Assembly (NCBI GenBank): GCA_040390065.1
Contig: JAZJZE010000005.1
Span: forward strand, 1 to 64,000
DNA length: 64,000 nt
From: a bacterium
Lineage (GTDB): Archaea; Thermoplasmatota; E2; JACPAO01; JAHFTW01
Direction: 5' to 3'
A program made the position numbers and the translations under genes. Positions 1-64,000 of this stretch are shown here, piece after piece; within the stretch, counting starts at the first letter, position 1, and each line of letters begins with the position of its first letter. The notes below the pieces were generated by a model, which worked only from the letters and a program-made list of their open reading frames with translations, had not been told where the DNA came from and did no database searches.

Positions 1-483
1 GCGCCCCCGGCGCGACGACCCTTCCCCCCGGCGAGCCGCTTCGCGGCTGACGCCGGGGGTCAGATGATGATGCTCGCCGCCGTCGTCCTCGTCCTCGGCT
101 TCATCGCCTTGTCCGGCATGGTCGCCCGCGTGTCGGAGGTCGGCGTGCAGACCGGCCGCGAACAACAGCGCCCCCTCCTGCTGGAGGTTGCGCCCATGAA
201 GGCAGGTCTCGACACCGCCATCCTGCGCCTCAAGACGGTGGACGGTTACCAGGACGACACCGATGCCCACAAGGCGGCTTACGAGGGCGCCATCCAAACG
301 GCGCTGCAGCACCAGCGCAGCCTGGAAGCCTCGCGTGGCCTGATGATGGAATACAGCTTCGCGTGCGCCACGCCCGGCGACCCCACCACCGGCTACGCCG
401 CCGTGTCGCTGACCGACGGCGAACTGTGGGTCCAGGTGCACTCCGCCACCTTCAAGCGGGCCTCGACGGCAACGCCCTGCTAG
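1..483 (+). CDS. Pilin-like protein with class III signal peptide (5' partial)
   Basis: Frame is open from base 1: ...RFAADAGG/QMMMLAAVVLVLGFIALSGM, a charged leader, G/Q cleavage site and hydrophobic helix; true start lies upstream of the window. Confidence 0.65.
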   Translation, partial: APPARRPFPPASRFAADAGGQMMMLAAVVLVLGFIALSGMVARVSEVGVQTGREQQRPLLLEVAPMKAGLDTAILRLKTVDGYQDDTDAHKAAYEGAIQTALQHQRSLEASRGLMMEYSFACATPGDPTTGYAAVSLTDGELWVQVHSATFKRASTATPC

Positions 484-590
484 CAGGAAGCAACTCGGTC
501 GGCAGGTGGGAACCGCGTCGTCATGTTGAAATATCGACGTTAGGGCGACCGCAACAGTGTTTATACCTACGACCAAATTGGAGCGCCACG

Positions 591-2810
591 ATGGCGGTGT
601 CCCCCTTCCGGCGCGACGACAAGGGGGTCGGCACCGGCGTCCTCGCCTTCTCCATTGCAGGCCTCATTTTCATGGCCAGCATGGCGGCAATCCTGACCGT
701 CAGCCGCACGAGCACCACGACGCCCGCCGTGTCGGACCCACAAACGTCGGCGGCATTGACTGGAAAGGCCCGTGGACTCGTCAACATCCTCCTCGATAGC
801 CCAGGCTACGGGGCAGGCGGAACCGACTGGGCGCCGGCCAATGACTACGGGGCCGGGAGTTCCTCGGCCGACTCGGTCACGCGCCTCGGCTTGATGGATG
901 CCGCCAACCCCGGCGTCTTGTCGTTCGCGAAGATGCAGAACCTGCGCCGCGCCCCCTACGAGGCCAACCCGAGCGATGGTTTCGTCAACTACCCCGAGGC
1001 GCGCACCGACCTTGGACTTGCCAACGAGAACCTCAACTTCCACATCCGCGCGTACCCGACGCTGCCGACGGTGGCGCAACTCCTCAAGACCGGAACGCGT
1101 GACCACAACCTTCGCATCACTTACCTCGGCGACATCGACGTGAGCCAACACGTCGAGCACCAGGCCTCCGGCAGCCCGACGGACGGCATGACCGCCACGG
1201 CCCCGACCTGCGCGGTCTCGCCCCTCATGGCATCGCCGAACCCGCAGGACTACCGGCTCTCGACGGTCGTCACGAATGGCGGCACCACGACCACGCAGTT
1301 CAGCGTCCTGTTCACCTACAAGCTCGGCACGGCGCAGAGGGCGTCACAGAACAGCAACTCCCCTGTCCTCGCCCCCGGCGCGTCGGTGACCGTATCGATT
1401 GACGTGCCGGCCCTTTCAGGCACGTCCTGCACGGTCGGCTCGACCATCCGCGTCGACGTCCACGACCCCGTCTCCCTGTCCATCAGCGCCAGCACCACCA
1501 TCGCCACCGCCGTCGGCGGCGCGGTCGTGGCGCCCAAGGACCTCTGGCTCGACTCGAGCAAGACGTACTACATCAACGCGAACGGCGCGACGACGGGATG
1601 CAGCGACCCCGTGACCCTCAACTACGACGGCTCCAACCTCGCCAAGAACGACAAGATGGCGGCGCGCGTCGTGCGCAGCGACGGCACGCAGGTGTACCCG
1701 TCCTCCGGAACCTGGTCGACGTTTGCCGCCCCCGCCCCCGACCAGAAGAAACTGGTCGCCGCCGGCTGCCTGGCGGAGGGCTCGTACACGGCCACCCTCG
1801 TCTACTACAGCGGCAGCAGCCCGACGGATGCCGACGAGCGCGTCACGGAGGAAGTCATCGTGACGACCGGCACGCTCGCCGCGTACAGTGCGCCTGGGCA
1901 GGACGTTCCGACCGGCCCGGACATCTACACGCCTACGGAGGCAGCCATCGTCGAGACCGGCTACCTCAACACCTTGGTCGACAAGTTCTGCCCGTTCTAC
2001 TTCGACTCCGCCGCGGACTCGCCCATGGCGGCCCCGGGGACCTGGTCGTCGCGCTGCTCCAGCTTCAAGGGAGGCATGTCGCAGCCGGGGGACGTCTTCC
2101 CCGACAGCAAGAAGATCATGGACAACGACCTGCCGGCGCGCCTGCTGAACGCCGACGGCACGCCGCGGTACGACATCGTCAACGTCCTCGTGGCCGGCTC
2201 CAACATCGACCAGACCGCCATGACGAGCCAAGCCGCAAAAGGCGCCGTCGGCGACTGGGTCCTCGGCGGCGGACTCCTTATCGTCTTCGGCTCGACGAAC
2301 CAGAACGTCAACTGGCTCGAGCCCATTTTCCACTCCGCAATCCGCTCCTCGTCCGGCGGCATCGGCGTTCCGGACCCCGGCCACCCTGTGCTGCACACGG
2401 CCGACCAGTTGGATTACCCGCAGTACGACAACCGCGACCGCGTCTGGAACTTCAACGGCCAGACCGCACAAGACGCGGCCATCCTGTTCACCAACATCGT
2501 TGTGCAAGGCTCCGACCCGGTCACGACGGAAAGCAACCCGGGCGCGATGGGCGACGGCGCGGTCATCCTCACGACTTGGACGCCGTACGACGTCTACGAC
2601 GGGTCGAAGGACGCTGGAACGACCTCGCTTGAAGGCCTGAAGCTCGTCAACAACCTCCTCATGCAGGGCTACAAGGACCTCTTCCTGGATTATGGGCCAC
2701 CCTTGCCGTCGGCCACGAACGTGGTGCCCGCCATGCGCATCGTCGAGGTGCAGCACCCGCAGTTCGCCGACCCGCTGGAGTTGTCCGTCATCCTCTTCGT
2801 CTTCCAGTAG
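591..2810 (+). CDS. Large pilin-like/class III signal peptide surface protein with Ig-like insert and C-terminal GATase-like (DUF4350-like) domain
   Basis: ATG 591 gives MAVSPFRRDDKG/VGTGVLAFSIAGLIF; C-terminal 'VGDWVLGGGLLIVFGS' segment; paralogous to the next gene. Confidence 0.7.
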   Translation: MAVSPFRRDDKGVGTGVLAFSIAGLIFMASMAAILTVSRTSTTTPAVSDPQTSAALTGKARGLVNILLDSPGYGAGGTDWAPANDYGAGSSSADSVTRLGLMDAANPGVLSFAKMQNLRRAPYEANPSDGFVNYPEARTDLGLANENLNFHIRAYPTLPTVAQLLKTGTRDHNLRITYLGDIDVSQHVEHQASGSPTDGMTATAPTCAVSPLMASPNPQDYRLSTVVTNGGTTTTQFSVLFTYKLGTAQRASQNSNSPVLAPGASVTVSIDVPALSGTSCTVGSTIRVDVHDPVSLSISASTTIATAVGGAVVAPKDLWLDSSKTYYINANGATTGCSDPVTLNYDGSNLAKNDKMAARVVRSDGTQVYPSSGTWSTFAAPAPDQKKLVAAGCLAEGSYTATLVYYSGSSPTDADERVTEEVIVTTGTLAAYSAPGQDVPTGPDIYTPTEAAIVETGYLNTLVDKFCPFYFDSAADSPMAAPGTWSSRCSSFKGGMSQPGDVFPDSKKIMDNDLPARLLNADGTPRYDIVNVLVAGSNIDQTAMTSQAAKGAVGDWVLGGGLLIVFGSTNQNVNWLEPIFHSAIRSSSGGIGVPDPGHPVLHTADQLDYPQYDNRDRVWNFNGQTAQDAAILFTNIVVQGSDPVTTESNPGAMGDGAVILTTWTPYDVYDGSKDAGTTSLEGLKLVNNLLMQGYKDLFLDYGPPLPSATNVVPAMRIVEVQHPQFADPLELSVILFVFQ

Positions 2811-2900
2811 GCGGCTCCAACGCTAACATTCATAGGGGGGCCGCTTGCGACTTGAAGCTTTGGGGCTATACGTTGATATGGGGACATGGGACGCTCTCCT

Positions 2901-4298
2901 ATGTACCACAACGACGGCGAGCGCGGCTCGTCGTACGTCCTTACGTTCCTGGTGGCAGGCGCCATCTTCGTGGCCGTCATCGGCGGGCTCCTCATCACGT
3001 CGCGCAACGCCGGCAAGGATCCGGGCGGGGCCGCGCAGACGTCGACCACGGACACCGACGCGCGCAGCCTTGCCGACCTCATCATCGCCAGTCCCGGCAT
3101 CGGTTGGGCGGCAGGCCCCGACCATGTCCAGCGGCTCGGCTTGGGCGCCGCCGGCGGCGGGCTCAACCACACGTCCATCGAAGCGCTTCGAAGCGCCCTC
3201 CTGTCGTCGGCCGCCAACGGCAAAGTCGATTATCCCGACGCCCGGACGGGGCTCGGCCTCACCGGCACCCAGGACTTCCACCTGCGCATCTACCCCGTCG
3301 CCCTGCCCGCCATCTACAAGGAGACGAGGGCGGGCCTGAAGACGGCCTACATCGGCGACTGGACGAGCCTGGCCACGGTCAACGTCCTGCAGGGCTCCTC
3401 CGACCAGATGATCCAGGCCGCGCAGTTGCAGCTCAACCTCACCATGTTCGCGCAGACGGCAAAGGAACGCCTGGCCCTGCGCGACCTTGGGCTCGACTTC
3501 AACGACCGCGTCTTCCTGAGCACGCTGGCACCAACGGTGCTGGTCACGCTGTCCCTGCCGCCATTTACCGAACCTCTTCTCACGGCCCTCAACGTCCCCC
3601 TGCTGGCCGGCGACGTCTACCCGGACGTGAAACAATATCTCGATGCCAACCTCGCGGGCCAACTCGGCCAGTACGACCTCCTCATCGTCGGCGCCGGCGT
3701 CGACCAAAGCACGCTCACGTCCGCCGTGACGAAGTACGCCATCCGCGACTGGGTGCTGGGCGGCGGCACGCTCATCGTGATGGGTTCATCGAGTCTCAAC
3801 TATCAATGGCTGCAACCGCTCTTCGACGTCGGCGTCAAGACCGCCAATGGGGCGGCAACCGCACCCGATCCGACCCACCCGCTGCTTGTCACACCCAACC
3901 AACTGGAATGGACATCGTACAGCGACCATGGCATGGGCTGGGACATCAAGGCCAACGGCGCCAACGCCGCGTACGAGAGCTTCAACCACGTCATCGTCCA
4001 GGGCGGCGAGGACGTTCTGGCCGTCTCCGAAGATGGCGGCTTCGGCAAAGGGCGCATCATCCTGACCACGTACCTGCCGCGTGAGATCGCGACGACGATC
4101 AGCCAGGCCGAGGCCGAGCATCTCATCGACAACATGATCCTGTACTCGGACCGCGGCGACCTGTTCCTGGAGTACGGCCCGCAGCAGCCCACCAACATGC
4201 CGGTCTCCGTCGCCGTTCGCGACAGCTCAATCCCCGACACGCGCCTCGGGCTCGTCCCCATGCGCACCGAGCTGCACCTCTGGGGCACGCCAGCCTAG
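2901..4298 (+). CDS. Pilin-like/class III signal peptide surface protein, paralog of 591-2810
   Basis: MYHNDGERG/SSYVLTFLVAGAIF; shared blocks SPG..W, RLGL, YPDAR..LGL, FHLRIYP, GDVYPD, DWVLGGG, DLFLEYGP; alternative ATG at 2886. Confidence 0.72.
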   Translation: MYHNDGERGSSYVLTFLVAGAIFVAVIGGLLITSRNAGKDPGGAAQTSTTDTDARSLADLIIASPGIGWAAGPDHVQRLGLGAAGGGLNHTSIEALRSALLSSAANGKVDYPDARTGLGLTGTQDFHLRIYPVALPAIYKETRAGLKTAYIGDWTSLATVNVLQGSSDQMIQAAQLQLNLTMFAQTAKERLALRDLGLDFNDRVFLSTLAPTVLVTLSLPPFTEPLLTALNVPLLAGDVYPDVKQYLDANLAGQLGQYDLLIVGAGVDQSTLTSAVTKYAIRDWVLGGGTLIVMGSSSLNYQWLQPLFDVGVKTANGAATAPDPTHPLLVTPNQLEWTSYSDHGMGWDIKANGANAAYESFNHVIVQGGEDVLAVSEDGGFGKGRIILTTYLPREIATTISQAEAEHLIDNMILYSDRGDLFLEYGPQQPTNMPVSVAVRDSSIPDTRLGLVPMRTELHLWGTPA

Positions 4299-4301
4299 AA
4301 C

Positions 4302-4418
4302 TCAATGCGTCAGGGCCCAGAGTTGGCGGGCCATGTAAGCCGTGAAGCCCACGACCACCAAGAACAACACGATACGCACGAGCCACACCGGCTCCTCGGC
4401 ACGCGGCGGCTCGGCCAT
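4302..4418 (-). CDS. 38-aa single-TM small protein
   Basis: MAEPPRAEEPVWLVRIVLFLVVVGFTAYMARQLWALTH; TTTAAA box 22 nt upstream. Confidence 0.5.
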   Translation of the reverse strand: MAEPPRAEEPVWLVRIVLFLVVVGFTAYMARQLWALTH

Positions 4419-4440
4419 GGGCCCGCACAGGGCGGACGCC

Positions 4441-4446
4441 TTTAAA
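4441..4446. promoter_or_regulatory. Palindromic TATA box (TTTAAA) between divergent genes
   Basis: AT-only hexamer in GC-rich spacer, 22 nt from ATG 4418 (-) and 22 nt from GTG 4469 (+). Confidence 0.6.
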
Positions 4447-4468
4447 CGCCTGGAGCTTAGAAACGCGC

Positions 4469-5689
4469 GTGGACGCAAAGGGCCGTGGCGCGAGTCCCGG
4501 CGACGCCTTGGCAAGCATCATGGCGGCCGCCTCCGAAGCCGTGACGCCCGACGAGTTGGCGAAGGTCGTCGCCCGCGCCGCCGCCGGAGAGAAACCGCGC
4601 GCCTACATTGGGTTCGAACCGTCAGGCACGGCGCATGTCGGCTGGATGGTCTGCACCGACATGGTGCGTCGCCTGGTCGACGCCGGCTTCGACGTGCGCA
4701 TCCTGCTGGCCGACTGGCACGCCCAGATCAACGACAAGCTCGGCGGCGACATGGCAGCCATCCAACGCTGTGGCGCCTACATGCAGGAATGCTTCGAGGC
4801 GCTCGGGGCGGGCAAGGTCACGTACGTGTACGCCAACGAACTGGCCCGCGACCCGTCGTACTGGGCGATGGTTGTGCAGGTGCAGAAGCACACGAGCCTC
4901 GCCCGCATGCGCCGCGCAATGACCATCATGGGCCGCGCCGAGGACGAAGCCGACGGCGACATGTCCAAGTTCCTCTACCCTGCGATGCAGGTGGCCGACA
5001 TCTTCCACATGGGCATCGACCTCGCCTACGGCGGCCTCGACCAGCGCCACGCGCACATGCTTGCCCGCGACGTCGCCCCGAAGTTGGGACGCATGCCACC
5101 CGTGGCCATCCACACGCCGCTCGTCCCGAGCCTCAAGGGCACGGGCCGCATGGAGGTCGGCGGCCCAGCCCCCGAGGAGACCGAGCTCTTCGCCCGTTGG
5201 ATCACGGACGGCAAGGCCCGCGGACTCGACGACCGCGCTGCCCTACAGGACGCCAACCGTCGCCTCAACGAGCACCGCCTGCTCACGAAGAAGATGTCCA
5301 AGTCCGACCCGGGCTCGGGCATCTTCCTGCACGACACCCAGGACGAGATCAAGGCCAAGCTCAAGGCTGCGCATTGCCCCGCGAAGGAGACCGACGGCAA
5401 TCCGGTCATCGACCTGCTGCGCCTCGTCGTCTGGCCGCGCCTGGGACAATTGCACCGCGACGGCCCGCTGCGCTTCGAGATCCACCGCCCCGAGAAGTTC
5501 GGCGGCAACAAGTTGTACGTCGGCTACGACGCCCTCGTGGCGGAGTACAAGTCCGGGGCACTGCACCCGATGGACCTGAAGAACGGCGTCGCCGACGCGT
5601 TGTTCGCCTTGCTCGAGCCGGTGCGGGCCCACTTCAAGGCGCACCCGGAGAACCTGGCGTTCGTGCAGGGACTCAAGCGGACCCGTTAG
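4469..5689 (+). CDS. tyrS: Tyrosyl-tRNA synthetase (archaeal type)
   Basis: YIGFEPSGTAHVG (HIGH-like), YPAMQVADI, GGLDQRHAH, KMSKS, LHPMDLK. Confidence 0.95.
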   Translation: MDAKGRGASPGDALASIMAAASEAVTPDELAKVVARAAAGEKPRAYIGFEPSGTAHVGWMVCTDMVRRLVDAGFDVRILLADWHAQINDKLGGDMAAIQRCGAYMQECFEALGAGKVTYVYANELARDPSYWAMVVQVQKHTSLARMRRAMTIMGRAEDEADGDMSKFLYPAMQVADIFHMGIDLAYGGLDQRHAHMLARDVAPKLGRMPPVAIHTPLVPSLKGTGRMEVGGPAPEETELFARWITDGKARGLDDRAALQDANRRLNEHRLLTKKMSKSDPGSGIFLHDTQDEIKAKLKAAHCPAKETDGNPVIDLLRLVVWPRLGQLHRDGPLRFEIHRPEKFGGNKLYVGYDALVAEYKSGALHPMDLKNGVADALFALLEPVRAHFKAHPENLAFVQGLKRTR

Positions 5690-6501
5690 CGGGTGCGCTG
5701 CGCTTGTGCCTGCCGCTGGGCCACGCCGCCCACATGCTGGGCGACGGCGAGCTGAACGGACGCCATGGCCTCGGCATCACCGACCGTGCGCGGCAGGCGC
5801 CCCGCCGACGCGTCCCACTGCAAGCCCTTGTACGTGACGCGCTCCAGCAGCAGGCCCTCGGCCGGTGCCGCGGCGAAGCGGACGTCCGGTTCTCCCGACT
5901 CCAAGGCGGCCACGATGTCCCCCACGTCGGCGTCGCCGCGTCCCACTGCGAGCACCGCGCCCACCATGCGTCGCACCTGGCCCCACAGGAAGGACTCGCC
6001 GCGGGCGCGGAACGACCACAGCCGCCCTGATCTGCCGACGGAGAACGAAAGGACCGTGCGCTCCGGGTGGCGGCCTGCCTCGACGCGGGCGAAGGCCGAC
6101 ATGTCGTGCCGACCTAGGAAAGCCGTGCACGCGGGACGCATGGCGGCCAGGTCCTCGGCGCGCTTCGGATGCAGCAGGCGATACGTGCGGGAGGCGGCGT
6201 GGCGCGGGTTCCAGCCGGCGTCGACTTGGGCGACCCCCGTCACCCAAAGTCCGGCAGGAAGATGGCGCTGCAGGCTTGGCAGCAGGCCTCGTAGGTGAGG
6301 TCGTTCGAGGTCGGCCGAGCCGACGTTCTCGAGCGCGGAGACGCCACCGTCCGTGCGTGACCCCGTGCGGAAGCCGCCGTCGAGCATGCCCTCGCGTCGT
6401 AGGGCCTGGATGAGAGCCGACTCCACCGATGGCGTGCCGGGGTTGCGCGCGTACGAGGCAAAGTGCGTGCCGTCGTAGGCGAAGCGCAAGGCGACCCGCA
6501 T
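5686..6501 (-). CDS. truA: tRNA pseudouridine(38-40) synthase
   Basis: LRFAYDGTHF, GSRTDGGVSA with catalytic Asp, SFLWGQVRRMVG, APAEGLLL. Confidence 0.92.
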   Translation of the reverse strand: MRVALRFAYDGTHFASYARNPGTPSVESALIQALRREGMLDGGFRTGSRTDGGVSALENVGSADLERPHLRGLLPSLQRHLPAGLWVTGVAQVDAGWNPRHAASRTYRLLHPKRAEDLAAMRPACTAFLGRHDMSAFARVEAGRHPERTVLSFSVGRSGRLWSFRARGESFLWGQVRRMVGAVLAVGRGDADVGDIVAALESGEPDVRFAAAPAEGLLLERVTYKGLQWDASAGRLPRTVGDAEAMASVQLAVAQHVGGVAQRQAQAQRTR

Positions 6502-6534
6502 CGCGTCGGCGAGGGCAGGGCACCCGGAAAGCCG

Positions 6535-8838
6535 TTACCGCTTGCGGCGGGCCGGCTTCTTGGGCCGGGTCTTGGCGATGCCGATGGCGGCGCCGGCGAC
6601 CAGGCCGACTCCGGCAAACGGATACAGGACCCACGACCAATCCGCGGGCCGCGCGTCTCCGGCGTGCACGGGTTGGGCCATTTGCGAGGGTTCGCGGGCC
6701 GCATCATGCAGGCCGCTCTGGCCGGACGCGGCACCGTCGTATCCGCCGGGGGCGTCGGTCTTGGCCACGGGCAGGGCGCAGCGGTCGCCGATGCCGTCCT
6801 GGTCCGAGTCGAGCTGGTCCGTGTTCGGCGCGAACGGGCAGTTGTCCAGGAACGATCCAGGCGGGCCCCAATTGGCCACGCCATCGCCGTCGATGTCGGG
6901 ATCGCACGTGTCGGGGACGCCGTCGCCGTCGCGGTCCATCGGGTTCTCGGCTTGGCATGCGGTCGGCGCGTCGGGCACGCCGCGCTCCATCGGCGACAGG
7001 TAGATGTCCTCGACGTCGGGGACGAAGGCGGTATCGAGGTCGCAGGCATCGCCAGTCCCGTCACCATCAGAGTCCGCTTGAGCCGGGTTGAACGTCGTTG
7101 CGCAGTTGTCTGCGACGTCGGCAACACCGTCGAGGTCGGTGTCCGTGGCGACGAGGCCGACGAGCACGATGAGGTGGCGGTGCGCCTCGCCGCCGCGGCC
7201 ATCGGCGACGACGAAATCGGTCTGGTCGTAGAAGCCGGCCTGCTCCGGCGTCGGATACCATTGGAAGTACCCGGTCTTGGCGTCGAACTTGGCTCCGACC
7301 GGAAGGCCCGTCGCGCTGAACGTCAACGGGTCGAGGTCGGGGTCGAAGGCTTGCAAGTACACCTGCACGAGGCTGCCAGCGGTGACGTGGCGGCTGCGGA
7401 CGGCGACGAGGAAGGGCGGATGGTTGGGCGTGCCGGGGGCCGGCACTTGCTTGCACAGTTTGTCGGTCGCAGCGAAGGCGTCGCCCGCGGTCAGGCAGAC
7501 CGTGTAGGTGCCGCCCAGGGCGTATGTGTGGCTGGGCGAGGCCTCCGTGCTGGTCACGGTGTCTCCGAAGCTCCACAGATGGGTCGTGACCGCGCCGTCG
7601 AGGTCCGTGGACGCATCCGTGAACTGCACGCCGACGTTGTCTGCAAGGCTGCTCCAGGCCGCAGTCGGTGGCCGGTCCGCCACCGCAATCGGATGGCAGG
7701 TGCTCCAAGTTCGCCAAGCCGAGGCCGCCAGGCGAGCCTCTCGATGAAGGCAGGCGGCGTACGTCCCGGCAACCGCGTACGCGTGCGATGGCGCGGCGTC
7801 CGTGCTGACGGCTTCGTCACCGAACGACCAGGCCGCGTGCTGTTCGAGGCCGGGCAACGACGGGATGGCGGACATGTCGGTGAAGAGCACGGGGTCCAAC
7901 GTGAGGTCTGCCGGCGCCGTTTCGGAGAAGACTTGGGTGAACACCGGTGTGAGGCAGGCCAGGCCGTCGATGCCGGCGAATCCCAGGAAGAACGTCTGCG
8001 GGGCGCCTTGACTCGGATCCGATTCCGAGAGGGACCATGCCTGGGCGCCGAGTTGGCTGAGCGCGGACAGAGCGGCGCTCTCGGTCGGGGCTGCTCCATA
8101 GAACATCTGGAAATGCAAAGAGTCGCCGGGGCCGAGGCAGCCCAGCCCCAAGTCGAACAGGGCGCCGTGGTCGGCCGGACCGGCGTGGTCGGCTCCGGGG
8201 CCAGCAGGCGGGCCCGTCATGGAAATCTGCGTCGGGCCCGCAAGCGGATTGGCGGAAGCCAGGCCGTCGTCGCTGGAGAATGCAAGCAGGGTCGGTGCGG
8301 GCGATACGCCGCGCAGCGTCACGTATTCCTGGCCCGCGTAGGCCTCGTTGCCCCAGTCGACGACGCGGCGGTAGATGACAGATGACGCCAGCGTTGGGCC
8401 CTTGTTCTCGATGCCGACGTCGGTCTGGAACGCGAACGTGGAACTGGACGGCGCGGTCGCGTGCGTGATGCGCAGCTGCGTTGCGTCCACGACGGACGTG
8501 GCGGTGGTGGCGGTGGCCTCGAACGAGACCTGTGAGATGCCTGTTGCTGCCGCGCCCTTCACGTACCCCGTCAGGCCGTCGTGGGCGATGCCCCAGCCTT
8601 CGCATCCGCAGCCGCCGGCGATGCCGTCGGAGTTGGTGGCGTCGAGGCGCAGGCCGACCGACGTCGCGCCGCCCGTCGATGGCGCGCCTCCCGGAGCCAC
8701 GAGGTTGCCGAGGTCCGTGACGCCCATCTGGACGACGCCGTTGTCGACGATGGCGGCGTCACCGTGCGGCAGCCAGGCGACCGCGGCGCAGGCGGCGATG
8801 CCCGCAAGGACGATGAAGCGCATCCTGGAGGAGAGCAT
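6535..8838 (-). CDS. Secreted membrane-anchored protein: N-terminal beta domain, PKD domains, Ig-like domain, TSP3 Ca-binding repeats
   Basis: Signal peptide MLSSRMRFIVLAG..; WSFGD PKD motifs; DNC...NPAQADSDGDGTGDACD repeats; C-terminal TM plus KKPARRKR. Confidence 0.85.
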   Translation of the reverse strand: MLSSRMRFIVLAGIAACAAVAWLPHGDAAIVDNGVVQMGVTDLGNLVAPGGAPSTGGATSVGLRLDATNSDGIAGGCGCEGWGIAHDGLTGYVKGAAATGISQVSFEATATTATSVVDATQLRITHATAPSSSTFAFQTDVGIENKGPTLASSVIYRRVVDWGNEAYAGQEYVTLRGVSPAPTLLAFSSDDGLASANPLAGPTQISMTGPPAGPGADHAGPADHGALFDLGLGCLGPGDSLHFQMFYGAAPTESAALSALSQLGAQAWSLSESDPSQGAPQTFFLGFAGIDGLACLTPVFTQVFSETAPADLTLDPVLFTDMSAIPSLPGLEQHAAWSFGDEAVSTDAAPSHAYAVAGTYAACLHREARLAASAWRTWSTCHPIAVADRPPTAAWSSLADNVGVQFTDASTDLDGAVTTHLWSFGDTVTSTEASPSHTYALGGTYTVCLTAGDAFAATDKLCKQVPAPGTPNHPPFLVAVRSRHVTAGSLVQVYLQAFDPDLDPLTFSATGLPVGAKFDAKTGYFQWYPTPEQAGFYDQTDFVVADGRGGEAHRHLIVLVGLVATDTDLDGVADVADNCATTFNPAQADSDGDGTGDACDLDTAFVPDVEDIYLSPMERGVPDAPTACQAENPMDRDGDGVPDTCDPDIDGDGVANWGPPGSFLDNCPFAPNTDQLDSDQDGIGDRCALPVAKTDAPGGYDGAASGQSGLHDAAREPSQMAQPVHAGDARPADWSWVLYPFAGVGLVAGAAIGIAKTRPKKPARRKR

Positions 8839-8906
8839 GGCAGGGGCCCCGGTTCCCCGGGCGACCGTTGACTCCTGTTTCAGACATTTAAAGGATTTGG
8901 TCGTCC

Positions 8907-10667
8907 TCAGGAGCGGCGCCGGAGGGCAATGACGAGTGCGGTCACCGCGGCCGCCAAACCGAGAGCGCCGAGGGCGATGATGCCGGCGAGGTTGCCGCTC
9001 GCGGGAACGGACATGGATCCGAGACCACCCGCGGGTCGCTCGAGGCTGCCCCCGACGGGGGCCGATGCTCCATCCAGCGCCGAACCGTTGAGGTCGCAAG
9101 CGTCGCCGAAGCGGTTCGTGTTCGTGTCCTTCTGGTCCGAGTTGGCGACCAAGGGGCAGTTGTCCAACGGCTGACCGTCGGCCGCGACGTTGTCGACGCC
9201 GTCGCCATCGATGTCCACGTCACAGGCGTCTCCGGTGACGTCACCGTCCAGGTTTGCCTGGCCCGGGTCCGCGTTCACTTCGCAATCATCGCTGGCATTC
9301 GGGATGCCGTCTGCGTCCATGTCGGGGTCGCACGCATCGCCTGAATGGTCGAGGTCGGTGTCCAGCTGCGTCGGGTTTGCAACGGTGGGACAGTTGTCGA
9401 CTGCGTTGAACACATCGTCGCCGTCGACGTCGCCGTCGGCCTCGTTGGGATCGCTGCCGTCATGCGGTGGCCGGGGCGAGGAAGGATTGCCTTCGGGCCG
9501 GGTGCTCGGCGGTGGACACGGGACGACCTTGATGACGACGGTCTTCGTCGCCGTGCTCGTCCGGTTGTCCTGGTCGGTGATGGTGAGGCTCACCTTGTAG
9601 GACCCTTCGTTGGCGTAGGTGTGCGTCGGATTGGGCGACCCGGAACCCGTGCCGTCGCCGAAGTCCCAGGTCCACTTCGTGATGGTGCCCAGGCCGCCGT
9701 AGATGGAGCCCGCCCGGCTCTTGTCGGTGAAGATGACCGGGTGGACGCCGCAGGCGCCGTTGACCTCGACCTTGAAGGCGGCCACGGTGGGTGTCGGCGG
9801 GTTCGGGTTGAAGCCCTTGGGGCAGTACGGCGGCCCGCTCGGGTTGCCCTTCGGGGGCGGCGCCTTCACCGTGCGCAAGTTGTCGACGAACGCGGTGGAG
9901 TCGTAGATGCCGTCGCCAGCGTCGAAGATGGAGATGTACAGCTTGTGGGGGCCGGGCGTCGTGACCGACTCGACGGTCAGGCGGTCGGTGGCGCCGTCGT
10001 AGATGGAGCCGGCCGCGTTGCTGGCCGACATGCTGATGCTGTTGATGGTGATGGCGTTGCCGGCGGCGTCGAAGGCGAAGTTGTCCGGCGCGGTCGTGCT
10101 ATCGGTCCACGTGCTCTGGTCGAGTTCCGCGATGAGCGCGTCGTTGTACGCGGTGCCCACGTACTCCGGGTACTCCTCGGAGAGGAACTGGACATCGACC
10201 ATGATGCAGTTGTCCTGGCCCGGCACGTCGACATCGAGGCGCAGGATGGTGACATCGTGCTGCCCGCGGAAGTTGTCGCCCCAGGAGGCGCTGGTGAACG
10301 AACCCTGGTTGTTGATGTCGGCCTTGCTCACATCACCGCTCGACAGGATGGCGTAATCGGGGCCGTACGGGTCCCCGTACGAGGTGGTGATGAGCACGTC
10401 CTCGGTGGCGGCCGGGTAGGGCGGGCCCGCGCCGCCGGCGCCCGTCGTGCACGAGTTCGCGCTTCCGATGGGGTAGTGCTCCCAGCAGGCGTTGACAAGC
10501 AGGCCGGGCTGGTCGGAGATGGCTGTTGCAACCGTCATCGCGTCCGCGCTGGTCCCCGAATAGGGCGTGATGGTCGCCTGGGCCGGCTGGGGCACCATGG
10601 TGAACCAGGACGCGACGAAAAGGAGGCTGACGCTCGCCTGCACGACAACCCGCAGACCTCGACCCAT
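8907..10667 (-). CDS. Secreted protein: choice-of-anchor L-like domain, PKD, TSP3 repeats, C-terminal TM
   Basis: FLSEEYPEYVGTAYND and DAGDGIYDSTAF motifs; WDFGDG PKD; several DNCP..AN..Q.D.D.D..GDAC; tail RRRS. Confidence 0.85.
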   Translation of the reverse strand: MGRGLRVVVQASVSLLFVASWFTMVPQPAQATITPYSGTSADAMTVATAISDQPGLLVNACWEHYPIGSANSCTTGAGGAGPPYPAATEDVLITTSYGDPYGPDYAILSSGDVSKADINNQGSFTSASWGDNFRGQHDVTILRLDVDVPGQDNCIMVDVQFLSEEYPEYVGTAYNDALIAELDQSTWTDSTTAPDNFAFDAAGNAITINSISMSASNAAGSIYDGATDRLTVESVTTPGPHKLYISIFDAGDGIYDSTAFVDNLRTVKAPPPKGNPSGPPYCPKGFNPNPPTPTVAAFKVEVNGACGVHPVIFTDKSRAGSIYGGLGTITKWTWDFGDGTGSGSPNPTHTYANEGSYKVSLTITDQDNRTSTATKTVVIKVVPCPPPSTRPEGNPSSPRPPHDGSDPNEADGDVDGDDVFNAVDNCPTVANPTQLDTDLDHSGDACDPDMDADGIPNASDDCEVNADPGQANLDGDVTGDACDVDIDGDGVDNVAADGQPLDNCPLVANSDQKDTNTNRFGDACDLNGSALDGASAPVGGSLERPAGGLGSMSVPASGNLAGIIALGALGLAAAVTALVIALRRRS

Positions 10668-10843
10668 CACGGGAGACGACCGCCCCGGGGGGCTATGAAG
10701 TCTCTCGTACGGACCGGACCTGCCGAATGGCCAAACCTGCGGATTTCGAAGGCTTGCGACCGGGTTCGCCGGTGCCCCTGCGGCCTCGGCCAGCCCACCA
10801 GTCGCTTTATCCCGCGGCGACCTTGCCCACCAGGTCTGACGAG

Positions 10844-12049
10844 ATGGGAACGCCCCCCCGCCCCAAGGATGCAACCGGACCCGCCTTCCTCGTGCTGGAG
10901 GACGGGACCGTGATGGAGGGCCAGGCGTTCGGTGCGCGCGCCACGGCGTACGGCGAACTCGTCTTCACGACGGGCATGACGGGCTACCAGGAATCCCTTA
11001 CGGACCCGAGTTTCCACGGCCAGGTCCTCATGTTCACCTACCCGATGATCGGCAACTACGGCGTCAACCCCGACGACTGGGAGTCCGACCGCGTCTGGCC
11101 GCGCGCCGTCGTGGTGCGCGAGTGGTGCCGTGAGCCCAGCCACCGCAAGTCGACGATGACGATCCACCAGTGGCTGGTCGAGCAGGGCGTTCCCGGCATC
11201 GCCGGCATCGACACGCGGGCGTTGACCTTGAAAGTGCGCGAGAAGGGATGCCTGCGCTGCTTCGTCACGCATGACCCCGCGCAAGTTCCGGCGCTCAAGG
11301 CCAAGGTCGCTTCGATGCCATCCGTCGAGGCCGAGAACCTCGCCGGCCAAGCGTCGGTGCACACCGTGCGCACGTACGGACGCAACACGGCGGGGGCGCT
11401 CACGGATGGGTCGGCGTTCGACGCACGCGCTCACACGGTCGCCGTCGTCGACACGGGGATCAAACGCAACATCCTGCGCAATCTTGCCCGCCGCTTCAAC
11501 GTCGTGCACTTTCCATGGGATGCATCCGCGAAGGACATCTTCGCCCGCAAGGTCGACTGCCTGTTCATCGCCAACGGCCCTGGCGACCCCGCTCATCCGG
11601 ACATCCAGGCGCACACGGTGCCGGCCATCCGCTCCGTCTCCGAGAAAGTGCCGACGTTCGGCATCTGCTACGGCAACCAACTCGTCAGCCTGGCGTGGGG
11701 CGCGCGCACGAAGAAGATGAAGTTCGGCCACCGCGGCGCCAACATCCCGACGCGCGACGAGTTCACCGGCATCGTGCGCATCACGAGCCAGAACCACGGT
11801 TTCCACGTCGACGCCGACTCCGTCGCCGGCACCGGCCTCGTCGTCTGGGAGAAATGCCCGAACGACGGCGTCGTGGAGGCCGTTCGGCACGAGCGCCTGC
11901 CCATCTTCACCATGCAGTACCATCCCGAGGCCTCGCCGGGACCGTGGGACTCTGGCCACTTCTTCGACCAGTTCCTTGCCATGGTCGAACAATGCAAGGC
12001 GGGGAAGTGGCAGCCCGGCGCCTTCCCGAAAGTGCCCGGTTCGCACTGA
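10844..12049 (+). CDS. carA: Carbamoyl-phosphate synthase small subunit
   Basis: GELVFTTGMTGYQESLTDPS, NGPGDP, FGICYGNQ, KFGHRG, SQNHGF, QYHPEASPGP. Confidence 0.96.
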   Translation: MGTPPRPKDATGPAFLVLEDGTVMEGQAFGARATAYGELVFTTGMTGYQESLTDPSFHGQVLMFTYPMIGNYGVNPDDWESDRVWPRAVVVREWCREPSHRKSTMTIHQWLVEQGVPGIAGIDTRALTLKVREKGCLRCFVTHDPAQVPALKAKVASMPSVEAENLAGQASVHTVRTYGRNTAGALTDGSAFDARAHTVAVVDTGIKRNILRNLARRFNVVHFPWDASAKDIFARKVDCLFIANGPGDPAHPDIQAHTVPAIRSVSEKVPTFGICYGNQLVSLAWGARTKKMKFGHRGANIPTRDEFTGIVRITSQNHGFHVDADSVAGTGLVVWEKCPNDGVVEAVRHERLPIFTMQYHPEASPGPWDSGHFFDQFLAMVEQCKAGKWQPGAFPKVPGSH

Positions 12050-12052
12050 GCC

Positions 12053-13813
12053 TTACTTGCGGTCGCCGTCGCGGGCGCGGCGGACAAGCATTGCAGCGAG
12101 CGGGCCAAGGATGGCGATTGCGGCGACGAACGCGAAGACGAGGACGCCCATGCGGGGCCCATCCTGAGGCGTCTGGCACGTCGAGCAGGTCGAGGGGCCT
12201 CCGGCACCGCCGGCGTTGACCAACGCGCCCTGCGGCGCCGCGCGCGCTTCGCAGGAGTCGCCAACACCGTTTGCGTCGCGGTCCGTCTGGTCCGCGTTTG
12301 GCTTCACGGGGCAGTTGTCCAGGAAGGTGGCCGACAGGTGGTCCGCCGAGACCGCGAACTGCGCGACACCGTCGCCGTCGAGGTCGGGATCGCAGGCATC
12401 GCCCGTGTAGTCGCGGTCCATGTCGGCCTGGTCACGGTTGGCGACTGCAGGGCAGTTGTCACTCGCGTCGACCACTCCGTCGAGGTCCGCGTCATGCACG
12501 GCCGGCTGGGATGCCGGATCCGTCGTGGTGGGATCGGCCGGGGCGTCGTCGACCTCGTCGCACGCGTCACCGCGACCGTCGCGGTCGGCATCGGCCTGGC
12601 CTAGGTTCGGGATGGCGGCGCAGTTGTCGGCGTAGTCCTCGACACCGTCCTGGTCGGAATCGGTGGCCGTGCCGCGGTCGACGTCAGGGCGCACGCTCAG
12701 GCGAGCCCAACCCGAATCCGTGCATTGGCCGTCCGAGACGGTGGCGTGTACGAGGTACACGCCTTGGTCGCCGACCGCCGTCTCCCAGTGGAAGGCGCCG
12801 GAACCGGAATCCGCCGTTGCGCCGTCTGGCACGTCGGTGAAGGCGAACGTGAGGGGTTCCTTCTCGAAGTCGGAGGCCTCGAACGACAAGTCGATCGTGT
12901 CGCCCTCCTTGACCGCGCGGAAGAGCTGGGTGTGCATGACGGGGCAGCAGTCGGGGTCGCCGACCGACACGACGGTGACGCTGTACCCGGCCGTCATGGC
13001 CGTGTTGTCCGTGACGGTGAGGACGAACTGGTACGACCCGGCCGGCAGGTCGACCTTGAGGTACGTGCCGTGGAAGTGAGTGCCGTCGGGAAGCAGCCAG
13101 TCGGAGTCCACGATCGTGCCGTCGGTGTCGTAGGAACTGCTCTGCAATTCGATGCTGGAGTCTTCGCACGTGCCGTGCACGATGGCCACGATGCCGGCCA
13201 CGGGCGGCTGCGGCACGGGGGGCGGTGGCGGCGGCGGTGGCGGCGGCGGCGGCGGTGGGGGCGGCGGAGGCGGGGGAGGAGTGACAGGGCAGCCATCGAG
13301 CGTCTCGTCGCCGCCGACGCCGCCGTAGGACGTGTCATGGGCGCATGAGTCGCAGTCCGCGTCCGGGTCGTCCGGCGATTGCGGGCAGGGCGAATCGAGG
13401 GTCATGCCTTCCGGGCCGAAATGCGCCTTGCAGGGGAAACGGTGGGTCTTGTCGGCTTCGACCTCGATGCACTGGTCGCAGGCGACCGGGCTGTTGGGGT
13501 CGGTCGGGCACTGCATGCAGTCGAAGATGACGGTCGGGTCGGAGGAGCTGGCGCATGCCACGTCGTGCATGACGCGGTGGTTGCCGAACTCATCGACGAC
13601 CAGAGGGATGCCCGTGACGTAGTCGCAGGGAACCATGTCCTCGGGGTCGCCCGGCTCGGGGCACAGCTCCTTTGCCGGGGTGTAGCGCCACGTGCCCGCG
13701 ATGCCGGTGGCTGCTCCAGCAAGGACGAGGACCGCAACGGCGGCCACGACCAGCTTGACGCGCGCACCCGACGGCGGCGACCGCCTCACCACGTCACTGG
13801 ACTCCATAGACAT
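12053..13813 (-). CDS. Secreted protein: Cys-rich N-terminus, polyproline linker, PKD/Ig-like domains, TSP3 repeats, C-terminal TM
   Basis: Hydrophobic leader, many Cys-Pro motifs, long Pro run, TSP3 DNC..GDACD repeats, TM plus RRARDGDRK. Confidence 0.82.
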   Translation of the reverse strand: MSMESSDVVRRSPPSGARVKLVVAAVAVLVLAGAATGIAGTWRYTPAKELCPEPGDPEDMVPCDYVTGIPLVVDEFGNHRVMHDVACASSSDPTVIFDCMQCPTDPNSPVACDQCIEVEADKTHRFPCKAHFGPEGMTLDSPCPQSPDDPDADCDSCAHDTSYGGVGGDETLDGCPVTPPPPPPPPPPPPPPPPPPPPPVPQPPVAGIVAIVHGTCEDSSIELQSSSYDTDGTIVDSDWLLPDGTHFHGTYLKVDLPAGSYQFVLTVTDNTAMTAGYSVTVVSVGDPDCCPVMHTQLFRAVKEGDTIDLSFEASDFEKEPLTFAFTDVPDGATADSGSGAFHWETAVGDQGVYLVHATVSDGQCTDSGWARLSVRPDVDRGTATDSDQDGVEDYADNCAAIPNLGQADADRDGRGDACDEVDDAPADPTTTDPASQPAVHDADLDGVVDASDNCPAVANRDQADMDRDYTGDACDPDLDGDGVAQFAVSADHLSATFLDNCPVKPNADQTDRDANGVGDSCEARAAPQGALVNAGGAGGPSTCSTCQTPQDGPRMGVLVFAFVAAIAILGPLAAMLVRRARDGDRK

Positions 13814-13975
13814 CCGTTCGAACCCAGTGGTCCTGCATAAGTTTGTTGGCCGCGTCCTGGAGGCCTCACCGGACCCTTTATGCATGGCCGGCCTTGCCCG
13901 CCAGGTCGCGCCCGATGGGACAACCCCTCGCTCCGAAACGCCGCCCGAGCGCCACGTTCGCCGGGGGCCCGTGAC

Positions 13976-17251
<3,276 letters not shown>

Positions 17252-17267
17252 GCCGGGCGCCCCAGCC

Positions 17268-18311
17268 CTACGCCACCGCCGTCCCGAAAAGCATACTTGG
17301 CTCAATCATGTCGGATGAGGCGGACGCCGAGGCGTCGTAGCCGAAAGTCCATGCTCCTGGAATTTCCGCAAACTCGAACCCAATTCCTCCAGATTCGAGA
17401 TTGACCGTTGTGCCATCTGGCCGCGTATACCACGCCTTTCCGTCTACCCCAACGTGGCCGTAGCCATTGACGGACGCTCCACCGATCTCGGCCTCGGGGT
17501 AGTAGACGAAGACGGCCGGGCCACGGAAATTGAGTTGCAGTCGGCAGTTCGCACTGGCAGACGGCGTGAATCCGGATGCCGATACTCCGACATAAGACCC
17601 GGTCTGGCATTGGGCTTTCGTGAACGCGAAATCGCCGGCCGGGCCGCTGTAGGAGATTAAGACCTGCGCGTTTTTCCAGTGCCCCTTGAGCCGAATTGGA
17701 TTGATCGGTCGCATGAATGGTTGGAGATCAAGGACATGGAGGCCCGCGTCGCGGCCGCAGGGGAAGTTAGCCGGATGGACATGCATCCAGTCGAGCGAAC
17801 TCTGGTTGGATGTCGTGACTCCCGTCATGGACGGAATCTCCTGTGACAGGCTGACATTGCGCCCGTCCTGCGCGAAGGCGGCGCCAACGTGGCGCGCTTG
17901 ACCGTGTGTAAAGTAGACAACCGTGGCCTTGCAGGCGGAATCCCAGAACGGCCCGTGGATGGTTTCGTTTCCCCACCACACCGCCCACACTTCATCGCGC
18001 GTGCTTGGCTCGCCCGGTTCGTGCGTCCAGTTAACCCAAAAATCGGCGTCCCCATCAACGAACCCTTGATCGGGCAGGATGTAGAAGTGAAACAAGCTGG
18101 CCTGGGGAATGGACAGGTCGACCGTGCCGTTGTGGGCTCCCGTCGAGCCGTCCCCCTCACTGGCCGGCGGCGAAGTCAGTGCCTGCGGGGGCGAAGCCGA
18201 GGAAACGGCGGTCGTCGTCGCCGTGGGCTCAAGCCCGGCGGGCGTTCCTTGGCAACCCGACAAGGCCAAGAAAAGGAGAATGGGGAGGAAAATGCGGGTC
18301 CCGGCTAGCAT
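17268..18311 (-). CDS. Hypothetical lipoprotein (AT-richer codon usage)
   Basis: Lipobox LSGC after hydrophobic leader; codon usage differs from flanks. Confidence 0.65.
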   Translation of the reverse strand: MLAGTRIFLPILLFLALSGCQGTPAGLEPTATTTAVSSASPPQALTSPPASEGDGSTGAHNGTVDLSIPQASLFHFYILPDQGFVDGDADFWVNWTHEPGEPSTRDEVWAVWWGNETIHGPFWDSACKATVVYFTHGQARHVGAAFAQDGRNVSLSQEIPSMTGVTTSNQSSLDWMHVHPANFPCGRDAGLHVLDLQPFMRPINPIRLKGHWKNAQVLISYSGPAGDFAFTKAQCQTGSYVGVSASGFTPSASANCRLQLNFRGPAVFVYYPEAEIGGASVNGYGHVGVDGKAWYTRPDGTTVNLESGGIGFEFAEIPGAWTFGYDASASASSDMIEPSMLFGTAVA

Positions 18312-18754
18312 GTCAGGGTTGCAGTCTGCTCAGCGTGGTCCAAGGACGGAGTCCCTGCAATCGTCGCGCGAACGACGAACGAATCGCCGAGTTCAACGCG
18401 GACTCCGGCGGAGCTCGTCAGGTCTTCGTTCACCGGCACGTTCAGGTCATTGATGGCACCGCGCGAATTGGCGTCATCGGTTGCGAAAACCTCCCACGTA
18501 TACGAGTTGGTCACGGTCTCAGGATTGATTCCCGTGACATGCGCGTCGTAGTCGTCGACGACGCAGTGTTCGGGGTCGATTGGCGTCGTGGTCGTCGCGG
18601 GAACGCGGTGGTAGCTCAGGTTGGCGGTCGCCATCGTGGTGATGCCGAGGGCTGAGCCGCCAAGACATGTACCACTGGAAGTTGGTAGGCACGGGCCTGC
18701 CTGGGCAACGGGGATCAAGGGCAGGAGCAGGGCAGCCATTGCCAAGACAGCCAA
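18305..18754 (-). CDS. Hypothetical secreted protein
   Basis: Signal peptide ending AQA; stop overlaps start of the downstream lipoprotein. Confidence 0.55.
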   Translation of the reverse strand: MAVLAMAALLLPLIPVAQAGPCLPTSSGTCLGGSALGITTMATANLSYHRVPATTTTPIDPEHCVVDDYDAHVTGINPETVTNSYTWEVFATDDANSRGAINDLNVPVNEDLTSSAGVRVELGDSFVVRATIAGTPSLDHAEQTATLTC

Positions 18755-18875
18755 AATCAGGGGGCGGGCCGCGGCGTTCCGGTTTTCGCGAAGGGGGGGT
18801 CGTCATGCGGTTCAACTGGCCAATCAGGCCGCGCCACGAGCCGCCGGTGTCTACAAAGCCTTTCTCCGGAAACGC

Positions 18876-18980
18876 AGGCCCGCTGCGCCCCGAGGGCTTC
18901 CAGATGCGCCGTGTTGCCGCCGAGTGCCAAGCGCCGTTCCTGACGACCGCGGAGGCAGCCCAGGCGGGCGTCGGCGCCAT
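18876..18980 (+). repeat. Degenerate direct repeat of carB 3' region (17056-17160)
   Basis: Ungapped manual alignment 85/105 nt identical; GFQMRRVAAECQAPFL vs carB GFQMRRVAVECQVPFL. Confidence 0.9.
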
Positions 18981-19006
18981 GGCGCCAGCCCGAACATCGC
19001 CGAAAT

Positions 19007-19562
19007 GGCGGCCTGGAAAAACAGTGAACCGCCGAAAAATCGGGGAAAGGCCTGCATTGGTCGTTATCGAGCGACGCGTTCGATGCGCAAGACGTGTTCG
19101 CCGAAATTGAGGATGAGGCCCACCGGTAGTCCGGTTGCTTTGAGATAGTGAAGGGTCTGGCGACGTTCGCGGGCACCGACGGCCGGGAGCGCCTTCAACT
19201 CAAGCAACAGCCGGCCGCCGCACACGACATCGGCCCGAAACGGTACGCCGAGCAGGTGCCCCCGGTACGACAACGGGAGCGGCACCTCGGCCTCGTGGGG
19301 GGAGGGCGCGGTCGGCGAGCTCGAACTCCAGCGCCCGCTGGTAGGCCGCCTCGACGAAGCCGGGGCCGAGTTCCTTGTGGACCGCGATGGCCGCGCCAAT
19401 CACCGAGTAAGTGAACCGGTCATATTCCACGGCGACGACGGCGTCCGCGCGCCCTTGGACCTTCGGACGAGCCGGGCGAATTCGAACAGGACCTGGCCTC
19501 GGAGGCGGCGGCCGACCGCACTTCGCCGATTTTTCGCGCGTTCACTGTTTTTCCAGGCCGCC
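19007..19562. mobile_element. 556-bp cassette bounded by 37-bp inverted repeats, carrying a GxxExxY gene
   Basis: 19007-19043 GGCGGCCTGGAAAAACAGTGAACCGCCGAAAAATCGG vs reverse complement of 19526-19562: 34/37 identical, outer 23 perfect; mobility is inferred only. Confidence 0.6.
19064..19430 (-). pseudogene. GxxExxY (PD-(D/E)XK-like) protein with a 1-nt frameshift
   Basis: IGAAIAVHKELGPGFVEAAY in one frame, RADVVC..LLELKA..YLKATG..GLILNFG in another; switch at the G6 run 19297-19302. Confidence 0.85.
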
Positions 19563-19618
19563 CTCAGATGCTCCCCGCCGTCGTTTCCTTGAAGTACGAC
19601 CATCAACTCGCCGCCCCC

Positions 19619-19852
19619 ATGCGCAAGGACCTGGTCACCATCGTCTGCTGCCCCGTCCACAAGTCGCCGCTCGAACTGACGGTGAAGAAGTCGGACGACC
19701 ACGGCGACGTCCAAGAGGGCACGCTACGCTGCAAGCGCTGCAACTTCGACTACCCCATCGAGGACGGCATCCCCAACCTCCTGCCGCCCGAGTACCACCT
19801 CGACGAGGTCAAGGAAAAGGCGCCCAAGGCCCCGGCCCGGGGACGCAAGTGA
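19619..19852 (+). CDS. Trm112-like methyltransferase activator
   Basis: CCPVHK..L.L..EGTLRCKRC..YPIEDGIPNLLP. Confidence 0.85.
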   Translation: MRKDLVTIVCCPVHKSPLELTVKKSDDHGDVQEGTLRCKRCNFDYPIEDGIPNLLPPEYHLDEVKEKAPKAPARGRK

Positions 19853-20199
19853 AGCCTGTCCTGCTGGCCATCACGAACGACCTGCTGTGGCGCTCCAAGA
19901 TCCAGGCCGTCGCCGACCACGCCGGCTGGCACGTGGTGGTCCCGTCGCGCAACCTCGACGTGACGCAACTCCTTCTCGACGTGGACACAAGACTCGTCGT
20001 TCTCGACCTGCACCACCCCACGATCGACGCGGTCGAGACGATCCGCCTGGTGCGCGGCACGCGCTGGGATGCCGGACTCCTGTGTTTCGGCCACCACACG
20101 GATGCCGCCACCTTGCACCGCGCCCGCGACGCCGGCGCCAAGGATGTCGTGCCCAATTCCGAGATGGAAACCCGGCTTGCCTCCATGCTTGCCGCGTGA
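19849..20199 (+). CDS. Stand-alone receiver-domain-like protein
   Basis: GTGA overlap with the Trm112-like stop; LVVLDL and ARDAGAKDVV CheY-like pattern. Confidence 0.65.
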   Translation: MKPVLLAITNDLLWRSKIQAVADHAGWHVVVPSRNLDVTQLLLDVDTRLVVLDLHHPTIDAVETIRLVRGTRWDAGLLCFGHHTDAATLHRARDAGAKDVVPNSEMETRLASMLAA

Positions 20200-20256
20200 T
20201 GTCGGTTCAGTCCATACGCCAAAGGCTTCAAGTCCCGGCACCCCACTCGATTGCCC

Positions 20257-21927
20257 ATGAAGAGCTGGGCCGTGCTGCTGGTTGCCCTGGTGGCCGCCGG
20301 ATGCATGCAGAGCGCAACACCCGCCCATGACGCCTCGGCCCCGACGCGCGTCGACCGCACGGACCTCGTCACGGTCTTCCCGCAAGGCCGCACCGACGTC
20401 GCCGCCGTATCGTTCCATTCCTACTTCGGCTGGAACCCAAGCGGCTCGCCGTTCAACCACCCGCGGCCCCCGCCCTTGGACTTCAACCTGACCTACAACG
20501 GCATCCAGCTCGTCTACGACGAATACGGCCGCTCCCTCCCAGCCTACGTGTACAACACAGTGGACTGGATCTGGGTGTCCGACGGCAACGGCGACCCGCT
20601 GCACGACACGGGCAAGTACGAACTCCAGCACTACGAATACCACTTCGACATCGCCGACGGACACCTCATCGGCGTCGTCGACCCCGACGTCGCATTCCAC
20701 GTCCTCCTACCACCCTTCGTCCATCTGCCGATTGCCGACCCCAGCACCATCTTCATGGCCATCCACGCCGTCCACGGCGACCTCACGAAGGAGATCGCCA
20801 TCATCAGCATCGACGGCATCACGGAATACCTCGGCTTCCAACCCGCCAAGACCACGTTCCGCCCATTGACCGGCGACTGCGCGCTGTGGGAATTCCGCTT
20901 GCGCATCGACCCCGAACCCCAATCGACGCCCGTCAAGATCCCACCGACGGAAGGCAAAGTCAAGCACTACCACACGCTCTTCTGCCTGGAATCCGGCAGC
21001 CTGTTCCCACTATGGTTCTGGTCCGGCAGCGAAGAGGACGGCGGCGACGCCGTCGTGCGCACCAGCCAAGCCGTCCTGCCCCCACCCCTCGAAGGCACCG
21101 TCCTGCCCCCACTGCGCTACGAGAACGCGACCTGGACCGAGGTCAGCGCCCCAGCGCCGCTGGACGCCCTCGTCGGCCCCACACTCGTACCGCCCTCCGG
21201 CGCACCGGACGACTGGCCGGGCATGATGGCCGACCGCGTCAAGGCGCTCTACCTCAGCCCCGACTACCTGACGTTCCGCAAGGACAGCGCCGAACCCTGG
21301 ACACGCTTCGTCCTCATGGACCTCCCGTTCCAAGACACCGGCATCACCGTGCTCGGCATCCCCATCCCGCCGCGCAACACCCCGCTCAGCTACGACAACA
21401 TGACGCTGTTTCTCAGCATGGACACCGGCACGCAGAGCCACTACCACGAAGTCTACACGCACCACGGCCCGCCCGAACAAGGCGACACCCACCGCGCCGC
21501 ATTGGAAGGCGGAACAAGCCTGTCCGACACGGACGTGACCGCCAAGGACGTCCCCAAGATGCCCACCGGCAAGGACCTCATGGACCACCTCGGCGTCTTC
21601 GTCGCCCCCGGACCGACCGGCAGCATCTACTTCTTCATGTCCCCCTACGACGGACCCAAAGGCCGCGAATGGTTCGCCGAATGGCTGACCACCCGACCCT
21701 GCTGGGGCAACCTGCCCGGCACGCTCCTGTTCCTCGACGCCCTGGACGGCTACGTCTACAGCGTCGAACGCTTCGCACCTGGATCCGAGACGTGCCAAGA
21801 CATGGCGAACAACGGTGCGCGCCCAGCGGCACCCGACCTGCTGCGCGGCGTCCTGCAGCGCATGCCCTTCGGGCCCGACGTCGACCTGGCCGGACTCATG
21901 CCGCCTACACCCGCCATAGCTGCTTGA
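20257..21927 (+). CDS. Hypothetical lipoprotein
   Basis: MKSWAVLLVALVAAGC lipobox; long open frame. Confidence 0.75.
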   Translation: MKSWAVLLVALVAAGCMQSATPAHDASAPTRVDRTDLVTVFPQGRTDVAAVSFHSYFGWNPSGSPFNHPRPPPLDFNLTYNGIQLVYDEYGRSLPAYVYNTVDWIWVSDGNGDPLHDTGKYELQHYEYHFDIADGHLIGVVDPDVAFHVLLPPFVHLPIADPSTIFMAIHAVHGDLTKEIAIISIDGITEYLGFQPAKTTFRPLTGDCALWEFRLRIDPEPQSTPVKIPPTEGKVKHYHTLFCLESGSLFPLWFWSGSEEDGGDAVVRTSQAVLPPPLEGTVLPPLRYENATWTEVSAPAPLDALVGPTLVPPSGAPDDWPGMMADRVKALYLSPDYLTFRKDSAEPWTRFVLMDLPFQDTGITVLGIPIPPRNTPLSYDNMTLFLSMDTGTQSHYHEVYTHHGPPEQGDTHRAALEGGTSLSDTDVTAKDVPKMPTGKDLMDHLGVFVAPGPTGSIYFFMSPYDGPKGREWFAEWLTTRPCWGNLPGTLLFLDALDGYVYSVERFAPGSETCQDMANNGARPAAPDLLRGVLQRMPFGPDVDLAGLMPPTPAIAA

Positions 21928-23035
21928 GTTCGGCCATCGTCGCGGCCGTACGAACGCCTTGCGGATCCATGTGCGTCCGGCACGCCGCAATGCCAGCACC
22001 TCGAAGCGCCGTGATGAGCCGATCGCGTCGCGGCGGCGGCCCCATCTCCTTCTCCCAATCGTGCCCGACAATCCAGAACGGCGCCGCGTCCGCCTCCTGT
22101 TCCAAGATGTCGAGGAGGGGCATGACCTCGGCGGGTCGAGCGAGCGACTTGCCGGCCGACGCTGCACGCATGCCCGCCAGCAACTCGGCCGAATGCAGCG
22201 GACCCGACCACATCGGCCCCGCCCACGGACCAACCGCCTCGCCAACAGCCACGAACCGCCCCCGGCCGTCATCGTCTCGCACCACATTGCGCAGCAACCG
22301 GACCGCCGCATCCGCATCGCGCTTGCCATCCTCTACGCGCACCACGACGCGCATCCAGTGACCATGGCAGACCGACAACACGGGAGTCGCCACCCGGTCA
22401 TGGCGCGCCGCCGAACGCACCAACGCACCACCGAGGATCCGCAACCCAATCTCCGCGCGCCACGGCGCCGCGTTGAGACCGTGATGCGCATCATACCGCC
22501 GCTGGCACGCACGCGCAAACGCACCCGCCAACGCCCCCGTGTCCGTCGCCGTCGCACAAACCAGACCGCCATGCCGCGTCGACCGCATCGCCGCATCCAC
22601 GAACGGCATCGGACTGCCACAAGGGTCGAGGTCGACGACATCGAAGCGGCGCGACGCCAAGAATGAATGCGCATCACCCTCGCAGACATGCAGCCGCCCC
22701 GCCGCCACGCCATTCGCAGCCCCAGCCAACCGCATCGCCGCGACGGCCTCCGGCTGCCCATCATTAGCATGCACCACAATCGGCGCATCCACCTCGTGCG
22801 CAAGCCGGACCGCGCGCGCCCCCGTCCCAGCAAGGGCATCCCCCACGTCCACCTCGCGCCCGCGGGCCGCCGCAAACGCCTGCACCAAGAGCACAGACAA
22901 GTCCCGATTCAACGCCATCCCAGGATTGTAGAACGCCTGCCCCTTCACGCGCGCACCGGGCGACCGCGCCGGCTTCGACAGATTCGTGGCCGGAGGAAAA
23001 ATCCGCGTCGCCCCCTCCACGATGCCCTCGGCCAC
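21905..23035 (-). CDS. trm1: tRNA (guanine26-N2)-dimethyltransferase
   Basis: FYNPGMALNRDLS, DALAGTGARAVR, FDVVDLDPCGSP, TATD, GPMWSGPLH, RTHMDPQGVRT; GTG start after GGAGG. Confidence 0.9.
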   Translation of the reverse strand: MAEGIVEGATRIFPPATNLSKPARSPGARVKGQAFYNPGMALNRDLSVLLVQAFAAARGREVDVGDALAGTGARAVRLAHEVDAPIVVHANDGQPEAVAAMRLAGAANGVAAGRLHVCEGDAHSFLASRRFDVVDLDPCGSPMPFVDAAMRSTRHGGLVCATATDTGALAGAFARACQRRYDAHHGLNAAPWRAEIGLRILGGALVRSAARHDRVATPVLSVCHGHWMRVVVRVEDGKRDADAAVRLLRNVVRDDDGRGRFVAVGEAVGPWAGPMWSGPLHSAELLAGMRAASAGKSLARPAEVMPLLDILEQEADAAPFWIVGHDWEKEMGPPPRRDRLITALRGAGIAACRTHMDPQGVRTAATMAELKQLWRV

Positions 23036-23107
23036 GCCTCCTCCAGAGACAGCCGCCTTATCGCCCTGAGCCCCCAAACCCAAATCCCCCGACACCGTCG
23101 CGCCACC

Positions 23108-23341
23108 ATGGCCAACGAACTCACCGGCATCATGAAAGGCACCGGCGCCAAGATGAAAGCCGAAATCCTCGACGGCAAAGTCGCCTTCCGCGGCCAATGG
23201 AAAGGCGACGTCCCCTTCAACGAAATCACCGTCGAAGCCCGCGGCACCCTCCTCGCCCTGAGCTTCCGCGGCATGACCGTCGAAGTCTCCGCCGGATCCC
23301 AAGCCGGCAAACTCGCCGCCAAAATCAGGAAACCGACCTAA
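23108..23341 (+). CDS. 77-aa hypothetical protein
   Basis: ATG-started ORF divergent from trm1, protein-like composition. Confidence 0.6.
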   Translation: MANELTGIMKGTGAKMKAEILDGKVAFRGQWKGDVPFNEITVEARGTLLALSFRGMTVEVSAGSQAGKLAAKIRKPT

Positions 23342-23344
23342 CCA

Positions 23345-23467
23345 TCACGCATGCCCGCGAAGCCAAAGAAACGACACCAACACCATGGCCGCCACACAGA
23401 GCAGAATGATGCCTGACACGAACTGCTCGATCCACAACTTCCCCGCATCACGACGAATCAAACCCAA
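23345..23467 (-). CDS. Possible 40-aa membrane peptide (not in ORF track)
   Basis: TTG start, (M)GLIRRDAGKLWIEQFVSGIILLCVAAMVLVSFLWLRGHA; fills gap between genes; hydrophobicity could be a by-product of local G/T skew. Confidence 0.3.
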   Translation of the reverse strand: MGLIRRDAGKLWIEQFVSGIILLCVAAMVLVSFLWLRGHA

Positions 23468-23485
23468 ACAACCACCCCCAACCGC

Positions 23486-23659
23486 CTACGCCCGCCGCGA
23501 CTGACGACCACGAAGGCCACCCGCCAAAAGGCCAAGAAGCAAGAAGACCACCAAGACGATCAACGCAATCTTCAGCACACCCGCCACGAGGTTCAGAAAC
23601 AGAAGCGGACCCAAAAGCAAAAGCAACACCAATGCGAGAATGAGAAGACCGGCGCCCAT
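23486..23659 (-). CDS. 57-aa two-TM small protein
   Basis: MGAGLLILALVLLLLLGPLLFLNLVAGVLKIALIVLVVFLLLGLLAGGLRGRQSRRA. Confidence 0.55.
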   Translation of the reverse strand: MGAGLLILALVLLLLLGPLLFLNLVAGVLKIALIVLVVFLLLGLLAGGLRGRQSRRA

Positions 23660-23715
23660 ACCCAGACCTGCGCGCCCCAACCCTGTAAAGCGACAGGGAC
23701 AACACCGAGACCCCA

Positions 23716-23898
23716 CTACAACTCGAACCCATCCACCGGCGCCCGCAAAAACGGCTGCCAACCACCCGCATCCTCCCAGAAAAGCAGAGCCTCCTCGATG
23801 ATTTCGTAAAGCGCCATTCGGGGGTGGAGGCGGTGGTGGGCGAGGCGGTCGCGAAGGACGTTGGGCATGTCGACGGAGACCTGATCTTTGGCACGCAT
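23716..23898 (-). CDS. Ribbon-helix-helix-like small protein
   Basis: MRAKDQVSVDMPNVLRDRL..MALYEIIEEALLFW, beta-helix-helix pattern. Confidence 0.55.
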   Translation of the reverse strand: MRAKDQVSVDMPNVLRDRLAHHRLHPRMALYEIIEEALLFWEDAGGWQPFLRAPVDGFEL

Positions 23899-23996
23899 GC
23901 CCGTGGAACCACGGGGCTCCCCGAGGAACCCCGCGGAGGGGGAGGTAAAATCGGACGGTGCTTGGCCCTGCGACCCCGTCGGGGAGTCCCTTGTGA

Positions 23997-24494
23997 CTAT
24001 TCGCCGCTCATGAAGCCTGCGATGAACCAGGCGGCCAATGTCACGAGCGCAGTGGCTGGAAGGGAAGCGATGGCCGCTGTGATGGCGGAACGTTTCCGTG
24101 ATGGCAGGGTGATGGCCGTACCCAGCCGCGACCATAGGAACCACGCCTCCAGGACTAGAGGAACCGCTACGACGGAAATCGCAGCTCGCTGATAGATCGT
24201 CGTCGCACCTAGGAAGCCAATCCAAGCGAGCACGTGCAGAGCGAGGGCGGATACCGAAAGCCGCCCAGGGCGAGTCCATGCGGGAAGGGGGTCGATTGCC
24301 GCCAGGAGTCTTACAGCAAGACTGGTGCCGACTCCCACCAAGGCAACGACCCCCCAGAAAGCGAGCCACACGAGGCCGTTGTCGTCCAACTTGACGGTCC
24401 AGAGCCACTCCTGCGCGAGCGGCGCCCCAATCACGGTAGCGCTGAACAATCCAGCCAGCGCCCCGGCCGCGGGCGCCTCCCAGGAACGCCCCAC
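23997..24494 (-). CDS. Hypothetical multi-TM membrane protein
   Basis: About five hydrophobic segments; directly downstream of the NTPase. Confidence 0.55.
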   Translation of the reverse strand: MGRSWEAPAAGALAGLFSATVIGAPLAQEWLWTVKLDDNGLVWLAFWGVVALVGVGTSLAVRLLAAIDPLPAWTRPGRLSVSALALHVLAWIGFLGATTIYQRAAISVVAVPLVLEAWFLWSRLGTAITLPSRKRSAITAAIASLPATALVTLAAWFIAGFMSGE

Positions 24495-24502
24495 CGGTCC
24501 CC

Positions 24503-25075
24503 TCAGTAGTAGCTCGTCTGCAAGTGGTCCTTCATGAGCTTCTCGATCTTGTACGGCAAGAGATTCTTGTTGACGGGCGTCACTTCCAAGATCCGCACGT
24601 CGTCCCGCCGCCGCAAGTCCTGCAGGAGGGGATTCCTGCTTTTCTTGTGGAGGGTCATGATGACGGGTTTGGGGCAGTCTAGCGCTGCCTTGACGACGTC
24701 GTTGAATTTTTCGCTGTGCATTTCCATTTTGCCGACTTCGTCGATGATGATGATGTCGACTTCTTCGTCGTTGATGGAGTCGCGGACGGCTTTGACGCCA
24801 ATCCGGTCGAGGGGGTCGAGGTTGACGAAGTAGTCGCCGTCGTCGGTTTCGGCCTTGTACTTGGTCTTGAATTCCTTGGAGGCGAAGACGTCTTTTTCGC
24901 CAGTGCGCCAGTCTTCGACGTAGAATCCGACGCGGACGGAGCCGTCGCCGGGGCGGTACGCGCGGGTGATCATTCCGCCGATGATGAAGTCGTCTCGTTC
25001 CAGCTTGCGGCAGATGGCGGCAAGGGTGGCGGTCTTCCCAACGTTCGGCAATCCGGTGATGCCGATCTTGGGCAT
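24503..25075 (-). CDS. Nucleoside-triphosphatase THEP1 family
   Basis: KIGITGLPNVGKT Walker A, GG..T, RVGF, IIIDEVGKME Walker B. Confidence 0.92.
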   Translation of the reverse strand: MPKIGITGLPNVGKTATLAAICRKLERDDFIIGGMITRAYRPGDGSVRVGFYVEDWRTGEKDVFASKEFKTKYKAETDDGDYFVNLDPLDRIGVKAVRDSINDEEVDIIIIDEVGKMEMHSEKFNDVVKAALDCPKPVIMTLHKKSRNPLLQDLRRRDDVRILEVTPVNKNLLPYKIEKLMKDHLQTSYY

Positions 25076-25165
25076 GGTTTCGAACACAGCGGTCTCCCTA
25101 AGCGGACTCCCCCAAGGCGGGTGCTTTAGAAAAGCGGTGCGTAAGCCGGGCTCGCCGTGGCGGCG

Positions 25166-25981
25166 TCAGGCTGCAAGGGCGAGTGCCGAGGTCAAGCGTG
25201 GTGTGGCCACGTAGCCGCGTTCGACGATGGGGCTGGGTTCGACGAGGCCGGATGCGGTGAAGCGGGCGAGGTGCTTGGAGACGTTGGGGGGCTGGAGGGC
25301 CAGGAGGCGGCAGATGGCCGTGGCAGCCAGGTCTGGGGTGGCGTGGATGGCTTGGGCGATCCGTTGGGCGGTGGGGTTGCGAAGGAGGGCCAGGGTTGCG
25401 CGGGCGCCGGCGGCGGGGGAGTTGGCGGCGTACAGGAGGCGGCGGGGGCCTTGTCGGATGGAGACGAGGAGGCCGTTCTTCTCGAGGCGGCGGACGTGGT
25501 GCCACGTGGTTCCCCAGGCGATGCCGAGGCGCGTGCGCAAGTCGACGAGGGTGATTCCCGGGCTGGCGTCGACTTCTTGGACGATGCGGGCGCGGGTGTC
25601 GTGTTCGAGGACTTTGGGGCCTTGGATGCGGGAGAACAGGCCGGCGCCGAGGGCGTGGGCTGCGAGCCAGGTGGCGGCGGCGATGAGGGCGGCGATGCCG
25701 ATGCCGGTTGCGACGGGGGCGGCGGCCTGCAGTGGGCTGGGGGTTGCAGCCGCTGGGGCGGGAGTAGCTGGTGGGGAGGCCTGGGTTGGGGGCGCGGTGG
25801 AGACTTCGACGGAGGTGCCGCCCACGGGGAGTTGCACGTCGAGTTCCGGGAGCGGGGTGGGTGGGTCGGCGGAGATGGTTTGGTCGATGAGGGGCGCGGT
25901 GACGGTCAGGGCGCCGGCCGAGGGAATCATGGCTAGGGCGCACGCAGCCAGGAGGATTGTCAGGGGGGTTCGGCTCCGCAC
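25166..25981 (-). CDS. Membrane-anchored tandem winged-HTH regulator (COG3398-like)
   Basis: Signal peptide, Pro/Thr linker, TM, then FSRI..VLEHDTRARI..PGI..WGTTWHHVRRLEKNGLL and a second HTH. Confidence 0.8.
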   Translation of the reverse strand: MRSRTPLTILLAACALAMIPSAGALTVTAPLIDQTISADPPTPLPELDVQLPVGGTSVEVSTAPPTQASPPATPAPAAATPSPLQAAAPVATGIGIAALIAAATWLAAHALGAGLFSRIQGPKVLEHDTRARIVQEVDASPGITLVDLRTRLGIAWGTTWHHVRRLEKNGLLVSIRQGPRRLLYAANSPAAGARATLALLRNPTAQRIAQAIHATPDLAATAICRLLALQPPNVSKHLARFTASGLVEPSPIVERGYVATPRLTSALALAA

Positions 25982-26187
25982 GGTGGCGCCCTCCTGTCTG
26001 GACCTATATGGCCTTCACCTGACAAAACTGAAAAGGAGAGGCCGGGGGGCGCCGTCGGGGCCAGGAGGGCGGGGGCGGGATGGCGAAGGGGTTGCAACAC
26101 CGTTGGGGGGCGGGATCGGCTCCATGTTTCCGGGTCTATCGCCTCGCCTTATCTGCGGCGGCTGCGGAGCCTGGTTTGGGTGCCGAC

Positions 26188-26742
26188 ATGACAACCACCA
26201 ACCCCCAAAATGCCCGAATCTTGACCGCCAAGCGCCTGACCGGCCTCCTGGGATTCTCCCTGGTGGGCCTCATGGCCATCGCTGGAGCCGCTGCTGCCCA
26301 GCTTCCCGGCTTGCCCGGGGTGCCCGCCCTGCCGAGCGTGGACCAGTACGTCTCGACCCCTGCGGGTTCGACGACGCTTCATGCAGGCGCCGATGGCGCT
26401 GAGGCCCAGGCGGACATCGCCGCGGGCACGCAGATGCTCCCCGTCCCCCTGCCGGTCGCAGCCGACGCCGCCCAGAGCTTGGCCCTCAAGGCCTCTACGG
26501 ATGGCGTGGCCGCTGACTCGTCCACGGCGGCGGATGCCCTTGGCCTTGCCCAACTCAAGTCCACGGCGGCCGCCAACGCGGGCCTGTACGGCGTCGACGC
26601 CACGACGGGCGCGGACCTTGCGGGCCCGGTTGCAGCTGAGGTGCACGCCGACGCCCATGCGGCGAACCCGGCGGCCGAGTGCGTTCAGGCCGTGGGAGAG
26701 TTCTTCCAGGCGATTGGCGACTTCGTCGCCGGCCTCCTCTGA
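26188..26742 (+). CDS. Ala-rich secreted hypothetical protein
   Basis: Signal peptide ending AAAAQ; followed by pyrimidine tract. Confidence 0.7.
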   Translation: MTTTNPQNARILTAKRLTGLLGFSLVGLMAIAGAAAAQLPGLPGVPALPSVDQYVSTPAGSTTLHAGADGAEAQADIAAGTQMLPVPLPVAADAAQSLALKASTDGVAADSSTAADALGLAQLKSTAAANAGLYGVDATTGADLAGPVAAEVHADAHAANPAAECVQAVGEFFQAIGDFVAGLL

Positions 26743-26752
26743 AGCCTCGCCG

Positions 26753-26790
26753 TTCTCTCTTCCCTTTTCCCCTTCTCCTTTCGTTTTTCC
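26753..26790 (+). terminator. Pyrimidine/T-rich archaeal terminator
   Basis: TTCTCTCTTCCCTTTTCCCCTTCTCCTTTCGTTTTTCC right after the stop. Confidence 0.6.
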
Positions 26791-26835
26791 ACGCCGGCCC
26801 AAAGAGCGAAATCGCCGCCGGGACTGGGCGCTGCC

Positions 26836-27861
26836 ATGCATCGGGCTGCCCTCGTCTTGGCCGTCATCGTCCTTGCCGGATGCGCCGGCGGTGGCCAGCC
26901 GCCGGGGGCCTCGTGCGCGACTTGCCCCGCGGGGACGACTCTCGACTCCTCCGGGAACTGGACGCTCGCGCCGCCCGCGTGGCACGTCGGCGACTGGTGG
27001 AACTTCACCGGGACCCTCGGGGGCGGCTCGTTCTCGCACATCGTGACGGCAGAGACGGCGGCCGAGTGGTTCCTCGACACGGACAATCCGTCGTCGGCGT
27101 TCCGAAACACGCAGAGCGACACGAGTTACCTCGGGCCCATCCGCAAGTCGGACCTCGCAGGCTCGCAGGCGGACGACCGGGTCGAGTACCTGAAGTGGCC
27201 GCTCGTGCAGAATGCAACCTGGACGACGAAATGGGACCATACGAGCATGAACCTGAAGGGGCGCTTCGTCGTGAACGTGGGCCCGAAACCGCAGGACGAT
27301 GGTTTGCCGGCGTACTACGTCGAGGCGCGCCAGCTCAACGGGACGTTGTACGCCAGCTACGCCTTCACGCCCGCCCTCGGCTGGTTCCGCAACGTGACGT
27401 TCTACGACGGGCACGGCGTGCCGCAGTTCGCCTTCGCGCTTGCGAACTTTGGCCACAACTATCCGGGGACGTACGTGCGGTGGCGGACGCAATCGGTCGC
27501 CGACGTCTCGGGCGCGCTCACCGACGCGCCGACCACGGGGAATTTCGATGTCCCCCTGAACGCGACCGACGTGTACGCCGTCATTGCCCTGGATTGTGTC
27601 TCCGGGACGGCCATGATCGGCGTGGATCCGCTCCCCGTTGCGACGTCCATCGCTGGCGTCGACCCGCGCGGCACCGGAGGTGGCGGCGATCCCTGTCCGG
27701 CGACCTTCCACTTCACGGGATCGGTGGGCCCGCCGAAGGCCCCGCCCCAGGGCGGCGCGGAGGCGTGGGGCTACGTCGTCGTGGGCGGTCCCGCAACGGT
27801 GGGCACCTATTCGCTGCGGGTCCTCATCCGCTGGGAGCAAGTGCTGACGTTGCCCGCGTGA
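26836..27861 (+). CDS. Hypothetical lipoprotein
   Basis: MHRAALVLAVIVLAGC lipobox; P.WHVGDWW motif. Confidence 0.78.
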   Translation: MHRAALVLAVIVLAGCAGGGQPPGASCATCPAGTTLDSSGNWTLAPPAWHVGDWWNFTGTLGGGSFSHIVTAETAAEWFLDTDNPSSAFRNTQSDTSYLGPIRKSDLAGSQADDRVEYLKWPLVQNATWTTKWDHTSMNLKGRFVVNVGPKPQDDGLPAYYVEARQLNGTLYASYAFTPALGWFRNVTFYDGHGVPQFAFALANFGHNYPGTYVRWRTQSVADVSGALTDAPTTGNFDVPLNATDVYAVIALDCVSGTAMIGVDPLPVATSIAGVDPRGTGGGGDPCPATFHFTGSVGPPKAPPQGGAEAWGYVVVGGPATVGTYSLRVLIRWEQVLTLPA

Positions 27862-27916
27862 TGGTCGGCGTGGAAGCCGGCGCGGCGGAGTTCGTCAAGA
27901 GCGCGCGCTTGCTGGG

Positions 27917-29290
27917 CTACGGCTTGAGGATGGGCAGGACCGCGCCGCCCTTGCCCTGCACGTAGACGCTCAAGGGATGGCTTCCGGGCGTGTCCAGGCA
28001 GCCCTTGGCGTCCGAGAAGACGACGACGTAGGCGCGGCCGTCCGGACCGGAACCGGAACCCATGACGTCGCCGCACGGGGCAGTGACCTTGCTCGCCACG
28101 ACGCTGACATCGCGGATGATCGGCTGCCCGAAACTGTCGATGAAGAGGTGGGCTGCGTAGACGTCGGCCTTGCCGGCGGCGCCGCCGTCCTGGATCCAGC
28201 TCACGAGGGCGCCAGGTCCGCCCATGTTGCCGTCGACGTTGAGGAAGCCGATCTTGCCCGTGGTCTCGAAGGTGGTCACCGTGAAGTTGGCGCCGCCGTT
28301 CGTGCTCGCGGCGACGATGAACCGGCCTGTGTCCTTGGTGTTGTTCGTGGCCGCGACGAAGAGTGTGCCCTCCTTGTCGTAGCCGGAGAAGCCCCAGTTG
28401 CCTCCGCCGCCGAAGTCGGCGCCTTCGTCCGTGACCTCGAAGGCCGTGACAGTGCTTGTGGTCATGAGTGAGTGGGCGTTGCCGATGACGACGTCCAGTT
28501 GGCCGTTGTTCATGATGGGGACTGCGAACTGCAGGTCGTCACGCATGGCGGGGATGCCCGGGAGGAAGGAGCCGGAGCCTGCGCACATGTTCCACTTCGC
28601 GGGCATGACATCGCCGGGCAGTGCCGGCGGGACCTGCAGGATGCCGACCTGGACCGCGCCGTTGCCGGCGTTGTTGGAGAGAAGGAGCGTGCCGTTGGCG
28701 TAAGCCGCCCACGGGCGGTCGTTGAGGGGCACCTTGTCGGCGGCCGCGGATCCGCAGGGCTGCGTCGTGGCGGCCTCGCGGTCGTAGGCGTTGGGGTTGT
28801 GGTAGCACTGCGTGGCGCCGTTGTCGCACCAGCCTTCGACTGGGAACGAGTGCAAGGCCACGTCCGCCATGTAGGCGTGGCCGCCGGGGCCCGCGACGAT
28901 CATGCCTTCGTCACCGGACGGCAGCGCAGATCCTTGACCCGGGGAGGGCACGGCCGCGGGGCCGAGGAACGGCAGCTGACGCCAGGACTTTCCGTCGTCC
29001 GTGCTAACGTACGCGGGTGTGCCGGTGCTGACGGCGCCGGCAACGTGCGCGGCGACGTAGATGGCGCCGGAGTCAGACACCTCGAGCAAGGGCTCGTAGA
29101 GGTCCAGCCCCAGGCCGACGGCGGGCGTCACGATGGACTGGTTGAAGGACATGACATTGGTCGCCTGGGCGACGACGTAGCCCTCGGGGCGCGGCGCGAT
29201 GAGGGTCACGGGCGGCGTGGTGGGCGTGCTAGCGGGCGTCGTGCAGCCGGCAAACAACAGGGCCGCGAAGATGAGCGGGGCGATGCGCAT
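27917..29290 (-). CDS. Lipoprotein with BNR/Asp-box repeats (sialidase-like propeller)
   Basis: FAGC lipobox; STDDGKSW and STNGGANF Asp-boxes; NDRPW. Confidence 0.78.
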   Translation of the reverse strand: MRIAPLIFAALLFAGCTTPASTPTTPPVTLIAPRPEGYVVAQATNVMSFNQSIVTPAVGLGLDLYEPLLEVSDSGAIYVAAHVAGAVSTGTPAYVSTDDGKSWRQLPFLGPAAVPSPGQGSALPSGDEGMIVAGPGGHAYMADVALHSFPVEGWCDNGATQCYHNPNAYDREAATTQPCGSAAADKVPLNDRPWAAYANGTLLLSNNAGNGAVQVGILQVPPALPGDVMPAKWNMCAGSGSFLPGIPAMRDDLQFAVPIMNNGQLDVVIGNAHSLMTTSTVTAFEVTDEGADFGGGGNWGFSGYDKEGTLFVAATNNTKDTGRFIVAASTNGGANFTVTTFETTGKIGFLNVDGNMGGPGALVSWIQDGGAAGKADVYAAHLFIDSFGQPIIRDVSVVASKVTAPCGDVMGSGSGPDGRAYVVVFSDAKGCLDTPGSHPLSVYVQGKGGAVLPILKP

Positions 29291-29351
29291 GAGGCGGCGA
29301 CGCCGGGGCGAGCATGAAAAGCCTGTGGTGGCTGTCTCGCGCCCGGATCGT

Positions 29352-29675
29352 TCAGCGCAGGATGACGATGTCCGGCGTGGCTTGCACCGGGTCCGACTCG
29401 GCCCACGCGGTGACGTGCAAGTCCAGTTCCGTGCCGATGAAGATGGCCGAGGATGTCGAGGGCGTGCAGGATGCGCCTGACCCCCGGTAGATCGTGGCTT
29501 TGGCCAAGTGGATGACGGCGGCTGTGCCGTCGTCGCGGGTCACGTGGATGTCTTCGGTGCCGCCGGAGTCGGCACGCACGTGCGCGTTGGTCTCGGGGCA
29601 CGCCCTTTCCGTGCTGCAGCCGGCCAGGCTGGCGGCCACGAGGAGTGCTGCGAGGGCGGCAACGGCAGCGTGCAC
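29352..29675 (-). CDS. Small hypothetical lipoprotein
   Basis: LAGC lipobox; AESDPVQA C-terminal motif. Confidence 0.6.
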   Translation of the reverse strand: MHAAVAALAALLVAASLAGCSTERACPETNAHVRADSGGTEDIHVTRDDGTAAVIHLAKATIYRGSGASCTPSTSSAIFIGTELDLHVTAWAESDPVQATPDIVILR

Positions 29676-29737
29676 GCTGCGGCGATGACGGGTGGGGGCC
29701 AAGCCTTTGCGGTCGCTTCGACCGATGGCGTCGCGCC

Positions 29738-29959
29738 TTACTTCGAGGCCTTGACGTTCAGGGCCTTCGGCGAGCCACGGCGCTCGTCGGTGCCGAGGTC
29801 GTACGTGACGGCCTCGCCCTCGCGCAGGGCGTCGAAGCCGGCGCCGCCGACGTCGGCGCGGTGGAAGAAGAGGTCCTTGCCCGAGGCGGGTGCGTCTGCC
29901 AAGGCGATGAAGCCGAAGCCGCGGTCGCCGACGAGTTTCTTGATGGTTCCAGTAGCCAT
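29738..29959 (-). CDS. csp: Cold-shock protein (CSD)
   Basis: MATGTIK...RGFGFI (RNP1), DLFFH (RNP2), L.EG..V, KALNV. Confidence 0.92.
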   Translation of the reverse strand: MATGTIKKLVGDRGFGFIALADAPASGKDLFFHRADVGGAGFDALREGEAVTYDLGTDERRGSPKALNVKASK

Positions 29960-30099
29960 ATTGAGTTGCTCCGAGGTTTGGCCAGACGCATGGGGTACAG
30001 GAGCGTGCCGGTGGTGGCCGCTGGAGTATTCTTGGTGCGCGCCAGCCGCTTCGCTGGGCCGCGTGGTGCGCTCCAGCCGAACCCGAAGGTGGCCTTGAG

Positions 30100-31053
30100 T
30101 TACAGGACGATGTCGATGTCGAGCCGCTCAGCCAGTTCCTTGTAGCGGTTGCGAATCGTGACTTCGGTCACGCCCGCCACTTCGGCAACTTCGCGCTGTG
30201 TGCGGCGTTCGCCGCTCAGGATGCTCGCGATGTAGATGGCAGCGGCTGCGACACCCGTGGGACCACGGCCCGAGGTGAGTTCGCGGTCGGCGGCCTGCTT
30301 GAGGATGTCGACCGTCTTCGCCTGGACGTCGCCCGACAGCTTCAGCTCTGAGCAGAAGCGCGGGATGTAGTCCTGCGGCGCCGTCGGCATGAGCTTGAGC
30401 TTGAGTTCGCGGGCGATGAAGCGGTACGTGCGGCCGATCTCCTTGCGGGAGACGCGGCTGGCGTCGGCAATCTCGTCGAGCGTGCGGGGCACGTCGCACT
30501 GGCGGCAGGCGGCGTACAGGGCAGCGGCGGCAACACCTTCGATGGAGCGGCCGCGGATGAGGTTCTTCGTGACGGCGCGGCGGTAGACCATCGCGGCGGT
30601 CTCGCGCACGTTGCGGGGAAGGCCCATGCCCGACGCCATGCGGTCGAGTTCGCTGAGGGCGAAGGCGAGGTTGCGCTCGGTCGCGTTGGAGACGCGGATG
30701 CGGCGCTGCCACTTGCGCAGGCGGTACAGTTGGGCCCGGTTGCGCGTCGGGATCGACTTGCCGTAGGAGTCCTTGTTCTTCCAGCCGATCATGGTGGAGA
30801 GACCCTTGTCGTGGATGGTGTAGGTCATCGGGGCGCCGACACGTGCGCGCTTCTCGCGCTGCTCGGAGTCGAAGGCGCGCCACTCGGGGCCCTGGTCGAT
30901 GAAGGCGTCGTCGAGGACGAGGCCGCAGGTCTCGCAGACCATTTCGCCGCGCTCGTAGTCGGACTGGATGTGGTCCGACCCGCACTCGGGGCAGGTTGTG
31001 ATCTCTTCGATCTTCTGCTTCTCCTTCGTTTTCGGCTTCGCGATGTCGGCCAT
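30100..31053 (-). CDS. tfb: Transcription initiation factor IIB
   Basis: CPECGS..CETCG Zn ribbon, [19 protein letters not shown], two cyclin repeats, [13 protein letters not shown]. Confidence 0.98.
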
Positions 31054-31294
31054 GAAAATCGAGGTCCTGGGCGGCCGATGGGTCGGCCTCCCTGCCTGCT
31101 TTCTGGGTGAGTTGGATAAACACTTAAATCTTTTGGTGATTTGGCCTGGCTTCTTATCTACTCGGAAGAAATTCCGACTTGAACCCTTCGGAATATCCGC
31201 ACCTGGCAAGCCTCCATGGGAAACGCACCTGGTCTTTGCGCCGTCGGGGGGCGAAAGGAACCTTCAAGCGCGAGGCAATCTTGCTCGCCCGGCC

Positions 31295-32437
31295 GTGGAC
31301 CTGCTGCGCGAGCCCCAGCCGACCTCCCTGATTGCGCAGGAGCGGGTGGAACCTGGGCCGCCGGGCCCCACGTTCGTCGGACTCGCCATGGCGATGGCTC
31401 TCGGCGCCTGCGGCGTGGCCGCGTACCTCGGCTTGCGACCGGGGGGACCATTTCCTGTGGAAGAGGCCACGGCCGGCAACCCGGGTTCGATGTATTTCCC
31501 ACTGGGCCTCCACGCGGCGCGCGGAGTGTCCGCATTTGCGGGCGGGTTCGCGGTCGCGGCGTGTGCGTTTGCAGCCCGCAGGCTATGGCACTCCGACGCC
31601 GTGGGGCTGCTCGCGGCTGCAATCCTGGCCCTTGACCCCGGCTTCATCGCCACGGCGCGCGTGGCCACGCCGGAAATGCTGGGAATCGCGGCGCTCGTTG
31701 GCGCCCTCGCGTTCCTCCTTGCTGCCGCCCCGTGGTCCCACTGGGCGGGTGCCGGACTCCTCGCCTTGGCCGCCCTGGTCGATCCCCGCACCGTGCTGTG
31801 GGGCTTGCCTCTGGCCGCAATGACGGTCCTGCGGGGCCACATCTACGCCGCCCCGCGCCACTTGGGCAAGGCCGCCCTCCAGACGGGCGCGGCGCCGCTT
31901 GCTGGCGCCCTCCTCAACCTCCTCTCTGGAGCGCCGGGTCTGGCGCTGCCGCCATGCCAGGTCCCCATCGGTTCGCGACTGCTCCTGTTGGAGGCGCCCG
32001 ACTTCGGCGGCGTCGCCGCGGTGCATGACCCCGTGACCTGGTTCGCCGGCATGGGTGCCTTGCTGCTGCTCGCGGGGGCGGCGCTGTGGATGGTCCTGAA
32101 CCAGGTCCGCATGGCGCGGCTGCCCGGACGCCTTCAGCTTCGCCTGTCGACGGGCCTGCCCGCGCCTCACGGGCGAATCCTGTGGCTCCTCGTGCTGGCG
32201 CTCGCTGCGCCGTTCGGCACGGTCTGGGTGGTCCTGTTCGCGATTGCCCTGGCGGCCGGGATCGGCCTTCTCGCTGAGGATGCTCCCGGTTTTGGTGCCA
32301 CTGTGGCTCTCGTGGTCCTCCTGTTCGGCGTGTTGGCGCTGGTGCGTGCCTGGCCGATGCTGCACTCGATGGGCGACGTGGGCGAGGCGGCATCGGGCCT
32401 GGTGCCGTGGGGAAGCCTGACGCCGTGCATCGGATAA
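31295..32437 (+). CDS. Polytopic membrane protein, divergent PMT/GT-C-like
   Basis: Many TMs; RGVSA..ARRLW..GLLAAAILALDP..ARVA and DPVTWFAG echo PMT motifs; start uncertain. Confidence 0.55.
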   Translation: MDLLREPQPTSLIAQERVEPGPPGPTFVGLAMAMALGACGVAAYLGLRPGGPFPVEEATAGNPGSMYFPLGLHAARGVSAFAGGFAVAACAFAARRLWHSDAVGLLAAAILALDPGFIATARVATPEMLGIAALVGALAFLLAAAPWSHWAGAGLLALAALVDPRTVLWGLPLAAMTVLRGHIYAAPRHLGKAALQTGAAPLAGALLNLLSGAPGLALPPCQVPIGSRLLLLEAPDFGGVAAVHDPVTWFAGMGALLLLAGAALWMVLNQVRMARLPGRLQLRLSTGLPAPHGRILWLLVLALAAPFGTVWVVLFAIALAAGIGLLAEDAPGFGATVALVVLLFGVLALVRAWPMLHSMGDVGEAASGLVPWGSLTPCIG

Positions 32438-32503
32438 CCTGGAACGGACGGGCCTTGGCTTGTCCGAGGTGGGCCATGAGGACCCTCAAGCTCAGCCCGG
32501 CCA

Positions 32504-32755
32504 TTAGGTGCCCGTAACGCCTTCGAGGTCCGCCTGCTTTCGGGCCGCCACGATACCGGCCTTCGCTTCGCGGCGATGCGCCGCCACTTGCTGGCCCTCG
32601 GTTTCACCGAGAACATCCACGGCAGCCACCACATCTTCAGCCGGTCAGGCGTTGCGCGGCCGTTCTCCTTGCAACGGGATGGATCCATGTGCAAATCGTA
32701 CCAAGTCCGCCAGGTGCGCAAGATTCTTTTGGAGCAAAATCTGAGGGTGTCCTGA
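32504..32755 (+). pseudogene. HicA-like toxin with damaged or shortened start (not in ORF track)
   Basis: LLSGRHDTGLRFAAMRRHLLALGF..IHGSHHIF..KSYQVRQVRKIL; first in-frame ATG only at 32576; TTA at the expected start. Confidence 0.65.
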
Positions 32756-32756
32756 A

Positions 32757-32969
32757 ATGAAGCCGCACTACCCAATGGTCATCGAGTGGAGCGCCGACGA
32801 CAACGTCTTCGTCGTCACCGTGCCCGACCTACCCGGCTGCATGGCACATGGCTCGACGCCTGCACGAGCGGCCGCCGAGGCCCAAGTTGCCATCCGGGGG
32901 TGGCTCGAAGTGGCCGGCGAGCTCGGGCGCCCAATCCCCCCACCCCGCACCCACATCGAGGTCGCGTAG
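32757..32969 (+). CDS. hicB: HicB-like antitoxin
   Basis: YPMVIEWS..FVVTVPDLPGCMAHGST..IPPP. Confidence 0.88.
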   Translation: MKPHYPMVIEWSADDNVFVVTVPDLPGCMAHGSTPARAAAEAQVAIRGWLEVAGELGRPIPPPRTHIEVA

Positions 32970-33267
32970 GCAGGACTTGCGTGCGCCGCAACGCCGGTCA
33001 CCCTCGCCTTCCAGGCCCCCAGCCCCATCGCCATCCGCCGACATTCCACCCCGCCCGCCACGGCCTCCGCGTCCGCGCCCGGCCGTCGACTCGCCGCCGT
33101 CGATTGGGCGCCTGGCAACCGGCCAAAGCACCCGGCACGCCGGGCAATCGAGGGGCCCGTGTTCACTCCTGGAGAAATCCCGACGACCGTGAACAGGTTC
33201 AGGTTTCCGCAACTGCAACCCTGGTCGTTTGCCGCCCCCCGACCCTTTTATGATTGAGCAGCCTCGC

Positions 33268-33274
33268 TTAAATA
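33268..33274 (+). promoter_or_regulatory. TATA box of the putative S-layer gene (long leader, SD GGAGG at 33390)
   Basis: TTAAATA about 130 nt upstream of ATG 33403; GGAGG 8 nt before ATG. Confidence 0.5.
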
Positions 33275-33402
33275 GGTCATGTTTCTAACTGGGTCCGAGT
33301 CCAAGGCTGGACCCTTACCGGTCTAGCCGCTGGCACGGGCTGTCGCCATCGGTGATGACCCGGCCCTGCGAGCAACTTGGACCACAAATGGAGGAAACAC
33401 AC

Positions 33403-35718
33403 ATGAACAACTACAGCAAAACGTTCGCTGCGGTTGCCTTGCTGGCCGTCGGTGCCCTATTCGCCCCAGTGGCGAATGCGGATGTCGGCCAGTTCGGTAC
33501 CCAAGTCGATACGTTCAACGTGGACGGCGTTCACCCGCTGTTCGTGGCCTTTACCGGCACTACGGATGGAATCACCCTAACGACGGCCTTCAAGTTCGTC
33601 GATGGCAACGGCAACGGCGCCTTCGACAGCGATGAAACGGCCTACTTGGCACCCCTCGCCGCAGCGGCGACGGTCGCGGCGTTCAACGTCCGCGCCACGG
33701 CCTACGGAACGGCGACCGCAACGGCCGCCTTCTCGCAGGTCCGCGTCACCGACACCGACTTCGGCAACCCGTACACCCAGCTGGGTGTCGCCGGCATCGC
33801 GACTTCGATCCTGAAGTTCTACGACTACAACGGTGACGGCCTCTGGAGCGTCAACGACTGGTTCTACATCGACGCCGACAATGGCGGCCGCGTCACGGCC
33901 GGCGACGTCCGCCTCGCTAGCGACCAGACGGGCGCCCTCATGTCCGGCACCCGCGTCGCCACCGGCGCTTCGGACGAGAACCGCGTCCTTGCGACGCCGG
34001 CCCTCTCGGCCCTGACGTTCTACGACTCGGACCGCAGCGGCGTCTACAACCTGGGCGACGTTCTCTACATCGCCCAGCCGGTCGCAGCCCGCGTGCTGGC
34101 AACCGGCGGCGCGACGAGCTTCGTCCGCTCCGAGGATCTCCGCCTGGGCAACCTGGGCGGCGGCTTCGGCGCCGGCAAGGTCGTCCAGCCGTCCGACGTG
34201 GACGTCGTCCACTTCGGTAGCGCGGACGCCCTGTTCAACGGCGCCGCCAACCCGGCGGGCTTCTGTTTCGTCGATGACAACGGCAACGGTGCCTTTGACG
34301 GCGGCGAGACCATGTACTTCGACCAAGGTGTCGCGGTCACGGTCAGCATCAACGACATCCGGCTGACGCCCCGCACGGCTGGCGGCACCTACGCCGCCGG
34401 CTCGCAGGTCGTCTCGTCCGACACGGACGCCGGTGTCGCCTGCACTGCCCGCGCCTTCGCGAACCTTGCCTTCTACGACAACGACGGCAACAACGCGTGG
34501 TCCGTGGACGACTGCGTCTACATTGACACGGACCTGACCGCCTCGGTCAGCCCGAGCGACGTCCGCATCTCGATGTGCGGCCTGTACGCCGCGGGGACCC
34601 GCGTCAACACGCTGGACACCGACGAGACGAAGCCGCTCATCGCGGTCGCCTTCGCCGGGTACGGAGCTGCAAGCTACGCCTTCTACGACGCCGACAACAA
34701 CGCCGCTTACAACACCGGCGACACCGTGTACCTGCAGCAGACCACCAACGCGGCTGCCCAGGTCATGATGCAGGAGGACCTGCGCTTCAACAAGCTCGGG
34801 ACCCTGTACGGCGAAGGCCAGTTCGTCAAGTTCGACAGCATGGACATCACCTACCTGTCGGCTGGCGCCCCCGCCGTCGCGACGTTCATGTTCTTGGACG
34901 ACAACGGCAACGGTGCCTTTGACACCGGCGAGCGCATGTACCTCGACTACGGCGCAGCTGGTGCCGGCGTCGTGAGCATCGGCGACATCCTCGTCAGCCC
35001 TGGCTCGGGCACCGGCAACCCCGGCGACCAGATCCTGGGCTCGAACGGCCAGATTGGCTCCCCGCTCATCGCGGGTACCATCCCGGCCGGCGCTGCGGCA
35101 ATCAAGTACTACGACAACAACGGCGATGGCGTCTGGAGCAACGCGGACCACTTCTACGTGGACGTTGTCGCCCCCGCGACGAACCAGATCTCCGCTGGCG
35201 ATGTCCGCATCACGGCCCACGACGGCAAGGCTGTCGGCTCCCGCGTCCAGTCTAGTGAAATGGACGAAGGCCGCACGCTCAAGGTCGTGCCCGCGAACGC
35301 GGCTCTGTCGTTCTTCGACGTCGACAAGAGCGGTGTCTACAACGTGTGCGACCAGGTCTACTTCGGCCAGGTCGCCCTCGGTGCCGGCGCGTTCTTCGCC
35401 GTCGAGGACGGCCGCCTCGGCGGCACCGCCTCGGTCTGCGCCATGCAGGCAACCCCCGTGGTGCCCCCGGTTACGCCCCCAGTGACGCCCCCGGTTACGC
35501 CCCCGGTTACGCCCCCAGTGACGCCGCCGGTGACCCCACCGGTTACGCCGCCGGTGACGCCCCCGGTGACGCCCCCGGTGACGCCCCCGGTGACGCCCCC
35601 GGTGACCCCGGGTGCAACGCCGGCCGCGAGCCCCACGCCCCAGACCCCCGGCTTTGAGCTGGTGGCCTTGGTCGCCGCTCTCGGCGCAGCGCTGGTCCTG
35701 GTCCGCCGAAAGGCGTAA
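33403..35718 (+). CDS. PGF-CTERM cell-surface (S-layer-like) protein with nine Asp-rich Ca-binding-like repeats
   Basis: Signal peptide; DxNGNG/DxDxSG repeats; (PPVT)12; TPGFELVALVAALGAALVLVRRKA archaeosortase A signal. Confidence 0.88.
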   Translation: MNNYSKTFAAVALLAVGALFAPVANADVGQFGTQVDTFNVDGVHPLFVAFTGTTDGITLTTAFKFVDGNGNGAFDSDETAYLAPLAAAATVAAFNVRATAYGTATATAAFSQVRVTDTDFGNPYTQLGVAGIATSILKFYDYNGDGLWSVNDWFYIDADNGGRVTAGDVRLASDQTGALMSGTRVATGASDENRVLATPALSALTFYDSDRSGVYNLGDVLYIAQPVAARVLATGGATSFVRSEDLRLGNLGGGFGAGKVVQPSDVDVVHFGSADALFNGAANPAGFCFVDDNGNGAFDGGETMYFDQGVAVTVSINDIRLTPRTAGGTYAAGSQVVSSDTDAGVACTARAFANLAFYDNDGNNAWSVDDCVYIDTDLTASVSPSDVRISMCGLYAAGTRVNTLDTDETKPLIAVAFAGYGAASYAFYDADNNAAYNTGDTVYLQQTTNAAAQVMMQEDLRFNKLGTLYGEGQFVKFDSMDITYLSAGAPAVATFMFLDDNGNGAFDTGERMYLDYGAAGAGVVSIGDILVSPGSGTGNPGDQILGSNGQIGSPLIAGTIPAGAAAIKYYDNNGDGVWSNADHFYVDVVAPATNQISAGDVRITAHDGKAVGSRVQSSEMDEGRTLKVVPANAALSFFDVDKSGVYNVCDQVYFGQVALGAGAFFAVEDGRLGGTASVCAMQATPVVPPVTPPVTPPVTPPVTPPVTPPVTPPVTPPVTPPVTPPVTPPVTPPVTPGATPAASPTPQTPGFELVALVAALGAALVLVRRKA
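35464..35607 (+). repeat. 12 x 12-nt coding tandem repeat (PPVT)
   Basis: CCN CCR GTK ACS units counted directly. Confidence 0.92.
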
Positions 35719-35732
35719 TCAGGTCGGTAGAA

Positions 35733-35772
35733 TCCCTTTCCCCCTCTTTCCCCTCTTTCCTTCCTGTTTTTT
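35733..35772 (+). terminator. Pyrimidine tract plus T7 terminator
   Basis: TCCCTTTCCCCTCTTTCCCCTCTTTCCTTCCTGTTTTTTT after the stop. Confidence 0.7.
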
Positions 35773-35908
35773 TGGTTCCTGAATTCGGACAGGCTTTGGC
35801 GTGAACGACGCGCTTCTTCAGGCCCCCGCGCTTCGCCGACACATGGCTCGACCCACGAAGCGACCGCCCTCCGAAATCGTTAAGGCCGCCCCCGCTGACA
35901 GTGGAGTG

Positions 35909-36139
35909 ATGGCCGGCACGTCCTTCCAGGTCCGCATCGACCATGACCCGGAGGACGGCCTGTTTTACGTGGAATGCCTGAACCTCCAGGGCTGCCATAC
36001 GTTCGGCGAAACGCGCGCCGAGGCCCTTGAGAAAATCAAGGAAGTCATCGCCGGCCACCTAGCTGTTTCGCTACACGTTGGTGCCGCGTCCGCGAAAGGG
36101 CCGTCCGGCGGCCCGGACGTGGTCGAGCTCGTGGCATGA
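35909..36139 (+). CDS. hicB: HicB-like antitoxin
   Basis: EDGLFYVEC..LQGCHTFGETRAEALEKIKEVI. Confidence 0.85.
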   Translation: MAGTSFQVRIDHDPEDGLFYVECLNLQGCHTFGETRAEALEKIKEVIAGHLAVSLHVGAASAKGPSGGPDVVELVA

Positions 36140-36366
36140 GTCGGCTCCGCCCGATTCCGGCGCGCAAGGTCGAACGGGTTCTTCGCAGGCTGGGCTTCGT
36201 CCTCGCTCGCACCGTCGGGTCGCATCGAATCTACCTGCACCCCGCAACCGGGCGCCGGACCACCGTCGCATTCCACGGCGGCGGCGAAGAAATCCCCGCG
36301 GGGACCATGAAATCCATCCTTGCCGACATCGCCTTGGAATGGGCGCAATTCGAGAAACTCCTCTAG
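36136..36366 (+). CDS. hicA: HicA toxin
   Basis: LRRLGF..RTVGSH..TTVAFH..EIPAGTMKSIL; ATGA overlap with hicB. Confidence 0.9.
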   Translation: MSRLRPIPARKVERVLRRLGFVLARTVGSHRIYLHPATGRRTTVAFHGGGEEIPAGTMKSILADIALEWAQFEKLL

Positions 36367-36574
36367 CCGTTGAAGGGCCCAGTCGACCCGGATGACGTCG
36401 CCCGGACGCCCACGGGGACCCCGACAGTGATGCCTATGGTCACCCCGACGATCCTTCCTCTTCTGGTCTGCAACTCCTCGCGGCGGTACCCCTGCCTGGA
36501 TGCTGCTCGCAGCGTTCGGTCGCAGCCAGCCGTTCGCCGTACCGTTAAATCGGCGTACGGACTAGGATGCTGCC

Positions 36575-37864
36575 ATGGAGGTTCCCACCCCGCCCGTACC
36601 CGTTGGCGGCCCGCTGCGGCCACGCCATCGCGGCCTCGGCTGGGAAGTCGGCGCCATCGCGCTCGCGGCCCTGACGATCGGGGCGGCCATCCTGGTGCCC
36701 CAAATGATTGGCGGCAGCAACGCCATGAACGCCGCAGCGCAGATGCCCGCCGAAGGCCCCATCATCGTGGGCTTCATGGCGAACACCGGGCCTTCCAACG
36801 CGACCGCGATTCGGGCGGGTTGCCTGAAGGTGGACGGCACGAACGACTTCGACTGCATCGAAGCCGACCTCGAGGCCGTGCTGCGCGCCGAGGGCTCCGA
36901 AGTCGCTTTCAAGGTCCTCGAAGACATGACCAAGCTCGATCGCGCCATCGAGGCGGACGGCCACCCGCTGGCGCACGGCCTTGGAAGGACGGCGCTCACG
37001 GTCTACGGCGGCCCGCGCACGGCGCTGCACTACTGCCCGTACGTCCTGTCCTCGGGTTGCTTCCACGGCGTGCAGCAGGCCTACTTCGACTCGCTGCCCA
37101 AGATGGAGACCTACATCATCCAGGGCCTGTGCGTGAGCGACGATTCCAGTTGGCGCTTCCAATGCCTGCACGGCATGGGCCACGGGCTCGAACTGTACAC
37201 GAACTACGACCTCAACCGGACGCTTGCCTACTGCGACCTCCTGGATGGTTGGCTTGCCATCGAGTCCTGCCAGGGCGGCGCGTTCATGGAGAACCTCGTC
37301 GGCTACATCGACTCGCAGTCGCCCACGCCGGCGGGCGGCCACAACCACGGCGGCCCCGTTCGCCCCACGCCGGTCTTCCTCGTGAAGCCAAGCGACCCGG
37401 CGTTCCCATGCGACGTCATGGCGGAACCGTACCTCAAGACGTGCTACTACCTGCAGTCGTCGGTGACGCTGCGCTTCAACGGCTTCGACTTCGACGGCGT
37501 CGTGCGCATGTGCCAAGGCGCGCCCACGCGCTACACGGACGTCTGCTTCACCAGCATGGGCCGCGACGCGGGTGCCTCGGTGCGCATGGACCCGGGCGCG
37601 ACTTCGGCGCTGTGCGAGAAGGCCACGCAGGTGCAGGCCGAGGCATGCATCCGCGGTTTCATCGGCGGGGTCGTGAACGACCACAGCGACGCGAACGACT
37701 CCATCCCTGCGTGCCACGACGTCCACCAGCAGTTGAAGGAGGCGTGCTACACGCAGGCCGGCGTGTCCGCCAAGGGAATGCTCGACGCGCAGGCCGTCGG
37801 CCTTCTGTGCAGCCGCGCCGAAGACGGATTCGTCGCCGCATGCCTTCGCGGTGCCGCGTTCTAG
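36575..37864 (+). CDS. Membrane-anchored Cys/His-rich helical repeat protein
   Basis: N-terminal TM; HPLAHGLG, GCFHG, CLHGMGHG, CQGGAFMEN repeats. Confidence 0.78.
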   Translation: MEVPTPPVPVGGPLRPRHRGLGWEVGAIALAALTIGAAILVPQMIGGSNAMNAAAQMPAEGPIIVGFMANTGPSNATAIRAGCLKVDGTNDFDCIEADLEAVLRAEGSEVAFKVLEDMTKLDRAIEADGHPLAHGLGRTALTVYGGPRTALHYCPYVLSSGCFHGVQQAYFDSLPKMETYIIQGLCVSDDSSWRFQCLHGMGHGLELYTNYDLNRTLAYCDLLDGWLAIESCQGGAFMENLVGYIDSQSPTPAGGHNHGGPVRPTPVFLVKPSDPAFPCDVMAEPYLKTCYYLQSSVTLRFNGFDFDGVVRMCQGAPTRYTDVCFTSMGRDAGASVRMDPGATSALCEKATQVQAEACIRGFIGGVVNDHSDANDSIPACHDVHQQLKEACYTQAGVSAKGMLDAQAVGLLCSRAEDGFVAACLRGAAF

Positions 37865-40110
37865 GACGCGCTTGGCGTAGCCTGGGCGCCCCACTGCATG
37901 ACGACGCTCACCTGGGAGCCCGACATCGTGTTCTGCACGAAGCGCCCGATCTCGTGGTAGCAGACGTACTCTTCAGTGGGCTTGTTGACCACGATGAGGA
38001 AATCAGGATGCGACGGCCGATTGCAGGACAGCCCCGGCTCGTAGCCGTCGACGCGCACGTCGAACGTGGGCATGTACGTGAACTGGGCGTACTTGTTCGT
38101 GCCACCGTCGAGGGCGAGCTCCATGCCCGGCTGCAGTTTTCCGTCGAGGAACTGCACGGCGTCGTCCGTGCTGGTGCGCGTGGGCGCCATCAAGATGTAC
38201 GCGGAGAACAACAGCAGCGTCAACGCCAGTGCAGCGACTCGCCCCTTCGTCGCCGGGTCGTGCGGCTCGGCGCGGCCAAGGGCCAGCCACAACAGGGGAA
38301 GGAAGGCGATGACGACGTAGCGGTGGTTGTCGAACCAGAACAGGAGAGTCTTCTCCACGACCCAAAGCTGCGACGCGATGACCCAGGCGATGACGAAGAC
38401 CAGCCCGACGGCGAGCCACAACGCCATCTCACGCTCCTCGCGGATACGCCGCAGGGACGCGCCCAGTTGCGGGAACAAGAACGCGGCGTACCAGAGGAGG
38501 TACAGGGTGAACAGGAGACTCTTGTAGCCGAGGGCCTTGGCGAAGAGGTCGGGCTGCGCCGACGCCGCGGCCCCAGCGGAGGCGATGTCCTGCGCCGTCT
38601 CCCAAGCGGGCCATCCGTGCAGCGTCCCATTGCGCGCCGTCCAGGCCCACGCGAGCGCCCAGACGGCACACGCGGCGACGCCGCCAAGCCAGTACGCACG
38701 CATGCGGCTTGCAGCCGACTGCCTCGGCCGGCCCATCCAGAATAAACCCAACAACAGGAGGCCGCCGCCGGCGACGATGAGCATGTCCTTCGACGACGAC
38801 GAGAGCCACGACACGGCGCCCCCGGGGCCGAAGAGCGAACCGGGGCCGTCCCAGGGCGGGTAGCCCCCGAACAGGCGCACGTTGCGGTCCGCCCACACGG
38901 CGACGCACGCGGCGAAGACGGCGATGGCCCCGACGTACCAGCGATTGGTGAGCACGCGCCAGCCGAGGAAGTGGAAGCGCCAGAGCAAGCCGCCCACACC
39001 GGCCACGACGAAGAACGGGCCGATGCTGGAGCGTGTGAGGTAGGCAAGGCCCGCGGCGGCGCCGGCCGCGAGGATGTACGGCGGCTTCTCCAGGCTCTTC
39101 AGGATGGCCCACAGTGTCACGGCGAAGAGCAGGAGGACGAGGTTCTCGCTGAAGCCGGTCCCCGTGCTCCAGATGAGATGGGGCTCGACGGCGAGGATGG
39201 AGGTCACGAGCAGGGCGCGGCCCCGTCCGAACAGGCTGGCACTCGTGAAGTACACGGTCGTAAGTGCTGCCAGAGCCATCGTGACGGCCGCGATCTTCGT
39301 CTGCAGCACGCCGAAGCCGATGACGGTGTACACGAGGCCGAGGTACAGCGGGTACATGGGCGGGTAATGGTGGCTGTAGCCCGGCGTGGAGCCGATCCAC
39401 GTCGTGACGTCGCCGTACGGCATCAGGAACTCGTGGTGCTCCATCCACGCCTTGCCCATCGCCGAGTACGTCCCACCGTCCGCCCAGATGTCCATCGACC
39501 AGATGGTAGCAACACGCAGTACGACGCCGATGGCGATGACCATGAGTGCTGCCCCCGTGAGCGGCACGCGGTCGATGAGGCGACGAATGCGCTGGCCGTA
39601 CGCCGTCCACGCGCGGCCCTCGCTTGCCGCCCGCCACGCAGCGCCGGAAAAGTACGGGTCGCAGCCGCGCGACAACGCGAGGAGGCCAGCCAGAAGGATG
39701 CACGCAGCGGCCGCGGCGTTGGACAGGTTCGGGTCCGGCGCGTACAGCCCACGATGCCACAGGCCGTACGCGCTCGCAACGAAGGCGCCGCATGCCAGGA
39801 CCCGGGCGCGACGCGAGCCCCACGCGAGGGCAAGGCCGACGACGGGGAGGATGACCGCGAGCACCGCCAGGATGTCCAACGACAGGCGCGGGTGCCGCCA
39901 CATGGCGCCGTAGAGTTCGCCGTCGACGCGTTGGATGTCCAGCCATTGGCCGGCACGGATCTGGCCGATTCCCCACAACGGAATCGCGGCCAGCAGGGCA
40001 GTCCCAGCCGCGGCAATCGTCACCAGAAGCGGGCGCGGCGGCGACGGGCGGCCGGGGGCGAGGGCCGCGGAGGCAACCTCCGGACCGGTCGTCTGGGGCA
40101 TGGCTGCCAT
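37861..40110 (-). CDS. GT-C fold glycosyltransferase (ArnT/PMT_2-like)
   Basis: ADGGTY acidic loop, HYPPMYP, FSENL, LAYLTR, RY; many TMs; TTATA about 30 nt upstream. Confidence 0.82.
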   Translation of the reverse strand: MAAMPQTTGPEVASAALAPGRPSPPRPLLVTIAAAGTALLAAIPLWGIGQIRAGQWLDIQRVDGELYGAMWRHPRLSLDILAVLAVILPVVGLALAWGSRRARVLACGAFVASAYGLWHRGLYAPDPNLSNAAAAACILLAGLLALSRGCDPYFSGAAWRAASEGRAWTAYGQRIRRLIDRVPLTGAALMVIAIGVVLRVATIWSMDIWADGGTYSAMGKAWMEHHEFLMPYGDVTTWIGSTPGYSHHYPPMYPLYLGLVYTVIGFGVLQTKIAAVTMALAALTTVYFTSASLFGRGRALLVTSILAVEPHLIWSTGTGFSENLVLLLFAVTLWAILKSLEKPPYILAAGAAAGLAYLTRSSIGPFFVVAGVGGLLWRFHFLGWRVLTNRWYVGAIAVFAACVAVWADRNVRLFGGYPPWDGPGSLFGPGGAVSWLSSSSKDMLIVAGGGLLLLGLFWMGRPRQSAASRMRAYWLGGVAACAVWALAWAWTARNGTLHGWPAWETAQDIASAGAAASAQPDLFAKALGYKSLLFTLYLLWYAAFLFPQLGASLRRIREEREMALWLAVGLVFVIAWVIASQLWVVEKTLLFWFDNHRYVVIAFLPLLWLALGRAEPHDPATKGRVAALALTLLLFSAYILMAPTRTSTDDAVQFLDGKLQPGMELALDGGTNKYAQFTYMPTFDVRVDGYEPGLSCNRPSHPDFLIVVNKPTEEYVCYHEIGRFVQNTMSGSQVSVVMQWGAQATPSAS

Positions 40111-40238
40111 CGTCGATTCGTGCCGAGTGGCTGGCGCCGTATAAGCGGCCACATTGCGACGCCGAGGCGGCCTTGCGCCAGGGGCCATGCAAGGGCAATC
40201 CAGCAAAGCTTGAATGAGGGTGCCCAGTGGCGCAGCCG

Positions 40239-40763
40239 ATGAACCCGACGCCCCTTGCCGTCGTCTTCCTGCTTGCCTGCGCCGTTCTGGCCGGTTGTGC
40301 AGGCGCGCCCGACGTCACGCCCGAGGAGTTGGCCTCCCACACGACGCCGCTTTCCGCCATGTCCGGCATGCAGGCGCTGCCCATCGGCGCATCGGCCACG
40401 GAGTTCAAGGACTACGGGATGACGACCAACCCGGGGACGGCCAACCCCGCGAAATTCCCCAACTTCAACGGCGCAACCCCGAAGGCCGCATACGGCGAGA
40501 TCCTCCAGGAGGGCAACAACTCGCAGCACCGGCTCTACGTCTTCGCGTTGTCGTTCTCGTCGGCCGACGCCGCGGCGGGCTTCGTGCAGGACGGCAAGGC
40601 CTGCGGCAACCCGAACGCCCGGGCGTACACGAAGGATGGCGCCACCTTGACCCAGTTCGTCTACGTCGCCCTCGACGGCCAGACGGACAACACGCTCATC
40701 GCCCACTGGCACAGCGCCATCCAGGACGTCATGGCCCGCACCGGCGCCACGAACGCTTGCTAG
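40239..40763 (+). CDS. Hypothetical lipoprotein
   Basis: LAGC lipobox. Confidence 0.72.
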   Translation: MNPTPLAVVFLLACAVLAGCAGAPDVTPEELASHTTPLSAMSGMQALPIGASATEFKDYGMTTNPGTANPAKFPNFNGATPKAAYGEILQEGNNSQHRLYVFALSFSSADAAAGFVQDGKACGNPNARAYTKDGATLTQFVYVALDGQTDNTLIAHWHSAIQDVMARTGATNAC

Positions 40764-40814
40764 AGGCCTCCCTGGTTCGAGTCCTTTATACGAGGGTTGT
40801 CCATCAGGGGACTC

Positions 40815-43700
40815 ATGCTTGGCCGCCCGCGCCTTCCGCTGTGGTTGACCGTCGTCGTCATCGCCCTCATGGCCGTTCCGTCGACGAGCGCGCAGTACTC
40901 CACGTATGGAACCTTTGTCCTGACCGCGGACGCCGACGCAAGCCACATGCCCAACGTGGCCAGCGGCAGTGCGGTCTTTGCCTTCAACGATGCCACGGCC
41001 GACTGCCAAGTCCAGAACACGGAACGCGTCTACATGGACCGCGACGGCACTGGAACCGTCACGCTGGGCGACGTGCGCATCACCGTGGGCAGCCCAGCCG
41101 TCGGGACGGCCATGCAGGTCGTCACGAGCGGCGCGACGGATCTCACGAATGTGCTCAAGGCGGCCATCGGCGGCGTCTCCCCGGCCTGCGCGGGCACCAA
41201 CCTAGGCGACCTCCTCTTCTACAAGGAATTCTACAGTGGGGCCCGCACGGTCACGACGGGCTTCACGGTGAGCGGAAAGGGCGCCTATCTCGACCTCAAC
41301 GCCAACGGGCGCGTGGACACGAACGACGTTCGCCTTGCCGCAGTCAGCGCAACCGCAGGCACCTTCGTGGCGGCCGAAGCGGACGCCGACCCGGGTGCCT
41401 TGACCACGACGGAGTACACGGCAAACGCCGACTGTATCTACCTGTCCGCCGACGCCCTCGTCGGGACGGGCGACACGCGCCTCGGCCGCTGCGGCGAGTA
41501 CCTCGACGCGTCGGTCGTCGCCTGCGCGGCGCCCGTCTTGGACACAGACTGCGGCCAGACCCTCCTCACAATCGCCAATGCGCGCCTCGGCGCCAACGGC
41601 AAGTACTACGACGACATCGATGCTTCGGGCGTCGTCCCGAACACGGGCGACCGCCGGCTGCAGCCCGTGGGCGCTCTCGTCGAGGGGACGGCGCTGGCAT
41701 GCGGCACGCCGGATGCCGACTGCGCCGCGGCCAACCCGTACGGGGCGGCCCTTACGACCGTCCGTTACTCGCGACGCGGCTACGACTTGTCGGCTCCCGC
41801 CATCCTCGCCTTCGACACGAACGACGACGGAACCTTGCCGGAAATCGTCCTCGTGGACCGCGACGCAAACGGCGTTCCCTCCATCGGCGACTTGCGCCTC
41901 AACGGCGGCACCTTCGTCCTGCAGGCCGATGCCGACGTCGTCCACAAGCTGCTGACGCCAGGCACACCACCTATTCTTGCCTACCAAGGCACGCCCTCTG
42001 CGCCCACCGCCGTCGCCCTCATCACGGACGCCACGAATGGCGGCAGCTCGCTCGACCAGGAGGACGTCGTCCTTTTCCTTTCCGGCTGCACCGTCGGCAG
42101 CATCGTCCGCTCCACTGCTGCGTGCAACCCGGCAGGAACTTGGAACTCGGTGGCCGGAACGGCCATCGCGAACATCAAGTACCGCGAATCCGGCGCCGGT
42201 GCAGGCTTCGGCGCGGGGGACACGCTGTACGCCAGCCTTGGCGCCACGTCGACCAACGTGGACACCGACGACCTTCGCCTGACGGCCTACTCGACCGGCA
42301 CACCGGGAACCCTGGTCGGGGCAGGCCTGACCGGTGAATCCGGCAGCGCGCTCCTGGCAATCGCCGGCTCAATCATCCGCGTCCTTGACATGGACGGAAG
42401 TGGGACGATCACGCCGGGCGACGTGCCCATCGTTGATGCCAACAACGACGCCTACCTCTCACAGAGCGACGTGCCCGTGGCCACCGGCATCACGAACGTG
42501 GCCTTCGGCACGATTGCGCCGGCCGGCAATGCGGCCGTGGTGCACCAGCTCGTTGCCATCGGCACCCACAACCAGGGCACCGGGAGCCCATGGGCCGTCA
42601 AGTACCTCGACAACGACGGCAGCGGCGGGCCGAGCCTCAACGACCCCATCTACCTTCACGTCGCAAGCCCAGACCTGAAGTGGCGCCTCAGCGCCAACTC
42701 CAACGGCCTCGCAGCGGGGACGTTTGCGTCCACTGAAAGCCCCGCCCTGTTTACCAGTCTCACGGCCACGGGCGTCTGCACAAATCCCATCGCGTACGCG
42801 GAGGTCGCCGGCGCCGGCTTCAGTTCGGAGGATGACGTCTACGTGGACGTTGCCGGCTGCGGCAGCATCGGCACGGGCGACATCTACCTGAAGAAGTCGG
42901 GGAAGACGCCGGGCCTCAAGGTTGGCGGGTCCGACACGCAGGGCGGCATCCTAACAGCCATCACGACGACAGCGTTGTCGTACTTCGACCTGGATGCCAC
43001 GGCGGCCCTGAGCGGCGGGGACCTTCTGTACCTCGACGCGGACACGCCGGCTGGCCTCGTCTCCCTCTTCGACTTCCGCCTCTCCGGCACCGGCGGCACG
43101 ACGACGCTTGGCTCCGTGGCCCCGCCGCCTCCGCCGCCCCCGCCACCGCCGCCGCCGGTCACGCCGCCCGTGACGCCTCCTGTCACGCCGCCGGCCACGC
43201 CGCCTGCGACGCCGCCGGCAACGCCCCCAGCGACTCCGCCAGCCACGCCGCCAGCCACGCCGTCCAGCGTCGACCTTGCCAGCGTCAACGGCGCGCTTGC
43301 CTCGACCCTGAAGGTCACGCATGTCGGCAACGACAACGTCCTGCAGTGGACTCCGCAGACAGGCGTCCTCGGCTACCAAGTGTGGAGCAGCAGCAGCCCA
43401 TGGGTCAAGGTCACCGACCTGCCGGGCCCCACGACCTCCACCTACACGGACGTGAACTCGCCGGCGACGACGAAGTACACGGTCACGGCATACACCGGCC
43501 TGTCGGCCACGTTCGGCTACTTGACGGACATCAACACACAGGCCGTCCCCGGCTACAGCACGGTCCCGGCGGGAACCTCCGCGGCCGGATCCTCGCTGTC
43601 CTCGACGACCGGCGGGCAGTCGAAGGTCCCCGGCTTCGAGACCGTCGTCCTGGTGGGTGCGGTGGCAATCGCTCTCCTCCTCGTGCGGCGCCGCAAGTAG
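40815..43700 (+). CDS. Second PGF-CTERM surface protein with related Asp-rich repeats, Pro/Thr linker and FN3-like domain
   Basis: TTTATA at 40785; YLDLNANGRVDTNDVRL-type repeats; PPVT/PPAT run; VPGFETVVLVGAVAIALLLVRRRK. Confidence 0.87.
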   Translation: MLGRPRLPLWLTVVVIALMAVPSTSAQYSTYGTFVLTADADASHMPNVASGSAVFAFNDATADCQVQNTERVYMDRDGTGTVTLGDVRITVGSPAVGTAMQVVTSGATDLTNVLKAAIGGVSPACAGTNLGDLLFYKEFYSGARTVTTGFTVSGKGAYLDLNANGRVDTNDVRLAAVSATAGTFVAAEADADPGALTTTEYTANADCIYLSADALVGTGDTRLGRCGEYLDASVVACAAPVLDTDCGQTLLTIANARLGANGKYYDDIDASGVVPNTGDRRLQPVGALVEGTALACGTPDADCAAANPYGAALTTVRYSRRGYDLSAPAILAFDTNDDGTLPEIVLVDRDANGVPSIGDLRLNGGTFVLQADADVVHKLLTPGTPPILAYQGTPSAPTAVALITDATNGGSSLDQEDVVLFLSGCTVGSIVRSTAACNPAGTWNSVAGTAIANIKYRESGAGAGFGAGDTLYASLGATSTNVDTDDLRLTAYSTGTPGTLVGAGLTGESGSALLAIAGSIIRVLDMDGSGTITPGDVPIVDANNDAYLSQSDVPVATGITNVAFGTIAPAGNAAVVHQLVAIGTHNQGTGSPWAVKYLDNDGSGGPSLNDPIYLHVASPDLKWRLSANSNGLAAGTFASTESPALFTSLTATGVCTNPIAYAEVAGAGFSSEDDVYVDVAGCGSIGTGDIYLKKSGKTPGLKVGGSDTQGGILTAITTTALSYFDLDATAALSGGDLLYLDADTPAGLVSLFDFRLSGTGGTTTLGSVAPPPPPPPPPPPPVTPPVTPPVTPPATPPATPPATPPATPPATPPATPSSVDLASVNGALASTLKVTHVGNDNVLQWTPQTGVLGYQVWSSSSPWVKVTDLPGPTTSTYTDVNSPATTKYTVTAYTGLSATFGYLTDINTQAVPGYSTVPAGTSAAGSSLSSTTGGQSKVPGFETVVLVGAVAIALLLVRRRK

Positions 43701-43794
43701 GCCGTCACAGCCGGTTGCACCGCCCGGTCTGGCGGGGCGTCCCCCGACGAATCCCCTCCGGTTTTTCTACCACGACGGAGTGGGTTCTCTAGCC

Positions 43795-46700
43795 GTGGCG
43801 CCCCTGCTCTCCGTGGTCATCCCCACGTACAACGAGGCGGCCAACATCGGGCCGCTGTTGGGGGAGCTTCGGCGCGTCATGGCGGGCCTGGAGGTCGAGT
43901 TCATCGTCGTCGACGACGACTCGCGCGACGGCACGTCAGAGAAAGCGCGCCTGGCCGAGCCAAGGGCCCGCATCATCGTCAGGAAAGGCGAACGCGGTCT
44001 AGCCACGGCCGTCGTGCGCGGTATCCGGGAAGCGCATGGCACCTTCGTCGCCGTCATGGACGCTGACTTCCAGCATCCGCCGGCCGCGGTGCGGGCCATG
44101 CTCGACCGGGCCGTGCGGACGCAGGCGGACCTCGTGGTCGGCTCGCGCTATGCGCCGGGCGGTTCCCAGGGCAACTTCGGGGCCGTCCGCAGCACCATCT
44201 CCAAGGGCGCCCGCCTCATCGCCAAGACGGCGCTCCCACCAATCCGGAACTTCAAGCTCACGGACCCGATGAGCGGCCTTTTCCTGGTGCGCCGCGACCG
44301 GGTCGACGCGGGCGCCCTCCGGCCGACCGGATACAAGATCCTCCTCGAGATCCTCGGCAAGGCGGACCTGCGCCGCGTCGAGGAGGTCGGCTACCGCTTC
44401 CAGGACCGGCGGGGCGGGGCGTCGAAGCTGGGGGGCGGAGTCATGCTGCAGTTCCTGGTGCACGTCCTCGGCCTTGGCCTCACGCACCCCGAGAACCAGA
44501 GGATCCTGCGCTTCATGCTGGTGGGTGCCAGCGGCATCGTCGTCAACCTCGGCGTCCTGTTCGTCCTGCACGGCTTGTTCGGCATCGAGGTGACACCGGC
44601 CTTCGCGAGCGCTGCGGGGCTCAGCATCCTCACGAATTTCCTATTGAACGACGCCTTCACCTTCCGCGACCGCGCGAAGGCGCCATGGATCGCCCGGCTT
44701 GGCATGTTCTTCCTCGTGAGCCTCGGCGGCATGCTCACGACGTTTGCGGCGCTCTTCGTGTTGTACTACCTCATCGGCATGAACTACCTCGTTGCCGACG
44801 GCTTGGCGATCGTGGCGGGATTCGCCGTGAACTATGCCGGAAATCTCGGCTTCACGTACGGCACGAAGCGCCCGGCCGCGCGTGACTGGGTTCCCATCGT
44901 CGTGCTGATCGTCGCCTCGGGAGGGCTGTACTTCTCCGCCCTCGACTCCGTGGAGGGCATCTACTTCGACGAATCGTACTACCTCGTCGTCGCCCACCAG
45001 ATGGACAGCGGCATGTGGGAGGACCCGTGCCTGCACGACGCCAAGGGCCTCGACCCCGCGCCGCTCAACTACGAGCATCCACCGCTTGCCAAACTCATCA
45101 TGTACGCCTCGGTGCACGCCTACGACTCATACCATGGCGTCTTCCTCGGCTGCCGCATGCCGGACAACGACAACCCGGCCGTTCGCCCCGCCATCTGCTT
45201 CACCGATCCGGAAGGACACACGAGCGCCACGTACGACGACGCCAACGAACGCATCAGCAAGGGGGACAAGTTCGACAACGGCCCGACCTGCTACCACGCC
45301 TGGTCGCACGAGATGCGCTACCGCGGCAACGCCTTCGCGTGGCGTGGACCAAGCGCCGTGATGGGCGTCGTGACGGTGACGTTCATCGCCCTCGCAGCGC
45401 GCCGGCTCTTCCAGAGCAACCTGGCCGGAATGCTCGCCGGCTCCTTCGTCCTCTTGGACAACCTCGTCCTGACGTCCAGCCGCATCGCACTCTTGGACAT
45501 CTTCGCCGCGGGATTCACGGCCATGGCCGTCTACTTCGCGACGTCGCCGACGAAGAAGGGCATCGTCGCCACCACCATCTTCCTCGGCCTGGGATTCTCC
45601 TGCAAGTTCTACGTGCTCTTCGCCGGCCCGCCCATCCTCCTCCTGTCGCTCTGGATCCACCACCGCGCCGGCCTGCTGCGCATGGGACGCTTCACGCTGC
45701 ACATGCTTGCGTACCCACTCATCCCACTGGGCGTCTTCGTCGCGACGTACCTGCCCTGGCTCATCCGCTGGTCGCAGTCGCACAACATCGGCTGGGCGGT
45801 CGGCCACTTCTTCGCCGTCAACGCAGCCGCAATCTCCTGGGATACAACGGGCCTGCAGACGCACACGTACCTCAGCCCGCCGTCGGAATGGCTCAGCATG
45901 ACGACGCCGATGAACTACATCCACGCGGCCACGAACTACGACGTCTCCGACGGCACCCACTACACGTTGTATCGCGACATCTACGCCATGGGAAATCCCG
46001 CGCTGTGGTGGGGCGCGACGGCCGCCGTCGTCGCAATCTTGTGCCTCGTTGCCTACCGCTTGGCCCGTGCGGCCATGCCGCGGCCCATCCAAGCGCCGGT
46101 CCCGACTTCCCCTGCGCGCCTCGGAGCGGTCTCATTGCCCTCGCCCCCGCGACCGATGGACGCGCAACGACCGGTCGTCATTCCTGGGGCCCCGCCCCTT
46201 GCACGCGCGATGGCGCCCGCGCCGCGCGCCCTTCAGCCGCTGGACGCGCGCGCCCAGATCGCCGGCGGCCTCGGGCTGCTCGCCTCGTTCTTGCTGGTCC
46301 TCGTCGGTCTGGCCACTCTTCGCATCCTGCCCGCGGCCTTGACGTTCTCGGCCGGGGGACTGGCGTTCGGCATCTTGGCGTTCGTCCTCGCCGTGGCGCA
46401 GACGGCAAGCAGCATCGCCCTTTTCGGCCGGGGCCACGCCGCGACCCCCATGCAGATCGTCGTGGCGATGGCAACGTTCCTCGTCACAATCGCGTTCATG
46501 GTCCCGAGTGGCCAAGGCATTGACCTCATCCTCGGCCTTCTCCTCGCCCTGGACGTCGCCGTCCTGGCCCTGCTTGCCTTGCGCGACTTCGTGCGCCTGC
46601 CGCCGGCAACGCAGGCCCTGCTCCTTGGCGCCCTCGTGCCCATGATGACCTTTCTCGGCTTCTTCGCGCTCCTGAAGGGTGGCCGCTCCATGTTCATCTT

Positions 46701-47007
46701 CTACATGACCGAGGTCGCGCCCCTCATGGCGCTGGTGCTGGGCGGGGCCGTCGCGCATCTATGGCGTCGCGTTCGCTGGGGCAAGCCCGCAGCCCTCGCC
46801 ACGATTGCCCTCGTGGCCTTCGCCTTCGTGTGGTTCCTGCCCGTGACGATCTACCTCGAGCTTCCCCGCGAGGGATTCCGCTGGATGGACCTGCCAATCC
46901 CCGGAACCGGCATCTCGATTCCATACCCCGGCATCGGGTTCCACGACATCATGGGACTCGTTCCGTGGATGCACGAATGCGGCGCGGGCGGCGCATGCGT
47001 GCCGTGA
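43795..47007 (+). CDS. Fusion: GT2 polyprenol-P-mannose synthase-like + GtrA-like + PMT/GT39 protein mannosyltransferase-like
   Basis: VIPTYNEAANI, VDDDSRDGT, MDADFQHPP; RFMLVGASGIVVNLG..NFLLNDAFTFRD; YFDESYY, EHPPLAK, SRIALLDIF, HTYLSPPSEW, GNPALWW, RSMFIFYM. Confidence 0.9.
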   Translation: MAPLLSVVIPTYNEAANIGPLLGELRRVMAGLEVEFIVVDDDSRDGTSEKARLAEPRARIIVRKGERGLATAVVRGIREAHGTFVAVMDADFQHPPAAVRAMLDRAVRTQADLVVGSRYAPGGSQGNFGAVRSTISKGARLIAKTALPPIRNFKLTDPMSGLFLVRRDRVDAGALRPTGYKILLEILGKADLRRVEEVGYRFQDRRGGASKLGGGVMLQFLVHVLGLGLTHPENQRILRFMLVGASGIVVNLGVLFVLHGLFGIEVTPAFASAAGLSILTNFLLNDAFTFRDRAKAPWIARLGMFFLVSLGGMLTTFAALFVLYYLIGMNYLVADGLAIVAGFAVNYAGNLGFTYGTKRPAARDWVPIVVLIVASGGLYFSALDSVEGIYFDESYYLVVAHQMDSGMWEDPCLHDAKGLDPAPLNYEHPPLAKLIMYASVHAYDSYHGVFLGCRMPDNDNPAVRPAICFTDPEGHTSATYDDANERISKGDKFDNGPTCYHAWSHEMRYRGNAFAWRGPSAVMGVVTVTFIALAARRLFQSNLAGMLAGSFVLLDNLVLTSSRIALLDIFAAGFTAMAVYFATSPTKKGIVATTIFLGLGFSCKFYVLFAGPPILLLSLWIHHRAGLLRMGRFTLHMLAYPLIPLGVFVATYLPWLIRWSQSHNIGWAVGHFFAVNAAAISWDTTGLQTHTYLSPPSEWLSMTTPMNYIHAATNYDVSDGTHYTLYRDIYAMGNPALWWGATAAVVAILCLVAYRLARAAMPRPIQAPVPTSPARLGAVSLPSPPRPMDAQRPVVIPGAPPLARAMAPAPRALQPLDARAQIAGGLGLLASFLLVLVGLATLRILPAALTFSAGGLAFGILAFVLAVAQTASSIALFGRGHAATPMQIVVAMATFLVTIAFMVPSGQGIDLILGLLLALDVAVLALLALRDFVRLPPATQALLLGALVPMMTFLGFFALLKGGRSMFIFYMTEVAPLMALVLGGAVAHLWRRVRWGKPAALATIALVAFAFVWFLPVTIYLELPREGFRWMDLPIPGTGISIPYPGIGFHDIMGLVPWMHECGAGGACVP

Positions 47008-47184
47008 GGGCATTCCGCAGAATCCCTCCGGTCGGTCATCCACCTGGAAACCCGCAGATTGGCCCAGCCGGCTTGGTCAATCGGCGGAATCTGCTCCCAG
47101 TCAGCGCCATTGCAGGACGTGCAAGAGCTCACCAGGACGATGCCTGAACTCTCAGCGGAATCTGTGGACAAGCGGCGCCAGGCG

Positions 47185-48270
47185 CTAGCGCTTCAAGTGC
47201 GCCTTCAACGCCTTGATCTCGCGGATCTCGGCCGGGTCTTCGCCCTTCAGGGCCGCGACGTAGACGGACGTGTAGTCGAGGAACTGCAGCATGCGCGCCT
47301 GCTCGACGACGTGCTCGCCGAAGGTCTCGATGGGTCGCGCAACCTTGTTGGTCCACGGCACGCCCCAGCCACGGTAGCGCTCCTCCATGTAGGCAAGGCG
47401 CTTGCGCAGTTGCGGGTTCTGGCCTTCGTGGCTAAGGCAGAGGACCGTGAAGTGGCGGCGGTTCTCGACGTCGCCGCCCCAACCGGTCAAGTCGTTGTGG
47501 TTGGATTCCGGGACGAGGTCGACGTCGGCGATCTTCTTGGCATTCTCGTTCAGCATGCCGCGGAAATGCAGGCCGACGCCGTAGAACGCCGGTGTCGCGT
47601 AGATCTGGGGAATCGGCCGCCACAGTTCACGCGCCAGCTTCTTGGCCGGGTTCTTGGCTTCCGGCACGTCGGGACCGCAGGCGGCATCGACCTCCTGGAC
47701 GGCCTTGACCGCTTGGCGAATGGGGACGGCGCCATGCAGGAGGCCGGAACCCTCGAGGAAACCGAGGACCGAGAACCACGTGTACCCGAAGGCGGCACGC
47801 GGCTGGTAACCGGCCGGCTGCGGCACGATGCGGTCGACGAGGCTCGCCAAGGTCCCGCCCGTGCAGAACGCCGTCACGGGCACACCGCGCTCCAGGCTCG
47901 TGCGCACGACCTGCAAGGTCTCCTCCGTCTCGCCCGAGTACGAGATGGCCAGCGTGTGCCAGCCCTTCTTCACGTGGTGGGGGAACTGGTAGTGCTTGAC
48001 GACGGAGAACGGGATGTCGAGGGCCCGGGTGGCTGCGTCCTTCACCAGGTTGGCGCACATGCCCGAGAAGCCCATGCCGGCAAACAGCAGTCCCTTTGCC
48101 TTGAGCAGGTCGGGAGCGGCCTTCGACCCGGAGTCGAAGCCCTCCCGGAGGAGACGGGCCTTGGCCTGGATGGACGGCATGAAGCCCGACGGGTCGCGCA
48201 GCGCCGGCTCGCCGTTGCGGCCGGGCCCGCGCCCTGCAAGGGCAGCAGTGGGTGCCGGTTTGCGGGCCAC
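47185..48270 (-). CDS. Bifunctional phosphoglucose/phosphomannose isomerase (SIS)
   Basis: GMGFSG, SYSGETEET, TGG, QPRAA, NENAK, PESNHN, IKALK; start may be later than given. Confidence 0.88.
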   Translation of the reverse strand: MARKPAPTAALAGRGPGRNGEPALRDPSGFMPSIQAKARLLREGFDSGSKAAPDLLKAKGLLFAGMGFSGMCANLVKDAATRALDIPFSVVKHYQFPHHVKKGWHTLAISYSGETEETLQVVRTSLERGVPVTAFCTGGTLASLVDRIVPQPAGYQPRAAFGYTWFSVLGFLEGSGLLHGAVPIRQAVKAVQEVDAACGPDVPEAKNPAKKLARELWRPIPQIYATPAFYGVGLHFRGMLNENAKKIADVDLVPESNHNDLTGWGGDVENRRHFTVLCLSHEGQNPQLRKRLAYMEERYRGWGVPWTNKVARPIETFGEHVVEQARMLQFLDYTSVYVAALKGEDPAEIREIKALKAHLKR

Positions 48271-48382
48271 GCTCGCGCCCAGCGGTGTCCACCTCTAGAA
48301 GCCTTTCATGACGCCAGGAGCGGGACGGGATGCGGAAGGCAACGTTTCTAATGAGGACCAAGGTTGGTTGGCCCGGAACTGC

Positions 48383-49420
48383 ATGGCACGGGACCCGCAA
48401 CTCCTCAAGCGCAACCTGCTGGTGCTGCCGGGCGGCCTGCTTGCCTTCTTCGCGACCCTGGGCCTCGTCTACTTCCTGGCCGTGCGCCCCCGAGGAGGCC
48501 TGCCGTGCGCCAAGTACACGCAGGTCCTGTACCACGGATCGTGCTACACGACGACCGGCTTCCTCGTGGGCATGCTCCTGGTCGGCCTCATCCTCGTCGC
48601 CGTCGGCCTCGTGGTGTTCCGCAGCAAGCCAAAGGTCCTGGTCGACCACCTCTACCACGGGACGCCCTCGCATTTCGGGCTGGCTCTCTTGGCCGCCTTC
48701 GCCGCAATCCCCTTCCTGGCATACGTCATCGTGCTCTACCTCGAAAGGGCGCTCGAGACGACGTACGTCATGAACGTCCCGGGTACAAGCGGCGACGGCG
48801 CCCCGACGATCACCTTGCACGTCGTGCTCGGCTGCATCCTTCTCGCGGCCCTGGTCGCCCTCGTTCCATACTGCCTCCTCATGGTCGCGCAAGGCCAGTT
48901 GCGGCGCCGCTTCCTGCGCGAGGCAGAGACATACGAGGAGCCGGAAGCAGCCTTCCCCGGCGAACCCGCCGAGGCTCCCGCCGACCTCGGCTGGCAGGAA
49001 CAGCCCCCCGCCGCGGCCCCCCCTCCAGAAGAGTTCGTCGACGAAGCCATGTGGCCCGGCTCGCGAGACAGTCCCGAAGTCGAAGCGGCACCTGTCGAAG
49101 GCATGCAGACCGGCGAGACTGCGACCACGGAGGATGCGGCCTGGACGCCGCCGCCCGTCGTGCCCGGTCCGCCGCCCGTCGTGATGCCGGTCGCAGTCCG
49201 CAAGCCGACGGGACCGACGGTCCGCCCTGCCCCCATCGTGCCGCAAGCCCCCGGCTGCCGTGCGATGCGCGCCAACGGCATGGAGTGCGGCGAGCCCGTG
49301 GGCCCAGGTGGCCGCTACTGTCTGCGGCACGCCTGCCAGGGCCGCACCGCCAGCGGCTCGCCGTGCCGGAACCCGGCGCTCGAAGGCGGCACGCGCTGCC
49401 GCGCCCACTCGTCGAGCTGA
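48383..49420 (+). CDS. Four-TM protein with acidic/Pro linker and two C-terminal C3H zinc-finger-like motifs
   Basis: CRAMRANGMECGEPVGPGGRYCLRH and CQGRTASGSPCRNPALEGGTRCRAH. Confidence 0.72.
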   Translation: MARDPQLLKRNLLVLPGGLLAFFATLGLVYFLAVRPRGGLPCAKYTQVLYHGSCYTTTGFLVGMLLVGLILVAVGLVVFRSKPKVLVDHLYHGTPSHFGLALLAAFAAIPFLAYVIVLYLERALETTYVMNVPGTSGDGAPTITLHVVLGCILLAALVALVPYCLLMVAQGQLRRRFLREAETYEEPEAAFPGEPAEAPADLGWQEQPPAAAPPPEEFVDEAMWPGSRDSPEVEAAPVEGMQTGETATTEDAAWTPPPVVPGPPPVVMPVAVRKPTGPTVRPAPIVPQAPGCRAMRANGMECGEPVGPGGRYCLRHACQGRTASGSPCRNPALEGGTRCRAHSSS

Positions 49421-49468
49421 CGGTCGCCGCCGCGCAAGTTCTTTAGCAACCTCCTCCTGGCGCAGCCC

Positions 49469-49762
49469 ATGGGAATCCTCGGCCTCGGGACGGATGAACT
49501 CATCATCGTCCTGGTCGTCATCGTGCTCCTGTTCGGGGCGGCCAACATCCCGAAACTGGCGCGCAGCCTCGGCAGGGCGAAGGGCGAGTTCAACAAGGCC
49601 CGGGCGGAATTTGCCACGGAGGCCCAGAAGGCCGAGGCTGAGGCTGCAGCGCCCGCCGTCGGGGAGGAGCAAGTCCGCAAGACGGCCCGGGGCCTGGGCA
49701 TCGACGATGCAGGCAAGTCCACCGACGAAGTCAAGCGCCTCATCCAGCAGAAGCTCGCTTGA
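49469..49762 (+). CDS. tatA: Twin-arginine translocase TatA
   Basis: LGTDELIIVLVVIVLLFGA..IPKLARSLGRAKGEF. Confidence 0.92.
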   Translation: MGILGLGTDELIIVLVVIVLLFGAANIPKLARSLGRAKGEFNKARAEFATEAQKAEAEAAAPAVGEEQVRKTARGLGIDDAGKSTDEVKRLIQQKLA

Positions 49763-49763
49763 T

Positions 49764-50720
49764 TCAGGCCTGGGCGCGGTCGTAGGCGCGACGCGCGGGC
49801 ACGCTCAACGCGATGCCCAGCATGTACAAGCCGAAGAGCGGCCCGGACACCAGGAGTTGGCTGACGGGCGTCGGGTCCGGCGTCGCAAGGCCCGCAAGAA
49901 GCAGGATGGCGACGAGAGTGTGGCGCCACTTTCGGACGTAGCCGCGTGGCGTGGCAAAGCCGAGGCGCGCCAGGGCCACCATGACGAGCGGCGTCTGGAA
50001 GGCAAGACCCGTGAGGCCCAGGAACATGAGCGTGAAGCCCACGAACTCGTTGACGTCGAGGTAGTTGGCGGCGCCGAGGACGGCGGAGAACGAATACAAG
50101 GCGCGGTACCCGGCGGGCAAGACCGTCGAGTAGGCGAAGAGCACGCCAATCAAGAACAGAAGCGACGTCGGCGCGATGAAGCGCCACATGAGGTGCCGTT
50201 CGCGCGCCCGCATGGCTGGCAGGATGAAGCCGCCCAGTTGCGCCAGAACATACGGGAGGGCAAGCAGGATGCCGAGGCCGACGGCGATGTCGAACAGGGC
50301 GACGAAGCCGTCCATGGGCCGCAGCACGATGAGCTGGACGCCGGCCGGGACGAGGTCGTGCGCCATGCGCCGGAAGACCTGCGCCGCCAAGTTGTCGACG
50401 GCGTCGAAGCCGACGTATGGCGGGAAGGCCTCGATGCGCACGAGCATGACCAAGATGATGGCGCCGACGATGGCGATGAGGATGCGCCGGATGCGCCGCC
50501 CCAAGTCCTTGGCGTGCCCCATGAACGTGTCCTGGTCGGGGCCGGTCCGGCGTTTGGCAAGGGCAGCCGAGACGCCGGCCAGCATGGCAAGGAGAAGCAG
50601 CGCCGCGACGCTCGCCCACGTGGCCCACGCCGGCAGGTCGACGGGAGGCGCCACGCGGCGGCGACGGAGGGCCGCCCCTTGATGGTTTGCCCGGCCCTGC
50701 GCGGGCGGCCCGGCGCCCAT
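49764..50720 (-). CDS. tatC: Twin-arginine translocase TatC
   Basis: H..DL.RR, FILPAM..RER, FQTP, WRH, TPDPTPVSQ; start uncertain. Confidence 0.88.
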   Translation of the reverse strand: MGAGPPAQGRANHQGAALRRRRVAPPVDLPAWATWASVAALLLLAMLAGVSAALAKRRTGPDQDTFMGHAKDLGRRIRRILIAIVGAIILVMLVRIEAFPPYVGFDAVDNLAAQVFRRMAHDLVPAGVQLIVLRPMDGFVALFDIAVGLGILLALPYVLAQLGGFILPAMRARERHLMWRFIAPTSLLFLIGVLFAYSTVLPAGYRALYSFSAVLGAANYLDVNEFVGFTLMFLGLTGLAFQTPLVMVALARLGFATPRGYVRKWRHTLVAILLLAGLATPDPTPVSQLLVSGPLFGLYMLGIALSVPARRAYDRAQA

Positions 50721-50785
50721 GGACCCCCTCCTTGGCCTTTAAGGGCGGACCCGGCCTACAACCCCTGTTGCGCGACCTTCTGGCA

Positions 50786-51796
50786 TTGCGGGCCATCTGC
50801 TCCGCCCCGGGCAAGGTCATCCTCTTCGGCGAGCACGCGGTGGTGTACGGCCATCCCGCCCTGGCGGCGGCCACGGACCAACGCACGGTCGTCGAGGTCG
50901 ACTGCTGCGGCGACCGCTTCACGGTCAACGGCTACCGCATCCATGACCGCTACCACTCGTACCTCGTCACGGCGGTCGAGCGCGTGTGGAAGCGCGCCGA
51001 GCCGATCCGCATCCAGACCGAAGGGGGGGTGCCGTCGGCGTCGGGCACCGGATCGTCTGCGGCGTTGACCGTGGCGACCGTCGGCGCATTGCACCAGCTG
51101 CAGGACCGCCGTGAACTCGCCGCGCTTGCCCAGGACGCCTTCGAGGTCGAACGGGCGACCCAGGGCGGGGGTTCGCCCACGGACACGAGCATCGTCACGG
51201 CGGGCGGCGGCATCGCGATCGCCGGCATGGCGGACCCGCCCAAGGTCGGCGAGCATCTGTGGGACGTGCATTGGCGCGAGCCGGGCCAGGAACGCAGTTG
51301 GACTGTGGAGCGCATCGATATCCCAGAACTGACCGTCGTGATCGGCAACTCAGGCGTGAAGGGCCGCACCGATGAACAGGTGGCGAAAGTCGCCATGGCG
51401 GCGAAGAAGAGCGCCGTCGTGCGCGACTCGCTGGCAGAGATCGGGCGCCTGACGCGTGAAGCCGTGCCGGCGCTGCGGCGGCGTGACTGGGTGGCCATCG
51501 GCGGCCTTCTCGACAAGGCCCACTCGGCCATGCACACGCTCGGCGTCAACCATCCGGCCGTCGAGGGCCTGGTGCAGGCCGCCCGCGCAACGCCGGGCAC
51601 GTTCGGGGCCAAACTCACGGGCGCAGGCGGTGGCGGCAGCATGTTCGCCCTCACGGAACGGCCGGAGGCGGTCGCCAAGGCCATCGCGGCAAAAGGTGGG
51701 ACGCCCTTCATCGTCCGCCTTGGTGGCCCGGGTGTGCAGTGGGAGGAGCCCGCCAAGGCCCTGGAGCCTCCTGGCGCCCCTGAAGGGGCCGTTTAA
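50786..51796 (+). CDS. mvk: Mevalonate kinase
   Basis: SAPGKVILFGEHAVVYG, PSASGTGSSAA, SPTD, GAKLTGAGGGG; TTG start inferred. Confidence 0.9.
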   Translation: MRAICSAPGKVILFGEHAVVYGHPALAAATDQRTVVEVDCCGDRFTVNGYRIHDRYHSYLVTAVERVWKRAEPIRIQTEGGVPSASGTGSSAALTVATVGALHQLQDRRELAALAQDAFEVERATQGGGSPTDTSIVTAGGGIAIAGMADPPKVGEHLWDVHWREPGQERSWTVERIDIPELTVVIGNSGVKGRTDEQVAKVAMAAKKSAVVRDSLAEIGRLTREAVPALRRRDWVAIGGLLDKAHSAMHTLGVNHPAVEGLVQAARATPGTFGAKLTGAGGGGSMFALTERPEAVAKAIAAKGGTPFIVRLGGPGVQWEEPAKALEPPGAPEGAV

Positions 51797-51841
51797 CCTT
51801 TGCCCGTCGGCCAGATAAGCCCCACCGGGGGAGCATGGCGC

Positions 51842-52339
51842 ATGGGTCGACTTCCTCTCCTGTTCAGCGTGATGGGCGTGGCGGTGGCCCTTTCCGGCTG
51901 CTCCGGCGGCTCCTCGACGACCGGCGCCCCCGGCTTCGGCTCCTCGTCGCCCGCCAACGGCAATGGCACGATTCTCCAAACCCTGACACAGACGGGCGCC
52001 GACGGCGTCGTCTCCATCGTCACGCAGACCGTGACATCCGCCGTGCCGCCCAGCAGCCAACCCGCATCGAACCCTGTCGGCGCTTCCTCGGCGCCCACGC
52101 ACTCGGCCAGCAACACGCAAGCGAATCCCCCCACGACGTCACCGTCCGCCTCGCAGGCCACATCCACCTCGACCGCGGCCTCGTCGTCCACGGCAAGCGC
52201 GACCAGCAGTTCCACCACGTCGACGTCGGGCACGACGAGCAGTTCGACCACCTCCACATCGACGACGAGCGGCCTTCCCACGGTACCGGTCACGCCGCCG
52301 ACGGTGCCGATTACGCCGCCGATCACGCCACCCATCTGA
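51842..52339 (+). CDS. Ser/Thr/Pro-rich low-complexity lipoprotein
   Basis: LSGC lipobox; S/T run; ends PVTPPTVPITPPITPPI. Confidence 0.7.
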   Translation: MGRLPLLFSVMGVAVALSGCSGGSSTTGAPGFGSSSPANGNGTILQTLTQTGADGVVSIVTQTVTSAVPPSSQPASNPVGASSAPTHSASNTQANPPTTSPSASQATSTSTAASSSTASATSSSTTSTSGTTSSSTTSTSTTSGLPTVPVTPPTVPITPPITPPI

Positions 52340-52380
52340 GCGCCGAAAGCCACAAAGCGAGCCAAGGCCTCCCCACCGTG

Positions 52381-53160
52381 ATGGCCCGCCCCGTGCTCCT
52401 CAAGCTCGGCGGCTCGATCCTGACCGACAAGCAGGCCGAACGCTCCTTCCGACGCGGCGTCGCAAGCCGCCTATGCCAGGAAATCGCCAAGGCCAAGGTG
52501 CCCACGGTCGTGCTGCACGGCGCTGGCTCGTTCGGCCACCCGATCGTTGCCCGCAGCGGCATCGGCACGGGCAGCCTGGATGCGGGGAAAGCCGCCTGCG
52601 TGGGGGAAACCTTCGCCGGCCTGGCCGAGCTGGAAGGCCGCCTGCTCACCGCCGCCTCCGCCGCCGGCCTGCGCCCGGTCCCGCTGCCGCTGCATCTCGG
52701 CGTGCGCTATGACGCACAAGGTAACCTGTCCGAATTGCCCGCTGGCGAGATCACGGATCTCCTGGCCGACGGATGGACCCCAATCCTGCACGGGACATTG
52801 GTGCGGCACCCGCGCGTCGGCTGGCAAGTCCTTGGGGCAGACCGGCTGATGGCGGAACTTGCTCCGATGCTGCAGCCCCGCCTTGCCCTCTTTGCCAGCG
52901 ACGTCGACGGCGTCTACTCGGCGGACCCCAAGAGCAACCCTGCAGCCACGCTCCTGCCTCAGGTGTCCCGCCACCTGGCCGGCGCGGGCTCCTCGGAGGG
53001 CACCGGATGGGACGTGACGGGGCGCATGGAAGGCAAGCTGGCGCACGCCCTTGCCGTGGCAGAGCACTGCCCGACTCTCATCGTCAACGGCCTGGTGCGT
53101 GGCCGTGTGCTCGACGCCCTGCGGGGAAAACCTGTCACCGGCACCCGCATCACGCGCTAG
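52381..53160 (+). CDS. ipk: Isopentenyl phosphate kinase
   Basis: LKLGGSILTDK, HGAGSFGH, DVDGVY..DP, DVTGRM..K; isoprenoid gene context. Confidence 0.9.
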   Translation: MARPVLLKLGGSILTDKQAERSFRRGVASRLCQEIAKAKVPTVVLHGAGSFGHPIVARSGIGTGSLDAGKAACVGETFAGLAELEGRLLTAASAAGLRPVPLPLHLGVRYDAQGNLSELPAGEITDLLADGWTPILHGTLVRHPRVGWQVLGADRLMAELAPMLQPRLALFASDVDGVYSADPKSNPAATLLPQVSRHLAGAGSSEGTGWDVTGRMEGKLAHALAVAEHCPTLIVNGLVRGRVLDALRGKPVTGTRITR

Positions 53161-53239
53161 GCCCTTCCCTGTTGCGCGCCCCCGTCGGCCAGACCAACGG
53201 TTTCAAAGACCCCCACCCTGCGGGGGCCGAGGACATCGC

Positions 53240-53524
53240 ATGCCTACACTCCCCAACGTCACGCCGCACCACCAGAAGATCTACAACTTCCTCTTCGAGG
53301 GCGGCTACACGAACGAGAACAAATTGCAGGACGCGGACAAGATCGCGCTCGGCGTCAAGCTTTCCAAGGGCGTCGTGGCCAACCTCCTCCTGGACCTGGA
53401 GAAGAAGGGCTTCGTGAAGCGCGTTGCCCGTGGCAAGGCGGCCGGCTACTTCATCACGAGCATCCCCGAGGAGCAGCCCAAAACGAAGGGCGAAGGCGAG
53501 TTCTCCGCCGAGGACATCTTCTAG
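53240..53524 (+). CDS. Small winged-HTH protein
   Basis: ADKIA..LSKGVVANLLLDLEKKGFVKRV..GY. Confidence 0.72.
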   Translation: MPTLPNVTPHHQKIYNFLFEGGYTNENKLQDADKIALGVKLSKGVVANLLLDLEKKGFVKRVARGKAAGYFITSIPEEQPKTKGEGEFSAEDIF

Positions 53525-53562
53525 CCCGAACCTACTTCAGCCTCGGCGGCGGTGCGTCCGGC

Positions 53563-55014
53563 GTGGTGAGGCAAAGGGTGGCGCGCGCAGCAGCCGCGGC
53601 TGGCCTCCTCGTCCTCGTCACCGTCCTTGCCGGCTGCAGCGGTGGGCCTGGGCCTGCTGATGCCGGCGGCCTGCCCGAGGGCGGCCTCGGCGGCGGGCCC
53701 ATGGATGCCGCCGTCCTCGACAGCCGCGAACAGCGCGGACCTCTCACACGCATCTGGGTGGGCCGCGACCTCGGATGCCAGGTCGAGCGGACGGGCGACT
53801 CGTTCTACCAGTTCTTCCCGCCGCGCGCCGCGCCGGCGGATTGTGGCACCTTCCTTCTCGTGGCGGGGACGCTCTACGCCCCCGATTTCGAGGGCCATTC
53901 CGGAACGGCCACGAGTCGCTTGCGGGACCACACCCCCTTCACGCCCATCAACCAGACGGCCGTGACGGGTGACGGGCTCGTCGCCTCGCCCTTCCAGGTC
54001 GTCACCACCGTCGCCGTCGGGGACACTGGAGTACGCATCGTCGAGACCGACAGCTACGTCCCGGGCGATGACTTCTATTCCACGTCCGTCGAGGTGCGAA
54101 ACGAAGGGTCCGCGGGGTACGGCAGCGTCAGCATGTTCCGCGCCGGCGACTGCTATCTCGGCGACTCCGACGTCGGCTATGGCTTCACGGAAGTCGCCGT
54201 GCCAGACTCCATCGGTTGCAGCAAGAACCCGAACAACGAGCCGTCCGGACGCATCGAGGAATGGCTGCCCGACACGCCGCCAAGCAGCCATTACGAGGCC
54301 GCCTACCACGATGTGTGGGCGGCCATCGGTCGCAACGGCACGCTGCCTGGCACGTGCGACTGCACGCGGGCGCACGACAACGGCGCAGCCCTCGTGTGGG
54401 ACTTCCCGCTACCGTCCGGGGCGGTCGTGACGCAGGGCCATCGCCTACGCTTCAGCCCCTTTGCCGTCACCGGACCGAGCCGTCGGCCGCCCGACGTCGA
54501 TCCAGTGCAGCCACCCTGCCAGGCCCTCGACTTCGAGGCACCCGGAAAGGCCGTCCTGCCGCGTTCGCATGCGTACGATCTTCCAGGCGTCGGCCACAAC
54601 TGGACCGTGCGGGACGGTGCCGTGGACCTCTACCTGCCGGGAGACGTGGATTTCCCGGCGGACTTCCGCAATGCCACGACCCTCGCCTTCGTCGACCTCG
54701 CAGCGACCCTCGAGACGGCCGGGACGCTCACGACCAACATCACCTTCCCAGCGGGCACGTCATCGTTGTCGTTCACCATGGCCGGCAACCACCGGCGCGA
54801 GGGCCGTGACTCAGTCGAAGTGGTGTTCGGAGGCCTCGTGTGGCAAGTGGATCTCGATTGGGATGCGCCGTGGGGCGTCCAGGAGTTCCCGTTCAACAAC
54901 ACGCTCGCGGGGCCGGAACGCCGCGACATCTCGTTCCACTGGCTGGGTTCGGGCCGCGAAGGGCCGGTCCTTTCCAGCATCCTGGTCTGCACGCAGCCGC
55001 TGCCAAACCGCTAG
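53563..55014 (+). CDS. Hypothetical lipoprotein with beta-sandwich domains
   Basis: LAGC lipobox; DNGAALVWD motif; C-terminal DUF642-like VDL..SF.MAGN pattern. Confidence 0.7.
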   Translation: MVRQRVARAAAAAGLLVLVTVLAGCSGGPGPADAGGLPEGGLGGGPMDAAVLDSREQRGPLTRIWVGRDLGCQVERTGDSFYQFFPPRAAPADCGTFLLVAGTLYAPDFEGHSGTATSRLRDHTPFTPINQTAVTGDGLVASPFQVVTTVAVGDTGVRIVETDSYVPGDDFYSTSVEVRNEGSAGYGSVSMFRAGDCYLGDSDVGYGFTEVAVPDSIGCSKNPNNEPSGRIEEWLPDTPPSSHYEAAYHDVWAAIGRNGTLPGTCDCTRAHDNGAALVWDFPLPSGAVVTQGHRLRFSPFAVTGPSRRPPDVDPVQPPCQALDFEAPGKAVLPRSHAYDLPGVGHNWTVRDGAVDLYLPGDVDFPADFRNATTLAFVDLAATLETAGTLTTNITFPAGTSSLSFTMAGNHRREGRDSVEVVFGGLVWQVDLDWDAPWGVQEFPFNNTLAGPERRDISFHWLGSGREGPVLSSILVCTQPLPNR

Positions 55015-55153
55015 CGGCGCCAGGCAATCCATCAGCCGGGCCACGATGCGCCGCCATGGTGCTGCGGATTTGCAGGGATTTGACATTCGGCAGATAGGGA
55101 CTGTCGGACAATCCTCAACTACCCGGGAAAACGCTCCCAATGCGGTCCGTCGC

Positions 55154-56995
55154 ATGCAAGGCCCTCCTCCTCCAGTGTCATCGCTGACCCGCCGTGCCGC
55201 GTGCTGGGCGGCCGCCGGGTTGACCGTCCTTACCGCGTTGGCCCCGCTCGCCGACGGCGCAGGCGCAACCATTTCCGACGGCACGATCGGTCTCGGCGTC
55301 GTCGACAAGGGCGACCTGAAGTACAACGGCGCAGTCTCCTCGAACTGCCACAATTTCTACTACACGATGCGCCTCCTCAGCACGAACCAGGAAGCGCTCG
55401 ACTGCGACGTCGAGGGTGAAGGTTGGGGCCTCGGGTACGACATGGGCGCCGCCCCGAGTCCAGCAAGCGGAGGCACGCGCTGCTGGGCATCGACGGGCTC
55501 CGCCTCCGGCGCCGATTCGTCGCCACCTCCCGCCGTCGTCTCGTTCACGTCCACGCCCACCACCGCCACGTCAATCATCACTTGCGGCTCGGTCCGCATG
55601 ACACAGAAGTACGAACCCGTTGCCAGCCATCCGGAGTTGTACAAGGACAACATCACGGTGCAGAACATCGGGTCGGCGACGCTGACGCAGTTCCACTACC
55701 GGCGCGCCATGTCATGGGGCAGCCTCGACTTTTACGATGACTGGACCTACAACAACATCGGCGTCTTGCCGTTTGGCAGCCTGCCCCCGTCGGTCCTCTA
55801 CCGCACGGGATTGGCGCTCAGCTCGGCCAAACTCGACCCCACGCAGCCACCGGAATACCTCGTGCTGGGACCGCCAGGTAATCCCGAAGTCTACCACGTT
55901 GGCGAGGACCTGGGGATGGTCTGGGAATTCAACTTCGGTGACTTCCTGCCGGGCGCCAAGCAGCCATTCACGCTGTACTACGGCATCGCGGCGGACACGG
56001 CGTCCGCGATGCAGGCCCTCTCGGACGTCAACGCCCAGGTCTACAACCTCGCATACGTGCACTCTGCCCAGACGGAGCCCGACTACCATGGCCCAGTGGA
56101 GATCATGGCGTTTGGCGACCTGCCGGGAATTCCGCCACCGCCTCCTGTTCCGCCGCAAGCGAGCTTCAAGTGGACTCCGGAGTCGGGCGGCTGCGGGCCT
56201 CACCCGGTGCACTTCAAGGACGCCTCGGTCGCGGGCGACGCCCCTATCATCGCTTACCAATGGTCCTTCGGCGATGGTTCGACCAGCGGCGAGAAGGACC
56301 CGACGCACACCTACGCCGAGCCTGGAACATACGACGCCTCCGAAACGGTCACCGACGAGAACGGCAAGACGTCGACGTACACGCAGGCCGTCACGGCCAC
56401 GGCCGGCGAGCCTTGCCCCGCACCCACGGACCCGCAGGGCAACCCACAGGCGCCTCGCCCGCCGCACGATGGCGTAAGCGACGACGAGGCCGGCGCGGAC
56501 TCGGACGGCGACCACGTGGTGGACCGCATCGACGACTGCCCCACGGTCGCGAACGCCAACCAGAAGGACACCGACCTGGACGGCCACGGCGACGTCTGTG
56601 ACACGGACCTCGACGGCGACTCGTTCCTGAACGCGGCCGACAACTGCCCGCTCATCAACAACCGCGACCAGGATGACCTCGACGGCGACGGCGACGGCGA
56701 CGCGTGTGACACGGACGTGGACGGCGACACCGTCCCAGACGTCCTGGACAACTGCCCGCGATACCCCAACGCGGAACAGACCGACGCGAACCTCGATGGA
56801 CTCGGGGACGCTTGCGAAGTCGACGTCCAACCGGCGATGGCCCTGCACGAGGCACCGCGGTCGGCACCCGCAGGGGCAAGCGGAGTCTCAGCACCTGCCG
56901 CCTCCAAGTCCGGCGCCTGGCTCCCGTACGTCCTGCTGGGCGCGGCGGGCCTGGTCGCGGCCTTGGTGGTCGCCTTCCGCCGCCGCGCGGAATAA
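55154..56995 (+). CDS. Secreted PKD + TSP3-repeat protein, C-terminal TM
   Basis: N-half resembles 6535-8838, C-half resembles 8907-10667; WSFGDG; TSP3 repeats; tail RRRAE. Confidence 0.85.
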   Translation: MQGPPPPVSSLTRRAACWAAAGLTVLTALAPLADGAGATISDGTIGLGVVDKGDLKYNGAVSSNCHNFYYTMRLLSTNQEALDCDVEGEGWGLGYDMGAAPSPASGGTRCWASTGSASGADSSPPPAVVSFTSTPTTATSIITCGSVRMTQKYEPVASHPELYKDNITVQNIGSATLTQFHYRRAMSWGSLDFYDDWTYNNIGVLPFGSLPPSVLYRTGLALSSAKLDPTQPPEYLVLGPPGNPEVYHVGEDLGMVWEFNFGDFLPGAKQPFTLYYGIAADTASAMQALSDVNAQVYNLAYVHSAQTEPDYHGPVEIMAFGDLPGIPPPPPVPPQASFKWTPESGGCGPHPVHFKDASVAGDAPIIAYQWSFGDGSTSGEKDPTHTYAEPGTYDASETVTDENGKTSTYTQAVTATAGEPCPAPTDPQGNPQAPRPPHDGVSDDEAGADSDGDHVVDRIDDCPTVANANQKDTDLDGHGDVCDTDLDGDSFLNAADNCPLINNRDQDDLDGDGDGDACDTDVDGDTVPDVLDNCPRYPNAEQTDANLDGLGDACEVDVQPAMALHEAPRSAPAGASGVSAPAASKSGAWLPYVLLGAAGLVAALVVAFRRRAE

Positions 56996-57014
56996 GCTCT
57001 AAGCCAGCCACGAC

Positions 57015-58097
57015 GTGCCACGCGGCGTGGCCAAGGCCCAGAAGCGGACGGCAAAGGACAAGGCCGCAGCGCTGGAGACCGAACGGCGCAAGGAAGAGCA
57101 CCTGCGCATCCCCTTGGAGCGCGACGTGCAGTCCATGGCCAACCCGTGGGATGCCATCCGCCTGCCGCACAACGCGGTGCCCGAAATGGACAAGGCCGAC
57201 GTGCGCCTGGGGACGACGTTCCTCGGGCATCGGCTCGCGGCACCGATCCTGGTCACCGGCATGACGGGCGGCGCCCGCAAGGCCAAGGAATTCAACGACC
57301 GCCTGGCTGCAGCCGCCGCTGCGCACGGCCTTGCCATGGGTGTCGGCTCGCAGCGTGCCGCCATCGAGAATCCGGCCCTGGCGGATACGTATTCGGTGAT
57401 CCTCGACCACAAGGTCCCGATGCGCCTTGCCAACCTCGGCCTGCCTCAGCTCATCCTTTGGGGGGAAGACGCAGTCGGCAACGCGGAGAAGGCGGTCGCC
57501 ATGGTCGAGGCGCACGCCCTGTGCATCCACCTCAACTTCTTGCAGGAAGCCGTGCAACCGGAAGGCGACACGGGCGCCCGCGGCGGGCTTGCCGCCATCG
57601 CCCGGCTCTCGAAGGGCCTCAAGGTCCCTGTCATCGTGAAGGAAACGGGGGCGGGCATGACTGGAGCTACGGCGGCGCGCCTTGCCAAAGCCGGCGCGTC
57701 CGCGATTGACGTCGGCGGGCTCGGGGGCACGAGTTTCAGCGCCGTGGAGCATTGGCGTGCCGTCGACCAAGGCGACGCCGTCAAGGCCCGCCTCGGCAAG
57801 ACGTTCTGGGATTGGGGCGTGCCCACGCCGGAGGCAATCCGCCAGGCGCGAGCGGCCCTCCCCAAGATGCCCCTCATCGCCACCGGGGGCCTGCGAAACG
57901 GCCTCGACGCCTTGCGCGCACTGTGGCTCGGCGCGGACCTCGCGGGGTACGCGGGGCACCTCTTCCGGGCCGCTGCAACGGGGCCGGATGGAGCGACGCG
58001 CGAGGTCGCCCTTTTATTGGAAGAGTTGAAAACAGGCATGTTCCTGCTCGGTTTGCAAGACCCGGCCGCGGTGCGCGTGGCCGGAGGACCGTCATGA
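57015..58097 (+). CDS. fni: Type 2 isopentenyl-diphosphate isomerase
   Basis: RKEEHL, GMTGG, GVGSQR, HLNFLQE..QPEGD, KETG, GGTSF, TGGLRNG. Confidence 0.95.
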   Translation: MPRGVAKAQKRTAKDKAAALETERRKEEHLRIPLERDVQSMANPWDAIRLPHNAVPEMDKADVRLGTTFLGHRLAAPILVTGMTGGARKAKEFNDRLAAAAAAHGLAMGVGSQRAAIENPALADTYSVILDHKVPMRLANLGLPQLILWGEDAVGNAEKAVAMVEAHALCIHLNFLQEAVQPEGDTGARGGLAAIARLSKGLKVPVIVKETGAGMTGATAARLAKAGASAIDVGGLGGTSFSAVEHWRAVDQGDAVKARLGKTFWDWGVPTPEAIRQARAALPKMPLIATGGLRNGLDALRALWLGADLAGYAGHLFRAAATGPDGATREVALLLEELKTGMFLLGLQDPAAVRVAGGPS

Positions 58098-59086
58098 ACC
58101 TCGAAGCCGCGCTCCGTCCCTATCTCGACCAGTTCAACGATGAGCTGGGCAAATACCTCGTCAAGCGTGACCTCAAGCCCGAGGAACTCTACAACGCCAT
58201 CCGCCACTTGCCCATCACGGGCGGCGGCAAGCGTTTGCGGCCCATCGTCGCCATCCTGTCCGCCCAGGCGGTCGGCGGCGACTCGAAGAAGGTCATGCCG
58301 TACGGCGTCGCCCTCGAGATCCTGCACTCCTTCACCCTCATCCACGACGACATCATGGACGAATGCGACACGCGGCGCGGCATCCCGGCGGTGCACGCAA
58401 AGTGGGGAGTCCCGATGGGCATCCTCTCCGGCGACACGATGTTCGCCATGATCTTCGAGATCCTCAACCAGGTCGAGATGGACGACAAGATGTACCGCTC
58501 CATCACGCAGGACGTGGCGAAGCTTGCCCGGGAAGTCTGCGAGGGGCAGTACTGGGACATGTTCTTCGAGGAGCAGAAGAAGGTCGAGGAACTGCAGTAC
58601 TACCACATGATCGAGCGCAAGACGGCGACGTTCTTCGAGATCGCCATGAAGAACGGCGCCGAGCTCGGCGGCGGCGAGCCGCAGCAGGTCAAGAAGCTGG
58701 CCGAATGCGGTCGCCTCATGGGGCTTGCATTCCAGGTGTGGGACGACTACCTCGGCGTCACGGGCAAGGCGGAAGAGACCGGCAAGCCGGCGCGCAGCGA
58801 CATCCTGCAGGGCAAGAAGACGCTCGTCTATGTCTCCACGCACGCCAAACTCGACCCATTCGACCGCCGCCAATTCGTCGACCTGTACAAGATCGAGAAG
58901 AAGTCCGAGGCGGACGTCGAGGCCATCCTGAAGTTCATGGAGAAATCGGGCGGCCTCGAATACACGCGGAACCGCGCCCGCGAATTCTCGTCGTTCGCCA
59001 AGGCGACGTTGGCGGAACTGCCGGAAACGGCGGCGAAGCGTCTTCTGCTGATTCTCAGCGACTTCGCGAGCAACCGGTCCAAGTGA
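58094..59086 (+). CDS. Geranylgeranyl diphosphate synthase (polyprenyl synthetase)
   Basis: GGKRLRP, FTLIHDDIMD..RRG, EGQ..D, KT, FQVWDDYL, GKKT. Confidence 0.93.
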   Translation: MNLEAALRPYLDQFNDELGKYLVKRDLKPEELYNAIRHLPITGGGKRLRPIVAILSAQAVGGDSKKVMPYGVALEILHSFTLIHDDIMDECDTRRGIPAVHAKWGVPMGILSGDTMFAMIFEILNQVEMDDKMYRSITQDVAKLAREVCEGQYWDMFFEEQKKVEELQYYHMIERKTATFFEIAMKNGAELGGGEPQQVKKLAECGRLMGLAFQVWDDYLGVTGKAEETGKPARSDILQGKKTLVYVSTHAKLDPFDRRQFVDLYKIEKKSEADVEAILKFMEKSGGLEYTRNRAREFSSFAKATLAELPETAAKRLLLILSDFASNRSK

Positions 59087-59166
59087 CGGCGGCCGGTGCG
59101 TGGCCCGGAGCCTGCGTCGCCGTCAAGCGTGCACGGATGCGAGACCCTTCGTGCGTCTCGCCTGCG

Positions 59167-59571
59167 TCATTGCAATTCGTCGCCAATCACGTCCAACAGG
59201 TCCACGAAGGCCTGCGGCGTGAAGGGCGTGACCAGGACAGGGATGCCAGCCGGCGCCGCTTTCCGTCCGGCCGGCGCGTCGTGCGGTGCGGCCACGAGGA
59301 CGCACCGGATGTCCGGCCGGCGCTGGCGGGCCCAGCGCAGGAACTGCGCGCCTTGCACCTCGGGGATGTCGTGCTGGGCGACGACGACCTGCGCGGGCCA
59401 CGCGTCCAGGATGCGCATGGCCTCCTTGGTCTCGGTGGCGGTGGCGACGTCGAGCCCCTTGAACGCCATGGAGATGAAGGCCTCGAGGGCGGTCAGCAAG
59501 TCGAGGTCCGCGGCGACGACCAGGACGCGACGTGCATCCGTGTCGCCCGTTCCCGTTGTGCCGGCGGCCAT
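59167..59571 (-). CDS. Pseudo-receiver domain protein
   Basis: CheY-like pattern RVLVVAAD / VVVAQ..P..G / TPF lacking the canonical acidic residues and Lys. Confidence 0.6.
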   Translation of the reverse strand: MAAGTTGTGDTDARRVLVVAADLDLLTALEAFISMAFKGLDVATATETKEAMRILDAWPAQVVVAQHDIPEVQGAQFLRWARQRRPDIRCVLVAAPHDAPAGRKAAPAGIPVLVTPFTPQAFVDLLDVIGDELQ

Positions 59572-59717
59572 GGCGGCGCCCAAGCCCGACTGCGCACAAA
59601 AGGCGTCCACCCGTTGGTCGTGCGCCTTGTGTCTTGTGCAACGACTTGTGGCAAGATGCCGACACAACCGGTGCCCGCAAGCGCAAAGTCCTTTCATGGG
59701 GCACCGTTGGAGAACCC

Positions 59718-60068
59718 GTGGCAAAGGCCCCCCAAACGAGGTCCCAACCCGAGGGACGTGTCCGATCCGGGCGCGGTTTGCAGGTCCGCCGCGTGCAGGT
59801 GACGTTCACCGAGGCGCAGTGGGCCCTGATTGCCAGCCTACGCGGCGTCATGGGCGACAGCGACGCGACGGTCGTGCGCAACATGGTCATGGCCTGGCTC
59901 GCCGAGAAATCCCTCCTGACCACCGTGGCAAAGGAGCGCTTGGCCCGCTGGCCGCTCGAGCGCGTGCCGGAATCCTTCCAGGACTTGCCGATGGACAGCC
60001 CGCGGGAACGCGAATCCAAGGGTAAGGGCAGCCGGAGCTCGTCGGATCCGGAGCGCGCGACGCGTTAA
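59718..60068 (+). CDS. CopG/RHH-family regulator
   Basis: RRVQVTFTEAQW.LI..G.MG.SDA.VVRN.V.AWLAEKS. Confidence 0.7.
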   Translation: MAKAPQTRSQPEGRVRSGRGLQVRRVQVTFTEAQWALIASLRGVMGDSDATVVRNMVMAWLAEKSLLTTVAKERLARWPLERVPESFQDLPMDSPRERESKGKGSRSSSDPERATR

Positions 60069-60203
60069 GCCCGCCGGCTCATCCAGCAGTGTGTGTCAGG
60101 CTGGAGGGTGAATCGCATGCACGGTTGGGTCGGTCTTGCCGGCGGGCAAATCCCCTGAAGCATCGGGTGGGGATGAGATGCGTCGGACAGGCCAACGTCT
60201 GTG

Positions 60204-60998
60204 CTATGCGAGGGGCCGCCAACGCCTTGACGCGAGTTTCGCGATCCACTCGTCGCCTTCCGGCCAACGCGGGTACTTCTTCTCGGCGCGGCGGAACTCG
60301 GGCGTGTGCACGCGGCGCTTCGTGCCGGAGCCCATACGAACGGGGTGGATGATGTGCAGGAGCTCGTGGTACAGGACGTAGTCGAGGACGAACTCGGGGA
60401 CGCGCGGGTCGTCGAGGACTTGGCTGATGACGACGGCCTGGTGGTCGGCGTCCCAGTGGCCGAAGCGGTTGCGGCTCACGGTCTGGCTCCAACTCAACTT
60501 GGGGATGGATGGGAGCACGAGACCCATGTCGAGGCTGACGCGCAGGTAGGATTCGAGGAGGCTGCGGTGGCGCCCGACGGGGTCGATGTGCTTGCGTCCG
60601 CGCCGGCGCGGTGCGTCATGCGGCCCGGCGGTGCCTTGCGACTCGAGGGCGTACTGCTTGTAGGCGCGCACCGCATCGCGGTTCACCCGGTCGGGCGGAA
60701 GCCGGAAGAGCTTGCCCAGGAGGACGCCGAAGACACCCTCCAGGACCGCGACGGGGGCACCATGCAGGCGGTCGGACAGCTTGAAGTGGACGTATGCGCC
60801 GCGGTCACGCACCGTCGACTTGCCGTCGGCGTAAGGGTAGAACGCTACGCGCACGGGGCGCACGCGTAGGCCCATCGTTGCCATGACACCCTCCGCGGCG
60901 ACGGCCGGGTCTGGGGCGGACGGCGCCGGCGGCCCTTCCTCGGCCTCGAGGCCGGCCAGAGGCCAGCTGCCCCGCAGTGCATCCACGGGCTCTGGCAC
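60204..60998 (-). CDS. YgjP/SprT-like zinc metalloprotein
   Basis: VLDYVLYHELLH, H..EF; start uncertain. Confidence 0.8.
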   Translation of the reverse strand: MPEPVDALRGSWPLAGLEAEEGPPAPSAPDPAVAAEGVMATMGLRVRPVRVAFYPYADGKSTVRDRGAYVHFKLSDRLHGAPVAVLEGVFGVLLGKLFRLPPDRVNRDAVRAYKQYALESQGTAGPHDAPRRRGRKHIDPVGRHRSLLESYLRVSLDMGLVLPSIPKLSWSQTVSRNRFGHWDADHQAVVISQVLDDPRVPEFVLDYVLYHELLHIIHPVRMGSGTKRRVHTPEFRRAEKKYPRWPEGDEWIAKLASRRWRPLA

Positions 60999-61081
60999 GT
61001 CATGGGCCTTTTCAAGAGGCTCGGAATGTGCGCCGCGTGGCCCGCGCTGCCAACGCCTCCCCGGCAAAGCCTCCGGCGCGC

Positions 61082-61894
61082 TTGCTGGACCGCCCCCGAG
61101 TCACGACCATCGACGTGGTGCGCAAGGAGACGGCCCGCCACTCCACGATTGCCTTCCGTGACGACGCCTTGGCCGCCGCGCCGGCCGGCACGTTCTGCAT
61201 GGTCTGGGTCCCGGGCGTCGACGAGGTCCCCATGGGCCTCGGCTACAACGACGGCGAAGGCCGTGTCACGCTCACCGTCGAAGGCAAGGGCGACTGCACC
61301 AAGGCGTTGCTGGACCTCAAGGTCGGTGCACGAATCGGCGTCCGCGGCCCATATGGGCGCGGCTTTGCCCTGCCGAAGAAGGGGCACGTCTGCTTCGTCG
61401 GCGGCGGTACCGGCATCGCCCCGATGGCCCGAGGGGCGCAGCAGGCGCTCGAATCAGGCCTCGAGGTCACCGTCGTCGCTGGGGCCCGCAGCCGCGACCT
61501 GCTCCTCCTCCACCCCCACCTCGGGACCCTGGCCGACGACGAACTCATCCACTACGAGCCCTGCACGGACGACGGCTCCTTCGCGTACAAGGGCCAGACG
61601 ACGGCGCGGCTGTCGCAGCTACTCGACGAGGAGGATTTCGCCTACGTTGCCGCATGCGGCCCCGAACGCATGATGCAGAAGGTCACGCAGATGTGCGAAG
61701 CCGCCGGCGTCCCGTCCGAGGCGTCCTTGGAACGATACATGAAGTGCGCCACCGGAATCTGCGACGCTTGCACCGTCGGCGACGGCTTGCGCCTGTGCGT
61801 CGAAGGACCGGTGTTGGCCGCGAAGGAATTGGCGACGGTGCCGGAGTTTGGGGTGTGCCATCGGGACGCAGCGGGGGTCATGCATCCGTGGTAG
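61082..61894 (+). CDS. pyrK: Dihydroorotate dehydrogenase electron-transfer subunit
   Basis: MVWVPGVDEVP, RGPYGRGF, GGGTGIAP, CGPERMM, LERYMKCATGICDAC, CVEGP. Confidence 0.88.
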   Translation: MLDRPRVTTIDVVRKETARHSTIAFRDDALAAAPAGTFCMVWVPGVDEVPMGLGYNDGEGRVTLTVEGKGDCTKALLDLKVGARIGVRGPYGRGFALPKKGHVCFVGGGTGIAPMARGAQQALESGLEVTVVAGARSRDLLLLHPHLGTLADDELIHYEPCTDDGSFAYKGQTTARLSQLLDEEDFAYVAACGPERMMQKVTQMCEAAGVPSEASLERYMKCATGICDACTVGDGLRLCVEGPVLAAKELATVPEFGVCHRDAAGVMHPW

Positions 61895-62047
61895 CCCAAA
61901 ATGGGCTTGTACGGCGGGCTCGCTCGGCCGCTCGCCCACCGACGGAACCCATTTTGGGCGCTGCGCAGCGAGGACACTAGGGGGCGCTGCGCGCCCCCTA
62001 AGACCCCCATGCGGACTGGACGGCGCTCGCTGCGCTCGGCCGTCCAG
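61894..62047. repeat. Cluster of three perfect stem-loops (REP-like)
   Basis: GCCCAAAATGGG/CCCATTTTGGGC (61894-61959), TAGGGGGCGC/GCGCCCCCTA (61978-62000), CTGGACGGC/GCCGTCCAG (62016-62047). Confidence 0.75.
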
Positions 62048-62474
62048 GCCACCGCACCCTGCCCTCCCGGGCCACCTCCCTCGGGTTTCGCTTGATGCGA
62101 TTCCGCGTCATCGGGCGTTCCCCGCGCCGCCGGCGGCCCTCGCACGCCGCCACCGCTGCGCTTGGCGGCTGCTTGCCAAGCCCTCGCGCCGCCGCGCCGC
62201 CGCGCCTGGGGCGCGTCGGCTGTCGTGCTCGCCCCGGCCGGCGGCGTCCACTCCCAATCCATCTTGAGGTCATGGTGGTGGATGTCGCCGCCGTCGCAAA
62301 GGAGGACCTGGCGTCGCCCGTTGACCAGCAGGTATACGCCAATCCCCGAAATCCCCCAAATCCCTGGAATCCCAGGCCGCCCACACTGGCCCACCGGGTC
62401 TTCTCTCCTGGGACATTTCACCGGCGGCAGCGAACCCCTTTTAGCCAACCGGCATGTAGGCGTTCAGGCTGACC

Positions 62475-62708
62475 ATGGCTGTCGGATTCGTCCTCATCAG
62501 TGCCGCCCCCGGAAAGGAGCACGAGGTCTACAACACCCTGCTCAAGGTGTCCGAGATCGTGGAGCTTCACCCCCTCTTCGGCGAGTACGACCTCATCGCC
62601 AAGCTCGAGGCCGCCGACTTCGACACGCTCGGCCACGTCATCGTCAACAAGATCCGCTCCATCGAGGGCGTCGTCGACACGAAGACGCTCACTGGAACGA
62701 AGTTCTAG
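62475..62708 (+). CDS. Stand-alone Lrp/AsnC ligand-binding (RAM) domain protein
   Basis: GFVLI..PGKE..V..LFGEYDLIAK..IRSIEGV.DTKT. Confidence 0.88.
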   Translation: MAVGFVLISAAPGKEHEVYNTLLKVSEIVELHPLFGEYDLIAKLEAADFDTLGHVIVNKIRSIEGVVDTKTLTGTKF

Positions 62709-62779
62709 CACGGCGCAGCAGGCTTCCTCGCTTCCCTCGGCCTACACCCCTTTTTCAATCCGTTTGCGTTGGCCGCAGT

Positions 62780-63082
62780 GTGAACGTCTGGAGCACCGTC
62801 GCCGCCAACGTGTTCCTCAGCTTCGCCATCATGCTGCTCGTGGCCGGCATCGTCGGCGCATACTACGGCAAGGGGCGCAGCCGCAGCATCGGGTTCTCCG
62901 CCATGCTCCTGGCGATGCTGCTTCTCGGGACGTTTGCCGCCCTGACGTGGCCTCTCATCAGCGGCATCGATCCCATCTTCGTCCCGCACGACGTCCTGAC
63001 GTCGATGGCCGCCGTCGGCGCCGCGCTCCTGGGTGGCTTGCTGGCCGCCGCGATGTACGTCTTCATCGTCATGAAATCGTGA
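62780..63082 (+). CDS. Small three-TM membrane protein
   Basis: GTG start; AGIVGAYYGKGRSRSIG between TM helices. Confidence 0.7.
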   Translation: MNVWSTVAANVFLSFAIMLLVAGIVGAYYGKGRSRSIGFSAMLLAMLLLGTFAALTWPLISGIDPIFVPHDVLTSMAAVGAALLGGLLAAAMYVFIVMKS

Positions 63083-63086
63083 GCCG

Positions 63087-64000
63087 CTAGCGGTCGAGCG
63101 CGGCGATGCCCGGAAGCACCTTGCCTTCGAGGAACTCCAGGCTCGCCCCTCCACCGGTCGAGACGTGCGTGACCTTGCCCGTGACGCCATACTTTGCCGC
63201 CGCAGCCGCGGAGTCGCCGCCGCCCACGATGGTCGTGCCCGTGCACGCTGCCATGGCGTCGGCCACCGCCTTCGTGCCCTCGCCAAACGGCTCCCACTCG
63301 AAGACGCCCATGGGCCCGTTCCAGAGCACCGTCTTGCCGTTCGTGACTGCCGCGTAGAAGGCCTGGCGCGTCTCGGGGCCGACGTCGAGCCCCATCCAGG
63401 CTGGCCGCATCGCCGACAGCTTGCAAGAACGATAGGCGGCGTCCTCCGCGAACGCGTCGGCCGCCACGACATCCGTCGGCAGGAGGACCTTGACCTTGCG
63501 CGCCGCCGCCCGTTCGAGAAGCGACTTGGCCAGCGGGATGCGGTCCGTCTCGACCAGCGACTTGCCGACTTCGTGGCCCTGCGCCTTGAGGAACGTGAAG
63601 GCCATGCCGCCGCCGATGACGAGCGCATCCACACGGTCCAACAGGCGCTCCACGACGAGGATCTTGTCGGACACTTTCGCGCCCCCGAGCACGGCGACGA
63701 AGGGCCGGGCGGGCTTGTCCAGGGCCGTACCGAGGGCGGCCACCTCCTTCTCGATGAGGAAGCCGGCGAACGACGGCAACAGGTGAGCGACTCCCGTCGT
63801 GCTTGCGTGGGCACGGTGCGCAGTGCCGAATGCGTCGTTGACGTAGGCGTCGGCGAGGGCGGCAAGTTCCTTGCAGAACGCCGCATCGTTTTCCTCCTCG
63901 CCCTTGTGGAAACGCACGTTCTCCAACAGGAGCACATCGCCCTTGCCGAGCTTCGCGACCGCCTCCTTGGCGACGTGGCCGACGCAGTCGGGGGAAAAGG
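63087..64000 (-). CDS. pgk: Phosphoglycerate kinase (5' partial)
   Basis: [57 protein letters not shown]. Confidence 0.97.

Follow-up and report, generated by a model that had tools for sequence, protein, structure and literature searches.

The window analysed here, a stretch of 64,000 nucleotides taken from contig JAZJZE010000005.1, contains a gene, DPMS-PMT, whose product combines in one chain a type-III Dol-P-Man synthase (DPMS) and a GT-C of the GT39/PMT type. The gene and its neighbours are arranged as follows.

30968..32437, + strand: further GT-C gene (489 aa; Pfam PMT 3.9e-6, 27.0 bits against a cut-off of 22.7), also recovered in the genome search
33352..35718, + strand: second Pro/Thr-rich surface protein (788 aa; tail TPPVTPPVTPGATPAASPTPQTPGFELV...)
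37861..40206, - strand: further GT-C gene (781 aa; Pfam PMT_2 5.2e-9), also recovered in the genome search
40797..43700, + strand: secreted candidate acceptor (967 aa; from its translation), ending 95 bases before the DPMS-PMT start
43795..47007, + strand: DPMS-PMT gene, one ORF of 1070 aa, GTG start, stop at 47005-47007
47185..48270, - strand: bifunctional phosphoglucose/phosphomannose isomerase (Pfam bact-PGI_C 2.4e-30), convergent with DPMS-PMT

The first-pass annotation of this DNA had announced a single uninterrupted ORF of about 1070 aa in an archaeal host, and both statements are borne out. The longest frame runs from 43657 to 47007 (+) and is open over 1116 codons; the GTG at 43795, with which the start sites of the homologues coincide, yields a 1070-aa translation identical to a product of the public protein collection (P0002). 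A TFIIB gene (window 30100-31209) and an STT3/AglB gene are located on the same 449.5-kb contig as DPMS-PMT, and archaeosortase A is found in the genome above its cut-off. The motifs quoted by the annotation are all present in the translation (DADFQHPP 89-96, FDE 391-393, HPPLAK 428-433, SRIALLD 562-568, HTYLS 690-694 and GNPALWW 733-739) and its domain coordinates are correct to within a few codons. The AlphaFold2 model of the full-length protein has a mean pLDDT of 87.7 and a pTM of 0.84. Along the gene, the following parts are distinguished.

43795..44487, + strand: GT2 catalytic domain and interface helices, cytoplasmic (aa 1-231; Pfam GT2, phmmer against 5mlz)
44059-44076, + strand: DADFQH motif (aa 89-94)
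44488..44862, + strand: four-helix GtrA-like membrane domain of the DPMS (aa 232-356; Pfam, 5mlz alignment)
44878..46104, + strand: GT39/PMT core (aa 362-770; Pfam, ScPmt1 profile alignment, fold search), with TM1, external loop 1 (D392-E393, HPPLAK 428-433), R517 and GNPALWW
44968-44973, + strand: D392-E393, in external loop 1 of the PMT core
45481-45498, + strand: R563-x4-D568, in the PMT core
aa 706-731: beta-hairpin loop in the PMT core (AlphaFold2 model)
46105..46602, + strand: lineage-specific insert (aa 771-936; AlphaFold2 model)
46603..47004, + strand: last PMT membrane helices and small C-terminal beta unit (aa 937-1070)
46684-46695, + strand: R964-x2-F967, aligned to ScPmt1 R649/F652

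The genome is a draft (50 contigs, 89% complete), and in genome G066 the DPMS and PMT genes form an overlapping operon in separate frames with a 32-base overlap, an arrangement that a frameshift might in principle explain. That the fusion results from an artefact of assembly or gene calling, or represents a decaying gene with one inactive half, is nevertheless scarcely credible. Besides the openness of the frame, an 11,465-base contig from a second assembler agrees with 43700-47041 at every base, with no gaps, this contig not being independent since its run may be the source sample; no contigs or reads split the gene in two; and the catalytic positions of both halves are invariant in 64/64 fused homologues. 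Furthermore, the homologue search gives the same fused domain set in 66 of 74 rows, that is 66 clusters at 90% identity from several sources, and among the loci of other species-level representative genomes 11 of 68 are fused, both halves being contiguous in one frame. The DPMS-PMT frame is no accident of assembly.

The fused proteins all belong to uncultured archaea, in genomes labelled Thermoplasmatota, and bear only the names 'glycosyltransferase' or 'dolichol-phosphate mannosyltransferase'. The fusion is found in 7 of the 301 genomes of the phylum, including 6/6 of the genus, stand-alone type-III DPMS forms occurring in other families of the phylum. In sister families, the DPMS and PMT genes adjoin each other in an unfused state: besides the G066 operon, L047 has the two side by side, and in G191 and L051 they are divergently oriented neighbours. 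In a tree of the DPMS halves (33 rows), a single branch (support 93/86), recovered in 98% of 200 bootstrap trees, sets the fused forms apart as one group. The architecture is thus not unique, recurring as it does in uncultured archaea; our literature search found neither a description nor a characterization of it.

The N-terminal half is a Dol-P-Man synthase of the Pyrococcus type, as had been proposed. Pfam recognizes Glycos_transf_2 at residues 6-168 (E 4.9e-30) and GtrA_DPMS_TM at residues 239-352 (E 3.6e-26), and residues 5-356 form an end-to-end phmmer match with residues 25-373 of the 374 of the P. furiosus enzyme, PfDPMS (5mlz_A; E 4.8e-75), the identity to the whole of PfDPMS being about 40%; Foldseek against 5mlz gives an E of 5.8e-20 and a TM of 0.78 on the target. 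The claimed GT2, GtrA and PMT triple therefore stands for its domains but not for its three modules: because residues 5-356 match the whole of PfDPMS, including its own four-helix domain (helices 232-261, 266-289, 298-327 and 331-354 in the model), two known enzymes are fused. PfDPMS (PDB 5mlz, 5mm0, 5mm1, 9ep0) and DPMS-PMT have in common the DADxQH motif, the donor and acceptor residues, the interface helices and the TM domain with its polar pocket, whereas the PfDPMS chain, monomeric and stand-alone, comprises about 350 aa (PMC12992685) and that of DPMS-PMT continues for 714 residues into the GT-C.

The DADFQH motif (D89-A-D91-F-Q93-H94), invariant in 64/64 fused homologues, aligns with 89-DADLQH-94 of PfDPMS, DADxQH being described as the metal/donor motif of that enzyme (PMC5526996). 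The contacts reported for PfDPMS are E12, D39, L69, D89, D91, Q93, H94, R117, R131, S135, F177, K178, R202 and K208 (PMC5526996). Mapped by hand from the phmmer alignment with 5mlz, they correspond to E14, D41, L69, D89, D91, Q93, H94, R118, R132, S136, Y180, K181, R205 and K211, so that 13 of the 14 substrate contacts are identical, F177 being replaced by Y180; none of the 14 positions varies among the 64 fused homologues.

These residues bear on the sugar that is loaded. Could the N-terminal half use another donor, for example UDP-Glc as GtrB, AglK or Alg5 do, which would make the fusion an O-glucosyl or other hexosyl transferase? The best GT2 matches in NCBIfam are of the AglJ, PpgS and ArnC types, none of which reaches its cut-off, and related haloarchaeal 'DPMS-like' GT2s proved to use other sugars (PMC9943897). 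We nevertheless judge this very unlikely: the guanine-reading Asp (D39, here D41) and the four side chains close to the mannosyl hydroxyls (D89, H94, R117 and K178, here D89, H94, R118 and K181) belong to the identical and invariant set, the solved enzyme that is by far the nearest relative uses mannose (E 5e-75, GtrB and chondroitin synthase reaching 1e-8 to 1e-10), and phosphomannose isomerase is encoded by a conserved neighbouring gene. Mannose remains the more probable sugar.

In the case of the membrane domain, N248, N277, F338 and R341 are given as the TM pocket and gate of PfDPMS, R341 being Asn in all non-Thermococcales (PMC12992685); the equivalents here are N251 (56/64), N281 (64/64), F343 (60/64) and N346 (64/64 fused homologues). 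Flipping by this domain is a published hypothesis (PMC12992685), and we likewise treat such a role of the GtrA-like domain as hypothetical and not as an established function. In the 89%-complete genome, one type-III DPMS and one GtrA_DPMS_TM domain were found, both in DPMS-PMT. Type-III DPMS has been concluded to be confined to hyperthermophiles (PMC12992685). The fused clade consists of environmental genomes.

The C-terminal half had been described as PMT/GT39-like, a match to ArnT-type GT-Cs being named as a refuting outcome; the domain, profile and fold evidence agree on the PMT assignment, against ArnT. Pfam PMT (PF02366) matches residues 511-625 (E 9.8e-11, 42.1 bits against a cut-off of 22.7) and PMT_4TMC (PF16192) residues 671-760 (E 1.4e-10, 41.4 bits against 32.4); PMT_2 gives a weaker match than PMT, at residues 512-630 (E 1.5e-7, 32.2 bits), so that Glycos_transf_2, GtrA_DPMS_TM, PMT, PMT_2 and PMT_4TMC, the families whose search had been advised, are all recognized in the chain. 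Against the solved GT-C chains, the family profile of the whole protein matches fungal Pmt1/2/4 only (9i5k 1e-11, 6p25_A 8.5e-9, 9e61 9.7e-8), and that of the PMT half alone has just 4 matches at E<1e-3, all of them PMT chains. The model of this half (pLDDT 87.6) has Pmt2 (Z 31.5, rmsd 3.3, 432 residues aligned) and Pmt4 (Z 30.9) as its nearest structures, and all 7 Foldseek matches at E<1e-3 are fungal PMTs. The structure comparison suggested by the first-pass annotation, with yeast PMTs and P. furiosus DPMS, thus finds these enzymes nearest to the C-terminal and N-terminal parts, respectively. Outside the PMTs, the fold search ranks ArnT (Z 25.5, 346 aligned), AglB (24.5) and ALG12 (23.7). 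An ArnT/GT83-type identity was rejected: both fold searches rank ArnT lower than the PMTs, and neither profile retrieves it at E<=1.

The PMT signatures considered were the catalytic Asp-Glu of external loop 1 (D74/E75 in MtPMT), a second essential Asp in external loop 2, often within Rx4-6D, and Rx2Y/F in a late external loop (R671/Y674 in ScPmt2). The family-profile HMMER alignment brings D77/E78 of ScPmt1 onto D392/E393, R138 onto R517, R184...D189 onto R563...D568 and R649/F652 onto R964/F967. D392/E393, R563, D568 and R964 are invariant in 64/64 fused homologues, and at position 967, 57 of them have F and 7 have Y. At the equivalent positions of MtPMT, D74, D176, R441 and Y444 were reported to be essential (PMC12331936). 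DPMS-PMT shares with the fungal Pmt1, Pmt2 and Pmt4 (6p25, 6p2r, 9e61, 9i5k) the PMT and PMT_4TMC domains, the DE after TM1, HPPLAK, the second Asp in external loop 2, the Rx2F/Y in a late external loop and the nearest fold. A MIR domain, which only eukaryotic members have, in the loop separating PMT from 4TMC, is not detected by Pfam at E<=1, the short beta hairpin 706-731 occupying that loop; bacterial PMTs, such as those of M. tuberculosis, C. glutamicum and S. coelicolor, likewise lack MIR (PMC8147084). Unlike these PMTs, DPMS-PMT is fused to its own donor synthase, resides in an archaeon and carries, with three relatives, a 166-aa insert in the 4TMC region. This insert, present in 4 of the 64 aligned fused homologues (P0002 to P0005), consists in the model of a Pro-rich disordered stretch (pLDDT <50 at 772-813) followed by extra hydrophobic helices. 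The identity to characterised PMTs in structural alignments is 13-17%, the PMT half as a single sequence gives no PMT match against the PDB, and the NCBIfam equivalog of bacterial Pmt (NF058602) scores 37.9 bits against a cut-off of 800; on these sequence grounds, this half is a distant member of GT39 and not an orthologue of the characterised bacterial Pmt.

Many Dol-P-Man-dependent GT-Cs mannosylate lipid-linked or membrane glycans, and the GT-C half could do the same on the outer face, with a lipoglycan, an N-glycan precursor or a polysaccharide as acceptor in place of a protein. Membership in GT39 predicts a protein acceptor without proving it, the PMT half is highly divergent, mannosyltransferases of the ALG12, ALG9, ALG3 and PimE types share the fold (Z 12.6-23.7), and the genome encodes AglB and several other GT-Cs; moreover, Thermoplasmatales membranes are reported to be dominated by a tetraether lipoglycan of glucose and mannose (PMC12448462). 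We consider this reading unlikely in view of the PMT and PMT_4TMC scores above the Pfam cut-offs, the family profiles that match only PMTs among the solved GT-C chains, the invariance of a PMT-specific residue set (DE, Rx4D, Rx2F/Y, HPPLAK), the lead of the PMTs in the fold ranking (5-6 Z units, with some 90 residues more aligned), and the presence, within 10 kb upstream, of the genome's two most Pro/Thr-rich surface proteins. The assignment that we retain, transfer of mannose to Ser/Thr, is inferred from this family membership.

Of these two surface proteins, the 967-aa one carries a linker of the form (P)12-(VTPP/ATPP)n, a stalk rich in Ser and Thr, and a tail that reads PGF...RRRK, and has the 30-aa window richest in S+T+P (0.83) among the genome's 16 PGF-tail frames; its tail was assigned by eye and with our own regular expression, NCBIfam PGF_CTERM giving no match at E<=1e-3. 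The 788-aa protein has the second-richest window (0.77) and a PGF_CTERM score of 20.5 bits against a cut-off of 24.5. In 3 of the 5 genus relatives, the gene directly upstream of the fusion encodes a homologous S/T/P-rich surface protein; in a fourth, such a gene comes one place further away, and the remaining one has no such neighbour. These relatives are close and not independent. Downstream, the isomerase gene keeps its position in 5/5 genus relatives. Its product, for which the PGI/PMI models of NCBIfam give E-values of 1e-43 to 1e-49 without any of them reaching its cut-off, would catalyse the first step toward GDP-mannose. The 489-aa GT-C protein of the window matches PMT only weakly and gives no PMT_4TMC match.

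The model that we favour, and hold to be probable, is that of a bifunctional enzyme by which Dol-P-Man is made inside the cell and secreted proteins are O-mannosylated outside. The conserved residues suggest that the cytoplasmic N-terminal half would transfer mannose from GDP-mannose to dolichyl phosphate. The Dol-P-Man would then reach the outer face either via the DPMS's own four-helix domain, as hypothesized for Pyrococcus, or via an unknown flippase. The four DPMS helices would bring the chain back to the cytoplasm, where a short basic linker (K358, R359, R363) would precede PMT helix 1, which would take it outward to the D392-E393 loop. The GT39-type GT-C, with its active-site loops facing outward, would finally transfer the mannose to Ser/Thr of secreted proteins, the gene neighbourhood pointing to Pro/Thr-rich linkers and Ser/Thr-rich stalks, such as those of the upstream 967-aa protein, as the likeliest acceptors. 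A closed pipeline is not required: because the only type-III DPMS found in the genome is that of DPMS-PMT and several other GT-Cs are encoded, the synthase half may supply other consumers as well.

DPMS-PMT is a concrete candidate for the machinery of archaeal O-glycosylation. A review states that 'archaea do not contain Pmts' (PMC8147084). A more ambitious version, which we regard as possible but rather doubtful, is a self-contained machine that makes, flips and transfers, the membrane domain of the DPMS receiving Dol-P-Man from the enzyme's own active site and turning it outward to the PMT site, and Dol-P returning by the same way. If so, one polypeptide in a sealed liposome, with GDP-mannose on one side, would give an O-mannosylated peptide on the other, and the fusion would be at once a translocator of Dol-P-Man and the first protein O-glycosyltransferase identified in archaea.

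The same logic is found in GtrB/GtrA/Gtr-type GT-C, ArnC/ArnE-F/ArnT and CsbB/GtcA/YfhO, in which a GT2 charges polyprenyl phosphate in the cytoplasm, a small GtrA-family protein is the proposed flippase and a GT-C acts outside (PMC11127046, PMC12992685); PMC11127046 nowhere uses the words 'fused' or 'fusion'. In these bacterial systems each component is a protein of its own and the targets are glycans or lipid A, whereas DPMS-PMT is one archaeal chain with a GT-C of the protein-modifying GT39 kind. Ppm1 of M. tuberculosis, a polyprenyl-phosphate mannose synthase fused to an Lnt-like domain, is, like DPMS-PMT, a natural fusion of such a synthase with a membrane enzyme of envelope biogenesis, but its partner is an acyltransferase-like domain and not a mannose-consuming GT-C, the actinobacterial Pmt being a separate gene. 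Bacterial GT2-PMT_2 fusions (P0070-P0074), for which our literature search found no characterisation, have, as here, an N-terminal GT2 followed by a GT-C in one chain. They resemble DPMS-PMT in the GT2 part only (22-24% of the query covered), their GT-C matches PMT_2 strongly (1e-37 to 1e-45) without PMT_4TMC, and they look like independent fusions; P0074 also has a weak GtrA_DPMS_TM match. They are recorded under names such as 'glycosyltransferase family 39 protein [Planctomycetes bacterium]' and 'dolichol-phosphate mannosyltransferase [Chthoniobacter sp.]'.

The gene described here encodes a single chain whose two halves are intact members of their respective families, with every known essential position kept, and linkage between the corresponding DPMS and PMT genes is seen in three different arrangements. 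Its product is organized as follows, all five Pfam domains exceeding their gathering scores:

43795-47007, forward strand: DPMS-PMT gene, GTG start, 1070 aa
aa 5-356: type-III dolichyl-phosphate mannose synthase (DPMS), with Glycos_transf_2 (6-168) and GtrA_DPMS_TM (239-352)
aa 362-1070: GT39/PMT-type GT-C, with PMT (511-625), PMT_2 (512-630) and PMT_4TMC (671-760)

The frame is without a stop across 43657-47007, the homologues share the start at 43795, and the product is identical (100%) to P0002 in the public protein collection; the sequence motifs quoted in the first-pass annotation are all found in the translation. No NCBIfam model reaches its cut-off on the fused protein, the best being AglJ (62.8 vs 325); for the bacterial Pmt equivalog the score is 37.9, its cut-off being 800. 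The window (G+C 65-70%) comes from a 449.5-kb contig of a draft genome of 2.68 Mb in 50 contigs, 89% complete with 0.3% contamination; TFIIB (30100-31209) and STT3/AglB, both encoded on this contig, mark the host as an archaeon. An artefactual fusion is rejected on the basis of the architecture shared among homologues, the contiguous halves in the genomes of other species, an identical second contig and the invariant catalytic positions. The second contig (11,465 bases, from another assembler) spans 43700-47041 with 0 differences and 0 gaps, and excludes only an assembler artefact since its run may be the source sample. For 44300-45500, one DNA run, maybe the source sample, contains the stretch and no RNA run is listed.

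In a phmmer search against the PDB, aa 5-356 aligned to residues 25-373 of the 374-residue chain 5mlz_A, the Pyrococcus furiosus synthase (PfDPMS), with an E-value of 4.8e-75, which bears out the Pyrococcus-type Dol-P-Man synthase recognized at the N-terminus by the first-pass annotation. The latter had also set the GtrA-like block apart as a module of its own; since the alignment takes in the four membrane helices, this block belongs intrinsically to a type-III DPMS as its TM domain, and the view that GT2 and GtrA are independent modules is rejected together with that of a separate flippase module. The residues of PfDPMS that bind the donor, the metal and Dol-P, as named in the 2017 structure paper (PMC5526996), were mapped by hand via the phmmer alignment (chain numbering offset 22, checked on DADLQH = 89-94). 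E12, D39, L69, D89, D91, Q93, H94, R117, R131, S135, K178, R202 and K208 are identical to PfDPMS, F177 is replaced by Tyr180, and the 14 mapped positions are invariant in all 64 aligned fused homologues. A 2026 crystallographic paper from the same laboratory (PMC12992685), whose supplement lists 49 type-III DPMS sequences, reports Dol-P-Man bound 'upside-down' in the TM domain, proposes a moonlighting translocation role in which this domain of type-III DPMS would flip the enzyme's product, and defines a pocket (N248, N277, R341) and a gate (F338), R341 being Asn in all non-Thermococcales. Their counterparts in DPMS-PMT are N251 (56/64 fused homologues), N281 (64/64), N346 (64/64) and F343 (60/64). 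The words fusion, fused, PMT and GT-C are absent from the text of that paper, and its conclusion (section 9) assigns all type-III DPMS to hyperthermophile hosts, a range that looks too narrow.

The C-terminal 709 residues are GT39/PMT-like and not ArnT-like. Submitted as a single sequence to phmmer against the PDB, they gave only chance-level beta-xylosidase rows (E 0.06-1), so that profiles were required. With a profile of 21 fused homologues, PMTs were the only GT-C chains matched (C. thermophilum Pmt4, 1e-11; yeast Pmt1, 8.5e-9; yeast Pmt4, 9.7e-8), and a PMT-half profile built from nine sequences (the window, five genus relatives, the two PMT genes of genome G066 and the homologue P0078) detected, at E<1e-3, four chains of PMTs, whereas GT-Cs of other kinds were not matched. 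In the profile alignment, D77/E78 of yeast Pmt1 (ScPmt1) correspond to D392/E393, HPPLAKM to H428-K433, R138 to R517, R184...D189 to R563...D568, and R649/F652 to R964/F967; according to section 8 of PMC12331936, the equivalents D74, D176, R441 and Y444 of the M. tuberculosis enzyme (MtPMT) are needed for activity. The aligned positions are invariant across the 64 fused homologues except 967, where 57 have Phe and 7 have Tyr, the same alternation as that found between Pmt1 and Pmt2. The AlphaFold2 model reaches a pLDDT of 87.7 and a pTM of 0.84 at full length, and 87.6 and 0.89 for the C-terminal half. With this half, Foldseek gives seven matches at E<1e-3, every one a fungal PMT, then OST, AglB and ArnT at 3e-3 to 2e-2, and a fold search over 48,161 representative chains places Pmt2 (Z 31.5, rmsd 3.3, 432 aligned) and Pmt4 (Z 30.9, 433 aligned) above ArnT (Z 25.5, 346 aligned), AglB (24.5) and ALG12 (23.7). 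An ArnT-type reading is rejected, as family profiles, Foldseek and the fold ranking all favour PMTs, and the PMT-like C-terminus initially proposed is upheld by profile and fold searches that do not assign it to ArnT. Pfam detects no MIR domain in DPMS-PMT, and bacterial PMTs are likewise described as devoid of it (PMC8147084). Residues 771-936 form an insert, with a Pro-rich stretch of pLDDT under 50 and then extra hydrophobic helices, present in only 4 of the 64 aligned fused sequences.

A word-indexed homologue search returned 74 proteins, 66 of which (P0002-P0067, E<=7.4e-189) carry GT2, GtrA_DPMS_TM and a PMT-type domain; these fused proteins, mostly of 830-930 aa, are labelled 'glycosyltransferase' or 'dolichol-phosphate mannosyltransferase' and originate from Thermoplasmata, Thermoplasmatota or 'Halobacteriales' MAGs. 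When the PMT half alone was searched, 54 of the 55 matches were fused and P0078 (553 aa, 29% identity) stood alone. Among the 301 genomes sampled from the phylum, the halves lie in one frame in seven, namely all six of the genus (window genome included) and G271 of the same family, and PMT_4TMC occurs in ten, exceeding its cut-off in nine, these nine all being from the same order (families f1, f2 and f3). Of the 14 control genomes, four of them archaeal, Corynebacterium glutamicum was the only one with PMT_4TMC. Unfused arrangements are seen in G066 (f2), where two PMT genes (542 and 667 aa) come after a DPMS gene (383 aa), the frames overlapping by 32 and 16 bases, and in G191 (f3), where DPMS and PMT genes lie side by side in divergent orientation. 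The tandem PMT paralogues of G066 (locus L028, contig C125, 2189-6925) differ in their loop-1 motif, TLDEKHY vs DWDETHY. Scanning 185,579 species genomes by pattern yielded 68 loci, 11 of them with the DPMS half contiguous in frame with the PMT half; the DPMS is adjacent in another frame at loci L047 and L050, and on the opposite strand at L051. The counts of the 68 loci and of the sampled genomes are not additive because the two lists may share genomes. The other loci are PMT-like genes only distantly related, from Desulfurococcales, Acidilobus, Caldisphaera, Bathyarchaeia and various bacteria; no type-III DPMS lies within 3 kb of them, apart from weak GT2 matches in L074 and L078. Weak PMT-like matches selected by an NxEHPPLxK-type pattern (L054, L057-L059, L061-L063, L065-L067, L069, L070, L072 and L073; 22-38% identity over 70-250 residues) belong to records of Desulfurococcales, Acidilobus, Caldisphaera, Ignisphaera and Sulfolobales.

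The genes surrounding DPMS-PMT in the window are:

33352-35718, forward strand: 788-aa protein with a PGF-like tail
40797-43700, forward strand: 967-aa protein, candidate acceptor
47185-48270, reverse strand: phosphoglucose/phosphomannose isomerase (PGI/PMI) gene
48308-49420: 370-aa protein, no Pfam family
49469-49762 and 49764-50720: TatA and TatC, tail to tail
50687-51796, 57015-58097 and 57752-59086: isoprenoid genes

The gene of the 967-aa protein is on the same strand and ends 95 bases upstream of the DPMS-PMT start. Its product combines a signal-peptide-like start, a 12-Pro run, VTPP/ATPP repeats, a conserved domain of ~100 aa, a Ser/Thr-rich stalk and a PGF...RRRK tail. Such a PGF-like tail was detected by our own regex in 16 of the 2157 long high-GC3 frames of the genome, and the richest S+T+P 30-aa windows among these 16 frames are those of the 967-aa (0.83) and 788-aa (0.77) proteins; the PGF_CTERM model gives no match at E<=1e-3 on the former and stays below cut-off on the latter (20.5 bits vs 24.5). 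Archaeosortase A is encoded elsewhere in the genome (106.6 bits vs cut-off 75). In the five genus relatives, a homologous S/T/P-rich tailed protein of >1000 aa is encoded directly upstream in three and one small gene further in one, and was not found in the fifth. For bacterial GT39 enzymes, Pro/Thr linkers are the classical sites of O-glycosylation. In Caldicellulosiruptor bescii, the gene of the GT39 enzyme is likewise found close to that of its acceptor (PMC6151902). Downstream, the PGI/PMI gene is convergent with DPMS-PMT in 5/5 genus relatives.

At locus L026 (genome G238), a 164-aa frame, resembling by eye a PemK/MazF-type toxin (VLVPFPFSNL...KNRPALVL), is inserted between the surface-protein and DPMS-PMT genes. 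The gene of the 370-aa protein, which shows a weak HGGxSTG C-terminal match (21.2 bits vs 29), adjoins the PGI/PMI gene in the five genus relatives examined, and the order of TatA and TatC beside the cluster is kept in 5/5. The downstream isoprenoid set comprises a mevalonate kinase (TIGR00549, 179.9 bits, over cut-off), an FMN_dh-type protein (possibly a type-2 IPP isomerase) and a polyprenyl synthetase. Three large PKD and thrombospondin type-3 repeat proteins, all on the reverse strand (6535-9099, 8907-10874 and 12053-13999; the first two frames overlap as listed, their starts being provisional), interrupt the carbamoyl-phosphate synthase genes (10727-12049 and 13880-17251).

In the predicted structure, four helices (232-354) are followed by a basic linker (K358, R359, R363) and a helix (362-380), with D392-E393 directly after. 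The even number of DPMS helices would bring the chain back in the cytoplasm and, since the N-terminus of MtPMT is reported to be cytosolic and its C-terminus periplasmic (PMC12331936), the fusion would make sense topologically, its synthase site facing the cytoplasm and its PMT loops the exterior. The donor would be GDP-Man, Dol-P-Man might be passed from the DPMS TM domain to the PMT, and the acceptor would be protein Ser/Thr, the upstream surface protein being a candidate substrate. Against a closed pipeline, the synthase may also serve other GT-Cs, since it is the sole Dol-P-Man synthase found in the genome: neither a second type-III DPMS (other GT2 matches reach <=35% identity over <=188 residues) nor a further GtrA_DPMS_TM domain was found there. 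AglB and several PMT_2-type GT-Cs, two of these inside the window, are also present in the genome.

The route of Dol-P-Man across the membrane is a long-standing problem. The fusion sets the DPMS TM domain between the synthase and the outside consumer; the natural fusion and the adjacent genes in sister lineages support a functional hand-off by independent comparison, and DPMS-PMT offers a one-protein system for testing it. It also illustrates a two-gene pathway step becoming one chain. The pathway for O-glycosylation in archaea is described as 'still elusive' (PMC8241124), and archaea are listed as being without Pmts in a review of PMT evolution (PMC8147084). The archaeal lineage of the window encodes a GT39-type enzyme with all known essential residues and, beside it, a Pro/Thr-rich surface protein with the look of a substrate, and PMT-type GT-Cs may be wider spread in archaea than the literature states. 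The component families are already known, and databases already list the proteins under generic names; no description of a DPMS-PMT fusion or of a characterised archaeal PMT was found in the full-text literature, most subscription journals being outside its coverage. DPMS-PMT is of real value as a candidate on which archaeal O-mannosylation and the question of Dol-P-Man hand-off can be tested.

The origin of the fusion was addressed by a maximum-likelihood tree of 33 DPMS halves: 19 taken from the 64 fused proteins so as to span the identity range, 3 PMT-adjacent and 11 stand-alone DPMS, the latter being one or two per family from the 301-genome survey with the remaining rows omitted. One branch (support 93/86, 98% of 200 bootstrap trees) has all the fused rows on the same side, and the stand-alone DPMS of G247, a genome of the same family, neighbours the fused group (96/94). 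The fused halves thus form one group, which fits a single fusion event under a midpoint root only. Stand-alone PfDPMS-like frames of ~350-500 aa, with 35-50% identity over residues 2-355, occur in many families of the phylum, and some of the genomes carrying them measure only 1.2-2 Mb. At E<=1e-3, 493 relatives of the PMT half are present among representatives clustered at 50% identity; neither GT2 nor GtrA was found in 26 long out-of-clade relatives (30 scanned of the 150 listed, 493 in total), so that the fusion is not general among PMT relatives. Five distant relatives of the PMT half (P0082, P0107, P0133, P0154 and P0187; 807-1133 aa) are tandem GT-C fusions, in which a GT87-like (or PIG-U/ALG6-like) N-terminal domain stands ahead of a full PMT+PMT_4TMC. 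Finally, the bacterial-labelled GT2-PMT_2 fusions P0070-P0074 (692-902 aa) have only the GT2 part in common with DPMS-PMT and, unlike it, are without PMT_4TMC, their GT-C being ArnT-like rather than GT39, but they follow the same make-then-use logic.
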